Positions 1-64,000 of a stretch of 64,000 bases of DNA are shown here, piece after piece. The position numbers and the translations under genes are program-made. The number at the start of each line of letters is the position of its first letter. The stretch's first letter is position 1. The stretch comes from Ignavibacteriota bacterium (GTDB lineage: Bacteria > Bacteroidota > Ignavibacteria > UBA10030 > UBA6906): NCBI GenBank assembly GCA_963801355.1, contig CAWDEM010000004.1, positions 138,903-202,902 of the forward strand. The letters are read 5' to 3'. Below the pieces are notes generated by a model. That model made no database searches and was not told the origin of the DNA. It saw nothing but the letters and a program-made list of their open reading frames with translations.

Positions 1-128
1 GTCTGGCACCCGTTGACAACGGTCTCCGACGCTAGCTGGGAAAGGTTTGAAATGGTGAAGCGCACCACGGAACCGCGGTGCCGGAAGGGGTTGGACACGC
101 TGGACATACCCGGCACGGTATGACCACA

Positions 129-158
129 CCCTCTCTCCCGCAGATCCGGGAGAGAGGG
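129..158. other. Perfect 12-bp stem hairpin (CCCTCTCTCCCG-cagatc-CGGGAGAGAGGG) 16 nt downstream of the stop of the minus-strand gene 174..953; possible terminator, but no U-tract on either strand
   Basis: Inverted repeat read directly in the sequence; no flanking T/A run. Confidence 0.25.
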
Positions 159-173
159 TGGAACAGTGGACAG

Positions 174-953
174 TTACTTCCCCATATCCTTCAAGCCTTT
201 GTTCTCCACTTTCGTATATCCTGCCGGTACTTCGAACTCCGAAGCAGCTACTGACTTCATCTCGATCTTCGTGACTGTGCTTTTCATCATTGTGCCCATC
301 TCAGTCACGATTGGAAACCCGTCGATCTTCATCATCGCTTCGCTGAGTCCCTTGAGACCACTCGGGGTCATCGACGCCATGCGCTTTGTCTGCTCCAACA
401 TGTCCTGCCTCATGGCAGAAAAACCCCTCACGTCCTGTGTCACCCAGAGGGAGACTTCTTCCTTCCCTTCGCGTTTGACACTGTAGCGGGTGCAGGCAAA
501 TCCGCTGATCGATTTCTTTTCGCCGGTCTTTACAACGTCGATTTTGGACTCCTTCTGTGATCCGGCCATCTTCCCGCCGAGCATCTTTTCCATCATTTTC
601 CGCTGCTCCGCGGGCATATTCTTCATCTGTTCCTGCATTTGATCCATCTGGGCATTCATCTTCTTGCCCATCTCTTCGAGTTCGGCAAATGTGCTCACGC
701 TGTACGTCTTGTCTTTGACGTTGACGGTGTAGATCTTCTCCTGGTCAATTCTGATGACGGTGAAATCGCCGTCAGCAGCATTCATTGTCTTGAGTTTCTT
801 CGGCACATAGTATGTCTGCGTCAGTATTTCCTGGCCGTTGGTGACGATTTTGGTCTCCCAGACCATGCTCTGACCGAATGCCGTTGCAGCCAGGAGCACC
901 ATAACGATCCCCGCCACTAGTACCCGCGCGCCACGCTTCATAGGAACCTCCAT
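174..953 (-). CDS. Secreted or periplasmic hypothetical protein, DUF4412-like (N-terminal signal peptide, K/M/E-rich middle); true start may be the internal MKRGARVLV... at 941
   Basis: 259-aa ORF; hydrophobic signal-like N-terminus (VLVAGIVMVLLAATAFGQ); family assignment from memory of Bacteroidota DUF4412 proteins. Confidence 0.6.
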   Translation of the reverse strand: MEVPMKRGARVLVAGIVMVLLAATAFGQSMVWETKIVTNGQEILTQTYYVPKKLKTMNAADGDFTVIRIDQEKIYTVNVKDKTYSVSTFAELEEMGKKMNAQMDQMQEQMKNMPAEQRKMMEKMLGGKMAGSQKESKIDVVKTGEKKSISGFACTRYSVKREGKEEVSLWVTQDVRGFSAMRQDMLEQTKRMASMTPSGLKGLSEAMMKIDGFPIVTEMGTMMKSTVTKIEMKSVAASEFEVPAGYTKVENKGLKDMGK

Positions 954-970
954 TGTAGTAGAAATGCGAG

Positions 971-1864
971 TTACCCCTCGACCGCCAGAGGGCGTGCAAC
1001 AACAATGCCGGTCACGGACTTGCTGCGGCCTACGTATTCCGCAAGCGAGCCTTCGGAAATCGTCACTGCGCCGCCCGAGAGCGGCGCATGAAGGAACTTC
1101 GCCGTCTTATCTTTCCGTATCACCATTCCCGTGTGCGCAATATCCATTCCTTCCTGGGAGGTGACGGTGCCGACGATATCGCCGTCGTGCAACAACCCGG
1201 AAATCGAAGCGATGTGTTTCCGCGGCACGCGGTGCAATGCGGCTCCGGAAAGGTTTGCTTCCGCGACTTTCACCCGGGCCAGGGCCGTATCATCAGCGAG
1301 TTGTGCGTAGCTTGCGCGATGGGCCGACATGAAATTGATCGTCTTGCGGTATGCTTCTCCGTGAAGAGTCATCGTAGAATCCTTGACGATCCCCTTGCGC
1401 TCGTTGTCAGCCATCCAATCGGTGAAGTAATGCAGCCGGCTCGCGTACCCGTCGATGGCGCCGCCGGCATACCGGATGCGCTGCAACTGCGCGGAGAAAT
1501 CCTCAAACGATGTCTTCCCGGAGGAAAGGCAACGGGACATCGCGAGGCAGTTCTCCACGAGGGTGAGACAGTCAAAACCCCGCAGATTGATGACCAGGTG
1601 TTCTTCGCCCGGCTCTTCCAGTGAGTGGGCGACATACGGCGTCCCGATGAAATGGGTTCCGAGTGCCACCATGTTCTTGCCCACCTGCCCATGCAACAGT
1701 CCGGCACCAACTCCCCACCGCATCGTGCGTTCAAGAATTTCCCGGTCGCTTTCGCTACGCCCGTACATACCGGATGGCACACCCGCAATCACCGCAGCGC
1801 CCATTGCGCCCAGCTGTATCAGAAAGTCGCGGCGTCCAACGGAACTCAATGGATTATTGGCCAT
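971..1864 (-). CDS. DUF1460-like protein (N-acetylmuramoyl-L-alanine amidase-like fold) with a Tat-type signal (RRDFLIQLGAMGAAV)
   Basis: ORF trimmed to the in-frame MANNPLSSVGRRDFL... start (ATG at 1862-1864) to avoid overlap with dnaB; motifs GTPY...FDCLTLVENCLA typical of DUF1460 (from memory). Confidence 0.65.
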   Translation of the reverse strand: MANNPLSSVGRRDFLIQLGAMGAAVIAGVPSGMYGRSESDREILERTMRWGVGAGLLHGQVGKNMVALGTHFIGTPYVAHSLEEPGEEHLVINLRGFDCLTLVENCLAMSRCLSSGKTSFEDFSAQLQRIRYAGGAIDGYASRLHYFTDWMADNERKGIVKDSTMTLHGEAYRKTINFMSAHRASYAQLADDTALARVKVAEANLSGAALHRVPRKHIASISGLLHDGDIVGTVTSQEGMDIAHTGMVIRKDKTAKFLHAPLSGGAVTISEGSLAEYVGRSKSVTGIVVARPLAVEG

Positions 1865-1904
1865 GACACACCTCCTCGCGCATTCCTCTTCACAGGGCCG
1901 GGGT

Positions 1905-3344
1905 TCAGAACGGCGGTTCTTCCAGCGCTCCCGCCGGCACAGGCTCAAGGCCGGGGAATGCTGGATTTTCAAATCGTGCGTAGCGGTTGACAAACGTGAG
2001 CTTCACATCGTCGATCGGACCGTTGCGCTGTTTGCCGACGATGATTTCTGCCGTTCCCTGAACCTCCGCCCCGTGTTCGGATTTCGGATCCGTGTACATC
2101 CCGGGACGGTGGACGAACATAACGACGTCGGCATCCTGCTCGATGGCCCCCGATTCGCGAAGATCTGAAAGAATCGGCCGTTTATCGGTGCGGCCTTCAA
2201 CCGCCCGGCTCAGCTGTGACAACGCAATGATGGGGATACTCAGTTCCTTGGCCAGAGCCTTGAGTGATCTGGATATCGCGGATATTTCCTTCTCCCGGTT
2301 CTCAGCCGACCTGGGCCCCTGCATGAGCTGCAGGTAATCTACGATAATCAATCCGGCATTATGCTCGGCTTTCAGGCGGCGTGCTTTGGCCCGGAGTTCC
2401 AGGATACCGAGACTTGCGCTGTCATCAATGAATATCTGCGCTTTCGCCAGCCGGCCGGCAGCGAGGCTCAGGCGGGTCCATTTCTCATCCGGCAACTGTC
2501 CGGTACGCACCGCGTGCGCATCAACGCGCGCCTCGGCACAAAGCAGTCGCATGATCAGCTGCCGCGTTGACATTTCCAGCGAGAAGATACCGACCGGGGT
2601 CGGCCTCCCTTTGTGCTGTGAAGCGTTGGCGGCAAGCGACAGCGCAAATGCCGTTTTCCCAGAGCTTGGCCGCCCGGCTACAATGATCAAATCGGAATTT
2701 TGCCATCCACCGGTGAGTGCATCGAGATCGCGGAAGCCGCTCGGGACGCCGGTCACTCCTTCATGCTTGCCGTGGATGCTTTCCAGCATTTCCAGTGTGG
2801 TATGGAGTTCGCGCTCCATGGAGATGAAGCTCTTCTTGAGGCGCCATTCGGATATCTTGAAAATCGCCTGTTCGGCTTCATCGAGGAGATCGAAGGCATC
2901 TTCGGTGGGACTGAAGGCGCGCGCGGCGACGCGGGAACTTTCGCCGATGAGTCGCCGGAGGATGGCTTTTTCAAGCACAATGCGCGCATGGTACTCCACG
3001 TTCGCCGATGACGTGACCTTGAGCGTGAGCTCGACAATATATGACTGTCCCCCGGCGGCATCCAGGTGTCCACGGCGACGAAGTTCCTCTGCAACGGTGA
3101 TGCTGTCAGCCGGCTCCCCCCGTTCAAAGAGGCCGCAGATCGCCTGAAAGATTTTTCTGTTCCGCTCGGCGTAGAATGCCTCGTCATCCAGCACTTCGAG
3201 AGCTTTGGAAATCGCTTCCTTCTCCAGAAGCATGGCGCCGATAATCTGCTCCTCGATGTCCACCGCCTGCGGTGGAACGCGCCCTTCCTGGATCTGACGC
3301 TCGGTCGCGAGGTCAATATTGCCGCGATGCGGTACTTCCGGCAT
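1905..3344 (-). CDS. dnaB: Replicative DNA helicase DnaB
   Basis: 479 aa; DnaB N-terminal domain plus RecA-like core (GRPSSGKTAFALSLA Walker A, IIVDYLQLM Walker B). Confidence 0.95.
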   Translation of the reverse strand: MPEVPHRGNIDLATERQIQEGRVPPQAVDIEEQIIGAMLLEKEAISKALEVLDDEAFYAERNRKIFQAICGLFERGEPADSITVAEELRRRGHLDAAGGQSYIVELTLKVTSSANVEYHARIVLEKAILRRLIGESSRVAARAFSPTEDAFDLLDEAEQAIFKISEWRLKKSFISMERELHTTLEMLESIHGKHEGVTGVPSGFRDLDALTGGWQNSDLIIVAGRPSSGKTAFALSLAANASQHKGRPTPVGIFSLEMSTRQLIMRLLCAEARVDAHAVRTGQLPDEKWTRLSLAAGRLAKAQIFIDDSASLGILELRAKARRLKAEHNAGLIIVDYLQLMQGPRSAENREKEISAISRSLKALAKELSIPIIALSQLSRAVEGRTDKRPILSDLRESGAIEQDADVVMFVHRPGMYTDPKSEHGAEVQGTAEIIVGKQRNGPIDDVKLTFVNRYARFENPAFPGLEPVPAGALEEPPF

Positions 3345-3361
3345 GGCCGCACATCCTTCCG

Positions 3362-4252
3362 TTATCGTGCAAGCAGTTCGGCGTGCAGTTTCTGAATCGC
3401 CTGGAAATCCTCCCAGGTCGGCGTCTTCCAGTTGGGGTTCCGCAGCAGTGCCGCAGGATGATAGGTGACCCGCAACGGGATCCCTTCAAACAGCAACGTC
3501 CGGCCGCGCAACCTCGTCAGACTGTCATTGATGTGCAGGAGATTTTGCGCAGCCGTCAATCCAAGACAGACAATGAGCTTCGGCTTGATCAGGGCGATCT
3601 GTTTTTTCAGATACGGGATGCACGACTCCACTTCTTCGGGCAACGGCGTTCTGTTGTTCGGCGGCCGGCATTTCAGAATGTTACAGATATACACATCCTC
3701 ACGCTTCATGGCGATAGCAGCGAGTATCTTGTTCAGGAGCTGCCCGGCACGCCCGACAAACGGTTCTCCCTGTGCATCTTCATCCGCTCCCGGGGCTTCA
3801 CCTACAAACATGAGTGTGGCATGGGGATTCCCCACGCCGAATACGAAGCGTGTGCGGGTGTGTCCGAGTGCACACTTGAGGCACCCGGAAATTTGTTCGT
3901 TCAGGCGCGCGAGGTCTTCCGTCGGCATCCACTCCTCGTGGACCGGCGCCGGTTGCGGTACCGGCGGGAGCTCGAAGAGCATCATGTCGCCGGGGTCGTC
4001 AGGCTGCGTCCTTGTTCGGGCGTTTGATGATCCTGAGGTTGTGCGTGGTGTCGGCATGGCGGTGTGTGTGGTATTCTGCGGTGATGGGGATGTGCCGTCA
4101 AGCAGCAGAGAATCCCCGAACACTTCACGATCCGATTCCAGAAAGTGCCGCAGGGATGTCCAGAAGTCATTCATATGCTTGGCATGTGCTCGGCATGTGC
4201 GCGGCATCTGCATGGCATCCGCCTGGCTGCAGAACCAGCCGGCGGCACGCAT
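3362..4252 (-). CDS. Family-4 uracil-DNA glycosylase (4Fe-4S) with a long S/T/P-rich N-terminal extension; start is translationally coupled to the coaBC stop (TGATG). Alternative internal starts near 3985 or 3928
   Basis: Motifs CLKCALGHTRTRFVFGVGNPHATLMFVGEAPGADED, FVGRAGQLL and YICNILKCRPP typical of UdgA-type UDG. Confidence 0.8.
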   Translation of the reverse strand: MRAAGWFCSQADAMQMPRTCRAHAKHMNDFWTSLRHFLESDREVFGDSLLLDGTSPSPQNTTHTAMPTPRTTSGSSNARTRTQPDDPGDMMLFELPPVPQPAPVHEEWMPTEDLARLNEQISGCLKCALGHTRTRFVFGVGNPHATLMFVGEAPGADEDAQGEPFVGRAGQLLNKILAAIAMKREDVYICNILKCRPPNNRTPLPEEVESCIPYLKKQIALIKPKLIVCLGLTAAQNLLHINDSLTRLRGRTLLFEGIPLRVTYHPAALLRNPNWKTPTWEDFQAIQKLHAELLAR

Positions 4253-5475
4253 CACCCGGCACCGGCAACGAGACGTGCGATACGGTCAAGGATGTCGTCC
4301 GCAACGTCGGTTTTCGGCTTGCGGGGAAGCTGTTCGGCTGTTCCATCGGGTGCAATGATCGTCACGACATTGGTGTCCGCACCGAAACCCGCACCGTCGA
4401 CGGTCGGATTGTTCATGACCACGAGGTCCAGCCCCTTGCGGGTGAGCTTCTCCCGGGCATTCGCCAGCTCATCCTCGGTTTCGAGTGCAAACCCGACCAG
4501 AATCTGCCGCGTCTTCCGTTCGCCCACAGCGCGCAGTATATCGGGGTTCTTCACGCAGGCAATGGTCCAGCTGTCACCCGCAACTTTTTCACGTTTAATC
4601 TTCGCCGGCGAGGGTGTTGCGGGGGTAAAATCCGCAACCGCGGCGGCCATGATCAGTACATCCGTGCCGTCAAATTCTTTCATAACGGCTTCGTGCATTT
4701 CGCGTGCGGTCATCACATCGATCCGATGAACACCCGCCGGTGTGGGAAGATGCACGGGGCCTGACACGAGCGTGACCACCGCGCCACGGCGGGCCGCCGC
4801 CGCCGCGAGTGCAAATCCCATCTTGCCCGATGATCGGTTCCCCAGAAAGCGGACCGGATCGATCGGTTCATAGGTCGGCCCCGCCGTCACAAGGATGCGC
4901 CGGCCGGGGAGATCCTTCCGGGTTCCTGCAAGCACGCGCGACACACTTTCCGCGATCACCGACGGATCCGGGAGCCGGCCCGGACCGACGAGTCCGCTGG
5001 CAAGCTCTCCGCTCTCGGGTTCAATGATGCCGACGCCCCGCTCCCGCAAGCGTGCAATGTTCTGCTGTGTCACCGGGTTGGCGTACATATCCCCATCCAT
5101 CGATGGGGCCACAAGAAGCGGACAACGAAGAGCAAGCACAAGCGATGTGAGAAAATTGTCCGCCATGCCGCACACGATCTTGGCAATGGTGTTGGCCGTT
5201 GCCGGCGCAATCACCATCAGATCGCCCCATACCGCCAGCTCGATGTGTCTCGTCCATTGCTCGGCGGGCTGTTCGGCGGACGGGAACATGTCGAGGATTA
5301 CTTCCCGGCGCGAAAGAGTCGCCAGCGTCAACGGCGTCACAAAATGCGTTGCTGCTGGCGTCATGACCACCTGCACGGTGGCCCCTGCCCGCACCAACTC
5401 ACGCACAAGCAGAGGGCTCTTGTAAGCAGCAATGCCCCCGGTAACCCCCACGATGATATGTTTGCCTTCGAGCAT
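4252..5475 (-). CDS. coaBC: Bifunctional phosphopantothenoylcysteine decarboxylase / phosphopantothenate-cysteine ligase
   Basis: Flavoprotein N-domain (MLEGKHIIVGVTGGIAAYK) plus DFP C-domain; start set at MLEGKH (ATG 5473-5475) to avoid overlap with rpoZ. Confidence 0.9.
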   Translation of the reverse strand: MLEGKHIIVGVTGGIAAYKSPLLVRELVRAGATVQVVMTPAATHFVTPLTLATLSRREVILDMFPSAEQPAEQWTRHIELAVWGDLMVIAPATANTIAKIVCGMADNFLTSLVLALRCPLLVAPSMDGDMYANPVTQQNIARLRERGVGIIEPESGELASGLVGPGRLPDPSVIAESVSRVLAGTRKDLPGRRILVTAGPTYEPIDPVRFLGNRSSGKMGFALAAAAARRGAVVTLVSGPVHLPTPAGVHRIDVMTAREMHEAVMKEFDGTDVLIMAAAVADFTPATPSPAKIKREKVAGDSWTIACVKNPDILRAVGERKTRQILVGFALETEDELANAREKLTRKGLDLVVMNNPTVDGAGFGADTNVVTIIAPDGTAEQLPRKPKTDVADDILDRIARLVAGAG

Positions 5476-5488
5476 CGGCCAGCCCGAA

Positions 5489-5839
5489 TCAGGCCTCCTC
5501 GGTCTCTTCCGCCGCCGGCTCTTCATCCACGAGCTTCGGCAATTCCTCTTTTTCACGGTACCGCCAGCTCAGCTTGTCGGTGATGAGCTCTTCCAGCGCA
5601 CTGTCGGTGGGTTTCGTGCGCTTCTCAAACTCAAGGCTGATCTTCAATTGATCGGGGTTGATATCGTTCTCCTCCCCTTCACCTTCAGTTTTCACCGTGA
5701 TCATTTCCACCCGCTGGTTGAATTCGATCTTCAGCTCTTCGTTGATCTGGCGGGCACGGCGTGAAGCGGCCACGATACATTCGTGGACATTCTTGTCGGG
5801 CCTGTTGAAGAACTCGAGATCAATTGGTTTGAGAGGCAT
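5489..5839 (-). CDS. rpoZ: DNA-directed RNA polymerase subunit omega
   Basis: 116 aa from the internal ATG (5837-5839); MPLKPIDLEFFNRPDKNVHECIVAASRRARQINEE matches the RpoZ N-terminus; acidic tail. Confidence 0.8.
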   Translation of the reverse strand: MPLKPIDLEFFNRPDKNVHECIVAASRRARQINEELKIEFNQRVEMITVKTEGEGEENDINPDQLKISLEFEKRTKPTDSALEELITDKLSWRYREKEELPKLVDEEPAAEETEEA

Positions 5840-6446
5840 GGTTGTCGCTCCGTGATGACTGCTGTAAATGATGTTCCACAATTTCCTGGACTTCGGCAGT
5901 GGCCCGTTCCAATGTGTCGTTGACCACCACCCAATCAAAATGCTGCGCCTGGGCCAGTTCCATCGGCACGCGTTCCAGCCGGCGTGCCAGCGTTTTCGCA
6001 TCCTCCGTCAGCCGTGCGCGCAACCGCTCTTCGAGCACTGCCTGCGACGGCGGGTTGATGAAGATCAACAACGCCACGGGGTACTTGCGCTTAATCGACA
6101 GCGCCCCCTTGACGTCGACATCAAACAGGAGGTGCTTTCCCTGCTTCATCGCCGCATCCACCTCACATTGCAGCGTGCCATAATAGTTACCGTAGATCTC
6201 TTCCCACTCGACAAACTCCCCTGCCGCCACACGCGCGCGGAACTGGTCCGGAGTGAGAAAGAAATAGTCTCTTCCGTCACGTTCGCCGGTCCGCATCGGC
6301 CGGGTCGTGGCCGAGACGGAAAACCGCAGAACCGGACACCGGCGCAATATCTCCCGGGCAATCGATGTCTTCCCTGCACCACTCGGTGCGGAGATCACCA
6401 CGATTTTCCCGGCGCCTGACACGCCGCCTGTTGCACAGGGCGGCAT
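5820..6446 (-). CDS. gmk: Guanylate kinase
   Basis: P-loop SAPSGAGKTS, conserved guanylate-kinase core; gmk-rpoZ-coaBC gene order. Confidence 0.9.
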   Translation of the reverse strand: MPPCATGGVSGAGKIVVISAPSGAGKTSIAREILRRCPVLRFSVSATTRPMRTGERDGRDYFFLTPDQFRARVAAGEFVEWEEIYGNYYGTLQCEVDAAMKQGKHLLFDVDVKGALSIKRKYPVALLIFINPPSQAVLEERLRARLTEDAKTLARRLERVPMELAQAQHFDWVVVNDTLERATAEVQEIVEHHLQQSSRSDNHASQTN

Positions 6447-6449
6447 ATG

Positions 6450-7328
6450 TCACTCGACATTCTGCAGTTGCTCGCGGATCTTCTCCAGCTCTTCCTTCAT
6501 GCCCACGACGATGTGGGAGATTTCCTGGCCGCTGGATTTTGACCCGATGGTGTTGACCTCACGGTTCATTTCCTGCACGAGGAAATTCAGGCGGCGCCCG
6601 GCCGCTTCTTTTCCCCCCAACGCCTCGAGAAAGAACTTATTGTGACTCCGGAACCGTACGCACTCCTCGGTGACATCCAACCGATCCGCCAGCAGCGCAA
6701 TTTCCAGCTCAAGCCTGTTTTCGTCGATCCGCTCCACTTCAATAAGCTGTTTGATCCGTTCGCGTAGCCTTTCCCGCTCCAGCGGAACCTGTCCGCGAGA
6801 GAGTGCTTCGACTTCATCCAGGCGCCGGGAGAGCACACCGATGCGCGAACGGAAATCAACCTCCAGCTCGCCGCCTTCCTGGGTTCGCATCTGCTGGAAT
6901 CCCAGCAGGGCCGACTCCAGTGCACGCCGGGTGACTTCCCACTCGGCCTCGTCCGCCGATGCACCGACCTCCTGCTCCAGGATATCTGAAAACTGAAGCA
7001 GGTGCTCCAGCTTGATCGTTTCACGCAACCGGAGCGCCTTCTTTAAATCCGACAGCAAGCGGTAATACGTGCGTGCCGTTGACGGATTGATCCGTAGTGC
7101 AGTAGATTCACCGTTGTTCCGCTCGATCGACACCACAATGCTGATTTTGCCGCGCACGACATGCCGGCGGATAATCTCCTTAATCTCCCCTTCGCGGAGA
7201 TTCAGTGTGCGGGGCAGCCGCGAAGATACCTCAAGAAACCGGCTGTTGACTCCTCTGACTTCGACGGTCGCGGTGAGGCCATCCGTGGTTACCTCGCCCC
7301 GGCCGAACCCGGTCATACTTGTTACCAT
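6450..7328 (-). CDS. yicC: YicC-family stress-induced protein
   Basis: N-terminal MVTSMTGFGRGEV and C-terminal YicC/DUF1732 region. Confidence 0.85.
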   Translation of the reverse strand: MVTSMTGFGRGEVTTDGLTATVEVRGVNSRFLEVSSRLPRTLNLREGEIKEIIRRHVVRGKISIVVSIERNNGESTALRINPSTARTYYRLLSDLKKALRLRETIKLEHLLQFSDILEQEVGASADEAEWEVTRRALESALLGFQQMRTQEGGELEVDFRSRIGVLSRRLDEVEALSRGQVPLERERLRERIKQLIEVERIDENRLELEIALLADRLDVTEECVRFRSHNKFFLEALGGKEAAGRRLNFLVQEMNREVNTIGSKSSGQEISHIVVGMKEELEKIREQLQNVE

Positions 7329-7418
7329 CGGTGCAACCGCAATTTGTGCATAAGGAATTAAATTTACATAAAATCGCCGGCAGCTGCAACCTCTAATTCT
7401 GCACCAAAAAGTCTATGA

Positions 7419-7491
7419 TTATCCACACTATATCCACAAGAAACTGCGAAAACATTGGGAAAATGCCCCTAATTCGCTATATTGTGGATAA
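7419..7491. promoter_or_regulatory. Cluster of three DnaA-box 9-mers in the yicC / NFACT divergent intergenic region: TTATCCACA 7419-7427, ATATCCACA 7430-7438, TGTGGATAA 7483-7491
   Basis: Two perfect consensus boxes plus one 8/9 box within 75 bp, read directly from the sequence; the last box ends 4 nt before the start codon at 7495. Confidence 0.5.
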
Positions 7492-7494
7492 CAT

Positions 7495-9156
7495 ATGCAC
7501 TCGGCCTACCATACGCTCCGGGCCGTGGCCCTAGATCTCTCCAAACGCCTCCCCGGACAGAGCATTAAACAGATCTATTCTCAGGATAGGGATGAGGTAA
7601 TATTCGGATTCGGGGGCCTTGCGGGGCATCTCGTGGTCTCGTGCCGCCCGGATCTGCCCTGTTGTTACCTCCACAGCGCTGTCCAGCGCGCGAAGAAGAA
7701 TTCCGCGGATGTGCTTGCGCTTGCCGCCGGTCACACGATTCACAACGTCACCATCCATCCTTCCGACCGCGTGCTGACGTTCCATCTGTCCGCAGGATTT
7801 GCCCTCACCATTCAGCTCTTCGGCGCGCGATCCAATGTCATGCTGACCTCCCCGGATGCCAGGATTGCCGACGCCTTCAAGCGCTCCAGGGAACTCACCG
7901 GCCACACGCCGGCGCTTTCTGCGCCCGGCGTTATGCTTTCGCCTGAAGGGCTGGTGGCCGCCGTGCGGAGCCTTACGCAGAGTACGCTGGGTGCTGCGGT
8001 CAAGAAGTTCGCTCCCCAATTTCCGGTCATTGTCATCCTGGAACTTCTTCACCGTGCGGGGCTGGCATCTGAAATGCCGGTTGCGCTGATGCCGGTCGAT
8101 TCCCTCCCGGCACTGACGAGGGCAATCTCCTCGGTCAATGCCGAGCTGGCAGCCCCCCGGCCCCGTATCTATTCACGGGACGATGGAACTCCATCCCACT
8201 TCTCGATCATTCCTCTTACCGCACTTGCCGGGCAACGGGAAGAATGCTTTGAAGATATCCACAAGGCGCTCCAGTCATTCATCGCATGGAAGAAATCGGC
8301 GGACAATGTCGCCTTGGAGCGACGCGCTCTCGAACTCCGCATACGCGCCACACATGACCGTGCACGGCGGATCGTCCAGGCAATTGATGCTGATCTTGCC
8401 GCCGGTGACCGCGCGGAACAATACCAGCGGTACGGTTCGTTGATACTGCAGCATCTGCCGGACATTGCACGGGGCTCGGACCATGCCGAGCTTGCAGGGC
8501 CCGACGGAGAGGTCCGTGTTCCCCTTGTGCCGACCGCAACGCCGTCGGAGAATGCACAACGCTACTTTGAGAAAGCAAAGACGAGCAAGCGCGCGCGTCA
8601 GCTTGCCGGCCGCCGCCGCTCCATCTACAGCACCCGCATGGAGCGCAGCGCAACATTGCTTGGCGAACTCGAGCATGTTTCCACACGACAGGACTTGAAA
8701 GCCTATATGGAACGCCACCACGACGATCTGCACGATCCCCGGGAACAGAGCCCCGCCGACGATCAGGATCGGCCGCTCTTCAGAGTGTTTGTTGTCGAAG
8801 GAGGATTCGAAGTATGGGCGGGGAGGAGCAGCGCCAACAACGATCTGCTGACCCTCCGGCATGCAAAGCCGCAAGACTATTGGTTTCACGCACGCGGTGC
8901 ATCCGGTTCCCATGTGATACTCCGCGTGGCTTCCGGCCGCGGTGAACCCGGCAAACGGGCCATTTGCCAGGCGGCATCCATCGCCGCGTACTATAGCAAA
9001 ATGCGCACCGCAGCGATGGTCCCGGTGGCGGTGACGCGACGCAAGTATGTCCATAAGCCGAAAGGAGCAGCGGCAGGAAGTGTCGTGCTCCAGCGCGAAG
9101 ATGTACTGATGGTTGAACCCCACTTGCCGTACCCCAGTGAGGATGCCGATGAGTAA
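7495..9156 (+). CDS. NFACT-family protein (FbpA / RqcH-like; NFACT-N plus DUF814 / NFACT-R)
   Basis: 553 aa; C-terminal DUF814-like segment (FRVFVVEGGFEVWAGRSSANNDLLT...WFHARGASGSHVIL). Confidence 0.8.
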   Translation: MHSAYHTLRAVALDLSKRLPGQSIKQIYSQDRDEVIFGFGGLAGHLVVSCRPDLPCCYLHSAVQRAKKNSADVLALAAGHTIHNVTIHPSDRVLTFHLSAGFALTIQLFGARSNVMLTSPDARIADAFKRSRELTGHTPALSAPGVMLSPEGLVAAVRSLTQSTLGAAVKKFAPQFPVIVILELLHRAGLASEMPVALMPVDSLPALTRAISSVNAELAAPRPRIYSRDDGTPSHFSIIPLTALAGQREECFEDIHKALQSFIAWKKSADNVALERRALELRIRATHDRARRIVQAIDADLAAGDRAEQYQRYGSLILQHLPDIARGSDHAELAGPDGEVRVPLVPTATPSENAQRYFEKAKTSKRARQLAGRRRSIYSTRMERSATLLGELEHVSTRQDLKAYMERHHDDLHDPREQSPADDQDRPLFRVFVVEGGFEVWAGRSSANNDLLTLRHAKPQDYWFHARGASGSHVILRVASGRGEPGKRAICQAASIAAYYSKMRTAAMVPVAVTRRKYVHKPKGAAAGSVVLQREDVLMVEPHLPYPSEDADE

Positions 9157-9208
9157 ACGATCCGCTGTAAGGAATCTCGACCCGCGAAGGAGTCTTGACC
9201 CGCGATTG

Positions 9209-10402
9209 ATGTCCGTCGCAACACGTGCTATCCATGGTAATCAGCTGTTCCCGCACCGGGCGCCCGTCGCTCCCCCGATTGTGCAAACCTCAACATACCG
9301 GTTCGACAGTTCCGGAGATGCGCTGCGGTATGCCCGGGGCGATCCCGATGTGTATGTCTACACACGCTATCACAACCCGACGGTGCGTGCCGCGGAAGAA
9401 CGGCTCGCGCTGATCATGGAATCGGAAAAGACTCTGATGGTTGCCTCAGGAATGGCGGCAATCAGCTCCGCGATTCTTGCGGCCGCCCGGGAGGGGAATT
9501 CAATTGTCAGTACCCCCGCACTGTATGGCGGCACCTACCGTTTCTTCCGCGACATCCTCCCCCGCCACGGTATTACCGTCCGCTACGTCCATCCGGACCG
9601 CCTCGACCGGATGGATGCACTGATCGATGCGACCACGCGGGTGGTCTACTTCGAAACCCCCACGAACCCGACACTCGGCATTGTGGACATCGAAGCCCTG
9701 GTCACCGCGGTCCGCAAGGCAGAGCGGCGCGTGCGCAGGAAGATACTGATCATGATCGACAACACCTTCGCGACAAGCCTCAACCAGCACCCCTTCCGCT
9801 TCGGTGTGGACGTTGTCGTTGAGAGCGCCACAAAATATCTGGGAGGGCATTCTGACATCATCGCCGGCGTTGTCGCAGGATCAGAGGAATTCATTACACA
9901 GGCTCATGCGCAGATGAAGTACTACGGGGGATGCGCAGATCCCTTTGCGGCCTTCCTTCTCCTGCGCAGCTTGAAAACGTTTGCATTGCGGGTGGCCCGC
10001 CAGAACGAAAACGCCCTCACGCTTGCACGCTCGCTGGAACTCCATCCCGGCGTGCTGCGCGTTCTCTACCCCGGACTGTCCTCGCATCCCCATCATCAGA
10101 TCGCCCGGAAGCAGATGGTGGATGCGGGAGGCGAAGGATTCGGCGGTATGGTCACCATCGAGGTAAAAGGAGGGCTCCGCGGTGCGGTCCGGGTCACCGA
10201 CGCGCTCCGCGTGGGAGTCAACGCCATGTCCCTCGGCGGAACCGAAACGCTGGTCAGCATTCCCGTCTACTCGTCTCACGTGCAAATGACTCCCCGGGAA
10301 TTGCACCGTCACGGCGTCACACCCGGCATGATCCGGATTTCGGTCGGTCTCGAAGGTATCCTGGATATTGTACGGGATTTTGAGGCATCTCTGGATTCTT
10401 GA
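9209..10402 (+). CDS. Cys/Met-metabolism PLP-dependent enzyme (cystathionine gamma-synthase / beta-lyase or methionine gamma-lyase family). Alternative upstream starts at 9149 (MSKRSAV) and 9113
   Basis: N-terminus MSVATRAIHG...YTRYHNPT and a PLP lysine region (ESATKYLGGHSDIIAGV). Confidence 0.85.
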   Translation: MSVATRAIHGNQLFPHRAPVAPPIVQTSTYRFDSSGDALRYARGDPDVYVYTRYHNPTVRAAEERLALIMESEKTLMVASGMAAISSAILAAAREGNSIVSTPALYGGTYRFFRDILPRHGITVRYVHPDRLDRMDALIDATTRVVYFETPTNPTLGIVDIEALVTAVRKAERRVRRKILIMIDNTFATSLNQHPFRFGVDVVVESATKYLGGHSDIIAGVVAGSEEFITQAHAQMKYYGGCADPFAAFLLLRSLKTFALRVARQNENALTLARSLELHPGVLRVLYPGLSSHPHHQIARKQMVDAGGEGFGGMVTIEVKGGLRGAVRVTDALRVGVNAMSLGGTETLVSIPVYSSHVQMTPRELHRHGVTPGMIRISVGLEGILDIVRDFEASLDS

Positions 10403-10474
10403 ATGTTTCAGTGATTTTCCGTAACTATAAGTTCTCCAACTTGTATCACGGCGTCCACCAAAGGGAGCACAATC

Positions 10475-12841
10475 GTGAAGCACAGCATTTTCTTCCGTAG
10501 CATCATTTTCTTCAGTCTTTGCATCGTTGCGGCTGCATTTCTCGCGGGCATCAATGGATGCGCTCCAAAACAGCAGGAATCCATAGTCGCGACAATCGGC
10601 ACGAACGCCATAACGCTCGCGGACTTCGAGAACATGTATACCCGCAGCAACGGGGATGCCAGCATTGATACTACCGTCAGCCAGGAGGAGCGGGAGCGGT
10701 TCCTTGATCTCATGGTCAAATACCGCCTGAAGCTTACGGACGCCTACCGCCAGGGATTGGACAAACGCCCCGAAGTACAGGGCGAAATCAATCAGTACCG
10801 GGGAAGTCTTGCCGCGTCCTATCTCACCGACCGCGAGCTTGTCGTCCCCAGCGTACGGAGGATGTACGACCGCAGCCTCGAAGAGATACGTGCAAGCCAC
10901 ATCCTGCTGACGTTCCGTCAGGATGCCAAGGCGGAAGACTCCGCAGCGGTGTACAAGCAGGCTCAGGAAATCATCACGGAAATTAAAGCCGGCAAAGATA
11001 TCGGTGAGCTCGCACTCCAATTCTCGCAGGATCCCAGCGCGAAGCAGAACAAGGGCGACCTGTACTATTTCTCCGTCGGACGCATGGTACCGGAATTTGA
11101 AGATGCGGCCTTTGCGCTGAAGACCGGCGAAGTTACTTCAACACCCATCAAGACCCGTTTCGGGCTGCACATCATCAAGGTAACGGACCGGAAACCCTCG
11201 CGGGGCGAGCTCCAGGCAAGCCACATCATGATCCGGTTTGCCGACCAGAACCCGTCGCCGGAGGATACGGCAAAGGCGTATGCAAAGATACTGGCGATCC
11301 AGGACAGCATAGCGAAGGGCATTCCCTTTGAAGAGCTGGCAGCGCGGAATTCCGAAGATGGTGGATCCAGCGGCCGCGGAGGTGATCTCGGTTGGTTTTC
11401 GCGCGGACGGTGGCCGCAACCGTTCGATGAAGCAGCATTCCGGCTGACACCCGGCAAGACATCCCCCGTTGTCCGTACCTTATACGGTTATCACATCATC
11501 TACTGTACCAATGCCCGGCCCCCGAAATCCTTCGAGGAAGCCAAACAGGATTTCCAGAACCTTTATCAACAGCAACGCTTCCAGTCGGACTACGCGGCAT
11601 TCACGGCAAAGATCAAGAAGGAAACCCAATTTGTCCGGAAGGATTCCGTGATCGCCCTTTTCGTCTCCGGGTTCGACTCCACAAAAGCCGTCCGCGACAG
11701 TGCCTGGGGTTCGACCCTGCCCGGCGATTTTGGCAGGGCAACAATGTTCACGGTGCTCGGACGCCCGATCATCGTGGATACGGTGATCGCCATGATCAAG
11801 AGCCACGTTGAATGGTCGACCACCTCCCTTCACCGTGTGTCTCTCGCACCGATCGTCGACAAGCTGGCCGACCAGGTGCTCTTTGAAGGAAAGTCGGAGC
11901 TGCTCGAGAAGCAGGATCCAAAATTCGCCGCGTTGCTGCGCGAGTACCGGGAAGGAATCCTTCTCTATCAGATCGAGCAGGATCAGGTGTGGAACAAGGT
12001 CACGACATCCGACTCGCTGCTGCGCCTCTATTTCGCAGACCACCGGGACAAGTTTGTTTTCCCGGACCGCGTACTCTTCACCGATATTCGTGCCGTTTCC
12101 AATGCCAATGCGGAGATCATCCGACAGAAGCTGCTGGCCGGAATGACCATGGAACAGGTTGCACGTGAAGATTCCATTCGCATGGCCGCAAAGGTGGCCT
12201 TCCAGCTCCGTTTTGGTGCGGGGAAAACAACGCTGCCGGCGGCACAGACGGGAACGGTGGCCTCCGTCGGATCATTCCTGACGAAGGAGAAGTCAACGCG
12301 TGTCATGATTGCAGCGTATGCAGACACGAGCACGCGCAAGTCCAAAAACGAAGCCCTCGCAAAGCAGCGTCTGGAGCTTGTGAAGGGGTTGCTGATGAAG
12401 ACGCACGGCATTGCATCCGACCGCATCATCACGGAGATCCGGCCGCGTAATTTTGCAGCCGCGAAGCAGCGGGATACCGCCGGGGTCCTGCAGCTTCTGG
12501 ATGTGCAGATACTCGGTCTGCAGCCGCTGGTGATAGGCCCGTTGGAAACCTTACTGGCTGCTCCCGCTGCGGACGACCGCGCGAAGCAGGCGGATTCTCT
12601 CGCCGTGGGCGGCTATTCGGCGCCGTTCTTCCACAAAGCGGGGTTTGTCGTTGTCCGTAAAGACGGGGTTGATCCGGCCCGGCAGAAGACCTTCGAAGAA
12701 GCGGGCGCCGAAGTCTCAAGTGCATTCCAGGAGTATGAATCAAAGCGCCTTGAAGCCGAATGGCTCAACCGCGTAAAGCAGTACGCACCGGTGATCGAAC
12801 ACAAGGAATTGTTGAAGAACGCCTTTGCAAAGACTCCGTGA
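10475..12841 (+). CDS. Large SurA/PpiD-like lipoprotein with two parvulin PPIase domains and an extra C-terminal chaperone-like module
   Basis: GTG start with AAGGGAG RBS; lipobox LAGINGC; two parvulin cores (ASHILLTF...GLHIIKV and ASHIMIRF...GYHIIYC); SurA-like C-terminal tail. Confidence 0.8.
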   Translation: MKHSIFFRSIIFFSLCIVAAAFLAGINGCAPKQQESIVATIGTNAITLADFENMYTRSNGDASIDTTVSQEERERFLDLMVKYRLKLTDAYRQGLDKRPEVQGEINQYRGSLAASYLTDRELVVPSVRRMYDRSLEEIRASHILLTFRQDAKAEDSAAVYKQAQEIITEIKAGKDIGELALQFSQDPSAKQNKGDLYYFSVGRMVPEFEDAAFALKTGEVTSTPIKTRFGLHIIKVTDRKPSRGELQASHIMIRFADQNPSPEDTAKAYAKILAIQDSIAKGIPFEELAARNSEDGGSSGRGGDLGWFSRGRWPQPFDEAAFRLTPGKTSPVVRTLYGYHIIYCTNARPPKSFEEAKQDFQNLYQQQRFQSDYAAFTAKIKKETQFVRKDSVIALFVSGFDSTKAVRDSAWGSTLPGDFGRATMFTVLGRPIIVDTVIAMIKSHVEWSTTSLHRVSLAPIVDKLADQVLFEGKSELLEKQDPKFAALLREYREGILLYQIEQDQVWNKVTTSDSLLRLYFADHRDKFVFPDRVLFTDIRAVSNANAEIIRQKLLAGMTMEQVAREDSIRMAAKVAFQLRFGAGKTTLPAAQTGTVASVGSFLTKEKSTRVMIAAYADTSTRKSKNEALAKQRLELVKGLLMKTHGIASDRIITEIRPRNFAAAKQRDTAGVLQLLDVQILGLQPLVIGPLETLLAAPAADDRAKQADSLAVGGYSAPFFHKAGFVVVRKDGVDPARQKTFEEAGAEVSSAFQEYESKRLEAEWLNRVKQYAPVIEHKELLKNAFAKTP

Positions 12842-13700
12842 CGGGTGGTGGCGAGGACTGGCGGCGGCACTCGCGCTGACGCTGGCCGCATGCGGCCGGG
12901 AGGGCGAACGCAGCGGATATGTTGCCCGCGTCAACAGCGTAGTGTTGACCGACGCTGATATTGCGCATCAGCGCGACTCTGTGGGCGAAGCGGGTGCCGC
13001 ATCTAAAGAATACATCAACGACTGGGTCGTCAACGAGCTGTTGTACCAGGAGGCCGAACGGCGCGGCGTGACCGACGATCCATCGTTCCGCGACCAGCTC
13101 GAGGCCATGCGCAAACGGCTTGCCGTCGCCGCTCTCCTTCAGGAAGCGGTGTATGCGAAAGTTGACAGCACCGAGCTCCCGGAAGACTCCGTCACCCAGG
13201 CCTACACGCGCTCGGGCCAGGCATTCCTGTTGCGCGAAGATATCACGCTTGCGAGTTATGTCCTCTTCCGCACCCGGGAAGCCGCCAACGCATTCCGCGC
13301 CACCCTCATGCGCGGCACCCCATGGCAGACCTCGCTGACCGAACTCCAGGCAAAACCTTCAAAGGAACCTCCCGTCATCCAGTCGGCGGACCATCAGTAC
13401 TTCTCCAGTGCAACGCTGTACCCCGAGGAGCTCTGGAAACTGGCCCGCTCTCTCGCCCGTGAAGAGGTCTCCCCTCTACTTCGTACCAATGAGGGGTACG
13501 TTGTCCTTCGCACACACCAGAATTTCCGTCAGGGGGAACTTCCGCCGTTCGCGTACGCACGTGCCGAGGTGCGGGAACGTCTCCTGATGGACCTCCGTCG
13601 CGCCCGCTACGAGGAGTTCCTCGGTGTGGTCCGCAAACGGCATACCATCGACATTCGTGAACCACAGGCTGGACCTGATCCGTCCGCCTCACAGGAGTAA
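12825..13700 (+). CDS. SurA-N-like periplasmic chaperone lipoprotein, with at most a degenerate parvulin domain
   Basis: TTG start overlapping the upstream gene by 17 nt; signal plus lipobox (LALTLAACG); SurA N-domain-like (INDWVVNELLYQEAERRGV). Confidence 0.6.
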   Translation: MQRLRDGWWRGLAAALALTLAACGREGERSGYVARVNSVVLTDADIAHQRDSVGEAGAASKEYINDWVVNELLYQEAERRGVTDDPSFRDQLEAMRKRLAVAALLQEAVYAKVDSTELPEDSVTQAYTRSGQAFLLREDITLASYVLFRTREAANAFRATLMRGTPWQTSLTELQAKPSKEPPVIQSADHQYFSSATLYPEELWKLARSLAREEVSPLLRTNEGYVVLRTHQNFRQGELPPFAYARAEVRERLLMDLRRARYEEFLGVVRKRHTIDIREPQAGPDPSASQE

Positions 13701-13703
13701 TGC

Positions 13704-14984
13704 ATGTTCCGTTCCGTCATCCCGCGCGCCCTTGTCCTTTCTCTGGCAGTGTGCGGCGTGTCTCCCGCACCGGCACAGGTGCTCGACCGCGTTATCGCCG
13801 TCGTGGAAAACGATCCCATTCTTGAATCGGAGTTGAACGCCCAGATCCAGTTCTTTGCTCTGTCCAACCGCATGGATCCAAAAGCTCCGGGTGTACACGA
13901 TCAGGTACTGCAGGCGATGGTCAACGAGAAACTGATTGTGGCCAAGGCAATCCAGGACAGCGTGACCGTCACCGATGAAGAAGTCCAGCAGCAGCTTGAA
14001 GCGGCAATTCAGCAACGTGTGCAGCAAGTCGGCTCCGAGGCGCGGTTGGAAGAGATGTACGGTATGCCCTTGAGCAGAATCAAGCGGGAATACCGGGACG
14101 AAATGCGGAAGAACCTCCTTGCACAGAAATTGCAGCAACAACGCTTCGGTGCGACGCAGATCGGCCGCTATGAGGTGGAGGAATTCTTCCGGACCTATCG
14201 CGACAGTCTCCCCCGCGTCCCTGAAGAAGTGGAACTCTCCCATATCTTCATCAAACCCCGGTTCGGCGCCGCCGAACGCACCGCCGCATACAAGCGCATG
14301 CAGGCATTGCTCGACAGCATCAATGCCGGTGTCGACTTCGCGGAGCTGGCCAAGCGTCATTCGGAAGACCCTGGCTCGGGACCGCAAGGCGGCAATCTCG
14401 GCCTCGTCCGGCGTGGACAGTTTGTCAAAGACTTTGAAAGCGCCGTCTTCGGCTTGGGCGAGGGACAGGTCTCCGGCATTGTGGAGACCGAGCTCGGGCT
14501 GCATATCATCCAGCTGCTGGAACGCCGTGGCGATGCCGTGCGTGCACGCCATATTCTGTTGCGCATTCAACGCACGGACTCCGGGGACAGCAGCACCGTC
14601 GCTCTCCTGGATTCTCTACGCAGTGCCGCTCTCGCGGGCAGCGACTTCGGCGTACTGGCAAAGAAATTCTCTGAAGACAAGGAGACAAACCTGATCGGGG
14701 GCATGCTGGGCGCACTTGATCTGGAGCAGCTTGATAAGAGCTGGTTCACCGCCGTGGCACCGCTCTCACCGGGCGAGATCAGCAAGCCCGAAAAACTCCC
14801 GGTGGGCAGCTCGTACGGCTATCATATCGTGCTTCTGCGCAAACGCACACCGGCTCATGAAATGACCCTCGAGCAGGATTACCACAAAATCGAGGCACTT
14901 GCGCTGAACTATAAGAGATCAAAGGACTACCAGAGCTGGCTTGATGATATCCGGAAGAGTATCTACTGGAAGATCTATCCCTAA
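13704..14984 (+). CDS. surA: Peptidyl-prolyl cis-trans isomerase SurA (two parvulin domains)
   Basis: AGGAG RBS; signal peptide; SurA-N plus two parvulin cores (SHIFIKP...GLHIIQLL and ARHILLRI...GYHIVLL). Confidence 0.85.
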   Translation: MFRSVIPRALVLSLAVCGVSPAPAQVLDRVIAVVENDPILESELNAQIQFFALSNRMDPKAPGVHDQVLQAMVNEKLIVAKAIQDSVTVTDEEVQQQLEAAIQQRVQQVGSEARLEEMYGMPLSRIKREYRDEMRKNLLAQKLQQQRFGATQIGRYEVEEFFRTYRDSLPRVPEEVELSHIFIKPRFGAAERTAAYKRMQALLDSINAGVDFAELAKRHSEDPGSGPQGGNLGLVRRGQFVKDFESAVFGLGEGQVSGIVETELGLHIIQLLERRGDAVRARHILLRIQRTDSGDSSTVALLDSLRSAALAGSDFGVLAKKFSEDKETNLIGGMLGALDLEQLDKSWFTAVAPLSPGEISKPEKLPVGSSYGYHIVLLRKRTPAHEMTLEQDYHKIEALALNYKRSKDYQSWLDDIRKSIYWKIYP

Positions 14985-15002
14985 CGGCAGAGGACACAGT
15001 TC

Positions 15003-16013
15003 GTGAGCACCGCTCCCGCCTCATCTACAGCCACGGGTGATGTCGCAGACGCGCGCCGGCTGAACGATGCGTATGATAAGCTGCGGAATGAGATCGCCAA
15101 GGTCATTGTCGGCCAGGAAACCATTGTCGAACACATGCTGATTGCCCTCCTGGCCCGCGGCCACTGCCTGCTGGTCGGTGTGCCGGGTCTCGCCAAAACA
15201 CTCCTCATACGCACGCTGGCGCAAGTCCTCGATCTGAAATTCAACCGGATTCAGTTCACACCTGACTTGATGCCCAGCGACATCACCGGAACGGAGATTA
15301 TCGAAGCACATCCGGGATCCGGCGCGAAGGAATTCCGGTTCATTCGCGGCCCTCTGTTCGCAAACATCGTGCTGGCCGACGAAATCAACCGTACCCCGCC
15401 CAAGACACAGGCGGCTCTCCTGGAAGCAATGCAGGAACACCGCATCACCGCGGCGGGAACCACATACACCCTTGATGAGCCGTTCTTCGTCCTGGCAACG
15501 CAAAACCCGATCGAGCAGGAAGGCACCTATCCCCTGCCCGAAGCCCAACTCGATCGCTTCATGTTCAACCTCTGGCTCGAGTATCCCTCCCCCGCAGAGG
15601 AAGTCCAGATCGTCAAGTCCACAACCGGACTCCACGACCCCGCACCCGGCCATATCCTGACGGGACAGCAAATTACCCGGTTTCAGGACCTGGTCCGGCG
15701 GGTACCTGTCGCAGATAATGTTCTGGAGTACGCGGTCAAACTCGTAGGAACCACACGCCCGGGGGCAGCCCAGTCACCGCAGTTTGTCAAGGATTGGATC
15801 CGCTGGGGTGCCGGACCACGGGCTTCCCAGTACCTGATTCTCGGCGCAAAAACCCGTGCACTCCTGACCGGGCGCCATACCCCCGATATCGATGACGTGC
15901 GCTTCATGGCCGGCCCCACACTCCGCCATCGTCTCGTCACGAATTTCAACGCCGAAGCAGACGGCGTCACCGCTATTGAGATCGTGGACCGGCTCGTTCG
16001 CGAGCTGCCCTGA
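15003..16013 (+). CDS. MoxR-family AAA+ ATPase (AAA_3)
   Basis: Walker A GVPGLAKT; Walker B/DEINR LADEINRTPPKTQAALLEAMQE, characteristic of MoxR. Confidence 0.9.
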   Translation: MSTAPASSTATGDVADARRLNDAYDKLRNEIAKVIVGQETIVEHMLIALLARGHCLLVGVPGLAKTLLIRTLAQVLDLKFNRIQFTPDLMPSDITGTEIIEAHPGSGAKEFRFIRGPLFANIVLADEINRTPPKTQAALLEAMQEHRITAAGTTYTLDEPFFVLATQNPIEQEGTYPLPEAQLDRFMFNLWLEYPSPAEEVQIVKSTTGLHDPAPGHILTGQQITRFQDLVRRVPVADNVLEYAVKLVGTTRPGAAQSPQFVKDWIRWGAGPRASQYLILGAKTRALLTGRHTPDIDDVRFMAGPTLRHRLVTNFNAEADGVTAIEIVDRLVRELP

Positions 16014-16018
16014 GCACC

Positions 16019-18187
16019 ATGCCGCAGATCGATCTCCGCCTGGGCATACCACCCGCTCTGGCACTCATTGCTGTCATCGCTGCGGTGGCCCTCGCAGTGC
16101 TCTTTTACCGCACGACCATACCCCCTGCACCACGCCCGAAGCGTCTCCTGCTGGCAACTCTTCGCGGCCTCGCCCTGGCACTCCTCGCTTTTCTTCTCTT
16201 TGATCCGCAACTGCGCCTCACCCTGACGAGAACCGCGGCGCCCGGATTGACGGTACTCGTCGATAACAGCAGGAGCATGTCTATTACCGACCGTGACGGC
16301 ACCAGGAGCGACATTGTGCGCACGATCCTCCGATCATCCGTGCTCGAAGCGTTGCATCAGCGCGCACTGGTCACCATCGTTCCATTCGGGGCACGAGTGC
16401 GTACAGGCGAAGGTCTGACGGCGGATTCACTTTCGTTTACGGAAGACGGCACGGATATCGCCGGTGCACTTTCTGCAGTCCAGCAGAACGACCGCGCACT
16501 GCACAGCAACGCCGTGCTCCTGCTCACTGACGGTATTGTCACGCTGGGACAAAATCCCGTGGGCCCCGCCTCCGCATTCCCTGTCCCCATCACCACGGTC
16601 GGTATCGGCGACAGCAGCGAACAACGCGACGTCGCGGTGCAACGCATCGGCGCAAACGCAGTGGTCTACACCGGCGTACCGACGCCGGTCCAGGTGATGG
16701 TCCATGCAAGCGGCTATCAGAATGAACGCATCGAGGTCTCTCTCACTGACGGGACAACCTCTGCCGGGCGGACCACGCTGACACTCGAACCGGGGTCGCA
16801 CGATTATGCGGTGCCGCTTACCTGGACGCCCGCCGTCGAGGGAACACACTCGCTGACAGCCACGGTGAGCAGTCTTCCCGGCGAAGTCACGACGCGGAAC
16901 AATCGCCGAACCATAGCGGTACGGGTCCGCAAAAGCAAGCTGCGTCTCCTCATTATTGCCGGCGGGCCGTCATACGATCTTGCATTCTTCCGTACCACTG
17001 CACAGGAAGACCCTGCCGTCGCCGTTTCCGCCTTCACACAAACACCCGCGGGTACCTTCTATGAGGGACTCCTGACACAGGCGGCGCTGGACTCGGCGGA
17101 TTGCCTGGTCCTGATCGGCATGCCCACCACGTTCACACATCCCTCAACGATTGATGCCGTGGCCGGCGCGATCAACCGACGGCATCTTCCGTTTCTCTGG
17201 ATCGGGTCGCGCACGGTGGATGTGACGCGCAGCGGCGCACTCGCTGCATTGCTGCCATTCACCGCCACCGGTGCTTCCACTGTGGAACAGGAGATCAGCA
17301 TCCAACCCGTCCCGGCGGAACAGGCATCTCCGCTGCTGGCTCCCATCCAACCGGGGGATCCGTCTCCGTGGCAGCAGCTGCCGCCTATTTTCGCCACACG
17401 CACACAATTCGCTGCAAAAGCCGGCGCAATGGTTCTGGCTACAGCACGAATCCAGAGCGTGATCACTCCATCGCCGGTGCTTATCGTCAGGAGCCAGGGC
17501 GGGCAGCGGTCTATCGCACTTCCGGGGTATGGCATATGGCGCTGGCGGCTCCTGGCACAGAGGTCGCCGGCCGTAGCAGGCTTTTTTCCAAAATTCGTCA
17601 CCAACGTGATCCGGTGGCTCACGGCTCCGGACGACACCGCTCCACTTGTCGTCAAGCCGCTTGCCACGGTGTATGGCCAGGGGGAACCACTTGGATTCGA
17701 AGCGCAGGTGTACGACGTTCAGCAGCGACCCGTGGACGATGCCGAAGTGCGCGTTGTCGTGCAACAACGGAACCAGGCAATCGAAGGCACGCTTGCTTCT
17801 GTGGGGAACGGACGGTATGAGGGAACGCTGCCGGGTCTGGGTGAGGAGGGTGTCTACCGGTATCGTGCCGGCGCGGGAAAAGGAGGGGCTGTACTCGGTG
17901 CGGACAGTGGTGCCGTGCGCGTTGGTGGCACACATGTGGAATTTCGCACAACCCGAACCGAGACTGCTTTGTTGCGCGCCATCGCCGCCCGCTCCGGTGG
18001 TGCGTACCTGAGTCCGGGGGATCTTTCACGATTGCCCGACGAGCTCTCGCGTCAGGGATTTTTCACACCCCGCATTACCACCGAGGAATCGGACCACCAG
18101 ATGCGCTCCTGGCCGTATATTGCTGGAGCAATCGTCCTGCTCCTCGCGCTCGAATGGCTTATCCGGAAGCGGAGCGGCATGCTCTAA
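16019..18187 (+). CDS. BatA-N / vWA-domain membrane protein (two N-terminal TM helices, vWA with MIDAS motif DNSRS, about 450-aa beta-rich region, C-terminal TM helix)
   Basis: 722 aa; TM helices LALIAVIAAVALAVLF and LLLATLRGLALALLAFLLF; LTVLVDNSRSMSITD; C-terminal WPYIAGAIVLLLALEWLI; sits immediately after moxR. Confidence 0.8.
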   Translation: MPQIDLRLGIPPALALIAVIAAVALAVLFYRTTIPPAPRPKRLLLATLRGLALALLAFLLFDPQLRLTLTRTAAPGLTVLVDNSRSMSITDRDGTRSDIVRTILRSSVLEALHQRALVTIVPFGARVRTGEGLTADSLSFTEDGTDIAGALSAVQQNDRALHSNAVLLLTDGIVTLGQNPVGPASAFPVPITTVGIGDSSEQRDVAVQRIGANAVVYTGVPTPVQVMVHASGYQNERIEVSLTDGTTSAGRTTLTLEPGSHDYAVPLTWTPAVEGTHSLTATVSSLPGEVTTRNNRRTIAVRVRKSKLRLLIIAGGPSYDLAFFRTTAQEDPAVAVSAFTQTPAGTFYEGLLTQAALDSADCLVLIGMPTTFTHPSTIDAVAGAINRRHLPFLWIGSRTVDVTRSGALAALLPFTATGASTVEQEISIQPVPAEQASPLLAPIQPGDPSPWQQLPPIFATRTQFAAKAGAMVLATARIQSVITPSPVLIVRSQGGQRSIALPGYGIWRWRLLAQRSPAVAGFFPKFVTNVIRWLTAPDDTAPLVVKPLATVYGQGEPLGFEAQVYDVQQRPVDDAEVRVVVQQRNQAIEGTLASVGNGRYEGTLPGLGEEGVYRYRAGAGKGGAVLGADSGAVRVGGTHVEFRTTRTETALLRAIAARSGGAYLSPGDLSRLPDELSRQGFFTPRITTEESDHQMRSWPYIAGAIVLLLALEWLIRKRSGML

Positions 18188-18190
18188 GCG

Positions 18191-18226
18191 GATCTACCGC
18201 TTCTTCGCAGATCTACCGCTTCTTCC
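18191..18226. repeat. 17-18-bp tandem direct duplication (GATCTACCGCTTCTTC x2) covering the last codons (KKR-stop) of gyrA and the gyrA/vWA convergent spacer
   Basis: Read directly in the sequence; the second copy recreates an alternative-frame ...AKKR-stop ending. Confidence 0.5.
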
Positions 18227-20819
18227 CTTTTCCTTTTGCAGCTGCTTTCTTCTGTCCCTTCGGCCGGGCTGCTTTCCCCTTTTGCTCTTTGAAGAGATTG
18301 ATCTGATCCGCATTCTGCGGGGGAGCCGGTCCAGCCTCCTTCGCCGTACCGTTCTCCTGTGCCTTCTGCCCGTTCCCGTTTGCCGGTTCATCTTCATCAC
18401 GCGGAACGGCGGCCACATCGGCCACCTGATCACCCTGGTCGAGCCGGATCAACCGTACACCCTGGGTGTTCCGCCCGGCAATACGGATTGCGGATACGTG
18501 CTGCCGGATGATGACGCCATGCGTGGTCACAATCACCACGTCGTCTTTCTCCGTCACTTCTTTGATGGCGATCATGCGGCCGGTCTTGTCTGTTGTTTTG
18601 ACCGTAATGATGCCCTTCCCGCCCCGGTGGCTGATTCTGTAGTCCCCGGTATTGCTCCGCTTCCCGAACCCAAGCTCGGTGGCGATGAGGATGGTCGCAT
18701 CGCTGCCGCGCAGCACCACCCCACCCACAACACGATCACCCTTGTTCAGCCTGATGGCATGCACGCCGGATGCGGCGCGACCCATGGTCCGCACTTCCTG
18801 TTCCGCGAAACGGATCGCCATGCCCTCCGAGGTGCCGATGACAATGTCCCGTTTTGCATCGGTCAGATGGACATCAATCAACGAGTCTCCCTTCGACAAC
18901 CCGATGGCACCGATGCCGGTCTTCCGAGGGTTGCTGAACTCGCTCAGCGCGGTTTTCTTGATGTTCCCCTGTTCGGTCACCATCAGCACATTCAATGGTG
19001 CATCAAAGCTCTTGACCGTGACATATGCCATGATGGTTTCACCCGGTTCCTTCGACACCAGCGTGCCGATGGATTTGCCGCGCGCAGTTCGCCCGCCTTC
19101 CGGGATCTCAAACACCTTGAGCCAGTAGCAACGCCCCCGGTCGGTAAAGAGCAGGATATACTCGTGGGTCGACGCCACGAACATGGCTTCGATGAAATCA
19201 TCTTCGCGTGTCGTCGCACCCGTGCTTCCCCGTCCCCCGCGGGATTGCCGGCGGTAGCCGCTGACCGGGAAACGCTTTACGGAGCCGTTATGGCTGATCG
19301 TGATGACCACCTGCTCTTCGGCTATCATGTCTTCAATGCTGAATTCTTCAGCTTTGTAGACGATTTCCGTCCGCCGTTCGTCGCCGTACAGCTCTTTGAT
19401 TCTTTCCAGCTCCTCGCGGATGATCTGCAGCTGCAGCGGCTTGCTTTTGAGGATGGCTTTCAGACGTTCGATCAGTTTGATGGTCTCGCGATACTCATCT
19501 TCGATTTTCTTCCGTTCCAGACCGGTGAGCCGCTGCAGCCGCATATCCAGGATAGCCTTTGCCTGGATTTCCGACAGCTTGAATTTCTTCATCAGCCCTG
19601 TTCTGGCTGTATCCACATCCTTCGACGCCTTGATGAGTTTGATGATTGCGTCGATATTGTCCAGGGCAATGATGTACCCTTCCAGGAGGTGGGCGCGCTT
19701 TTCGGCTTCTTCAAGCTCATATTTGGACCGCCGGACGACAACTTCGTTCCGGTGCTGGATGAACAGACGTATAATCTCGCGCAGCGTGAGGACCTTCGGC
19801 CGTCCCTCCACAAGCGCCAGCATGATCACGCCGAACGTGGTCTGCATCTGCGTGTGCTTGAAGAGGTTATTGAGAATGACTTCCGCATTCGCATCACGGC
19901 GCAGGTCGATCACGATCCTCAGACCGTCACGGTCGGATTCATCGCGGATGTCCGCGATATCCTCGAGTTTCTTATCGTTCACCATATCGGCGATCTTCTC
20001 GATCAGGTTGGCCTTGTTCACCTGATACGGAATCTCCGTGACCACGATGCTTTGCCGATCGTTTTTGCCCGTCTCAATGCTCGCGCGCGCACGCACGACA
20101 ATCCTGCCGCGGCCCGTCGTGTACGCCTCCCGCACACCTTCGTACCCGTAGATAATCCCGCCGGTCGGGAAGTCCGGTGCCTTCACGATCCGCATCAACT
20201 TCTCGTTGTCCAGGTTCTCATCCTTGATCAGCGCGATGCAGCCGTCCACCACCTCGGTAAGATTGTGCGGCGGAATATTCGTGGCCATGCCCACCGCAAT
20301 CCCGCTTGTGCCGTTCACGAGAAGATTGGGGACCATCGCGGGAAGAACGGAAGGCTCTTTCAGTGTATCGTCAAAGTTCGGCGTAAAATCGACTGTATTC
20401 TTGTCGAGATCCTTCAACATCTCTTCAGCGATGCGGGCCAGGCGTGCTTCCGTGTATCGCATCGCCGCCGCCGAATCGCCGTCGATCGAACCGAAGTTCC
20501 CCTGGCCGTCCACCAACGGGTAGCGCATCGAGAAATCCTGCGCCATGCGGACCATGGTGTCGTACACCGCGGAATCGCCGTGGGGATGGTACTTGCCAAG
20601 GACTTCACCGACGATGCGCGCCGACTTCTTGTACGCCCGGTTGGCGGCGAGCCCCAGGTCCTGCATCCCGAACAGCACGCGCCGGTGCACGGGCTTGAGC
20701 CCGTCACGGACGTCCGGGAGTGCACGCGCGACGATGACGGACATCGAGTAGTCGATGTACGACCCACGCATTTCATCTTCGATATCAACGGGAATGACTT
20801 TTTCGGTCAGTGTTGCCAT
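18213..20819 (-). CDS. gyrA: DNA gyrase subunit A, with a lysine-rich C-terminal tail
   Basis: 868 aa; N-terminus [47 protein letters not shown]; tail ...[22 protein letters not shown]. Confidence 0.95.
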
Positions 20820-20839
20820 GCGTTTTTTCTCGCGCCGAT

Positions 20840-22936
<2,097 letters not shown>

Positions 22937-23209
22937 CTACCGGAAACGGATATCCCGAATCACGTCCGATCCCGCTGCCGCGTTCAACTTGTGTATGATC
23001 TCAAGACGCTTGAGTGTCAGTTCCGCCCGCCAGGGGGCGGTCTTCACACTCACAAACAACACCCCGTTGTCGATGCGTTGCGGCTCGGTCACCCTTGCGA
23101 TCTGCTCCCCGACAATCTCCGCCCATCCGGCAAGTACCCGGTACCGGCGCAGCGTTCCGTCAATCCCCAACGCTGCCACCAATTCTTCGATCGCGCTGCC
23201 GATATGCAC
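22937..23209 (-). CDS. DUF721-family small protein (conserved recF-gyrB intergenic gene); start uncertain (GTG at 23207-23209, or the longer ORF to 23326 that overlaps recF)
   Basis: Position between recF and gyrB; about 90-aa product ...IVGEQIARVTEPQRIDNGVLFVSVKTAPWRAELTL... Confidence 0.6.
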   Translation of the reverse strand: MHIGSAIEELVAALGIDGTLRRYRVLAGWAEIVGEQIARVTEPQRIDNGVLFVSVKTAPWRAELTLKRLEIIHKLNAAAGSDVIRDIRFR

Positions 23210-23234
23210 GGGCTGGTGCTTTTTCCCTTTCGTT

Positions 23235-24371
23235 TCAGAACGGCGCTTCACGGCACCTCCCGCCCTCAACGATGATTCTCCGGTGCTCACTCGTCCACCG
23301 CATCCCCTGCCCGATGAGGGATTCATCCGTCGCTGTCATGATGCTCTGCCCCTTCGTCTGCAGACGCTGCATGACACATGCCGCACGCTGACGGTCAAGT
23401 TCTGCGAAGAGGTCGTCCAGCAGGAGCATCGGCGTTTCACCGCAGCGTACGGTGACGTATTCATACTCGGCAAGCTTCAGCGCGATCAACAGTGTCTTGT
23501 GCTCGCCCTGTGACGCATACTGCTCCGACGCGAGCCCGTCGATGGTAAACGCAAGGTCATCGCGGTGCGGGCCTACCAGTGTTGCACCCCGCCGCCGCTC
23601 CTCTGCACTCCGTCTCTCCAGCGCCCGGCCGAAGTGCTCCGCAATCGTCTCCACCGTCGACTGCGCATCCACGCCTCCGACCGTCATATAGCGTACGGCA
23701 GCACTCACACCCGCTCCTGCGAGGAAGTTGTATGCCGCACCAAATTCCTCCCGGAGCGCATCAATACATACGGCGCGTTTGTGTATAAGGCGGCTGCCAA
23801 GCCGGACCAGCTCATCATTCCAGGCCGGCAATTCTCCCGCCGGGGATGCACCGTTCAACCGCGCATCCAGCAGCAATTTGTTGCGCTGGCGCAGAACTCT
23901 GCGGTACTCGACAATGTCCGCAAAATACGTACGGCTTGTCTGACACAATACCAGGTCCAGAAACTTCCGGCGCTCCGCCGGGCTGCCGGTAATAATGCCG
24001 GCCTGCTCCGGAGAAAGAATGACCGCCGGAAACATGCCGATCAGAGCCGACATCCGGTCCAGCGCGCTTCCGTTCACCTGAACGCTCTTCTCACCCGACA
24101 GCGCGTCCACACTGATCCGTACGTTGGACGCTCTGCCGGCGGCATCGGCCATCGCCGCGTGTACCTCCATAAGGGTGCGTCCCAGCATTACCACCTGGAG
24201 GTCGCTTGCGGCATAAAAACTCTTGCTCAGGCTGAGATACGAGACAGCCTCAAGAACGTTGGTCTTTCCCTGCCCGTTGTTGCCGAGCAACAGGGTTATT
24301 CCCGGGCCAAACTGCAGATGTGAGTCGGCGTGATTGCGAAATGCTGAAAGATGCAACGACCGAACCTGCAT
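23235..24371 (-). CDS. recF: DNA replication/repair protein RecF
   Basis: Walker A GNNGQGKTNVLEA; C-terminal signature/D-loop LLDDLFAELD. Confidence 0.9.
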   Translation of the reverse strand: MQVRSLHLSAFRNHADSHLQFGPGITLLLGNNGQGKTNVLEAVSYLSLSKSFYAASDLQVVMLGRTLMEVHAAMADAAGRASNVRISVDALSGEKSVQVNGSALDRMSALIGMFPAVILSPEQAGIITGSPAERRKFLDLVLCQTSRTYFADIVEYRRVLRQRNKLLLDARLNGASPAGELPAWNDELVRLGSRLIHKRAVCIDALREEFGAAYNFLAGAGVSAAVRYMTVGGVDAQSTVETIAEHFGRALERRSAEERRRGATLVGPHRDDLAFTIDGLASEQYASQGEHKTLLIALKLAEYEYVTVRCGETPMLLLDDLFAELDRQRAACVMQRLQTKGQSIMTATDESLIGQGMRWTSEHRRIIVEGGRCREAPF

Positions 24372-24476
24372 CTGCCTCCCTGCTTATAATACGGCAGCCC
24401 CGCTTGTGACGGGGCTTCCGAAATGTTTTCGCGTAACCCGACGCGGGTGCACACTCCACACTGACACGCGTACCGC

Positions 24477-25592
24477 CTACGTGTTCAACCGCACCGGCAT
24501 AATCAACATGACTGTTGATTCATGCTGCAGCTCCTCAGCCGGAACGATGATCCCGGCGCGCGTTGACGTGCTGAATTTCAGTATGACCCGGTCCGTATCA
24601 AGATGCGTCAGGATGTCGCCCAGATATATTGCATTGAATCCTATCTCCATCCTCTCCCCGTCATATTCACACGGCAACGTTTCCGTCGCCTCTCCACCGA
24701 AATCCACATCCTGTGCGCTGAGTTTCAAGCTGTTCGTGTCGAGTTCAAGCTTTATCTGATGTGTTGTCGCACTGGCATATAGCGATACCCGGCGGATCGA
24801 TGCAATCGCCTGATCCCGGTTCACCGTTGCCAGTTTGGTGTTGTCCTGCGGAATCACACTTTCATAATTTGGATAGGTTTCCTCAATGATACGGGAAATC
24901 AATACCGAATGATTATAGGCAAATCTGGCATGCGTGTCACTGATGCTCACCGTACACGTACCGGATTCAAGCGCCTTCGCCAGAATGCCCATTGCCTTAG
25001 ACGGAATGATAACATCCTTGCTCAGACGCGCAGGTGAATCCGTGCGATAGCTCGCACGCGACAGCCGGTGACCGTCGGTGGCAACCGCTCGAATTTCCGT
25101 TCCGCTGGCCTGAAGAAGTATTCCCATCATCGCCGGGCGGAGTTCATCGGTACTCACTGCAAACGATGTGCGATACACCAATTTCTTAATGGCGCTGCTC
25201 TCAATAACAAATTCACTACTCCCCTTGAACGGCGGTATCTGGGGATATTCCTTCGCCGGTTCACCGGTAAGAGCATATTCCCCGGTCGGCGTTGTTATGC
25301 GTATTTTGCTCGTCGTAGGATCAATTACAAACGTCACACCGGTATCCGGCAGCGATCTCATCGTATCAAGCAGTCTCTTCGCCGGAATGGCTACAATTCC
25401 ATCTTCACTACCGCTCACATCAATTCCAATAGTGGAACTTACCACCAGATCCGTGGCCGTAACATTCAGAGTATTGTTCACCAATTCAAATAACAGTGTT
25501 TCAAGAATGGGCATTGTCGATTTGGAAGGAATAACACCCGCGAGTTTGGAGAGAATACGCTGGAGGTCCGAGGTACTGACCGTAAATTTCAT
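24477..25592 (-). CDS. dnaN: DNA polymerase III beta sliding clamp
   Basis: 371 aa, three-domain clamp; N-terminus MKFTVSTSDLQRIL. Confidence 0.9.
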   Translation of the reverse strand: MKFTVSTSDLQRILSKLAGVIPSKSTMPILETLLFELVNNTLNVTATDLVVSSTIGIDVSGSEDGIVAIPAKRLLDTMRSLPDTGVTFVIDPTTSKIRITTPTGEYALTGEPAKEYPQIPPFKGSSEFVIESSAIKKLVYRTSFAVSTDELRPAMMGILLQASGTEIRAVATDGHRLSRASYRTDSPARLSKDVIIPSKAMGILAKALESGTCTVSISDTHARFAYNHSVLISRIIEETYPNYESVIPQDNTKLATVNRDQAIASIRRVSLYASATTHQIKLELDTNSLKLSAQDVDFGGEATETLPCEYDGERMEIGFNAIYLGDILTHLDTDRVILKFSTSTRAGIIVPAEELQHESTVMLIMPVRLNT

Positions 25593-25620
25593 CGTGATCT
25601 CCCTGGAGGCAAAAATGAGG

Positions 25621-25860
25621 GGATAAACATGTCAGTGAAATCAAGGAAATATACGGAAAAGCTATATAATATTCCAGTTTTTAAAGAAAAGAAGAAAAGA
25701 TAAGAGTAGTAATAGTAGTGTGCAAAGGTTGATAAAACGAAAAGTGGAATGATGAACAGGCGCGAGTATGTAGTAACCGGCATACAGCTCATAAGGTGCT
25801 TGAGAACGAGAGTGTGAACAAGCGAGGAGTTGCCAACAGCTGTGTGGATAAAGAAAAAGA
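25621..25860. other. dnaA-dnaN spacer: strongly AT-rich tract (about 25621-25760) plus DnaA box TGTGGATAA at 25843-25851; candidate DNA-unwinding element half of a bipartite oriC
   Basis: Base composition contrasts sharply with the high-GC surroundings; box read directly. Confidence 0.55.
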
Positions 25861-25951
25861 GATAGGCAAAAGAGTGTTGTTATGAACAGTGAACTGACAC
25901 ATTATCACCGCAATCAAGAGCACAGCACACATATTGAGAACATGCAGAGCA

Positions 25952-27451
25952 TCATACGTGGCCAAGCATCTGGAGACGGCGTTTGATCTGTTGTACATGG
26001 GTCTGATACTTGGTATCCACCCGCATCTGATCTTCTACAGATTGATAGGCGTGGATAACCGTACTATGATCGCGCCCGCCAAAATGCATGCCGATGGTCT
26101 TGAGAGAAGCGTTGGTGAGTTCTTTGATCAAATACATGGCAATCTGGCGCGCGTTGACGATCTCCTGCTTTCTCGTCTTGGCACGCAGAAGATCATCGGG
26201 AATGCTGAAGTATTCACAGACTGTTTTCTGTATCGTTTCAATGGTAATCGGCGAACGCACATCGCCGATCACTACTTTCAGCACGTCACGGGCGAGATCC
26301 AGGTTGATTTCGCGGCCCTCAAGTGATGACCGGGCCAGGAGGCTGATAAGACATCCTTCCAGCTCGCGGATGTTGGAGGTAACGTTGCCGGCAATGAACT
26401 CCACGACGTCTTGCGGAAGCTCAATTCCGTCATCCACGCTCTTCTTTAACAAGATGGCGATGCGGGTCTCAAGATCCGGGGGTTGGATGTCTGACGTCAA
26501 TCCCCATTGAAAACGGGAAAGTAAACGGTCGTCCAGACCCTTAAGGTCTTTGGGAGGCCGGTCGGAAGACAGGACGATCTGTTTGCCGAGCTGGTGGAGC
26601 TCATTGAACGTATGGAAGAAGCTGTCCTGCGTCTTCTCCTTTCCGGAGAGAAACTGAATGTCGTCTACGATAAGGACATCCATACTCCGGTAGAAATTTG
26701 AAAAATCGTTTGTCCGGTTGCTCTGAATGGCATCCACAAAGTCCACGGTGAACTTCTCGCTGGAGACATACATCACCCGCCGTGCTTTGCCGTGAGCAAG
26801 CACATGATTGCCGATGGCTTGAATAAGGTGGGTTTTGCCAAGACCTGTTCCACCGTAGATAACGAGGGGATTGAAGGATGTTCCCCCGGGGTTATTTGCC
26901 ACCGCCGAAGCGGCTGCACGGGCCAGCTGGTTACTATCGCCCTTGATATAGTTATCGAACGTGTAACGCGGGTTGAGGAAACTCTGGAAATTCATCGTGA
27001 CGGGTTCGGTACGCAGCGACAGGGGCTCCGGCGGACGCAACGGCGTCGTTGATTGAAAGCGCGATTGAAGAGCCGGGCTGGAAGGGCGCACCGGAAGCAC
27101 GGGCGGCACATATTCAAGGTCCTGCGGCGATTCCTCTGTCCGTATGGAGTATTCCAGGCGGGCGTTCTTCCCGAGGACATCAGTGATCGTGCTGTTAATA
27201 ATGGTACAGTAGTGCTCATCCAGCCAATCGTAGAAAAACTGGCTGGGCACCTGTACTCTCAACGCGCCGCTGTCCAGTTCCTGAGGAACGATCGGCTCGA
27301 ACCAGGTCTTGAAGCTCTGTGAATTGACCCGTTCTCTGATCTGATCCATGCATGCCGTCCAGACTCGTTCGGCCTGCTCCTTGGATGATGGCTGCGGAAC
27401 CTGGCTCGCGCTGTTAGTGATATTCAAAGCGGAAGTTGGCGAGTTATCCAT
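25952..27451 (-). CDS. dnaA: Chromosomal replication initiator DnaA
   Basis: AAA+ core GGTGLGKTHLIQAIGN; C-terminal DnaA-box-binding HTH. Confidence 0.95.
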   Translation of the reverse strand: MDNSPTSALNITNSASQVPQPSSKEQAERVWTACMDQIRERVNSQSFKTWFEPIVPQELDSGALRVQVPSQFFYDWLDEHYCTIINSTITDVLGKNARLEYSIRTEESPQDLEYVPPVLPVRPSSPALQSRFQSTTPLRPPEPLSLRTEPVTMNFQSFLNPRYTFDNYIKGDSNQLARAAASAVANNPGGTSFNPLVIYGGTGLGKTHLIQAIGNHVLAHGKARRVMYVSSEKFTVDFVDAIQSNRTNDFSNFYRSMDVLIVDDIQFLSGKEKTQDSFFHTFNELHQLGKQIVLSSDRPPKDLKGLDDRLLSRFQWGLTSDIQPPDLETRIAILLKKSVDDGIELPQDVVEFIAGNVTSNIRELEGCLISLLARSSLEGREINLDLARDVLKVVIGDVRSPITIETIQKTVCEYFSIPDDLLRAKTRKQEIVNARQIAMYLIKELTNASLKTIGMHFGGRDHSTVIHAYQSVEDQMRVDTKYQTHVQQIKRRLQMLGHV

Positions 27452-27590
27452 AGCAGATCTTCAGATATTCACAATTTTATCCACACACGTGTGTGCAAGT
27501 ATCTTCAACATCAGGATGTCCAGGAGTTATCCACATATTCACTTATCCACACTGCTCCATAACAGCAATATTATGAATTGGTTATGGATA
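27444..27590. promoter_or_regulatory. DnaA-box cluster upstream of dnaA (oriC / dnaA promoter region): TTATCCACA at 27477-27485, 27527-27535 and 27543-27551; weaker boxes at 27444-27452 and 27582-27590; 14-bp palindrome CACACACGTGTGTG at 27483-27496
   Basis: Three perfect consensus 9-mers in 75 bp, read directly. Confidence 0.75.
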
Positions 27591-27848
27591 TTTGTTACGG
27601 AGGAGTGTGATGGATGTCAATAAGGCGGATGCGGAAGGGGGAAGCGCCGGTCTAGGAGACTGACAATTCACATGTTATCAACATGTTTTCCCTGCCGCGT
27701 CCATATATCAAAATAAGGTTTCCAGGGGGGGAGCGCAAGGACTTTCTATGCAATGGTGCGTTCTTTACGATTGTAAGTCTGGCCTGTTATTCTTATCTTG
27801 ACATACTTTGTTGGTCTCCAGGAATGTTGAGAGAAGTGAGGGAAGAAT

Positions 27849-27995
27849 ATGAAGAGGACGTTTCAGCCTCATATCCGGAAACGAAAGAACACGCACGGTT
27901 TCCGTGCCCGCATGGCGACAAAAACCGGGCGTCAGGTAATTGCCCGGAGGCGGGCCAGAGGGCGCAAGAAACTCACGGTCAGCGACGAACGGTAG
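27849..27995 (+). CDS. rpmH: 50S ribosomal protein L34 (not in the ORF track because it is under 60 aa)
   Basis: Manual translation: [48 protein letters not shown]. Confidence 0.9.
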
Positions 27996-28388
27996 GTGAA
28001 GCCGGTCGAACCGCTCCGGGGCCACGCTGCATTCGACCGTGTTTTTGATGGCGGCCGGAAAATCGGTGGCGCGTTAACGGTGTGCGTGTATCTCGTTGAT
28101 CGCGCGGGAAAGGCCGCCCTTCGTGTCGGATTCGCGGTTTCGAGCAGGCAGTTCAATGCTGTGCGGAGAAACCGTGTGCGGCGGTTGATGCGCGAGGCCG
28201 TTCGTCATGAGTGTACGCCACTGTACGCGGCACTGACACAGCTCCGCGTCTCCGCAGATCTTGTGGTGGTTTTCCGTCCGCGACCGAACCTTGATGTGCA
28301 CCGTCTTACCCTTGCGCCGTTCCGCTCGGACATTGCCGATGTGTTCGGCCGGCTCGCCGAACGGCTCCTGGAGCCTGCACATGCGTAA
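27996..28388 (+). CDS. rnpA: Ribonuclease P protein component
   Basis: Basic about-130-aa protein immediately after rpmH; RnpA-like FAVSSRQFNAVRRNRVRRLMREA. Confidence 0.85.
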   Translation: MKPVEPLRGHAAFDRVFDGGRKIGGALTVCVYLVDRAGKAALRVGFAVSSRQFNAVRRNRVRRLMREAVRHECTPLYAALTQLRVSADLVVVFRPRPNLDVHRLTLAPFRSDIADVFGRLAERLLEPAHA

Positions 28389-28590
28389 CGCCGTCATCCT
28401 CCTCATTCGTGCTTACCAGCTGGCGCTTGCACCGCTGTTGCCAGCCAATACATGCCGCTACTCTCCGACCTGCTCCCAATACGCCATCGATGCCGTGCAA
28501 AAGTACGGCGTGACCCGTGGCGGATGGCGGGCCATCAAGAGAATCGGCAGATGTCATCCGTTTCATCCGGGCGGATACGACCCCGCCTGA
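28381..28590 (+). CDS. yidD: Membrane protein insertion efficiency factor YidD
   Basis: MRNAVILLIRAYQLALAPLLPANTCRYSPTCSQYAIDAV... canonical YidD; start set at the internal ATG. Confidence 0.8.
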   Translation: MRNAVILLIRAYQLALAPLLPANTCRYSPTCSQYAIDAVQKYGVTRGGWRAIKRIGRCHPFHPGGYDPA

Positions 28591-28616
28591 TTGTTGTTCT
28601 GCGCTAAGGGCACCCC

Positions 28617-30416
28617 ATGGATAAGCAATCGACATTTGGCTTCATACTCATCGGCATCATCCTTCTGGGATGGATGTGGCTGCAATCGCCACCCCCACCC
28701 CCCTCCCCTGCCATCACCGATACGCTGTCTGTTCAGGGGAAAGCCCCCGTGGATACGGTGCGTCATGCCCCGGCACCTGCGGCCGTTGAGCCACGCAAGC
28801 CCTCCGGGTCGGATGTACTGGAACTGGGGAGCGCCTTCACCGGCAGAGAAAAGGGTGTTGAGAAGACCGTCACAATCGTGACAGAACTCTACACGGCGCA
28901 GCTCACGACACGCGGCGGCCTCCTCAAAACCTGGGAACTCCACAAGTACAAGAGCTGGGATGGGTATCCCGTACAGCTCCTGCAGGCCGAATCGGGTGGG
29001 GATATCAGCGTGCTGTTCACGTCGCGTGACGGACGGTTGATCAATACACACGGATTATTCTTCGATGTTGATGGGCCGTTTACCGACCGCATTACACTGA
29101 CCGGGAGCGATTCCTGTATGGTGGCATTGGCTCTTCGCGCCAACGACGGAGGGCGTATCGTGAAACGCTTCACGTTTCACGGCAATGACTATGCGTTCGG
29201 ACTGAAACTGGATTTCGAACGGATGGATTCGGTCATCTCGAATTTTGAGTACCAGGTCGTGTGGGAGAACGGCATCCGGTATGCAGAAGAGAACAGCGTG
29301 GACGAATCCAGCTTTGCCATGGCGTATGCCTATTCCGGCGGAGAGCTGACTGAAGTCGATGCATCCAGCGTCGGAGAGAATGTGCAGCGCGACATTACGG
29401 GCGCCGCCGATTGGGTTGCGCAGCGGAACAAATATTTCATCGCGGCAATGTTGCCGCGGGGCACGAAAAGTGAAGGAGCGTATCTGGAGGGTGTTGCGCT
29501 TGGCATGCCGAATAGTGGTGTGCTGGAGCAATACGGGATGGCGTTGAAAATGCCGTTTCGCGGCCGCGCGAGCGAAAGCGCCAGCCTGGATGTCTACATC
29601 GGACCGCTCGAATACGATCGGATGAAAGCATTCGGACTCGGCCTCGAGACAACCATGAACCTCGGTGCCGCGTGGATCATCCGTCCGATCTCTGAATATG
29701 TGATGATACCGCTGTTCAAGTTCCTGCGCTGGTTCATCCCGAACTATGGGGTGGTCATCATCGTGTTTTCTCTGATCATCAAAATCGCACTGCACCCGCT
29801 GACAAAGACCAGCATGCGGTCAATGCGCAAGATGCAGAAGCTGGCGCCCATGATTGAGGAGATCAAAGCAAAGTACAAGGACGACCAGCAGAAGCTGAGC
29901 CAGGCCACGATGAATCTGTACAAGGAGTACGGGGCCAACCCGGCGTCGGGTTGCCTGCCCATGTTGCTGCAGATGCCGATCCTGTTTGCACTGTACGCGG
30001 TCTTCCGGTCGTCGATTGAACTGCGTCAATCATCATTCGTCTGGTGGATCAAAGATCTCTCGATTCCGGATTACCTCATCCATCTGCCATTCAGCATTCC
30101 ACTCGTGGGCATCTCCGCGTTGAGCGGACTTGCACTCCTGATGACTGCAACGACGATCATCCAGCAAAAGCAGACAGTCACGGATCCGCGGCAGAAGGCA
30201 ATGGTCTGGATGATGCCGCTGATGATGTTGTTGATTTTCAACAGCCTGCCGTCCGGTTTGAATCTCTACTACTTTGTGTTCAACCTTCTGTCGATAGGGC
30301 AACAGATGCTCTTTAACCGGCAGCACAAGGATGAGCCGTTGCGGAAAGTCGATCCCAAGAAGTCACAAGGGGGGATCCTGAGCCGAATAGCGAAGGACCT
30401 GCCGAAAAGGAAGTAA
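28617..30416 (+). CDS. yidC: Membrane protein insertase YidC
   Basis: 599 aa; N-terminal TM, large periplasmic domain, conserved C-terminal 5-TM core. Confidence 0.9.
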   Translation: MDKQSTFGFILIGIILLGWMWLQSPPPPPSPAITDTLSVQGKAPVDTVRHAPAPAAVEPRKPSGSDVLELGSAFTGREKGVEKTVTIVTELYTAQLTTRGGLLKTWELHKYKSWDGYPVQLLQAESGGDISVLFTSRDGRLINTHGLFFDVDGPFTDRITLTGSDSCMVALALRANDGGRIVKRFTFHGNDYAFGLKLDFERMDSVISNFEYQVVWENGIRYAEENSVDESSFAMAYAYSGGELTEVDASSVGENVQRDITGAADWVAQRNKYFIAAMLPRGTKSEGAYLEGVALGMPNSGVLEQYGMALKMPFRGRASESASLDVYIGPLEYDRMKAFGLGLETTMNLGAAWIIRPISEYVMIPLFKFLRWFIPNYGVVIIVFSLIIKIALHPLTKTSMRSMRKMQKLAPMIEEIKAKYKDDQQKLSQATMNLYKEYGANPASGCLPMLLQMPILFALYAVFRSSIELRQSSFVWWIKDLSIPDYLIHLPFSIPLVGISALSGLALLMTATTIIQQKQTVTDPRQKAMVWMMPLMMLLIFNSLPSGLNLYYFVFNLLSIGQQMLFNRQHKDEPLRKVDPKKSQGGILSRIAKDLPKRK

Positions 30417-30541
30417 GCACGCCACTGCAGGTATGTATGCATATGCGAGCCCCGCCGGACACCGGCGGGGCTCGACTGTTTGCAGCATTGCGCCTCGATG
30501 CTGAAATTCGTAGAATATTTGCTGTCAACGTGCGTGGATAC

Positions 30542-31975
30542 ATGCAAAATAGCGATACAATAACGGCTATAGCAACCGCGCCTGGAGTAAGTGCCGTGGC
30601 AATCGTGCGGGTGAGCGGACCGCAGGCCGTGGGTGTGGCCGATGCGGTGTTCCGGGGCCGGGCGCCGCTTTCCCGGGCTGCCGGTTTTACCGTGCACTAC
30701 GGGCATGCCGTGGACAGATCCGGGGAACCGGTGGATGAAGTGCTGGCGACCATTTTCCGCGCGCCGCATTCGTACACGGGGGAAGACCTCGTGGAGTTCG
30801 GGTGCCACGGAGGGGCTGTGGTGACCGCCGCTGTGCTGGATGCGCTTCTGGGAGCGGGGGCGCGGAATGCAGAGCCGGGAGAATTCACCCGGAGGGCCTT
30901 TCTGAACGGGAGAATGGATCTTTCTCAGGCTGAAGCCGTGGCCGATCTCATTGGTGCTCGCAGCGGTCGGGCACGGCGGGCATCACTGGAGCAGCTGTCC
31001 GGGCGCCTCGGGAGCCGTGTGGGCGAACTGCGCAAAGAGCTCCTGGATTTATGTGCGTTATTGGAACTTGATCTGGATTTTGCGGAAGAAGGATTGGAGG
31101 TCATCAAACCCTCCGACGTGGAAATGCGGCTTGGGGCGGCGGCTTCGTGCGTGCGCCACCTAGCTTCAACCTACGAAGAAGGACGGCTGTACCGCGACGG
31201 CGTGGCGGTCGTCTTCGCCGGAAGACCCAATGCCGGCAAGTCAAGCCTCTTCAACGCCCTCCTGAAGGAGGAACGCGCAATTGTCACCGCCGTTCCCGGA
31301 ACCACGCGGGACTTCCTCGAAGAATCTGTCTCCCTTGACGGAATCCTGTTCCGTTTGATCGATACCGCAGGAATCCATGTGAGCGAGAATGCAATAGAAC
31401 AGGAAGGCATTCTTCGCGCTCGAAATGCACTGCGCACCGCTGACATCATCGTGCTGGTAATAGATGCGACTGAGGAAATCTCGCCCGGCATCCCCACTAA
31501 AGAACTGGGTCCGCTTACGGAAGGACAGAAACTTCTCATAACCCTCAACAAAACCGATCTTCTGAAAAACGGTCCTCTGAAAAGCGGTCCTTTGAAAACC
31601 GATCGTTGGGATCATGCACTCTCAGCAGATTTGGGCAACGGCGTGGAAGGTAGCGGCGAGGTTCTTCTGCCGGTTTCAGCTCTGACCGGAGATGGGATTC
31701 AGGAACTGCACAAGACTCTCGTGAAGCTTGCATCCTCAGGATTCAGGTCGGACGAACATGATGTGATAATCACAAACCGTAGACATAAGGAGGCCCTTGA
31801 ACGGGCGGCAGCGGACCTGGATCGGGCACGCACGACCCTGTCTCAGGGAGCGACTAACGAATTTGTCGCCCTGGATCTCCGGGAAGCTGTAAACTCCCTC
31901 TCGGAAATCACAGGTCAGCTGACAAGCGAAGAAATACTGAATGCCATTTTCTCCCGATTTTGCATAGGAAAGTGA
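30542..31975 (+). CDS. mnmE: tRNA modification GTPase MnmE (TrmE), with a 15-aa insert in the G domain
   Basis: Start [15 protein letters not shown]; G motifs [10 protein letters not shown] and TLNKTD; C-terminal CIGK. Confidence 0.9.
31550..31604 (+). repeat. 45-bp in-frame insertion (15-bp unit CTGAAAAxCGGTCCT repeated about 3 times, encoding [15 protein letters not shown]) flanked by 10-bp direct repeats AAAACCGATC, inside mnmE
   Basis: Read directly; removing the segment restores a canonical ...LNKTD-RWDH... junction. Confidence 0.6.
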
Positions 31976-31979
31976 CCTG

Positions 31980-33860
31980 ATGTTTCACGTGGAACATCGA
32001 TATGATGTCGTTGTGGTCGGAGGCGGACATGCCGGAATAGAGGCATCGCTCGCCGCGGCCAGGATGGGGTGCTCCACAGGTTTGATTACAATGCAGAAGC
32101 AGGCAATCGGCAGGATGTCATGTAATCCGGCCATCGGCGGTACCGCCAAAGGCCACCTCGTCAGGGAAATTGATGCTCTGGGAGGCGAAATGGGCAAAAT
32201 CGCCGACGCCACAGGCATCCACTTCCGTATGCTCAATACGTCGAAAGGCCCTGCGGTCTGGTCGCCTCGCTCTCAGAACGACCGGGAATGGTACGGCAGG
32301 GAAGCTCTCCGCCGCATCGAAATGCAGGATGGGATTGACATCATAGAGGACACAGTAAGTGATCTTGAGATAGAAGACGGTTCTGTGCGCGGCGTAATAA
32401 CCGGGACCGGCCTCAAGATAGGCTGTGCCACACTCGTACTCTGCAGCGGCACATTCCTCAACGCAATTATGCATACTGGAACTTCCAGGTCGGAAGGGGG
32501 GAGGTTCCAGGAGAAATCTTCCAACGGACTGACCGAACGACTCATGAAAGCCGGCCTGGTTTCCGGCCGACTTAAAACAGGTACCCCACCCCGCCTGCGA
32601 AGGGATTCTATCGACTACCAGGAGACGGAGATGCAACAGGGTGACGAGGATCCTACCCCGTTTTCGTTTCAAAACAACAAGATTACAAACCGTCAGATCC
32701 CGATGTACCTTACTTATACGAACAGCCTGACACACGACTTACTCAGGACCGGCTTCAATGAGTCGCCTCTCTTCACAGGAAGGATCAAGGGTATCGGTCC
32801 GCGATACTGCCCGTCGATTGAGGACAAGATCAATCGCTTTGCGGACAGGGATCGCCACCAGATATTTCTCGAACCCGAGGGATATGAATCGGATGTCGTC
32901 TACGTAAATGGCTTCTCTTCCAGCCTTCCCGCAGCCGTTCAGGAGATTGCACTCAAGAGCATACCGGGGCTTTCTCACTCCGTTATGGTCCGCCCGGGAT
33001 ATGCGGTCGAGTATGACTACTTCCCGCCATACCAGGTGCGCCATACACTCGAAACGAAGAAAGTGAATGGACTCTACTTTGCGGGGCAGATCAACGGGAC
33101 AAGCGGGTATGAAGAGGCCGCGGCACAGGGGCTGGTCGCAGGCATCAATGCGGCCCTGTCAGTCCAGGGGAAAGAGCCGTTCATTGTCGGCAGGAGCGAG
33201 GCATACATCGGAGTGCTGGTTGATGATCTGATAAACAAATCGACAGAAGAACCATACCGCATGTTTACATCGCGGGCAGAATACCGGCTTGCCTTGCGTC
33301 AGGACAATGCCGATTCCAGGCTTATGAGACGCGGATATGCCTTAGGGCTCATCCCGCAAGAGGCAATAGCTCGATTGGACGAGAAAGAGCTGAGCGTCAC
33401 TGCCGCCCGTGAGTACCTCCTTCGCGAGCGATTGTCAAAGAGCGAAATCCAGACTATTCTGGGAAGCGAAAATGGAGCCACGGTTCCAGAATCGGAGTCG
33501 CTGAACCAGATCCTGAGAAGACCTGGTGTAACACTGGAAAAAGTTCTCCGCGTGAGCAGACTGAAGGACAGTCATGTGGTCCAGCGGCTCATGGCTGACC
33601 GGGACGCCGCCAGACGCCTCGAGATCGAAGTCAAATATGAAGGTTATCTGAAGCGCCAGGATGAGCAGATCGAGCTTTTCAGGAAGAATGAGTCATTGAC
33701 TATTCCCGAGAACTTCGACTATGCTGCCATCAAGTCGCTGAGCAACGAGGGAAGAGAGAAACTAACGAAAATCCGCCCACGGTCAATCGGACAGGCAATG
33801 AGGATCAGTGGTGTAAGCCCTGCCGACGCGACTATCCTGATGATTGGCATCATGAGGTAG
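31980..33860 (+). CDS. mnmG: tRNA uridine 5-carboxymethylaminomethyl modification enzyme MnmG (GidA)
   Basis: FAD-binding [16 protein letters not shown]; full-length GidA. Confidence 0.95.
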
Positions 33861-34615
33861 TGTTCCACGTGGAACAATCTATACTTTTTAACAATATTTG
33901 TAGGACAAACGGGCTGAACCTTTCACGGGAGCAGGTGGATCTCTTTGAGAGGTACGCCGGACTGCTTCTGGAGTGGAATGCCAAATTGAACCTGATTTCG
34001 CGGAAAGATCAGGAAAACCTCTGGGAAAGCCACCTGCTCCACAGCGTAGCCATATTATTTGGCCGGAGAGTTCCGGAAGAAATCAGAGTTCTGGATGTAG
34101 GCAGTGGTGGCGGTCTGCCCGGAATTCCTCTGGCGATCGTGAAACCGGGATGGAGCGTAACGCTTCTGGACTCGATAGGCAAGAAGACCAATGCGCTCCA
34201 GGACATTGTCGGTCGACTTGGCACAGGGAGGATCGAAGTAGTAAACGGGAGGGTTGAAGAGAGTGCTATTATTGCAGGGCGTCGCGGCAAGTACGATCTG
34301 GTGGTAGCGCGTGGCGTGGCGCCATTGGCTCAACTTGCGAAATGGTCCCGGCCGTATCTTACGAAGAAGACCGAAGTTACGAAGGAGAAGCATGAAGTTA
34401 CAGATGAGAAGAATGAAGTTACTCGTGAAGGGCCGGGGAAGTTCCTACCTGTGCCGTCAATGGTGGCGTACAAAGGGGGGGATCTGGAGGAAGAGTTAAA
34501 GGAGTTACGCATAAAGGTTCACGGCACGGTTCAGCGGGTTGACCATCTGGTGTTCCCGGGGAGTGCCGAAGCCGGGTTGGAAGGAAAGAAGCTTGTGGTA
34601 CTGCAGTTCACCTGA
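33860..34615 (+). CDS. rsmG: 16S rRNA m7G527 methyltransferase RsmG (GidB), with a K/E-rich heptad-repeat insertion
   Basis: GTG start overlapping the mnmG stop by 1 nt; SAM motif LDVGSGGGLPGIPLAI. Confidence 0.85.
   Translation: MFHVEQSILFNNICRTNGLNLSREQVDLFERYAGLLLEWNAKLNLISRKDQENLWESHLLHSVAILFGRRVPEEIRVLDVGSGGGLPGIPLAIVKPGWSVTLLDSIGKKTNALQDIVGRLGTGRIEVVNGRVEESAIIAGRRGKYDLVVARGVAPLAQLAKWSRPYLTKKTEVTKEKHEVTDEKNEVTREGPGKFLPVPSMVAYKGGDLEEELKELRIKVHGTVQRVDHLVFPGSAEAGLEGKKLVVLQFT
34364..34432 (+). repeat. 21-bp x3 in-frame tandem repeat (GAAGTTAC-containing units at 34373, 34394 and 34415) encoding TEVTKEK/HEVTDEK/NEVTREG inside rsmG
   Basis: Read directly. Confidence 0.5.
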
Positions 34616-34636
34616 TCATTCACTCTATAGCCGTTA

Positions 34637-35569
34637 TTGCATATGCCCCATGAACTTCTGAACACCCTGTCAAAACTGCTGACCGAGCAGCGCAATCCCG
34701 CGTCGATGAATCTCGACTGCATGTCCACCGAGGAAATCCTCCGCCTGCTCAACTCCCAGGATAAGCTTGTGCCGCTCGCAGTGGAAAAAGAGATTCCCTA
34801 TATCATGCAGGCCGTCGAGCTCATCGTGAACTCATTCCGCCGCGGCGGTCGCCTGCTCTATTTTGGAGCGGGTACAAGCGGACGCCTGGGCGTCGTGGAT
34901 GCATCGGAATGCCCGCCGACATTCGGTACACCTCCGGAACAGGTTGTGGGTGTGATCGCCGGCGGCCATGCCGCAATGTTCAAGTCGCAGGAAGGCGCGG
35001 AAGACAACGAGTTACAGGGCCGGAAAGACGTTGATGCGCACAACGTGACTTCGCTGGATACGATCTGCGGCATTGCCGCCAGCCGGCGCACGCCGTACGT
35101 GGTTGCGGCTGTCGCCCGCGCCCGGGAGCTGGGGGCGAATACTATCTACGTGACGACAAACCCGCGGGCGGATTTCGACCTCGACGTGGATGTGGCGATC
35201 TGTCCTGAAGTCGGGCCTGAAGTCCTGATGGGCTCAACACGCATGAAGTCCGGAACAGCACAAAAGCTCGTGCTCAATATGCTCACCACAACCGCCATGG
35301 TGAAACTCGGGAAAGTCTATGAAAACATGATGGTGGATCTGCAGCTGACCAACAAAAAACTGGTGGAGCGGTCGCGGCGCATTGTGATGATGGCAACCGG
35401 CGTGGAATATGAGGCCGCCGCAGAATACCTGAGGCGTGCGGGAGGACACGTGAAAAGCGCGATCGTCATGATCAAGACCGGAGTGGATTTTGCCGAAGCG
35501 CAGGCGCGCATCGCCGCTGCAGACGGATTTGTCCGCCGGGCTACGGGCGAAGGAGAGCAGACGCGCTGA
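34637..35569 (+). CDS. murQ: N-acetylmuramic acid 6-phosphate etherase
   Basis: SIS domain GRLLYFGAGTSGRLGVVDASECPPTFG and MurQ C-terminal region. Confidence 0.85.
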   Translation: MHMPHELLNTLSKLLTEQRNPASMNLDCMSTEEILRLLNSQDKLVPLAVEKEIPYIMQAVELIVNSFRRGGRLLYFGAGTSGRLGVVDASECPPTFGTPPEQVVGVIAGGHAAMFKSQEGAEDNELQGRKDVDAHNVTSLDTICGIAASRRTPYVVAAVARARELGANTIYVTTNPRADFDLDVDVAICPEVGPEVLMGSTRMKSGTAQKLVLNMLTTTAMVKLGKVYENMMVDLQLTNKKLVERSRRIVMMATGVEYEAAAEYLRRAGGHVKSAIVMIKTGVDFAEAQARIAAADGFVRRATGEGEQTR

Positions 35570-35580
35570 ATGCGGGGAAC

Positions 35581-38500
35581 ATGATGGCAGAGGTACTCAG
35601 AACAGAACTTGACAACAGTCCGCTCATCCACACACTGGCCGACAGGCTCCGCGCAACGCAACCGGGCGACGTGGTGCTGGTCACCGGTGTCGCCGGTTCA
35701 CTGACCGCGCTGCTGGTTGCATCGCTGCACGCGGCTTTGGAGCGGCAGGTGGTGCTGGTGATGCCCGAAAAGGACCAGGCCTTGCGTGCGGCGGATGATG
35801 TGATGCTGGCGTGGGGCGAGGGGGGCGTGCGTCTTTTTCTGGGGCGTGAGGATCATGAGGCTCTGCTGAGCGGGCGCAGCCGCGAGAGCAACGACGTACA
35901 GACGCTGCGGCTGTTGACCGGGGGGGAAGTGCGTATCCTGGTAACACATGCCGCCGGGCTCGCAGCGCGTCTCCCGCTTCCGGCGGAGGTGCAGCGTGAT
36001 GCGCTTGTACTGACACGCGGCAACGCGGCGGGATTCGAAGCAACAGTGCGGCGTCTGCAGCAGTTCCGTTTTGATCGCGCGGACATTGTTGAGCAACCCG
36101 GCGAATATGCGCTCCGTGGAGGCATTATTGATGTATTTCCCTTCGTAGGTGAGAACCCTCTCCGCATAGAGTTTTTCGGTGACACGGTGGAATCGCTGCG
36201 CGAGTTCGACGTGACGTCCCAGCGTTCCATCCGTCCGCTGGATGCGGCGGTGATTGTGCCGGACCTCCTGGCGGCGGAGCCCGGGGGCGAGGGCGGGATC
36301 CGGGGCGACACGACCCTGGTGGACTATATCTCTGATATAGCCGTTATTGTAATTACGGAGCCGCACGAGTGCGCTGATATCTGGCAAGGTCTCGTCGCGG
36401 CGGGACGGACCGACGTCGTTCACCCCGAACGGCTTGAAGAAGTGCTGGCGCTGTTTCCCCGCATACATGTGGCCTCCCTGCCCGAACGTCCCGCCGACCT
36501 GGATATCGGTGCACGCCACCAACCAGCGTTCAACGGCAGCGTGCAGATGCTGGTGCGCGATCTGGCGGAACGCCAGACCGGCGGGTATCGCACGCTTGTG
36601 ACCTGTGAGACCGGCCCGGAGCGGGACCGCATTCAGGAACTCATCGGCACGGCGATCGCTGCGCTGGATGAAGCGGAGCGACCCGATCCCGCGCGCGTCG
36701 AGTACCTGCTGGAACCGCTCCATGAAGGATTTCTCCTCCCATCCCTCCGCCTGGCACTGTACGCCGAACACCAGATCTTCGGCCGCGTCAAACGCCACCG
36801 CCACCGGCGCAAGGGCCGGTTCAAGGGCATTACCGAGACCGAAATGCAGCAGCTGCGCAAAGGCGACTATGTCGTGCACGAGGATTTCGGCATCGGGCGT
36901 TTTGCCGGACTCAAGACCATCCAGGTACGTGATGTGCATCTGGAGGTCGCATCCGTGGTGTATGAGGACGATGATGTTCTGTACGTCAACATCAGTTACC
37001 TGAACAAGCTGCAGAAGTACTCCTCGAAAGACGGACACGTCCCCAAAGTGCACCGGCTTGGCAGCGGCGAATGGGAAAAACTGAAAGCCCGCACGAAGAA
37101 ACGGGTGAAAGACATCGCCCGTGATCTCATACGCCTCTATGCGCGCCGCAAACACATTGAAGGGTTTTCCTTTCCTGCGGACACGCCCTGGCAGAAAGAG
37201 CTTGAAGCTTCGTTCGCGTACGAGGATACTTTTGATCAGGCGAAAGCCACCATGGACGTCAAACGTGACATGGAAAACGGCGCGCCGATGGACCGGCTGA
37301 TCTGCGGGGATGTGGGCTTCGGCAAGACGGAAGTTGCCGTGCGTGCGGCGTTCAAAGCGGTGATGGCGGGCAAGCAGATGGCGATGCTGGTGCCGACCAC
37401 GATCCTCGCGCTGCAACATGTGAATACGTTTCGCGACCGCATGGGGCGGTACGGTACCGCTATCGAGGTACTCTCGCGCTTTCGCGCCCGGAAGGATCAG
37501 GAGACCGTTCTCTCGGGTCTGGCCGAAGGAAGGGTGGATGTCCTGATCGGCACGCACCGCATCCTGTCAAAGGATGTGACATTCAAGGACCTCGGTCTCC
37601 TCGTGATCGATGAGGAACATCGCTTTGGTGTCGCCGCAAAGGAGAAGCTCCGGCAGATGCGGACGCAGGTGGACACGCTCTCGTTGACCGCCACGCCGAT
37701 TCCACGGACGCTCCATTTCTCGCTTCTCGGTGCGCGGGATCTCTCGATCATCGCCACGCCGCCGCGGAACCGCCTGCCGATCATCACGGAGCTGGTGCAG
37801 TGGAATGACGAGACCATCACCGACGCGGTGCGACGGGAAATCCGCCGCGGCGGCCAGGTGTACGTCGTGCACGACCGCGTGCAGACGATTGCCGATCTCA
37901 CGGCGCGCCTGCAACAGCTTCTCCCCGGCGTGCGGATGCGTTGCGCACACGGCCAGATGCATGCGCACGAACTGGAAGAAGTGATGCTTGCCTTTCTGGA
38001 GAGGAGGGTGGATTTGCTGGTCTCGACCAAGATCATCGAGTCGGGCCTGGATATTCCGAACGTCAACACTATTATCATCAACCGGGCGGACCGGTTCGGC
38101 ATGGCGGAGCTCTACCAGTTGCGCGGCCGGGTCGGGCGATCCAATGTCCAGGCGTATGCCTACCTCATCATCCCTCCCCTGTCGGTGATGGGCAGAACCA
38201 CCGTGCAGCGCCTGCAGGCGTTGCAGGAGTTCAACGAGCTCGGATCGGGATTTAACCTGGCGATGCGGGATCTGGAAATCCGCGGGGCGGGCAACATGCT
38301 GGGCAGCGAACAAAGCGGCTTCATCGAGGCGATGGGGTTCGAGACGTACACCCGCATTCTAGATGAAGCGGTGCGCGAGGTGAAGGAGGAAGAATTCCGC
38401 GATCTCTTTCCCGAGATCGCAGACCAGGTCCCCGCGCGCAGCGTTGTTGTGGAGGCGGATCTCGAGGCGCTCATCCCGGAGAGTTACGTGGCAAGCGAAA

Positions 38501-38910
38501 GGGAGCGTCTGCGCATCTACCGCCGGCTGCATGCCGTCAGCACGCCCGAGCAGCTGGAGGAGGTGGGCCAGGAATTGAGCGATCGGTTCGGGAGATTGCC
38601 CGATCCGGTGGAGACGCTTCTGGGGCTCATACGCATCAAGCTGGCTGCTGCGCGCCTGCAACTGCCGAAAGTGCATGTAGGCCGGGAAACCCTCCAGCTC
38701 TCCTTCCCGCCGGAATCAGCCACCGCGTTTTACGATGCACCGGAATTTCAGCAAATGATGAACGTGATTGGGCGCATGAGGGGTGCCGGCGTGCAGCTGC
38801 AGCAGACCGCCGATCAACTCAACGCCCTGTTTCCGCTGGGCGCGCAGAAGCCCGACGAGCAGATTATTGCCCGCGCACTGGAGTACCTGAAGGCCATCTC
38901 GAGCAACTGA
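35581..38910 (+). CDS. mfd: Transcription-repair coupling factor
   Basis: 1109 aa; UvrB-homology N-terminus, RNAP-interacting domain, superfamily-2 helicase motifs (CGDVGFGKTEVA, DEEHRFGV), TRCF C-terminus. Confidence 0.95.
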   Translation: MMAEVLRTELDNSPLIHTLADRLRATQPGDVVLVTGVAGSLTALLVASLHAALERQVVLVMPEKDQALRAADDVMLAWGEGGVRLFLGREDHEALLSGRSRESNDVQTLRLLTGGEVRILVTHAAGLAARLPLPAEVQRDALVLTRGNAAGFEATVRRLQQFRFDRADIVEQPGEYALRGGIIDVFPFVGENPLRIEFFGDTVESLREFDVTSQRSIRPLDAAVIVPDLLAAEPGGEGGIRGDTTLVDYISDIAVIVITEPHECADIWQGLVAAGRTDVVHPERLEEVLALFPRIHVASLPERPADLDIGARHQPAFNGSVQMLVRDLAERQTGGYRTLVTCETGPERDRIQELIGTAIAALDEAERPDPARVEYLLEPLHEGFLLPSLRLALYAEHQIFGRVKRHRHRRKGRFKGITETEMQQLRKGDYVVHEDFGIGRFAGLKTIQVRDVHLEVASVVYEDDDVLYVNISYLNKLQKYSSKDGHVPKVHRLGSGEWEKLKARTKKRVKDIARDLIRLYARRKHIEGFSFPADTPWQKELEASFAYEDTFDQAKATMDVKRDMENGAPMDRLICGDVGFGKTEVAVRAAFKAVMAGKQMAMLVPTTILALQHVNTFRDRMGRYGTAIEVLSRFRARKDQETVLSGLAEGRVDVLIGTHRILSKDVTFKDLGLLVIDEEHRFGVAAKEKLRQMRTQVDTLSLTATPIPRTLHFSLLGARDLSIIATPPRNRLPIITELVQWNDETITDAVRREIRRGGQVYVVHDRVQTIADLTARLQQLLPGVRMRCAHGQMHAHELEEVMLAFLERRVDLLVSTKIIESGLDIPNVNTIIINRADRFGMAELYQLRGRVGRSNVQAYAYLIIPPLSVMGRTTVQRLQALQEFNELGSGFNLAMRDLEIRGAGNMLGSEQSGFIEAMGFETYTRILDEAVREVKEEEFRDLFPEIADQVPARSVVVEADLEALIPESYVASERERLRIYRRLHAVSTPEQLEEVGQELSDRFGRLPDPVETLLGLIRIKLAAARLQLPKVHVGRETLQLSFPPESATAFYDAPEFQQMMNVIGRMRGAGVQLQQTADQLNALFPLGAQKPDEQIIARALEYLKAISSN

Positions 38911-38920
38911 GGGGGGAGTC

Positions 38921-38955
38921 GTGGGGAATTTTTCTCCCCACTCCACATTTTTCCC
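38921..38955 (+). terminator. Candidate rho-independent terminator after mfd: stem GTGGGGA / TCCCCAC, loop ATTTTTC, then a T-rich run
   Basis: Hairpin plus T-tract read directly, 11 nt after the mfd stop. Confidence 0.5.
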
Positions 38956-39046
38956 TCCCCACTTCCCGCCGGAATTCCCCCGATTAGCCCGTAATTGCCA
39001 TCCTGACTTGACTTTCACAGGTAATTCCCTATCTTATCCGAGTATT

Positions 39047-39072
39047 GTGGGTAAAAGTGGGTGGCTGGTGGG
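39047..39072 (+). promoter_or_regulatory. Three direct GTGGG repeats at 10-11-bp spacing (39047, 39057, 39068) about 25 bp upstream of the mraZ start: candidate MraZ operator in the dcw promoter region. A TTGACT -35-like hexamer lies at 39008-39013
   Basis: Sequence pattern; MraZ is known to bind direct GTGGG-type repeats upstream of mraZ in other bacteria. Confidence 0.55.
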
Positions 39073-39094
39073 TACATATCACTGGAGGTGATGC

Positions 39095-39538
39095 GTGTCT
39101 TCTTTCAAGGGTTCATACAGTTATTCCGTCGACAGCAAGGGACGGATTAACATCCCGGCGAGGTTGCGAAAATATGTCTCGACCGACGCCAATGATACCT
39201 TTATTGTCACGCGTGGCTACGACCAGTGCTTGTATCTGTACCCTCAGGATGAGTGGACCCGGCTTGAACTTGAAATTCGCCAACTCTCGTCAACCAATCC
39301 TAAGCACCGATTCTTCATTCGCAGATTGCTCGAATGGGCAACCGAAGCACAGCTCGACGGTCAGTTCCGCATCATGCTTCCGAAAGACCTGCTGCAATTT
39401 GCCGGGATCGAAAACGACGTGCTGATCATCGGAGTGCTGGAACATATCGAAGTGTGGAATCCCCGGATCTACGAAGCGTACCTGAAGACTCAAGACGAGT
39501 CATACGAAGCCGTAGCGCAAACTGTTCTGCAGAAATAA
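39095..39538 (+). CDS. mraZ: Transcriptional regulator MraZ
   Basis: GTG start; MSSFKGSYSYSVDSKGRINIPARLR...; first gene of the dcw cluster. Confidence 0.9.
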   Translation: MSSFKGSYSYSVDSKGRINIPARLRKYVSTDANDTFIVTRGYDQCLYLYPQDEWTRLELEIRQLSSTNPKHRFFIRRLLEWATEAQLDGQFRIMLPKDLLQFAGIENDVLIIGVLEHIEVWNPRIYEAYLKTQDESYEAVAQTVLQK

Positions 39539-39542
39539 CGGC

Positions 39543-40487
39543 GTGGTTCCTGGAGTGTTTCACATTCCGGTCCTTTGCCGGGAAGCGGTGGAAGCGCTGA
39601 TCACGGATGCGGAAGGGTGCTATGTGGACGGCACCGTGGGAGGCGGTGGTCATGCCGAACAGCTGTGTCTCCGGCTTCGCGGCAGAGGCCGCGTCATCTG
39701 TCTGGATGCCGATGCGGAAGCCCTGACGTCTGCACGCACGCGGCTGGCCCCGTTTGCAGAGCGGACGGATTTTCTTCAAACAAATTTTGCGGAGCTCACC
39801 GACGCGCTCCGGCGCGTGCATGTCACCCGGATACATGGGCTGCTGCTTGATCTCGGTGTGTCATCACATCAGTTCGACATCCCCGAGCGCGGTTTCAGTT
39901 TTCGTGGCGACGAACGCCTGGACATGCGTCTGGACCGGCGTCAACAGGCGACGGCGTGGGATCTGGTGAACGATGCCTCTGAAGGGGCGCTGGCCACACT
40001 GCTCTGGGAATTCGGCGAAGAGCGGGAGTCCCGGAGAATTGCGCGCTCTATCGTGGCGGCGCGGCCGGTCGACAGCACCGGAGACCTCCGGAGGATCGTG
40101 GAGCGTGCGGTTGGCGGCCGGTACCTGGTAAAATCCCTGGCGCGGGTGTTTCAAGCATTGCGCATCGCGGTGAATCATGAACTCGACAACCTGAGAAGTG
40201 TCCTTGTACAGGCGATCGGGCTGATGGTTCCCGGGGGTCGGCTTGTGGTGATCTCGTACCATTCGCTGGAAGACCGGATCGTCAAAGAGATGTTCCGCCG
40301 TGAAGCGGCATCGGCGGAGGAAAAGGACAATCCCTTTGCCCGCGGACCGGCGGCGGAGGGGCGGCTGCGGCTGGTCACCCGCAAGCCCGTGATTCCATCG
40401 GAAGAAGAAACAGCACAGAACCCCCGCGCGCGTAGCGCGAAGATGCGGGTGGCGGAACGAACGGATGTGGGAACGGAGCGGACATAA
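39543..40487 (+). CDS. rsmH: 16S rRNA m4C1402 methyltransferase RsmH (MraW)
   Basis: HIPVL...YVDGTVGGGGHA SAM-binding motif. Confidence 0.9.
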   Translation: MVPGVFHIPVLCREAVEALITDAEGCYVDGTVGGGGHAEQLCLRLRGRGRVICLDADAEALTSARTRLAPFAERTDFLQTNFAELTDALRRVHVTRIHGLLLDLGVSSHQFDIPERGFSFRGDERLDMRLDRRQQATAWDLVNDASEGALATLLWEFGEERESRRIARSIVAARPVDSTGDLRRIVERAVGGRYLVKSLARVFQALRIAVNHELDNLRSVLVQAIGLMVPGGRLVVISYHSLEDRIVKEMFRREAASAEEKDNPFARGPAAEGRLRLVTRKPVIPSEEETAQNPRARSAKMRVAERTDVGTERT

Positions 40488-40920
40488 AAGCAACGCCGGA
40501 CGTGTTCCCGAAGTGCACCGGGAACAACGGTACATCTTCAACGGCGAGCCAACTGCGGCGGTGTCGGGATATGCCGTTCGCCAGAACAGACGGACCATCC
40601 ACCGCCGGCTGTCGACGTTCAATATCATCCTCGCGTTGTTTGTGCTCGGCGCCGCCATCGTGTTCTACATCGACAATATTATAATAGTCAACCGGCTGGT
40701 CGTGGATGTGAATGCACTGCAGGTCAAGTATCAGCGGCAGCTCGAGACCAATGCCGCCCTGCAGGCGGAGGTCAATCACAAGGCATCGCTGGAGCGGGTC
40801 GGGAAGATTGCCTCCGAATCGCTTGACATGATGTATCCGCAGGAACAACCGGAGTGGGTGGGCGTGGATCCTGATTTACAGGAGCGCGCGGCACAGATCC
40901 GCAAGGAGCTTGGAGAATGA
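40465..40920 (+). CDS. ftsL: Cell division protein FtsL-like (single TM plus coiled coil); start uncertain
   Basis: Position between rsmH and ftsI; TM helice IILALFVLGAAIVFYI followed by a leucine-zipper-like segment. Confidence 0.6.
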   Translation: MWERSGHKSNAGRVPEVHREQRYIFNGEPTAAVSGYAVRQNRRTIHRRLSTFNIILALFVLGAAIVFYIDNIIIVNRLVVDVNALQVKYQRQLETNAALQAEVNHKASLERVGKIASESLDMMYPQEQPEWVGVDPDLQERAAQIRKELGE

Positions 40921-43079
40921 CGCGGCCGAACAATCCCATGGCACAGAACATGGTGCCGCGCCATCGGGGGGGCACACGTGCGCGCGGGCTGAAAATCTTC
41001 CTGCTGTTCTGTTTCCTGTTAATGACGGCCCGTCTGGTGCATATCCAGATTGTCCGTGCGGGGGCCTACCGTGAGCAGGCGCGAAGGCAATATGAAGCCC
41101 GTATGACTCTCCCGGCGGCACGCGGGACGATCAGCGACAGAAACGGCAAACTCCTTGTGTCGAATACGTTATACGTTTCGTATGCCGCAGATCCTTTTAT
41201 CGCGGGAAGCGACCGGGACGACATCGCCACCCGGTTTGCCCGGGTGTTCAACAAGCCCCAGCGGGAATACATGGGCGATATGCGCGACGGAACACGGCGC
41301 TTCGTCTGGCTTGAACGGGGCGTCAACCCTTCGGTTGCCTCGCGCATTTCCGGACGTGATCTCCGGGGACTTATCGTCCGCAAAGAGCCGAAGCGGTTGT
41401 ATCACTACGACCGTGCCGCCGGACAGCTGATCGGAGTCACGGGCGTGGACAACGGTGGCCTGAGCGGTCTGGAGCAGCAGTTTGACAGGTGGCTCCGTGG
41501 TCATGACGGATTTGTGGTGCTTCAGCGTGATGCCCTGCGCAGGACGCGTCCTACGGTGGATTATCCCCGCACCGACCCCGTCGATGGCCAGAACCTTGTG
41601 CTCACCATTGATGCCGATATCCAGTCGGTGGTGGAAGAAGAACTCGAACGCGGCGTGAATCGGACCCAGGCAGAAGGCGGACAGGCCGTGATGGTGGATC
41701 CCGCCACGGGCGAGATCCTGGCGATGGCGACGTATCCGTCGATGAACCCGAACAAGACTTCGGACCTCGACCTGGCTGCGATGCGCAACCGGGTCATTAC
41801 CGATGTGTATGAACCCGGTTCTATTTTCAAACTTGTGACGATTTCCTCCGTCGTGGAACATGGTCTTGCCCGCCTGGACGAAAAGTTCAACGCCGAAAAC
41901 GGAACGTATCATGCACCGACCGGCAATGGCCGGACACGGGAAATCACCGACACGCATCCTCAAGCGACGCTGACATTTCAGGAGGCCGTCGAGCAGTCGA
42001 GCAATATCGTGATGGCCAAAGTGGCTCTCCGTATTGGTGCGGAACGACTGTTCCGCATGGCTCGCGCGTACGGCTTCGGTGCGCCGACAGGCATCGAGCT
42101 CCCCGCGGAGGCAGCCGGCGGTCTGAAGAAACCCAAGGACTGGTCGGGAACAACACTGCAATCGATGGCGTACGGGTATGAAGTGAGTGCGACGGCGCTT
42201 CAGATTGTCATGGGATATGCCGCGGTGGCAAACAAGGGCGTTCTCATGAAGCCCTTTGTCGTCCGTCAGGTGACAAACGGACAGGGTGAAGTGATTATGG
42301 ATGCAGAACCCCAGCGGGTCCGTCCCGTCATCTCGCCGCAAAGCGCCGCAACTCTGACGAAGCTCTTTGAAGGAGCGGTGGAACGCGGGACGGGCACACC
42401 GGCCAAACTGCCGGGGCTGCGCATCGCCGGCAAAACCGGTACCTCACGGTTGACCGTTGAAGGCCGCTACGCACCGGGGAACTATTCAGCCTCCTTTGTG
42501 GGATACTTTCCCGCAGAGGAACCGAAGATCGTTTGTCTGGTGGTGCTCGACCGGCCGCGTACGGGAAGCTATTACGGCGGACAGGCCAGCGCTCCGATTT
42601 TCAAAGCCATTGTGGAAAAGATTCGGACGATGGCTGGCCGGCTCCGCACGGTGTCGCCCTCGACGGTCATTGCCTCCGGTGATGTGCACAGGGTGCCGAA
42701 TGTGATGAACCTCCGGGCCGATGTCGCATCAACCCTTCTCGAAGGGGAGGAGTTCGTACCGGAAGTGTCCGGGGCGGGAACAATGATTGTCGCGCAGTCA
42801 CCTGCGCCGGGAATTCTGGTTCCTGTAAAGAGCACAGTGAAGCTCAGCACCAACGCGCTCTCCCGGACGGTTCCTGCAGGCTTCACGCTCGTTCCGGAGG
42901 TGCGCGGACTCCCGCTCCGCCGTGCCATCAACCAGCTGGCAACCCACCAGCTGGAATTCGCCATTGTCGGATCGGGAAACGTGCGTGCACAAGCGCCTCC
43001 GCCCGGAGAACAGGTGCGGCAGGGTACACAGGTAACATTGCGGTGTGAACCCCGGCCGGCAACGGCCGGCAATTCGTAG
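40917..43079 (+). CDS. ftsI: Penicillin-binding protein FtsI / PBP2-like transpeptidase with two C-terminal PASTA domains
   Basis: PBP dimerisation domain, transpeptidase motifs (STxK-like SIFK, SxN, KTG as KTGT); tandem PASTA-like C-terminus. Confidence 0.9.
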   Translation: MTRPNNPMAQNMVPRHRGGTRARGLKIFLLFCFLLMTARLVHIQIVRAGAYREQARRQYEARMTLPAARGTISDRNGKLLVSNTLYVSYAADPFIAGSDRDDIATRFARVFNKPQREYMGDMRDGTRRFVWLERGVNPSVASRISGRDLRGLIVRKEPKRLYHYDRAAGQLIGVTGVDNGGLSGLEQQFDRWLRGHDGFVVLQRDALRRTRPTVDYPRTDPVDGQNLVLTIDADIQSVVEEELERGVNRTQAEGGQAVMVDPATGEILAMATYPSMNPNKTSDLDLAAMRNRVITDVYEPGSIFKLVTISSVVEHGLARLDEKFNAENGTYHAPTGNGRTREITDTHPQATLTFQEAVEQSSNIVMAKVALRIGAERLFRMARAYGFGAPTGIELPAEAAGGLKKPKDWSGTTLQSMAYGYEVSATALQIVMGYAAVANKGVLMKPFVVRQVTNGQGEVIMDAEPQRVRPVISPQSAATLTKLFEGAVERGTGTPAKLPGLRIAGKTGTSRLTVEGRYAPGNYSASFVGYFPAEEPKIVCLVVLDRPRTGSYYGGQASAPIFKAIVEKIRTMAGRLRTVSPSTVIASGDVHRVPNVMNLRADVASTLLEGEEFVPEVSGAGTMIVAQSPAPGILVPVKSTVKLSTNALSRTVPAGFTLVPEVRGLPLRRAINQLATHQLEFAIVGSGNVRAQAPPPGEQVRQGTQVTLRCEPRPATAGNS

Positions 43080-43086
43080 GTAGACC

Positions 43087-44595
43087 GTGCTCCTCGGCCG
43101 ATTGCTGGACGGCGTCGCTGTCAGCAAACTCTTCATGTTGCAATACGGCGCTCTGGCGCAGGTGCAGGACGTCGAAGTGCGCGCGGTGCAGTACGACTCA
43201 CGGAGAGTCGATCACGGCGATCTGTTTGTCGCCATCCCCGGGACCTCGGTGAACGGCCAGCGTTTTGTCGATGACGCGATCGGCCGCGGTGCGGTGGCCG
43301 TGGTGCTCGAGGATGATATGGCGGTGCCGGACGCGTTGTTTCTGCACACGCGCGTGGTGAAGATTGTCGTTCCCAGCGCACGCAGAGCGCTCGCAGATCT
43401 GGCCGCGAACGCATACGGCCATCCGTCTCACCGCCTGCGTCTCGTCGGTGTCACGGGGACCAACGGAAAGACAACGACAACCCACCTGATCAAGGCGGCA
43501 CTGGAAGCCAACGGCGAACGGGTCGGTCTGATTGGCACGATTCACTATGATCTGGGAGATGCGCTGGTGCAGGCGACACACACGACACCCGAGTCGCTCG
43601 AACTGAACGCAATGCTCCAGACCATGATCGAACATGGTTGCACGGCGGCGGTCATGGAAGTCTCATCGCATGCACTGGCACAACACCGCGTCCACGGAGT
43701 CCGCTTCGCGGCCGGTGTCTTCACGAATCTCACACAGGATCATCTGGATTATCACGGGACCATGGACGAGTATTGCGCGGCAAAAAGGCAACTCTTCAGC
43801 GGTCTTCCGGCTGATGCCGTCGCGGTGATCAATGCCGATGATCCGCGTGGTGATGAAATGGCGAAGGGAATCCGGGCGCAGGTCGTCCGCTACAGCATGA
43901 AATCGCACGCCGACATCAGCGCCGGGGACGTATCCATGAGTGTCCGGGGGATGGAGTTTACCGTGTCGATGCCCGGCGGATCAACCTCTGTGCGGACCGC
44001 ATTGATCGGCGGATTCAATGTCGCGAACATCCTCGCTGCGATGGGAGCAGCGACGGCGGTGGGTGTGCCGCCGGACATCGCCGCCCAAGGCGTCAGCTCG
44101 GTAAAAGCCGTGCGCGGGCGTTTCGAACAGATGGTTTCACCCGCCGGCTGGACCGCGATCATTGATTACGCCCATACTCCGGATGCACTTGAGAATACCC
44201 TGCGGGCGATACGGCAGTTGAGCGGTGCGGACAATCACGGGCGCATTATCACGGTGTTCGGATGCGGCGGAGACCGCGATCGCGGCAAACGGCCCCGGAT
44301 GGGACGCATCGCCTCCACGATGAGCGATGTCACCATTGTGACATCGGACAATCCGCGGACCGAAGATCCGCTGGCGATCATCCGGGAAATCTGCGAGGGC
44401 CTGGTCAGCGGTGCGACTGTGCATACCAACGCCGACCGCCGGGCGGCCATTGCCCAGGCACTGACCATGGCGGGTCCCGGCGATGTGGTGCTCATTGCCG
44501 GCAAGGGACACGAAACCTACCAGGTGATCGGCACCACCAGAACGCACCTGGACGACCGGGAAGAAGTGGACGCATTCATGCGCGCGCACCGATGA
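43087..44595 (+). CDS. murE: UDP-N-acetylmuramoyl-L-alanyl-D-glutamate--2,6-diaminopimelate ligase
   Basis: Mur ligase fold; GVTGTNGKTTTT; DNPR motif consistent with DAP specificity. Confidence 0.9.
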   Translation: MLLGRLLDGVAVSKLFMLQYGALAQVQDVEVRAVQYDSRRVDHGDLFVAIPGTSVNGQRFVDDAIGRGAVAVVLEDDMAVPDALFLHTRVVKIVVPSARRALADLAANAYGHPSHRLRLVGVTGTNGKTTTTHLIKAALEANGERVGLIGTIHYDLGDALVQATHTTPESLELNAMLQTMIEHGCTAAVMEVSSHALAQHRVHGVRFAAGVFTNLTQDHLDYHGTMDEYCAAKRQLFSGLPADAVAVINADDPRGDEMAKGIRAQVVRYSMKSHADISAGDVSMSVRGMEFTVSMPGGSTSVRTALIGGFNVANILAAMGAATAVGVPPDIAAQGVSSVKAVRGRFEQMVSPAGWTAIIDYAHTPDALENTLRAIRQLSGADNHGRIITVFGCGGDRDRGKRPRMGRIASTMSDVTIVTSDNPRTEDPLAIIREICEGLVSGATVHTNADRRAAIAQALTMAGPGDVVLIAGKGHETYQVIGTTRTHLDDREEVDAFMRAHR

Positions 44596-45998
44596 AATTG
44601 ACGCTCGCCGATCTGCGCAGGATTCCCCATCGGGCGCTCACCGTTCCACCGGGCGCTGCACGATGGACCGCAGCGGGAATCTCCACGGACACACGGACGG
44701 TCACGCCGGGCATGGTGTATGTCGCGCTGCGCGGAGAGCACTTTGACGGGCATCAGTTTCTCGGGGATGCCGTTGCGCATGGTGCGTCGGCGCTGGTCGT
44801 GCACGCGGACGGTGCAGCTGGAGCGCCCGCGGACATTCCGGTGCTTGTCGTCGAGGATACCACAGCCGCCCTCGCCGCCCTGGCGCAGCAACACCGGGAG
44901 CGTTTCGACATCCCGGTGATTGCCATCGGCGGAAGCAACGGCAAGACCACGACGAAGGAGATGATCGCGGGCATTCTCGCGACACGCTTCAACGTGCTGG
45001 CCACCCGGGGAAATCTGAATAATCAGATCGGGGTCCCGCAGACGCTGTTCGGACTCGATCGCACACATGAGGTCGCGGTGGTGGAAGTGGGAACGAACCA
45101 TCCGGGTGAACTTGCGGTGCTGTGCCGCATGGTGCGGCCGACACACGTGCTCCTGACAAACATCGGTCATGAGCATCTGGAGTTCTTCGGTTCACTGGAA
45201 GGCGTGCTGGAAGAGGAGTCCATGCTGTGGCGTTGGGCGGAGCCCAAGAGCCGGGTGATAGCATTTATCAATACTGACGATCCCCTGTTGCGCAAGGCCG
45301 CACATGGTCTCAAGCGAACGATCACGTACGGGTTCGGAAGGCGGAAGGTCCGTGTGCGTGGCTCTGCTCTCCGGATCGGGGACCGGGGATGCCCCGCGTT
45401 CCGGTTCCGTGGAGGACGGATGCGCGCACGCGCGGAGATCGCTCTCAACGTTCCGGGCATACATAACGCCCATAATGCACTCGCGGCCGCCGCCGTCGGC
45501 GTCGCCTTGCATGTGCCGCCGGCGGACATCGTCGGCGCACTGCAGAATTTCCGCGCACCGGGCAAGCGGATGGAAGTGATACAGATCGGTGATGTGACGG
45601 TAGTGAACGATGCGTACAACGCGAACGGTGATTCAACCATTGCCGCGCTGCACACGCTTGCCGGGATGCCCTCACGCGGGCACCGCATTGCCGTTCTTGC
45701 CGACATGCTGGAACTCGGAGCGCACAGCAGGGAGGAACATGCGCGCGTTGGTGCAGCGGCGGCAGCACTGCATATTGACTATGTGCTCACCTGCGGAGCA
45801 TTGGCCGTGGAAATCTCGCGCGCGGCCGCCGGATGCGTGACGATGCACTACGACCAGAAAAACATGCTTGCGGAATACCTGACCGAACTCGTGGCTCCGG
45901 GCGATGTGGTCCTGGTCAAAGGTTCGCGGGGGATGGCCATGGAGGATATTGTGGTGTTTCTGCAGCAGCGGCTGGAGGCGACATCACCGGCGGCATAA
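44592..45998 (+). CDS. murF: UDP-N-acetylmuramoyl-tripeptide--D-alanyl-D-alanine ligase
   Basis: Start MKLTLADLRR (ATG 44592 overlapping the murE stop); IGGSNGKTTTKE. Confidence 0.9.
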   Translation: MKLTLADLRRIPHRALTVPPGAARWTAAGISTDTRTVTPGMVYVALRGEHFDGHQFLGDAVAHGASALVVHADGAAGAPADIPVLVVEDTTAALAALAQQHRERFDIPVIAIGGSNGKTTTKEMIAGILATRFNVLATRGNLNNQIGVPQTLFGLDRTHEVAVVEVGTNHPGELAVLCRMVRPTHVLLTNIGHEHLEFFGSLEGVLEEESMLWRWAEPKSRVIAFINTDDPLLRKAAHGLKRTITYGFGRRKVRVRGSALRIGDRGCPAFRFRGGRMRARAEIALNVPGIHNAHNALAAAAVGVALHVPPADIVGALQNFRAPGKRMEVIQIGDVTVVNDAYNANGDSTIAALHTLAGMPSRGHRIAVLADMLELGAHSREEHARVGAAAAALHIDYVLTCGALAVEISRAAAGCVTMHYDQKNMLAEYLTELVAPGDVVLVKGSRGMAMEDIVVFLQQRLEATSPAA

Positions 45999-46027
45999 CA
46001 CGGCACAGCGACCAGAACGGATGACGC

Positions 46028-47152
46028 ATGCTGTATATACTCCTTGAATGGATCGAACGCGTTGCCCACCCGCCCGGATTCGGGATGGTGCGCTATATCA
46101 CGTTCCGCGCCGCCGCCGCCGCCGTCACCGCGCTGTTGATGGCATTCTGGCTCGGACCCAAGATCATCCGCGCCCTGCGCGATCGCCAGATCGGTGAAGC
46201 GGCAAAGCTGGAGGCGCCCAAAACGCATCTGACCAAAGCCGGCACACCGACAATGGGCGGATTGATTGTGCTTGCGTCGGTCCTGGTGCCGACACTGCTC
46301 TGGGGCAATATCACGAACATGTACGTGGTGCTGATCCTCTTCGTCACGGCGGCACTCGGCGCGGTGGGGTTTCTGGACGACTATCTTAAAGTGATCAGGA
46401 AGAAACCCAAAGGACTTATCGGTCGCTACAAGATCGTGGGACAGGTGGTCGTGGGATTGGTCGTGGGATCGGTCATTTATTTTGCCCCCCAGTGGATTGA
46501 TGCGGATTTGTGGAAGCTGAGCTCATCGACGACCGTACCGTTCTTCAAAAATCTGGAATTCGATTTCGGGCGGCTCTACATCCCGGTGGTGGTCTTTGTG
46601 ATTGTCGCGACGTCCAACGCGGTCAACCTGACGGACGGCCTGGACGGTCTGGCGATCGGCACGGTGGCGATCGTGGTATTGACGCTGGGGATCATGAGTT
46701 ACATTTCGGGCAATGCGGTGCTCAGTCAGTACCTCACGATTCCGTACCTGCGCGGGAATGGCGAGCTGACGGTGTTCTGCGCTGCTCTTGTCGGCGCTGC
46801 GCTGGGTTTTCTCTGGTTCAACGCCTACCCGGCACAGGTCTTCATGGGGGACACCGGTTCGCTGGCGCTCGGCGGAGCCGTGGGAGCGCTCTGTGTCCTG
46901 ATCAAGAAAGAACTGCTGCTGCCGACACTCGGCGGCATCTTTCTGGCGGAGACGGTTTCCGTGATCATTCAGCGCCTGTATTTCAAGTACACGAGGCGCA
47001 AATACGGGGAAGGCCGCAGGGTCTTCCGGATGGCTCCCCTGCATCACCATTTCGAACTTCTGGGATGGCCGGAGCCGAAAATTGTCACACGCTTCTATAT
47101 CGTCGCCATACTGCTGATGATCATCAGCCTGGCGACATTCAAGGTGCGGTGA
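46028..47152 (+). CDS. mraY: Phospho-N-acetylmuramoyl-pentapeptide transferase
   Basis: Ten-TM MraY with conserved NAVNLTDGLDGLA and HHHFEL motifs. Confidence 0.95.
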   Translation: MLYILLEWIERVAHPPGFGMVRYITFRAAAAAVTALLMAFWLGPKIIRALRDRQIGEAAKLEAPKTHLTKAGTPTMGGLIVLASVLVPTLLWGNITNMYVVLILFVTAALGAVGFLDDYLKVIRKKPKGLIGRYKIVGQVVVGLVVGSVIYFAPQWIDADLWKLSSSTTVPFFKNLEFDFGRLYIPVVVFVIVATSNAVNLTDGLDGLAIGTVAIVVLTLGIMSYISGNAVLSQYLTIPYLRGNGELTVFCAALVGAALGFLWFNAYPAQVFMGDTGSLALGGAVGALCVLIKKELLLPTLGGIFLAETVSVIIQRLYFKYTRRKYGEGRRVFRMAPLHHHFELLGWPEPKIVTRFYIVAILLMIISLATFKVR

Positions 47153-47156
47153 TTGC

Positions 47157-48530
47157 GTGATCCCGTCCCACATACAGGGAAAGCGTTGTGCGGTGATCGG
47201 TGCGGCGCGCAGCGGCGTGGCGGTGGCCCGCCTGCTGCATGGTGCCGGCGTGCCGGTGTTTGTCAGCGACCACGCGCCCCGCGAGAAGAAGCCGGATGCA
47301 GCCCGCGCACTGGAACAGCTCGGGGTGCCTCATGAGTTCGGCGGTCACAGTGCCCGGCTTCTGGATGCGGACATTATCGTCATCAGCCCCGGTGTGCCGG
47401 ATACGGTCCCGGTGGTGCAGCAGGCGCTTCAGCGCGGCATCACGGTGGTCAGCGAGCTTGAAGTGTCGAGCTGGTTCTGCCCCGGTCCCATTGTGGCAAT
47501 CACGGGTACCAACGGCAAGACCACAACGACGACTCTGTGCGGGCGGATATTCGAAGATGCCCGGAAGCCCGTGGTGGTGGGAGGCAACATCGATCCGGCA
47601 TTCGCCGATGTGGTGGGCGGCATGACACCCGGGCACACCGCGATCCTGGAAGTAAGCAGTTTTCAATTGGATCATGTGGCCTCGTTCCGCCCGCGCGTAG
47701 CGGTCGTGCTGAATATCACGCCGGATCATATGGACCGGTACGGACATGATTTCTCGAAATACATTGCAAGCAAGTGCCGTGTATTTGCGCAGCAGTGCGC
47801 GGGAGATGCGGTGATTTATAACAATGATGATGAAGTCACGCGGCAGGCGGTGGAGGAACGTCTGCCGGCCGGCGTGCACCGTCTGCCCTTCAGCGTCCGG
47901 CACACGCTGACGGAGGGAGCCTGGCTGGCGGAAAGGACGCTTGCCACGTCCATTCACGGACTGCGCACAGACGTCATCGCAGCGGACGAGATCAGCATCC
48001 CCGGAACACACAACCTGTACAACGCCATGGCCGCTACGCTGGCAGCACAGGTCATGGGGGTAAGCACGGCATCCATACGCGCAACGCTGCGCGACTTCAA
48101 AGGCGTGGAGCACCGCCTGGAAATGGTGCGGACGGTTGGCGGGGTCACGTACGTCAACGACTCCAAAGCCACCAATGTCGATTCGGTCTGGTATGCATTG
48201 CAGAGTTACACTGCGCCGCTGGTCCTCCTGCTGGGGGGGCGCGACAAAGGGAACGACTATGCGCGGCTCCGGGAGCCCGTCCGGGACCATGTCAAGGCCA
48301 TCGTCGCCATCGGTGAATCGGCCGGCAAGGTGCAGTCGGCGTTTGCCGACATTGTGGCGGTGGACATAGCAACATCAATGGAACAGGCGGTGCGTCTGGC
48401 AACCGGTCGCGCGGCACGTGGCGACATCGTGCTGCTCTCGCCGGCCTGCGCATCGTTCGACTGGTTTGACAATTACGAACACCGCGGCAGGGTGTTCAAA
48501 GAAATTGTGTGCGCGCTTCCGGGTGCATGA
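47157..48530 (+). CDS. murD: UDP-N-acetylmuramoylalanine--D-glutamate ligase
   Basis: GTG start; Rossmann N-terminus IGAARSGVAVARLL; GTNGKTTTT. Confidence 0.9.
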   Translation: MIPSHIQGKRCAVIGAARSGVAVARLLHGAGVPVFVSDHAPREKKPDAARALEQLGVPHEFGGHSARLLDADIIVISPGVPDTVPVVQQALQRGITVVSELEVSSWFCPGPIVAITGTNGKTTTTTLCGRIFEDARKPVVVGGNIDPAFADVVGGMTPGHTAILEVSSFQLDHVASFRPRVAVVLNITPDHMDRYGHDFSKYIASKCRVFAQQCAGDAVIYNNDDEVTRQAVEERLPAGVHRLPFSVRHTLTEGAWLAERTLATSIHGLRTDVIAADEISIPGTHNLYNAMAATLAAQVMGVSTASIRATLRDFKGVEHRLEMVRTVGGVTYVNDSKATNVDSVWYALQSYTAPLVLLLGGRDKGNDYARLREPVRDHVKAIVAIGESAGKVQSAFADIVAVDIATSMEQAVRLATGRAARGDIVLLSPACASFDWFDNYEHRGRVFKEIVCALPGA

Positions 48531-49723
48531 GTATGTGGACCTCGAAAGTACAGAAGAACCATATCGACCTGATCACGCTGATTGCGGCGCTCTTTCTTAT
48601 GGTCATGAGCGTAGGCATCGTGTACAGCGCAAGCTCCAGCTACGCACTGCAGCGGTGGGGCGAGAGCGGAAGGCTGCTGGGGAGTCATGCCGCAAAGGTG
48701 ATCGCCGGATTCCTGGTCATGTTTGTTGCGATGCAGGTGGACTATCACCTGCTGAAAAAGATTTCCAAACCACTCCTGATCACGATTGTGCTGCTGCTTG
48801 TCGTCACCCGGCTCACCGGAGGCGAGGTGCACGGTGCGGCGCGATGGCTCCGCATCGGCGGCTTCGGCCTGCAACCTTCGGAGTTTGCCCGCTTTGCCCT
48901 TATTGTCCACCTCGCGCTGCTGATGTCGCTGCGCGGGGAACGGGTGCGGGATTTCAAGACGGGATATCTCCCGCTGATGATCTGGGTCGGCCTGGTGACC
49001 GCCCTGGTGCTGGTCCAGCCCGGGTTCAGCACAGGATCGATGATCTTTGCCGTGAGCATGATCATGCTGTTTCTCGGCGGCGTGAAGCTGAGCCATCTGG
49101 GTCTGACATTAAGCGCGTTGATACCCGCGTTGCTGGTGTATATGGTCAGCGCGGAATACCGAATGACCCGGGTGGTGGATTTCGTCCGGGGAGTGTTCAC
49201 TGAATCCGGCGTGACCAGAATCAACCACCAGGTCTTTCAGGGATTGATCGGATTTGCGAACGGCGGTTTGCTCGGCCTCGGTCCGGGAAACAGCAGGCAA
49301 CGCGACCTGTTTCTCCCGGAGCCGTACGGGGATTTCGTCTATCCCATTATCGGTGAGGAATACGGTTTGCTGGGCGCCGTCGCCGTGCTCGCAATCTTTG
49401 TGGTACTCCTGGTGCGCGGCATGAAGATCGCGAATCATGCACGGGATGAGTTCGGGCGGTACCTGGCCCTCGGCATCACCTGCAGTATCACGCTGTACGC
49501 CCTGGTGAATGCCGGTGTCACGCTCGGCGTTCTCCCGACAACAGGTCTGCCGATGCCGTTCATCAGCTACGGCGGATCATCCATGCTCGTGAGTTCCATG
49601 ATGATCGGCGTGCTGTTGAACATCTCCGCACAGACCGACCTCTACCCCCGGCAGACGGCGGGTGCGGATGGAACCGTGCCGCTGCGGACCGACCGTGCAC
49701 CGGCAGTGGGAAAGGTCTACTGA
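48527..49723 (+). CDS. ftsW: Cell division protein FtsW (SEDS family)
   Basis: ATG overlapping the murD stop (ATGA); multi-TM SEDS protein. Confidence 0.9.
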   Translation: MSMWTSKVQKNHIDLITLIAALFLMVMSVGIVYSASSSYALQRWGESGRLLGSHAAKVIAGFLVMFVAMQVDYHLLKKISKPLLITIVLLLVVTRLTGGEVHGAARWLRIGGFGLQPSEFARFALIVHLALLMSLRGERVRDFKTGYLPLMIWVGLVTALVLVQPGFSTGSMIFAVSMIMLFLGGVKLSHLGLTLSALIPALLVYMVSAEYRMTRVVDFVRGVFTESGVTRINHQVFQGLIGFANGGLLGLGPGNSRQRDLFLPEPYGDFVYPIIGEEYGLLGAVAVLAIFVVLLVRGMKIANHARDEFGRYLALGITCSITLYALVNAGVTLGVLPTTGLPMPFISYGGSSMLVSSMMIGVLLNISAQTDLYPRQTAGADGTVPLRTDRAPAVGKVY

Positions 49724-49725
49724 GC

Positions 49726-50820
49726 ATGTCGCGGCGGGTACTGTTTGCATGCGGAGGAACCGGCGGGCACGTGTTTCCCGCTCTGGCCATTGCGGAGGCC
49801 TTGCAGCGGACAGCGCTGGATGTGGAGATACTGTTTGTGGGTACGCGCGGACGGATTGAAGCGCGGGTCGTGCCGGCGCATGGTTTTCCGTTCATGAGCA
49901 TATGGATTGCCGGATTCAGCCGTCGCCTGTCGGCCGGGACGCTGTTGTTCCCATTGAAGCTGATGGTCTCGCTGGTGCAGTCCCTGGTGTTGCTGCTCCG
50001 TTTCCGGCCGTCGGTTGTTGTCGGCACAGGAGGGTATGTGAGCGGGCCGCCGGTGTTCGTGGCGACGCTCCTGGGGATTCCGACGGTGGTGCAGGAACAA
50101 AACAGCTATCCGGGAATAACAACCCGTTTGCTGGCGGGTCGCGTTCGCGAAGTACACATAGCGTTTGAAGCGACCAGGAAGTTTCTCCGGCGGAGCCGTG
50201 GAGTATTTCTTTCCGGAACTCCGATCAGGGCGGCCGTAGGAACGCTGGCGCGGCCGGAGAGCCTGCAGCGGCTCGGACTTCTTCCGGGGCGGCACACCGT
50301 GCTTGTCGTGGGCGGGAGCCAGGGCGCGGCATCCATCAACGATGCCCTGCTTGCCGCGCCGGATCTGTTGAGCCGGACGGATGTGCAGATACTCTGGTTG
50401 ACCGGCGCATCGGAGCTTGCACGGGTACAACAACGTGTCGCGGCATTGCCCGGGAGCGCGGGTATCCACCTCCGCGGATTTCTGGAACAGATGCCCCTGG
50501 CCTATGCAGCGGCGGATCTGGTTGTGTGCCGTGCGGGGGCGTCAACACTGGCAGAAGTACTCTGTGCGGGATTGCCGGCGGTGCTTGTACCGTATCCCTA
50601 TGCGGCGGCAGACCATCAGACGCTGAATGCCCGGACGCTTGCCGCGGCCGGTGCAGCGGTACTCGTTCCTGACGCGGATGTACAAGAGCGGCTCGGGAAG
50701 GAAATCCGGGAGATACTCGCCCATCCCGAGCGCCGGGAGGCGATGGGTACGGCCGCCCGGGCGCTGGCGCTGCCTGACGCAGCGCGGACTATCGCGAATG
50801 CAGTGCTGAAACTCATGTGA
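49726..50820 (+). CDS. murG: UDP-N-acetylglucosamine--N-acetylmuramyl-(pentapeptide) pyrophosphoryl-undecaprenol N-acetylglucosamine transferase
   Basis: GT28 N-terminus FACGGTGGHVFPALAIAEAL. Confidence 0.9.
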   Translation: MSRRVLFACGGTGGHVFPALAIAEALQRTALDVEILFVGTRGRIEARVVPAHGFPFMSIWIAGFSRRLSAGTLLFPLKLMVSLVQSLVLLLRFRPSVVVGTGGYVSGPPVFVATLLGIPTVVQEQNSYPGITTRLLAGRVREVHIAFEATRKFLRRSRGVFLSGTPIRAAVGTLARPESLQRLGLLPGRHTVLVVGGSQGAASINDALLAAPDLLSRTDVQILWLTGASELARVQQRVAALPGSAGIHLRGFLEQMPLAYAAADLVVCRAGASTLAEVLCAGLPAVLVPYPYAAADHQTLNARTLAAAGAAVLVPDADVQERLGKEIREILAHPERREAMGTAARALALPDAARTIANAVLKLM

Positions 50821-50827
50821 CAAGACT

Positions 50828-51334
50828 ATGGCGGATGAGGGAAAAATATTCAAGTACAAACTCGACTTCTACTACCAGTCAGCGCTCATCTATCTTCTCA
50901 CGTTGATTGTGTATGGTGGCATCCGCGGCAATTTCGTCGAGGCCGAGTTCAAGTACGTGTTGCATGATCCCTTGATGTATGTCATTGTCTTCTTCGTGGT
51001 GATGTCATTTGTGACGTTGCTGCTCAATATGGCGCGCAACCGGCGCCTGATCATCACCCAGGATGCGGTCATCTTCAAACACCGGTGGGACGAACGCCGC
51101 ATCGCCATCGGGGAGATCGAATGGATGCACATCGGCCGGGAAGCCGGCGTGCAAACCAGCGGCCGTTTCCAGGTCATCCTGATCAAACTGAACGACAAAC
51201 GGCGCGCCTACCGTATCCGCGTCGGACGCTATGAGCGGGAAAAAGAACTTGTGCAGGAAATGCAGGCCATTGCTGCGCGTGTGCCGGGGCGCAAGCGGCG
51301 TGTGTGGCGACGGCCCCGGATCACAGACCGGTAA
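50828..51334 (+). CDS. Small membrane protein with two N-terminal TM helices and a bacterial PH-like beta-rich domain (bPH_2 / YdbS-like), inserted between murG and murC
   Basis: 168 aa; TM helices SALIYLLTLIVYGGI and LMYVIVFFVVMSFVTLLLNM; beta-strand pattern LIITQDAVIF...IAIGEIEWMHI...FQVILIKLN; 7-bp and 27-bp gaps to neighbouring dcw genes. Confidence 0.65.
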   Translation: MADEGKIFKYKLDFYYQSALIYLLTLIVYGGIRGNFVEAEFKYVLHDPLMYVIVFFVVMSFVTLLLNMARNRRLIITQDAVIFKHRWDERRIAIGEIEWMHIGREAGVQTSGRFQVILIKLNDKRRAYRIRVGRYEREKELVQEMQAIAARVPGRKRRVWRRPRITDR

Positions 51335-51361
51335 TGATACAGCGACAGAGAGAGTACACGC

Positions 51362-52744
51362 ATGTTCACTTCCATTAAGAAACTCCATTTCGTCGGTATC
51401 GGCGGCATCGGCATGAGCGGCATCGCGGAAATCCTTATCGATCAGGGCTTCACCATCACAGGGTCGGACCGTGCGGGCAACGACAACATCGATCGCCTCA
51501 CCGCGCTCGGCGCACAGATCTCGATCGGCCATCAAGCCTCGAATGTCGCTCCCGACGTGGATGCCATCGTGTACTCGTCGGCCATCCCGCCGGACAATCC
51601 GGAAATTGTCGTCGCGCACCAGCGCAAGATCCCCGTCATCCGCCGTGCAGAGATGCTGGCGGAAGTCATGCGGCTGAAATACGGCATCGGCATCGCCGGA
51701 ACGCACGGAAAGACCACAACGACGTCCATGGTCAGCCTCGTGCTGATGGAAGGCGGCGTGGATCCCACCGTGATCGTCGGCGGTCGCCTGCATGGGCTGG
51801 CCGGGTCCAACGCACGGATGGGAAAAGGGGAATTCATCGTCGTGGAGGCGGATGAGTTTGACCGTTCGTTCCTGTCGATCACCCCCACCATTGCGGTGCT
51901 GACGACGCTCGAAACCGATCATCTTGACTGCTATCGCGATCTGGAAGATATCAAAGCGGCGTTCATTCAATTCGCGGGCAAAGTTCCCTTCTACGGATTT
52001 GTCGTGCTTTGCCTTGATGAGCCCGCCCTGCAGGATATCATGCCGAAGATCAAGAAGAAAATTATCACCTACGGTCTGAACAGCCAGGCGGATTTGCAGG
52101 CGGTGGATATCTCGCACAAACAAAACCGGACGCGCTTCACCGTGCTGCAGAACGGACGGGAATTGGGCGAAGTGGAACTGCAAATTCCGGGCAAGCACAA
52201 CGTACAGAACGCCCTGGCGGCTATCACGGTCGGCCTGGAGCTCCAGGTACCGTTTGCGCAGGTCAAGGCCGGCATCGAGAAATTCACGGGTGTTTTCCGG
52301 CGCTGGGAAGTGAAAGCGGAAATCGGAGATATCACCGTCGTCGACGACTATGCCCATCACCCGACGGAAATCAAGGCGACCCTTGCGGGAGTGAAAGCGG
52401 GATGGCGGAGACGCGTGATCTGCGTGTTTCAACCGCACCTGTATTCACGGACGCGCGACTTCTACGACGAATTCGGCCGGTCCTTCTTCAACGCCGACGT
52501 CCTGGTCATCACCGATGTCTACCCGGCACGTGAGGAACCCATACAGGGCGTCAGCGGTGAATTGATCGTCAATGCCGCAAAGGAATTCGGGCATAAGCAT
52601 GTGGAATACCTTGCGGACAAAACCGGCGTCCCGGCATTGCTGATGGAGATCAAACAACCGGGTGATATTATCATCACGATGGGTGCCGGGGATATCTGGC
52701 GGTTCGGTGAGGAGTTTATTCGCAAACTGAAAGCCGCACAGTGA
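51362..52744 (+). CDS. murC: UDP-N-acetylmuramate--L-alanine ligase
   Basis: HFVGIGGIGMSGIAEIL; GTHGKTTTTSM. Confidence 0.9.
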   Translation: MFTSIKKLHFVGIGGIGMSGIAEILIDQGFTITGSDRAGNDNIDRLTALGAQISIGHQASNVAPDVDAIVYSSAIPPDNPEIVVAHQRKIPVIRRAEMLAEVMRLKYGIGIAGTHGKTTTTSMVSLVLMEGGVDPTVIVGGRLHGLAGSNARMGKGEFIVVEADEFDRSFLSITPTIAVLTTLETDHLDCYRDLEDIKAAFIQFAGKVPFYGFVVLCLDEPALQDIMPKIKKKIITYGLNSQADLQAVDISHKQNRTRFTVLQNGRELGEVELQIPGKHNVQNALAAITVGLELQVPFAQVKAGIEKFTGVFRRWEVKAEIGDITVVDDYAHHPTEIKATLAGVKAGWRRRVICVFQPHLYSRTRDFYDEFGRSFFNADVLVITDVYPAREEPIQGVSGELIVNAAKEFGHKHVEYLADKTGVPALLMEIKQPGDIIITMGAGDIWRFGEEFIRKLKAAQ

Positions 52745-53535
52745 GCACACAACGGACGCCATCTCCGGCACCGCACGCGCCGCGGCGCGGCCCGGAGCTT
52801 CTCGTACTTCTCCTGCTGGCACTGGTGGCCATCGGCGCAGCCGTGGGAGCCCGCATCTGGATGGACACGCTCCAGGTGCGCGGCGTCCGCATCGAGGGAA
52901 CGCGGATCGTTCCATCCGCCGACATCTTCCACCTTGCGGCTGTGCCCATGGACCAGGCGTTGAACGACGTCCGGCTGGCTGAAGTGCGTGACCGCGTGCG
53001 CCGGAACCCGTTTGTCCAGGACGTTGTGGTGCACCGGGATCCCCCGGATCGCATCCTCATCCAGGTTGAGGAACGGACGCCTGTGGCAGTTGTTGCCGCA
53101 GAGCATATGTTCTATGTGGATGCCGGAGGCATGCTGATGCCGGTCATCCGGTCGGAAGACGCTTTCGATCTTCCGGTGATTACAGGCGTTGAAGAAATCC
53201 AATCGTGCGCAAGCGGGAAACAGCTCACACACCCGGCAATCCGGGAGGCGGTGCTTCTGGTGATGGCCGCCCGGCAGCTTCATGACGGGCTGTACCGGCG
53301 GATTTCCGAGGTGCATGTCGATGACTCGGGAGACCTCCTGATGTACACCGCTGACACCGGTGTACCCGTCGTCGTCGGCCGCGGCGACATCACGACAAAG
53401 CTTGAAAAATTCGAGGCGTTCTGGAACGCCGTTGTGACCAACCGGGGTGCGCAGACCCTCGCGTCGGTCGATCTTCGCTTTGCAGATCAAGTAGTGGTAC
53501 GCTGGACGAAGAGTAGCGAACAGATGGCGAACTGA
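52741..53535 (+). CDS. ftsQ: Cell division protein FtsQ (POTRA-containing)
   Basis: GTG start overlapping the murC stop; single TM LLVLLLLALVAIGAAV plus POTRA-like region; position between murC and ftsA. Confidence 0.8.
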   Translation: MSTQRTPSPAPHAPRRGPELLVLLLLALVAIGAAVGARIWMDTLQVRGVRIEGTRIVPSADIFHLAAVPMDQALNDVRLAEVRDRVRRNPFVQDVVVHRDPPDRILIQVEERTPVAVVAAEHMFYVDAGGMLMPVIRSEDAFDLPVITGVEEIQSCASGKQLTHPAIREAVLLVMAARQLHDGLYRRISEVHVDDSGDLLMYTADTGVPVVVGRGDITTKLEKFEAFWNAVVTNRGAQTLASVDLRFADQVVVRWTKSSEQMAN

Positions 53536-53559
53536 CTGATGTCACCGGAAGGACATTCT

Positions 53560-54798
53560 ATGGACAACATTATTGTAGGCCTCGATATCGGCACCACAAA
53601 AGTGTGTGCGGTCGTCGCCGGCACAGACGAACACGGACGCATCAACATCCTTGGCGTGGGACGGTCGGTCTGCGAAGGAATGACCCGCGGCGTGGTGACG
53701 CATATCGATCGTACCACCGCGGCCATCAGCACTGCCATCAGTGAGGCACAGGCCTCCTCGGGCGTTGCCATCCGTTCTGTGATCGTCGGTATCGCGGGTG
53801 ACCACATCCAGAGCTTTCAAAGCCGTGGGGTGATCGGCATCAGCGGCGCGGAACACGAAGTGACGAACGCCGATATCGATCGCCTCATTGAAGACACCAA
53901 ACGCGTGGCCCTGCCGTCGGACCGGAAAATCATTCATGTCATCCCCCAGGAGTTCATTATCGACGGACAGGATGGCGTGTACGATCCCCTCGGCATGGCG
54001 GGCGTGCGGATGGAAGCCAATGTGCATATCATCACCGGGCTGGTCAGTGCGTCGCAAAATATCTATAAATGCGTGCAGCGCGCGGGCCTTGAAATCAGCG
54101 ATATGGTACTCGAGCCGCTGGCATCCAGCTACGCCGTCCTGGACGATGAAGAAAAAGAAGTGGGGATCGCTCTCCTGGATATCGGCGGGGGCACCACCGA
54201 TCTGGCGGTGTTCGAAGAACGGACGATCCGGCATACGGCGGTCATCGGGGTCGCAGGAAAGAAAGTCACGGATGACATACGCAAGGGGCTTGGAATTCTT
54301 ACAGAGCAAGCCGAGCGCATCAAGAAGGACCATGGCTGTGCATACGTCCCCGCCGTCGTGGACAATGAACCCATCGTGCTTCCCGGTGTGGGCGGGCGGG
54401 ATCCGATCAGCATTGACAAGCGTGTTCTCGCGCAGATCATCCAGCCCCGGATGGAGGAAATTCTGGAAATCGCTGCCATTGAAATCAAACGCTCCGGGTA
54501 CAGCAAACATCTGGCGGGAGGAGTGGTGCTGACAGGCGGGGGCGCACTCATCAAAGGCACAAGCGAATTGGCGCATATGGTGCTGGGCATGCCCGTGAAG
54601 ATCGGCATTCCCAGCGGCTTCTCCGGGGGTCTCGTCCGCGAAATAGAGAACCCGGCGTATGCCACGGCAGTCGGTTTGATCTACCATGGTTTGAAACATC
54701 GCCCGTCCGCAGCCTCAACCGGATCGGGACGAAGCAGGAAAGAAAACAACCTGGGCGTCTGGGTGCGCAAGGTGCGCGAGTTTTTTGATGCCCTGTAA
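53560..54798 (+). CDS. ftsA: Cell division protein FtsA
   Basis: Start MDNIIVGLDIGTTKV with GGAAGGA RBS; actin-like ATPase. Confidence 0.9.
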   Translation: MDNIIVGLDIGTTKVCAVVAGTDEHGRINILGVGRSVCEGMTRGVVTHIDRTTAAISTAISEAQASSGVAIRSVIVGIAGDHIQSFQSRGVIGISGAEHEVTNADIDRLIEDTKRVALPSDRKIIHVIPQEFIIDGQDGVYDPLGMAGVRMEANVHIITGLVSASQNIYKCVQRAGLEISDMVLEPLASSYAVLDDEEKEVGIALLDIGGGTTDLAVFEERTIRHTAVIGVAGKKVTDDIRKGLGILTEQAERIKKDHGCAYVPAVVDNEPIVLPGVGGRDPISIDKRVLAQIIQPRMEEILEIAAIEIKRSGYSKHLAGGVVLTGGGALIKGTSELAHMVLGMPVKIGIPSGFSGGLVREIENPAYATAVGLIYHGLKHRPSAASTGSGRSRKENNLGVWVRKVREFFDAL

Positions 54799-54837
54799 CC
54801 ACGAGTGTAACTTATAAACCCAAAGGAGGAACAACCT

Positions 54838-56022
54838 GTGATCGAACTGGACAATGGATTCGATCGTGGAGCAAAAATCCGCGTGGTCGGTGTAGGCGGC
54901 GGTGGCGGCAACGCCGTCAACAGTATGATCAAGAAAGGGTTGCACGGTGTGGACTTCTTCGCGGTCAACACCGATGTCCAGGCCCTGCAAAGGAACCAGG
55001 CACCGAACAAGATACAAATCGGCAAGAACCTAACCCACGGTCTGGGTGCGGGCGCCGATCCGACGATCGGGTACCGCGCGGTGGAGGAAGACCGCGAAGA
55101 GATCGCCCGCGCCTTGACCGGGAGCGATATGGTATTTGTGACCGCCGGCATGGGAGGCGGCACGGGAACCGGCGGAGCCCCGCTCGTGAGCAACATCGCG
55201 AAGAGCCTGGGTGCTCTGGTCGTGGGTATTGTCACCCGCCCCTTCCAGTGCGAAGGCAAGAAACGTACGGGACAGGCCGATCAGGGCATTGACGAGTTGC
55301 GCAAGCAGGTGGACACCCTCATCGTCATCCCGAATCAGAAACTGTTGTCGATCGTAGAACGCCGCACGCCGCTGACCGAAGCATTTGACATTGCCAACAG
55401 CGTGCTGTACGGCGCCACACGCGGCATCTCGGAACTCATTACGGTTCCCGGCTTGATCAATGTGGACTTCGCCGATGTCCGGACCATCATGCGGGAGATG
55501 GGTGATGCCGTCATGGGCACAGGAGAGGCCACGGGAGAAAACCGGGCAACGGAAGCCGCACATATGGCGATCTCCAGCCCGCTCCTGGATGATGTTTCCA
55601 TCAGCGGTGCCCGGGGTGTTCTGGTGAATATCACCGGCGGACCATCGATGGCACTGTATGAGATCGATGAAGCGACCGAGATTATTCACAGCGCCGCCGG
55701 CGATGAGGCAAACGTGATCCTGGGTGCGGTCATTGACGATCAGCTCACGGAAGAGATTATTGTCACCGTCATTGCCACGGGTTTCAATCAGCACGTGCCG
55801 CTGGCGAGTGCGGTGCATCCCGTCGCGCAGAAGTCGGTGCGCCCGATCGAAAGGGTTCCGACAGGTGCAGATGACCTGCAGCTCCTCGATGTTCCGGCCT
55901 ACAAGCGGCGCGGCATCGAATTGAACATTGCGGGAAGCCGTACCGAGCAGGATCCACCGAAAGAGAGAATCGACAAGAGCGATCGGGAAAAGCCGGCGTT
56001 TCTCCGTAAAGTCATGGACTGA
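54838..56022 (+). CDS. ftsZ: Cell division GTPase FtsZ
   Basis: GTG start with AAAGGAGGA RBS; GGGTGTG tubulin signature. Confidence 0.95.
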   Translation: MIELDNGFDRGAKIRVVGVGGGGGNAVNSMIKKGLHGVDFFAVNTDVQALQRNQAPNKIQIGKNLTHGLGAGADPTIGYRAVEEDREEIARALTGSDMVFVTAGMGGGTGTGGAPLVSNIAKSLGALVVGIVTRPFQCEGKKRTGQADQGIDELRKQVDTLIVIPNQKLLSIVERRTPLTEAFDIANSVLYGATRGISELITVPGLINVDFADVRTIMREMGDAVMGTGEATGENRATEAAHMAISSPLLDDVSISGARGVLVNITGGPSMALYEIDEATEIIHSAAGDEANVILGAVIDDQLTEEIIVTVIATGFNQHVPLASAVHPVAQKSVRPIERVPTGADDLQLLDVPAYKRRGIELNIAGSRTEQDPPKERIDKSDREKPAFLRKVMD

Positions 56023-56041
56023 GCAGTGATGATCCACGGAC

Positions 56042-56077
56042 GTGACACTCACCTGCGCCCACGCAGGTGAGTGTCAC
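56042..56077 (+). terminator. Perfect 16-bp stem hairpin (GTGACACTCACCTGCG-ccca-CGCAGGTGAGTGTCAC) 20 nt after the ftsZ stop; likely end of the dcw transcription unit (weak U-tract)
   Basis: Read directly; followed by direct repeats CACCTCACG x2 and several ACGT-containing motifs. Confidence 0.45.
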
Positions 56078-56181
56078 CTCACGTCTCCACGTCACCTCAC
56101 GGCTTTACGTCGCATTGCGTTTCTACGTAACCTTCCGTCTCTTCCGGTTGCTTCTTCCTCCCGACTTTTCTACTTTTCCTC

Positions 56182-56856
56182 ATGATTCGCACGCTATTTT
56201 TCTGTGTTCTCCTCTTCTGTTGTGCCGCCGAGGTGGTGCAGACCCAGACGGGAACGCCCGCCAGCGCCGTCCGCATCGGCCGCGTGAAGTACGCCGGGGG
56301 AGGCGATTGGTACAACGACCCGTCCGCCGAGGTGAACCTCCTCGCGTTCGTGCGTCAGCACGCGGGTATCGATGTCGATCCGACATACACGCCGGTGGAC
56401 ATCGGCAGCGAGCAGATCTTTTCGTTTCCGATCCTGTTCATGACGGGACACGGAAATATTGCGTTGACCGGGAAGGACCTGGAGAACCTGCGCACGTACC
56501 TGCAAAACGGAGGGTTCCTCTACGCCGACGACGACTACGGCATGGACAAATCCTTCCGGCGTGAACTCCACCGCGCGTTTCCGGACCGGGATCTTGTGGA
56601 ACTCCCATTCTCGTTCGGGCTCTATCACACGCCGTTCTCCTTCTCTGCGGGCCCTCCGAAAACCCATAAGCACGATGAACACCCCCCCCGTGCCTACGGC
56701 CTGTTCCATGAAGGACGCCTGATTGTGCTGTATACGTATGAGAGCAATCCCTCGGACGGGTGGGCGGATCCCGAAGTGCACGGCGACCCGCCCGACAAAC
56801 GGGAAGAGGCGCTCCGATTCGGCATGAACATTATCATGTGGGCCCTGACCCATTGA
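56182..56856 (+). CDS. DUF4159-like protein with N-terminal signal / TM
   Basis: 224 aa; hydrophobic N-terminus LFFCVLLFCCAA; family call from memory (typical members neighbour MoxR / DUF58 / vWA genes). Confidence 0.7.
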   Translation: MIRTLFFCVLLFCCAAEVVQTQTGTPASAVRIGRVKYAGGGDWYNDPSAEVNLLAFVRQHAGIDVDPTYTPVDIGSEQIFSFPILFMTGHGNIALTGKDLENLRTYLQNGGFLYADDDYGMDKSFRRELHRAFPDRDLVELPFSFGLYHTPFSFSAGPPKTHKHDEHPPRAYGLFHEGRLIVLYTYESNPSDGWADPEVHGDPPDKREEALRFGMNIIMWALTH

Positions 56857-56857
56857 G

Positions 56858-59800
56858 GTGCTGACACACCACATGTCTACCGGTATCAATAGCATTCTGA
56901 GCCGATTTGCCGATGTTCGCCGTCGGGACAATGGCGTGCGATCCATCAGCGGGCTGCTGTTTGCCCTTGCGCTCATCATTGCCGCGATCGTGGTCCTGCT
57001 CGGCGTCGAGGCGCTGTTCTGGCTCGATGTGACATCACGCACCGTCATTGCGGTGGTAGTGCTGGCCGGCGGTATCGGTCTCATCCTCTGGCTGGCCGGC
57101 ATCCCGTTCGCCCGCCGTCTTGGCATTCTCCGTTCTGAGACAGATCTCGTGACGGCCGGCCGGATCGGCCGTGTCTTCCCCGAAATTCACGACCGCCTGC
57201 TCAACATCGTTCAATTGGAGCAACAAAAAGCATCAGCGTCCGCTTACTACTCCACAGAACTCATCGATGCAGCTCTGGAAGACACACAAAGGGATGTGGC
57301 GTCCGTGGACTTTTCGGCGATTATTGATCGCGGTCCGCTCCGGACGGCACGCCGTCTCCTGCTGGCGGGGATTGTGCTGGCGGCTCTCGTAGCAGCCATT
57401 CTGCCGCTGGACATCAGCCAGGCGGGGTATCGTCTTGTGCATTTCCGGCAGTCATTCTCCCCGCCGGCGACGCTCGTCCTGCACGTCGAACCCGGGAACC
57501 GTGACGTCGTAAAAGGGGAATCGATTGACGTCATTGTGCGCGCGCTGGGAACGGTGCATGCGCCGGTTGAAGCCCTGCTGCGCCCCGAAGGCCAGGTGAC
57601 GACCGACGTCCACACCCTTGCGGCGCGGGCCGACGGAACCTATCACTACCGTCTGGAGGGAGTCCGCCTGTCGACATCCTATTGGATTCGCTCGGGTGAT
57701 GTCAGGACCGACGAATATCTCCTCCGGGTGCTCGACCGGCCTTCCATCGTGGCGCTCCAGGTCCGGCTGACATATCCCCGGTACACCGGCCTTCCGCCGA
57801 AGGAACTCGATGAAAACATCGGCGATGTCACCGCGCCAGCCGGGAGCATCATGCGGGTCATGCTGCGATCCAGCAAGACGGTAGCCGGCGCAACGGTGTG
57901 GTTTGACGACAGTACACATGTCGCATTGACGAGTGATGCGAAGAGCGCTCAGGGGACGCTGATGCTGCGCGCCGACCGGAAGTACCATCTCGACATCGTG
58001 GACACGGAGGGGCTCCACAATGCGGATCCGATAGAATACGCAATCCGCGTCATTCCCGACGCGCCTCCGTCCATCACCATTGTCACGCCCGGCGTGAATC
58101 TGAATGTCGCAGGCAACGAACGGTTGCCGATGGTGTTTCGCATCACCGATGATTACGGCATCTCGCATCTCCGCCTTGCACACAGGCTTGTGCATTCACG
58201 CTACGAACCGGCCGCGGAGGATTTCACCGTGGTGGAAGTACCCTTCGCACCGGGACCTGGAAACGAATGGATCGCGCCGTTCGCGTGGGAGCTTTCCTCG
58301 CTTCACCTCTCGCCCGAAGATGTTGTCGAGTATCATGCGGAAGTACTTGACAACGACGCCGTGTCCGGACCAAAGGCTGCTGTCAGCGGCACCTATACGC
58401 TCCGGCTCCCGTCCCTTGATGAAGTGTTTGCCGAAGCCGAAAAGGGGCACGAGGCGGCGGAAGGCGATCTTGACAAGGCATTGAAGCAAGCGGAGGATGC
58501 CCGCAAGGAACTTGAAGAGCTGACACGCCAGGTAAAGAGGCAACAGCAAAAACTGAACTGGAACGAGCAGAAGAAAGCGGAGGAACTTGCCAGACGCTAC
58601 GAGGAGATCCGCAAGAAAGTCGACGACGTGCAGCGTACGGTCGACAGCATGCTGGAGGAGATGCAAAAGAACAACGTGCTCTCGCCCGAAACGATGGAGA
58701 AGTATCAGGAGCTCCAGCAGCTGATGGAGCAGATTTCCTCTCCGGAGTTTGCCGAAGCGCTCAAACGGTTGCAGCAGAACATGCAGCAGATGACTCCGGA
58801 GGCGCTCAAACAGGCGCTCGAGAAGTTCCAGTTCTCGGAGGAACAATTCCGGAAGAGCATAGAGCGCACATTGAACCTCCTGAAGCGCATCCAGGTTGAG
58901 CTGAAAGTGGATGAGATGCTGAAGCGCACGGAGTCGATGGAGAAGGCGCAGCAAGGATTGCGTGAAGACCTGGAGCAACATCCTCCGGCGGACAAATCGG
59001 CCGCAGAGCCGAAAGCACGGGAACAAAACGATCTGCGTGACCAGGCGGCGTCCCTGAAACGGGACCTCGCGGCGTTGGAAAAGAATATGGAGGAATTCCC
59101 CGCCGAAATGCCGGTGGAGCAGATGCAGGAGCTGCAAGCACTCCTTGAGAAGAGCGGAATGGAAGCCGCCATGCAGCAGAGCACGGAGCAGATCCGGCAG
59201 GGCGACTATCAGCAGGCCATGCAGCAGCAGGAGAAATCCTCGCAGGCGTTACGTTCGCTCTCACAGGGACTCCAGCGGATGAAACGAGAGATGCTGCAAA
59301 ATCAACAGCGGCAGGTAGTTCAGGAAATGCAGCGTGCGACGCAGGACCTGCTGGAGATCTCGAAGCGTGAAGAAGGGCTGAAGAACGAATCCCGCGGGCT
59401 TGATCCCTCCGCTCAACGCTTTCGGGAAAATGCCCAGCAGCAAATGGATGCGCTGCGTGATCTGGGGAATGTCACCGGCCGTCTGGGTGGGCTTTCCCAG
59501 AAGACCTTCAGCATTTCGCCGGAGATGGGCAAGACGCTCGGCGACGCAATGCGTGCCATGGCACAGGCACTTGAATCCCTCGAGCAACGGAACGGGGCCC
59601 AGGCAGCCCAGCAGCAGGGAGCCGCAATGGGCTCGTTGAACCAGGCCGCGCAACAGTTGCAGGAAGCCGCACAGGGGTTGATGCAGGGTGGCGGACAGGG
59701 CATGGGGATGGCGGGTTTCATGCAACGGCTCCAGCGGCTCTCCGGAATGCAGCAAGGCATCAACGACGCGACACAGGGCCTCAGTCCGCAGCAGGCAGCC

Positions 59801-60229
59801 GAAATGGCGCGGCTTGCCGGGGAACAGGGCATGGTGCGCAAGTCCATGGAGGAGCTTGCCCGTGAGGCCGGCCGGACAGGTGAAATGAGCAAACTCCTGG
59901 GCGATCTGAACCGCGTCGCGCAAGACATGCGGGAGGTCCAGACAGATCTTGCACAGGGCAACGTCAATTCTGAAACGCTCCACAAGCAGGAACGCATTCT
60001 CTCACGCATGCTCGATGCACAGCGCTCCATGCGCGAACGGGACTACGAGAAGCGGCGCAAGTCGGAATCCGGAACGGACGTCGCCCGCCGGAGTCCGGGC
60101 GCGCTGGATCTCTCAACACCGGAAGGCCGGAGCAAGCTCCAGCAAGACCTGCTGCGTGCGCTGGAAGAGGGATACAGCAAAGACTATGAAGAGCTCATCC
60201 GCAAATACTTTGAAGCATTGCAGAAATAA
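56858..60229 (+). CDS. Giant membrane-anchored protein (1123 aa): N-terminal TM helices, about 350-aa beta-rich region, about 600-aa Q/E/K-rich coiled-coil low-complexity C-terminus; DUF4175-like (tentative)
   Basis: GTG at 56858 directly after the DUF4159 stop (alternative ATG at 56873); TM helices LLFALALIIAAIVVLLGV and VIAVVVLAGGIGLILWLAGI; long QQ-rich helical repeats; C-terminus ...YSKDYEELIRKYFEALQK. Confidence 0.8.
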   Translation: MLTHHMSTGINSILSRFADVRRRDNGVRSISGLLFALALIIAAIVVLLGVEALFWLDVTSRTVIAVVVLAGGIGLILWLAGIPFARRLGILRSETDLVTAGRIGRVFPEIHDRLLNIVQLEQQKASASAYYSTELIDAALEDTQRDVASVDFSAIIDRGPLRTARRLLLAGIVLAALVAAILPLDISQAGYRLVHFRQSFSPPATLVLHVEPGNRDVVKGESIDVIVRALGTVHAPVEALLRPEGQVTTDVHTLAARADGTYHYRLEGVRLSTSYWIRSGDVRTDEYLLRVLDRPSIVALQVRLTYPRYTGLPPKELDENIGDVTAPAGSIMRVMLRSSKTVAGATVWFDDSTHVALTSDAKSAQGTLMLRADRKYHLDIVDTEGLHNADPIEYAIRVIPDAPPSITIVTPGVNLNVAGNERLPMVFRITDDYGISHLRLAHRLVHSRYEPAAEDFTVVEVPFAPGPGNEWIAPFAWELSSLHLSPEDVVEYHAEVLDNDAVSGPKAAVSGTYTLRLPSLDEVFAEAEKGHEAAEGDLDKALKQAEDARKELEELTRQVKRQQQKLNWNEQKKAEELARRYEEIRKKVDDVQRTVDSMLEEMQKNNVLSPETMEKYQELQQLMEQISSPEFAEALKRLQQNMQQMTPEALKQALEKFQFSEEQFRKSIERTLNLLKRIQVELKVDEMLKRTESMEKAQQGLREDLEQHPPADKSAAEPKAREQNDLRDQAASLKRDLAALEKNMEEFPAEMPVEQMQELQALLEKSGMEAAMQQSTEQIRQGDYQQAMQQQEKSSQALRSLSQGLQRMKREMLQNQQRQVVQEMQRATQDLLEISKREEGLKNESRGLDPSAQRFRENAQQQMDALRDLGNVTGRLGGLSQKTFSISPEMGKTLGDAMRAMAQALESLEQRNGAQAAQQQGAAMGSLNQAAQQLQEAAQGLMQGGGQGMGMAGFMQRLQRLSGMQQGINDATQGLSPQQAAEMARLAGEQGMVRKSMEELAREAGRTGEMSKLLGDLNRVAQDMREVQTDLAQGNVNSETLHKQERILSRMLDAQRSMRERDYEKRRKSESGTDVARRSPGALDLSTPEGRSKLQQDLLRALEEGYSKDYEELIRKYFEALQK

Positions 60230-60235
60230 CACACC

Positions 60236-61414
60236 ATGCACACCATCTCCTCGATTGCCCGCATGCTGTATAAGAACTATGCCGGCTTCCGTCTGGATCA
60301 CCAGTCGCCGGCGACCTGCGTCCACGCCGGGCTTTGTGCGGAAATGCAGCGTCTCGTCGGCGGCAGCAACGGTCTCCTCACGCAGCGGGAAATCGGCCGG
60401 TCGATAGAGGGACGCAGCATTCATCTTCTCACCGCGGGTTCCGGTCCGCTGAACATTCTGCTCTGGTCGCAAATGCACGGTGATGAATCCACCGCGACAC
60501 TTGCGTTGCTCGACATTGCACACTTCTTCACGCGCGAAAGCCGGCTGCCCTGGGTGGCAAACATACTTCGGTCCCTCTCGGTGCACTGCATCCCCATGGT
60601 CAATCCTGATGGGGCCGAATCCCGCACGCGCTACAATGCCGTCGGCATCGACATCAACCGTGATGCCCGCACTGCTGTCTCCCCCGAGGCCAGGGCGCTG
60701 CGTCAGATCCAGCGGAGCATTGCGCCGGAGTTCGCATTCAACCTGCATGATCAGAACCTTCATTCAGCCGGTGATACAGCACGCGTTGCTGCCCTCGCAT
60801 TACTGGCGCCTCCTCCTGATGAGCAGCGATCCACCCCGCGTGTGCGGCGGCGCGCCATGCGCCTGGGTGCGCTTATCGCAAAAGCGCTCCATCCATTTGC
60901 CGGCGGACACATCACTCGGTACGATGACGCCTACGAACCGCGCGCATTCGGAGATCTCTTTCAGTCTCTGGGGAGCAGTACGCTGCTGATCGAATCGGGC
61001 CACTGGCCGCATGATCCGGAAAAAGCGACGATACGCAAGTTGAACGTCGTGGGAATTCTCACGGCTCTCTGGAGCATCGCCGGCGGTGCGTATGAAGATG
61101 TCGACCTGGATTCCTATACCGGTCTACCCCCCAACGGCCAGCGGATGTTTGACCTGCTGATCAGGGGGGTGGAACTTCGCCATGACAGCGGGTGGTCCGG
61201 TGCGGCTGATCTCGGCGTACTGTACGAGCGTTACGGTGATCGTGCAACCATCAAGGAAATAGGGGATCTCCGGCTGTACGGCGGGCTGGAAGTGCACACC
61301 CTGCGGAAACGTGTTCTCCCCCCGGCCTTGATGCGCGTCGAGAGCAGCATGCAACGCCGGACGCTCTATGATCTCCTGCAAATCTACCGGGCCTCACCCC
61401 CTTCCTGCGCTTGA
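60236..61414 (+). CDS. M14-family zinc carboxypeptidase (murein-peptide amidase / succinylglutamate-desuccinylase-like)
   Basis: Zn-binding HxxE (QMHGDEST); CIPMVNPDG...INRD and LIESGH motifs; start 7 nt after the giant gene's stop. Confidence 0.8.
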   Translation: MHTISSIARMLYKNYAGFRLDHQSPATCVHAGLCAEMQRLVGGSNGLLTQREIGRSIEGRSIHLLTAGSGPLNILLWSQMHGDESTATLALLDIAHFFTRESRLPWVANILRSLSVHCIPMVNPDGAESRTRYNAVGIDINRDARTAVSPEARALRQIQRSIAPEFAFNLHDQNLHSAGDTARVAALALLAPPPDEQRSTPRVRRRAMRLGALIAKALHPFAGGHITRYDDAYEPRAFGDLFQSLGSSTLLIESGHWPHDPEKATIRKLNVVGILTALWSIAGGAYEDVDLDSYTGLPPNGQRMFDLLIRGVELRHDSGWSGAADLGVLYERYGDRATIKEIGDLRLYGGLEVHTLRKRVLPPALMRVESSMQRRTLYDLLQIYRASPPSCA

Positions 61415-61439
61415 CAGTTCCCAAAGTATCGCGTATCAT
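61411..61439 (+). promoter_or_regulatory. Near-consensus sigma70-type promoter TTGACA-17 bp-TATCAT upstream of the ECF sigma gene; the -35 overlaps the M14 stop codon
   Basis: Hexamers and spacing read directly. Confidence 0.5.
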
Positions 61440-61479
61440 TAATGTTCGAGAAGACACTCCCTTTTTTGTGACGGATGCC

Positions 61480-62052
61480 ATGAAGGCCGCAGGCAAGAAC
61501 ACAAAGCAGCGGGAATTTGAGTCCGAGGCCCTTCCACATGCCGACATCCTCTACAACTACGCCCTCCGCATGACCGCCAACGCCGCCGACGCGGATGATC
61601 TGGTGCAGGAAACCTTCCTCAAGGCGTTCCGGTTCTGGGAGAAATACGAAAAAGGGACGAACATCCGTGCGTGGCTGTTCCGCATCATGAAAAACTCGTA
61701 CATCAACCGTTACCGGCGTGAGTCGAAAGAACCTGACACGGTAGATTACGAAGAGGTGCAGAATTTCTACAATACGATCCGCGCCGACTCGGCACCATCC
61801 AGCGACACACAGGAGACGGCGTTCGGACAGCTCCTTGACGATGATGTCGCGACGGCGATTGTCCACCTTCCCGAGGACTTCCGCACAGTGGTCATCCTCT
61901 GCGATATTGAGGGGCTGACCTACGAGGAGATTTCAGAGTTTCTCGCCGTGCCGCTGGGCACCGTGCGTTCACGACTGCATCGTGGAAGGAGCCTCCTCCG
62001 CGTGGAGCTGCTCAATTACGCGAAAGATCGTGGGTACGCTCCAAGGGATTAA
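61480..62052 (+). CDS. ECF-type (sigma-24 family) RNA polymerase sigma factor
   Basis: Region 2 (DLVQETFLKAFRFWEKY...AWLFRIMKNSYINRYRR) and region 4 HTH (LTYEEISEFLAVPLGTVRSRLHRGR); start set at MKAAGKN, downstream of the promoter. Confidence 0.85.
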   Translation: MKAAGKNTKQREFESEALPHADILYNYALRMTANAADADDLVQETFLKAFRFWEKYEKGTNIRAWLFRIMKNSYINRYRRESKEPDTVDYEEVQNFYNTIRADSAPSSDTQETAFGQLLDDDVATAIVHLPEDFRTVVILCDIEGLTYEEISEFLAVPLGTVRSRLHRGRSLLRVELLNYAKDRGYAPRD

Positions 62053-62100
62053 GAACGGCACGCACGGCGTGCCGGCATCCCCCGCCGATATATCGTCGAG

Positions 62101-62131
62101 TTGACAAACCGCCCCCTTTGTGGTACCTTAT
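62101..62131 (+). promoter_or_regulatory. Candidate promoter for lon: TTGACA (62101-62106), 17-bp spacer, TACCTT. An 8-bp palindrome ACACGTGT lies at 62148-62155, just upstream of the lon ATG
   Basis: Sequence pattern only; weak -10. Confidence 0.3.
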
Positions 62132-62158
62132 CATTCCCAATTCAGCACACGTGTTGCC

Positions 62159-64000
62159 ATGGCATCAGAAAAACACCAGCACAATGTCGCAGCCTCCGCT
62201 CCTCCGGAGAATATTCCGACCCGGCTGCCGGTGCTCCCGCTCCGCGACGTGGTCATCTATCCGTATATGATCTTCCCCGTTCTCGTCGGTCGCGAATCGT
62301 CTCTGCGCGCCGTCAATGAGGCCCTCGAGCGGCAGAAGTACATTTTCCTGGTGGCACAGAAGAGCTCCATCACGGAAGAACCGGGCATCGAAGAGATCTA
62401 TCACGAGGGCACGGTTGCCAAGATCATTCAGATCCTGAAGCTGCCCAACGGGCTGATGAAGATTCTCGTTGACGGTGTGGTGCAGGCAAAAGTGGATCGC
62501 TTTGTCGCCAATCCCAAGTACCTCGAGGCCGATGTGGTGCTTGCGTCACTCCCGGTGGTGGTCGATTCCGAGCTGGATGCCCTGCTGCGGCACACGGCGA
62601 CGCTCTTCGCGGAGTACGTACACCTCAACCGGAACGTCCCCAGCGAGGTTCTCGTGGCCTTTGAGAATACCCGCGAGGCACTCCGCCGGATGTTCTACAT
62701 CGCTGCAAACATTCTCCAGTCGGTCGAGGTCAAACAGCGCATCCTCCAGCTCACCTCCATACGTGAGCAGCTTCACGAACTCATCCGCATCCTCAACTCC
62801 GAAAACGACGTCCTCAAGATCGAAAAAGAGATTGACACCAAGGTACACGACAACATCGCCAAATCGCAGCGTAAGTTCTTCATTCAGGAACAGATCCGCA
62901 TCCTGCAGGACGAACTCGGCGACGAAGAGACCTCGCCGGAGCTTCTGAAGTTGAAGGAGGACCTGAAGAAGTGCCGGATGCCGAAAGCGGTGGAAGAGAA
63001 GGCGATGGAGGAGTATGTCAAACTCAAGAAGACACCCTCCATGTCGCCGGAGTCCACGGTGATCAGAAGCTATCTCGACTGGATGATCAACGTCCCGTGG
63101 TACAAGAGGACCAAAGACAAGCTCAACGTGGAGCATGTCAAAAAGATCCTGGATGACGATCATTTCGGCCTCGAGAAGCCGAAGGAACGGATTCTGGAGC
63201 ATATTGCCGTACTCAACCTCGTGCGGGAAATGAAGGGGCAGATTCTCTGCTTTGTCGGCCCCCCCGGGGTGGGCAAGACGTCACTGGCGAAATCCATTGC
63301 CCGTGCGCTGGGACGCACGCTGGTGCGCATTTCACTCGGGGGTGTCCGCGATGAGGCGGAAATACGCGGACACCGTCGTACGTACATTGGATCGATGCCG
63401 GGGAAAATCGTGCAGTCGATGCGGCGCGCCGGCGTCATTAATCCCCTGATGTTGCTGGATGAGGTCGACAAAATGAGTATGGACTTCCGCGGCGATCCTT
63501 CCGCGGCAATGCTGGAGGTCCTTGATCCCGAACAGAATGTCGCATTCAATGATCACTATCTGGACGTCGACTACGACCTGTCGCACGTCATGTTCATCAC
63601 GACGGCAAATGTACGCTATGCTATCCCGCTGCCGTTGCAGGATCGCATGGAGATTATCGAGCTCCCGGGATACCTGCAACACGACAAGATGGAGATCGCC
63701 CGCCGTCACATCATCCCGAAACAGCTGGCGGAACACGGGCTGCAGGACCGCAATATCGTGATCACAGACGCGGCGATCACCAAGGTGATCACGGAGTACA
63801 CCCGGGAAGCGGGCGTCCGGAACCTGGAACGGGAAATTGCGTCGCTCTGCCGTAAAGTGGCAAAAGACATTGTCGCGGCGAAGCAGAAGAAGTCCAAGCG
63901 GAGCAAGGGTGAATTCACGGTGGATGAGGATCTGGTCGAGAAGTATCTCGGTGTGCCGCGGTTCCGCAACAGGCAACGTTCAGAAGAGCGCCGCGTGGGT
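62159..64000 (+). CDS. lon: ATP-dependent Lon protease (5' partial; runs off the end of the window, so it is absent from the ORF track)
   Basis: Manual translation: MASEKHQHNV...LPVLPLRDVVIYPYMIFPVLVGRESS (LON N-domain); AAA+ Walker A ILCFVGPPGVGKTSLAKSIA. Confidence 0.9.
   Translation, partial: MASEKHQHNVAASAPPENIPTRLPVLPLRDVVIYPYMIFPVLVGRESSLRAVNEALERQKYIFLVAQKSSITEEPGIEEIYHEGTVAKIIQILKLPNGLMKILVDGVVQAKVDRFVANPKYLEADVVLASLPVVVDSELDALLRHTATLFAEYVHLNRNVPSEVLVAFENTREALRRMFYIAANILQSVEVKQRILQLTSIREQLHELIRILNSENDVLKIEKEIDTKVHDNIAKSQRKFFIQEQIRILQDELGDEETSPELLKLKEDLKKCRMPKAVEEKAMEEYVKLKKTPSMSPESTVIRSYLDWMINVPWYKRTKDKLNVEHVKKILDDDHFGLEKPKERILEHIAVLNLVREMKGQILCFVGPPGVGKTSLAKSIARALGRTLVRISLGGVRDEAEIRGHRRTYIGSMPGKIVQSMRRAGVINPLMLLDEVDKMSMDFRGDPSAAMLEVLDPEQNVAFNDHYLDVDYDLSHVMFITTANVRYAIPLPLQDRMEIIELPGYLQHDKMEIARRHIIPKQLAEHGLQDRNIVITDAAITKVITEYTREAGVRNLEREIASLCRKVAKDIVAAKQKKSKRSKGEFTVDEDLVEKYLGVPRFRNRQRSEERRVG

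Follow-up and report, generated by a model that had tools for sequence, protein, structure and literature searches.

Three co-directional genes on the forward strand follow ftsZ (54838-56022) in the window, by which we mean the entire 64-kb stretch of DNA analysed here. The first encodes a DUF4159 protein (56182-56856, 224 amino acids, ATG start), the second a giant DUF4175 protein (56858-60229, 1123 amino acids, GTG start) and the third an M14 peptidase (60236-61414, 392 amino acids, ATG start). Only 1 nt separates the first two genes and 6 nt the last two, and the ORF list reproduces exactly both the positions and the gaps given in a preliminary description of this DNA. If translation of the giant were to begin at an alternative in-frame ATG six codons in, the first gap would be 16 nt. 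This tight packing is not accidental. The DUF4159-giant gap is small across loci (median 7 nt); the two genes overlap or lie no more than 20 nt apart in 44 of 59 loci. Beginning 20 nt past the ftsZ stop codon, a perfect 16-bp GC-rich hairpin with a 4-nt loop is encoded on the forward strand (56042..56077), and the predicted RNA fold of 56020-56185 has an energy of -56.5 kcal/mol (z = -5.8). GC-rich hairpins also occur 3′ of ftsZ in loci L001, L007, L011, L013, L016 and L017, some of them with T-tracts behind. The hairpin in the window is probably an ftsZ terminator or processing site that makes the trio its own transcription unit.

The Pfam search agrees with the family assignments previously made for the first two proteins, and no functional work on this family was found in the searchable literature, in keeping with the statement that the gene set has no established function. 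The DUF4159 protein matches PF13709 over its full length (E = 9.9e-60), and its hydrophobic N-terminus (residues 1-23) is predicted to be a signal peptide, which would place the protein in the periplasm. A profile of this family, whose size is 3192 representative clusters, matches PDB entry 4i66 across the whole domain (E = 7e-25); this structural-genomics entry, Hoch_4089 from Haliangium ochraceum, carries no assigned function. The same profile matches the GIFT domain of IFT52 weakly (E = 0.013), and kinship with the GldG/IFT52 GIFT/GATase1-like domains is at the superfamily level only. These matches suggest a periplasmic GATase1-like/GIFT-class domain protein. The Cys nucleophile of class-I amidotransferases is absent (the elbow reads GGFLYADD). 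Several invariant His and Asp residues (H90, D117, D122, H162 and H164) could form a metal or active site, which would argue against a non-catalytic role. DUF4159 also occurs in fusions with a wide range of unrelated domains, among them S8 (as in P0262) and prenyltransferase-like toroids.

The giant matches PF13779 (DUF4175, E = 1.2e-39) between residues 299 and 1066, and this match spans profile positions 185-820. Three transmembrane (TM) helices are predicted (approximately residues 30-52, 62-86 and 166-188), and the predicted topology includes a conserved loop of some 80 residues on the cytoplasmic side, flanked by TM helices. Models show three periplasmic Ig-like beta-sandwich domains (approximately residues 205-520), which fall in a region singled out in the preliminary description (180-520). 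The C-terminal part is helical and rich in Q/E, spanning about 580 residues, and its length is conserved. The models portray the giant as an inner-membrane-anchored, mostly periplasmic protein.

The M14 protein matches PF00246 (Peptidase_M14, E = 3.8e-14) at profile positions 5-132 only. Residues H81, E84, R132, N141, R142, H171 and E253 are invariant across 47 homologues, and the zinc ligands and catalytic residues of known M14 metallocarboxypeptidases (HxxE, R, NR, H, E) are all kept, which identifies the protein as a metallocarboxypeptidase with its catalytic residues intact. In the AlphaFold model (pLDDT 90.6) the catalytic domain is followed by a C-terminal beta-sandwich (approximately residues 299-373), as in the N/E subfamily (CPN, CPM and CPD). 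A Foldseek search with this model returned M14 structures at no more than 14-20% identity, with CPN, CPM and CPD aligned over the full length. Scanning of the protein for a signal peptide or TM segment revealed neither, and it is predicted to be cytoplasmic like MpaA and the bacterial CCP-like enzymes (4b6z, 4a37, 3k2k), although the N-terminal beta-sandwich of the CCP-like enzymes is missing. With the DUF4159 protein predicted to be periplasmic and the giant mostly so, a simple model in which all three products share a compartment fails. The protein falls outside the MpaA family as defined by NCBIfam, with a score of 22 bits where 157 would be required, and it constitutes a family of its own, of about 392 residues, that among sampled orthologues is found only behind DUF4159-DUF4175.

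The location of the trio could mean that the DUF4159-DUF4175 pair, together with M14, is its own division or cell-wall module, that its position behind ftsZ, where the dcw cluster ends, is functional and that MoxR, encoded elsewhere in the window (see below), is irrelevant in this lineage. The giant would then be a divisome-linked periplasmic scaffold, and M14 a cytoplasmic MpaA-like enzyme for murein-peptide recycling. Indeed, ftsZ is the gene immediately preceding the trio or pair both in the window and in L001, L005, L007, L009, L011, L013, L016, L017, L020, L028, L086 and L087. However, this adjacency is limited to the nearest clade of the window, and the trio is intact in L003 and in the P0108 locus although ftsZ is not upstream; moreover, the strong hairpin parts ftsZ from the trio, and the genes upstream are unrelated in most loci that carry the pair. 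MpaA is the best NCBIfam match of the M14 protein, but only at the weak score given above. The essential divisome protein AdvA of Acinetobacter baumannii, which has two TM helices and a role in division, carries a DUF4175 annotation like that of the giant (PMC7481262), but its match comprises the first ~200 residues, which correspond to the stretch of the Pfam model that holds the TM helices; the giant aligns with the later positions noted above. This likeness, known from the description of AdvA, would thus amount to a shared annotation in which different parts of the model are matched. The TPR protein encoded 3′ of the giant in L069 passes the Tol-Pal CpoB/YbgF TPR model (94.4 against a cut-off of 90.1), which fits a division module as well. 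On balance, we consider a dedicated division module distinctly improbable.

Of 66 informative species-level loci from FCB phyla (Ignavibacteria, Kapaibacteria, Latescibacterota, KSB1, Marinimicrobia, Gemmatimonadota and Calditrichota), 49 have DUF4159 followed by DUF4175. In just 2 of these 49 pair-anchored species-level loci is M14 the next gene, so that the adjacency noted for all three genes extends widely for the first two but only within a narrow clade for the third. Judged by gene order, the conserved module is DUF4159 plus DUF4175 only, not the whole trio, and M14 is a clade-specific addition confined to the close relatives of this organism. Within that clade, M14 orthologues lie directly behind the pair in all six cases sampled (49-61% identity), and the giant and M14 genes overlap by 4 nt in L003-L005 and are 6-12 nt apart in the window and the P0108 locus. 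Lon-dnaX is still downstream in all M14 loci, and the linkage between M14 and the pair is therefore not fully separable from inherited synteny.

This raises the question of whether the trio, and especially its continuation through M14, an ECF sigma factor and Lon, is inherited gene order among uncoupled genes, with only the DUF4159-DUF4175 adjacency being meaningful. The scarcity of M14 behind the pair is what such an account predicts, the synteny shared by all M14 loci past the trio (Lon, dnaX, MauE, NHL) is typical of lineage-wide collinearity, and both the cytoplasmic prediction for M14 as against its periplasmic partners and the separate promoter of the ECF sigma gene point the same way. 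However, overlapping or closely spaced giant/M14 junctions speak against uncoupled genes, and the trio outlasts the loss of ftsZ upstream (L003, P0108), the loss of the ECF sigma gene (P0108) and insertions around Lon (L086). Inherited order without coupling is thus an unlikely explanation.

The ECF sigma gene is identified by Pfam and NCBIfam at 61411..62052 on the forward strand, although its true start is probably near 61480, because relatives of the protein are 190 residues long; Lon starts at 62159. A promoter scan located a sigma70-like site (TTGACA-17-TATCAT, 11 of 12 matches) at 61411-61439, before the probable start of the ECF sigma gene, as had been anticipated. This gene is missing from the P0108 locus although the trio is present there. 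The suggestion that M14, the ECF sigma factor and Lon form an envelope-proteostasis module is not borne out: as gene order indicates, the ECF sigma gene and Lon are local synteny rather than a module, with Lon-dnaX being housekeeping synteny, and the ECF sigma gene appears to be a syntenic neighbour of the trio. A related proposal would make the DUF4159 and DUF4175 proteins a periplasmic sensing device for envelope-stress signalling through an ECF sigma factor or two-component system, not a structural scaffold. In P0323 a FecR domain, the type of domain with which anti-sigma factors sense the periplasm, is fused to DUF4159 x2; the ECF sigma gene after the trio is accompanied by a zf-HC2 anti-sigma gene in L001, L005, L086 and L087, and genes of the c2 cluster come after the giant in six Ignavibacteriaceae loci, the one scanned member (L037) being a PAS-HisKA histidine kinase. 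However, these signalling neighbours vary by clade and are absent at most loci, the anti-sigma gene is missing from the window, DUF4159 has many other, unrelated fusion partners such as those listed above, and ligand binding by either protein is an assumption of this proposal only. We therefore view a sensing device as highly improbable.

A second group of genes lies at 10475-18187 on the forward strand. Three PPIase/SurA-type periplasmic chaperone genes recognized by Pfam (10475..14984), encoding proteins of 788 residues with an OmpA domain, 291 residues and 426 residues (SurA-like), precede a gene for an MRP-type AAA_3 ATPase, MoxR (15003..16013; AAA_3 E = 1e-63, with AAA_lid_2), which shares 62% identity with its counterpart in the complete L069 operon. 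Immediately downstream is the gene for a 722-residue membrane protein (P722, 16019..18187) with three TM helices, two N-terminal and one C-terminal. The earlier vWA label for this protein holds in part: it carries a DxSxS MIDAS motif (DNSRS) at residue 82 and is homologous to the 765-residue vWA+GATase1_like protein of L069 (tblastn E = 3e-22), but its match to VWA_2 (E = 0.002) is below the Pfam cut-off. An hhalign comparison of DUF4159 with P722 gave no significant similarity, so that co-assembly of the two through paralogous GATase1-like domains would be speculative, and no homologues of DUF58, BatA_N, TPR or c15 were detected in the 64-kb window. Because dnaA, dnaN and the cumulative GC-skew minimum fall at about 24-27 kb, the likely origin lies between the MoxR locus and the trio, as the preliminary description held.

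Joined versions of these two groups exist in relatives, confirming the suggested association of DUF4159 and DUF4175 with MoxR/DUF58/BatA/vWA neighbourhoods. The order in L069 is MoxR-DUF58-BatA_N-vWA/GATase1_like-DUF4159-DUF4175, that in L092 is contiguous as PPIase x3-MoxR-S8-P722-DUF4159-DUF4175, with a GldG-like ABC_transp_aux/GIFT protein encoded upstream, and that in L095-97 is vWA/GATase-DUF4159-MoxR-DUF58-BatA_N-DUF4175. In L010 both halves are adjacent but divergent. Homologues of the PPIase trio lie upstream of MoxR in L010, L089, L092 and L094, and directly upstream of DUF4159-giant in L042, L063, L072 and, in part, L073. P722 is directly 5′ of DUF4159 in both L069 and L092, and the window retains PPIase x3-MoxR-P722. 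By this comparison of gene orders, the idea of a split system is supported, with the breakpoint exactly at the P722/DUF4159 junction. The split is common to close relatives L089 (89% identical), L090, L091 and L094. Among 80 loci sampled, however, only 3 have MoxR less than 10 kb from the pair. Separation from MoxR is thus the common state in sampled relatives, and the pair may act independently of it.

Two Rhizobium leguminosarum proteins, RL3501 and RL3502, presumably carry DUF4159- or DUF4175-like regions. The operon RL3499-RL3502 (Vanderlinde et al. 2011, J Bacteriol 193:2684) is a broadly conserved arrangement of MoxR (RL3499), DUF58 (RL3500) and membrane protein genes. According to later papers that cite this work, its mutation affects membrane integrity and cell morphology (PMC3893208, PMC5700661), which is the kind of role we infer for the system in the window, and growth defects on complex medium are reported for RL3499, RL3500 and RL3501 (PMC5118466, PMC4255674). 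Unlike the window, this alphaproteobacterial operon comprises four genes, without M14 and without dcw linkage. In the Bat/MRP-type operons of Bacteroides fragilis (BatI), Riemerella, Leptospira, Borrelia (bb0170-0176) and Francisella, an MRP-type MoxR AAA+ ATPase heads a cluster that includes DUF58 and TPR proteins as well as vWA proteins held in the membrane by BatA-type N-terminal double-TM anchors; the phenotypes described for these operons relate to the envelope and to stress tolerance (PMC11834572, PMC5700661). L069 resembles them in having MoxR-DUF58-BatA_N-vWA...TPR in one cluster with DUF4159 and DUF4175. However, DUF4159 and DUF4175 are not described as members of the canonical operon (BatA-E), M14 is not a Bat component, and in the window DUF58, BatA_N and TPR genes are absent and the pair is detached from MoxR.

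The locus is probably a rearranged form of a MoxR/Bat-type system, a type that is known but uncharacterised. Building on the gene identities, topology, domain folds, pair conservation, joined arrangements and clade-restricted M14 linkage described above, we favour, with a probability of roughly 0.6, the reading that the pair is a relocated distal module of an FCB MoxR-type envelope cluster and that M14 was acquired in a narrow clade. The fuller cluster would have been [SurA-like PPIase x3]-MoxR-(DUF58-BatA_N or S8 peptidase)-vWA/GATase1-like membrane protein-DUF4159-DUF4175-(TPR-c15). A break between the vWA protein and DUF4159 would have left PPIase x3-MoxR-P722 at 10.5-18.2 kb, while DUF4159-DUF4175 moved to where the dcw cluster ends, past the terminator-like hairpin of ftsZ, and there gained a co-transcribed cytoplasmic carboxypeptidase. 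The giant, with its three TM helices, small conserved loop in the cytoplasm, three Ig-like domains and fixed-length helical bundle, may serve as a periplasmic scaffold that binds the DUF4159 subunit, the latter being a GATase1/GIFT-type interaction module without catalytic activity. The two would act in cell envelope assembly or maintenance, in concert with SurA-type chaperones and a MoxR-vWA remodelling ATPase. Such an inferred function as an envelope scaffold or maintenance complex is in line with the envelope and morphology defects of the MoxR-DUF58 operon in Rhizobium. The M14 enzyme would most likely trim C-terminal residues from a cytoplasmic peptide or protein substrate tied to the system, candidates being products of cell-wall peptide turnover or a partner of the cytoplasmic loop of the giant. 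Peptidases recur as partners in this setting, and an S8 peptidase gene lies between MoxR and P722 in both L010 and L092.

The DUF4159 gene (56182-56856, 224 aa), the DUF4175 gene (56858-60229; 1123 aa from a GTG start, with an in-frame ATG six codons in; hereafter the giant) and the M14 peptidase gene (60236-61414, 392 aa) lie on the forward strand downstream of the end of a dcw cluster (murC, ftsQ, ftsA, ftsZ), whose ftsZ gene occupies 54838-56022. An ORF list reproduced exactly the positions and the gaps of 1 and 6 nt reported in a preliminary description of this DNA, and a Pfam search confirmed the three family names that had been given there. Judged from the sequence, these genes look like one transcription unit. 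They are co-directional with minimal gaps, and their interior holds no convincing promoter or terminator sites, such matches being no commoner than in shuffled sequence, while boundary signals are found outside.

On the 5′ side, a perfect 16-bp, GC-rich hairpin without a T-tract (56042-56077) is located 20 nt beyond the ftsZ stop codon, and the RNA between ftsZ and DUF4159 forms a much more stable fold than shuffled sequences do (z=-5.8). GC-rich hairpins also occur 3′ of ftsZ in six sampled loci of other genomes (L001, L007, L011, L013, L016 and L017), with T-tracts in L013 and L016, and the hairpin of the window is likely a terminator or an RNA-stability element. On the 3′ side, an ECF sigma ORF follows the M14 gene and precedes lon (start at 62159). 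Because the sigma factors of relatives have 190 aa, the true start of this ORF is probably near 61480, so that a sigma70-like TTGACA-17-TATCAT site (61411-61439) falls between the M14 and sigma genes. The hairpin and this promoter-like site therefore bound the predicted transcription unit on both sides.

Conservation was assessed by a DUF4159-anchored scan with a 15-sequence alignment (A2), taking one genome per GTDB species. The resulting 80 loci, from many FCB phyla, were annotated with profiles and by unbiased clustering of all neighbours. The giant is encoded directly after DUF4159 in 49 of the 66 loci with enough downstream sequence, at a median distance of 7 nt, and no other neighbouring gene family is present in more than 18 loci. 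An M14 gene follows the giant in two of these loci only (L011 and L017), and we therefore regard the DUF4159-giant pair as the conserved unit; the idea of a conserved set of three genes holds for the pair and does not extend to the peptidase.

The DUF4159 protein matches the whole of its family profile (PF13709, positions 1-202 of 202; 201.9 bits against a cut-off of 25.9, E=9.9e-60) and carries a signal peptide. In a comparison with known structures, the family profile hit entry 4i66 from structural genomics (E=7e-25) and, weakly, the GIFT domain of IFT52, which places DUF4159 in the GATase1-like/GIFT class. The nucleophile cysteine is missing (GGFLYADD), and several His and Asp residues are invariant, namely H90, D117, D122, H162 and H164 in the numbering of the window's protein. 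Among 1.8 billion representative proteins the family comprises 3192 clusters (50% identity) at E≤1e-3. Some members stand alone, as in the window, and others form a C-terminal module or tandem copies, with S8 subtilase, FecR and prenyltransferase-like toroid domains as fusion partners.

The giant belongs to DUF4175 (PF13779; 136.5 bits against a cut-off of 27.3, E=1.2e-39, aa 299-1066), although its match covers only profile positions 185-820 of 825 and leaves the N-terminal transmembrane part of the profile unmatched. Three hydrophobic helices flank a conserved loop of ∼80 aa at residues 87-165. This loop is cytoplasmic by the positive-inside rule, and residues 190-1123 are therefore predicted to be periplasmic. 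An AlphaFold model of residues 186-545 (pLDDT 87.6) contains three tandem beta-sandwich domains followed by a long helix, and the remaining ∼580 residues are helical and Q/E-rich. When 48 homologues with identities as low as 22% are aligned, hardly any gaps appear and conserved motifs run through the whole protein. This speaks for a helical architecture that is defined and constant in length, and against a generic coiled coil. No solved relative was found, as the family profile gave only compositional helical-bundle matches and Ig matches against the PDB. A dcw- or divisome-linked role for the pair is possible, but it leans on the adjacency to ftsZ, which lies 5′ of the pair in the nearest clade only, and the DUF4175 annotation of AdvA concerns a different part of the Pfam model from that matched by the giant.

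M14 enzymes are recognized by an HxxE zinc motif, a second zinc-binding His, a catalytic Glu, and a substrate-anchoring Arg and Asn-Arg. Although the Pfam match of the third protein (Peptidase_M14, E=3.8e-14) covers only the N-terminal half of the profile, all of these residues are present (H81/E84, H171, E253, R132 and N141-R142) and are invariant in 47 homologues. Its predicted structure (pLDDT 90.6) comprises the catalytic domain and a C-terminal beta-sandwich, and Foldseek retrieves M14 enzymes at 14-20% identity, with CPN, CPM and CPD aligned over the full length. A search for a signal peptide or transmembrane segment found neither. Identity with the murein tripeptide amidase MpaA (NF007897) was considered and rejected, since the protein scores 22 bits against an equivalog cut-off of 157.

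All six M14 orthologues examined are encoded directly after the DUF4159-giant pair (61, 57, 50, 49, 49 and 49% identity), and the giant-M14 junctions of L003-L005 are 4-nt overlaps. The linkage persists where ftsZ is not upstream (L003 and the locus of protein P0108), where the ECF sigma gene is lacking (P0108 locus) and despite insertions around lon (L086). It may nevertheless be pure synteny, as Lon and dnaX are kept at every M14 locus. The ECF sigma, Lon and dnaX genes next to the trio are themselves lineage synteny, and this, together with the P0108 locus, leaves an earlier hint that M14, ECF sigma and Lon constitute a module without support. The peptidase is a clade-restricted accretion whose orthologues have so far always been behind the pair. 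In one sub-lineage, two small ORFs of 57 and 136 aa lie between the giant and M14 genes (L001 9424-10004, L002 1219-1799); neither has a Pfam match, and the window is without them.

A gene for a MoxR ATPase (15003-16013; AAA_3, E=1e-63) is situated across the origin from the trio, as had been described earlier: dnaA, dnaN, recF, gyrB and gyrA as well as the cumulative GC-skew minimum are located between the two. The adjacent 722-aa ORF (P722, 16019-18187) had been called a vWA protein. Its DNSRS MIDAS motif and its homology to the vWA+GATase1_like protein of the complete L069 operon agree with this name, but its VWA_2 match (E=0.002) is below threshold. P722 has two N-terminal transmembrane helices and one at the C terminus. 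BatA-type vWA proteins are recognized by an N-terminal double-transmembrane region (PF07584/TIGR02226), and P722 gave no match to either model. A DUF4159-like domain in P722 was also considered and is unsupported, hhalign having given no significant similarity between the two proteins. Upstream of MoxR are three consecutive PPIase/SurA genes (10475-14984), the first encoding a 788-aa protein with two rotamase domains and an OmpA domain, and the third a SurA-like protein. The same three genes are directly 5′ of DUF4159 in L042, L063 and L072, and partly so in L073. Across several phyla they accompany one or the other half of the MoxR/DUF4159 cluster.

The preliminary description had suspected a split system, and joined versions bear this out. 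The L069 locus carries, on one strand, MoxR, DUF58, a BatA_N protein, vWA/GATase1_like, DUF4159, DUF4175, a TPR protein and a member of neighbour-gene cluster c15. Locus L092, found by a metagenome scan with P722, is contiguous and co-directional and holds GldG-like, DUF4340, three PPIase genes, MoxR, a type IX secretion (T9SS)-sorted S8 peptidase, P722, DUF4159 and the giant, and thus corresponds to the two halves of the window joined. Another joined permutation, with DUF58 and BatA_N, occurs in L095-97, and in L010 a block of three PPIase genes, MoxR, S8 and P722 adjoins a divergently oriented DUF4159-giant pair. The closest relatives of the window share its split, with PPIase×3-MoxR-P722 in L089, L091 and L094, and gyrA-gyrB directly follows P722 in L089 (89% identical) and L090. 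Comparison of the joined loci L069 and L092 with the split ones places the break exactly at the P722-DUF4159 junction. MoxR is no more than 10 kb from the pair in only 3 of the 80 DUF4159-anchored loci. The two are thus often detached, and the pair may be capable of functioning alone.

In L010 (1476-3581, reverse strand) and L092 (7814-9904, forward strand), the gene between MoxR and the P722 homologue encodes an S8 subtilase whose C terminus bears a type IX secretion sorting domain, and a separate protein, P0262, is an S8-DUF4159 fusion. Together these arrangements point to a secreted peptidase as a recurrent partner of the system.

The window departs from the canonical Bat/MRP-MoxR operon in several respects. 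Its MoxR gene is present, yet 40 kb from the trio; the DUF58 gene that canonically stands beside MoxR, and which L069 and L095-97 possess, has no homologue in the window by tblastn with the L069 protein; and, where such operons have TPR proteins of BatC/BatE type, the window has no homologue of the TPR protein encoded after the giant in other loci. PADLOC defence models gave no match for DUF4159, the giant, M14 or P722, and MoxR had only a non-significant match to DolB (E=0.009); we rejected a defence role on this test.

MRP-type MoxR ATPases work with vWA partners as remodelling or maturation chaperones, which is established for NorQ/NorD, RavA/ViaA and CbbQ/CbbO. MoxR-DUF58 operons give rise to envelope, morphology and stress phenotypes (PMC3893208, PMC5700661, PMC11834572, PMC5118466). 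A further literature match to DUF58 proved to concern DUF583 bactofilins and was set aside. On this basis, we infer that the pair would form the periplasmic, scaffolding end of a complex that assembles or maintains the envelope, and M14 would most plausibly trim a cytoplasmic peptide or protein C terminus linked to the system. Hints of a sensing role come from the FecR-DUF4159 fusion and from signalling neighbours of the pair. The scaffold explanation, taken as a whole, has a probability of roughly 0.6 in our estimate. We hold the architectural and evolutionary statement with high confidence and its mechanistic reading with modest confidence. What the comparisons show is a tightly coupled gene pair, one gene encoding a secreted protein of the GATase1/GIFT type and the other a largely periplasmic protein that is anchored in the inner membrane and built of Ig and helical parts. 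The cluster around the pair extends to genes for a MoxR AAA+ ATPase, membrane proteins with a MIDAS motif, SurA-type chaperones of the periplasm, an S8 peptidase that is secreted, a TPR protein and one more secreted protein.

It is improbable that the pair, independent of MoxR in this clade, forms a dcw-linked envelope scaffold spanning the periplasm, with M14 recruited through the giant's cytoplasmic loop, so that the trimming of cytoplasmic peptides (for example murein peptides) would be coupled to septal or envelope growth. Were this so, Ignavibacteria-type bacteria would possess a division or envelope factor that had escaped notice, and two large DUF families would gain a first lead to their function.

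In several pathogens, the MoxR/Bat-type envelope clusters to which DUF4159 and DUF4175 belong influence stress tolerance, morphology and virulence. Such clusters were already known, as were DUF4159 and DUF4175 as large, widespread, catalogued families, for which the searched literature gives no function. What is new is the pair as conserved core, the neighbourhood of SurA-type trio, S8, TPR and c15 genes, the exact split point and the clade-specific M14. The minimal conserved unit is now defined as a secreted GATase1/GIFT-like subunit with a membrane-anchored Ig-and-helical giant of fixed length, and its recurrent neighbours are chaperones of the SurA type, an S8 peptidase, a TPR protein and one additional secreted protein. 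The naturally split and joined variants offer material for testing how far the pair depends on the MoxR ATPase. Current views are not overturned; rather, a long-standing unknown is sharpened into testable pairwise hypotheses.

Genes beyond the giant vary among lineages. A TPR protein is encoded 3′ of the giant in nine sampled loci, and nearby on the opposite strand in L006. In L069 (10312-12681 and 12895-14187, with the c15 gene that comes next) and also in L042, L054, L057, L070 and L072, the TPR protein behind the giant is 600-790 aa long, and in L069 its N terminus exceeds the cut-off of the Tol-Pal CpoB/YbgF model. The c15 proteins encoded after it in deep lineages are secreted, have ∼430 aa and no Pfam match, and contain a GGFMFAMCSATD motif reminiscent of the GATase1 nucleophile elbow. 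They were tested as diverged M14 peptidases and are not M14, and their resemblance to DUF4159 is limited to a short GGF-motif match (27% probability). In six Ignavibacteriaceae loci (L021, L029, L032, L037, L040 and L046) two genes of cluster c2 follow the giant, and the single member scanned, from L037, is a PAS-HisKA histidine kinase. The signalling neighbour here is thus not the one seen in the window's clade, the ECF sigma factor. A small gene of ∼112 aa comes next in several of the six.

Standalone DUF4159 genes occur elsewhere. Six Balneolales loci (L052, L055, L064, L065, L067 and L068) have one 3′ of genes for a TonB-dependent receptor and a DUF4249 protein, with a glyoxalase-family gene next in five of the six and no DUF4175 gene; this is a different and possibly paralogous context. 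Plasmid pCRULAC1 of Corynebacterium crudilactis (L088, NZ_CP015623.1 129740-130357) carries a lone DUF4159 gene, 41% identical to that of the window, within an antibiotic-resistance mosaic that also holds IS26, aph, sul2 and, close by, a gene for dihydrofolate reductase. It was the only annotated DUF4159 context retrieved from PLSDB and is uninformative on function, the gene presumably having been carried along from an FCB-group donor.

Several minor sequence features flank the trio. Immediately 5′ of the DUF4159 start is a conserved pyrimidine-rich motif (GGTTGnTTCTTC ... CTTTT..TA..TT), seen in the window (56080-56181) and in L001, L011, L017 and L020. It resembles the Bacteroidota TTG/TAnnTTTG promoter but is too near the ATG, which makes that assignment doubtful. 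ACGT-containing repeats (CACGTC/TACGTC/TACGTA) are present at 56080-56130. A zf-HC2 anti-sigma gene, missing in the window, L003 and L004, is located 3′ of the ECF sigma gene in L001, L005, L086 and L087. In the window, a GC-rich hairpin (62056-62074) lies 3′ of the ECF sigma gene, and a TTGACA box lies 5′ of lon.
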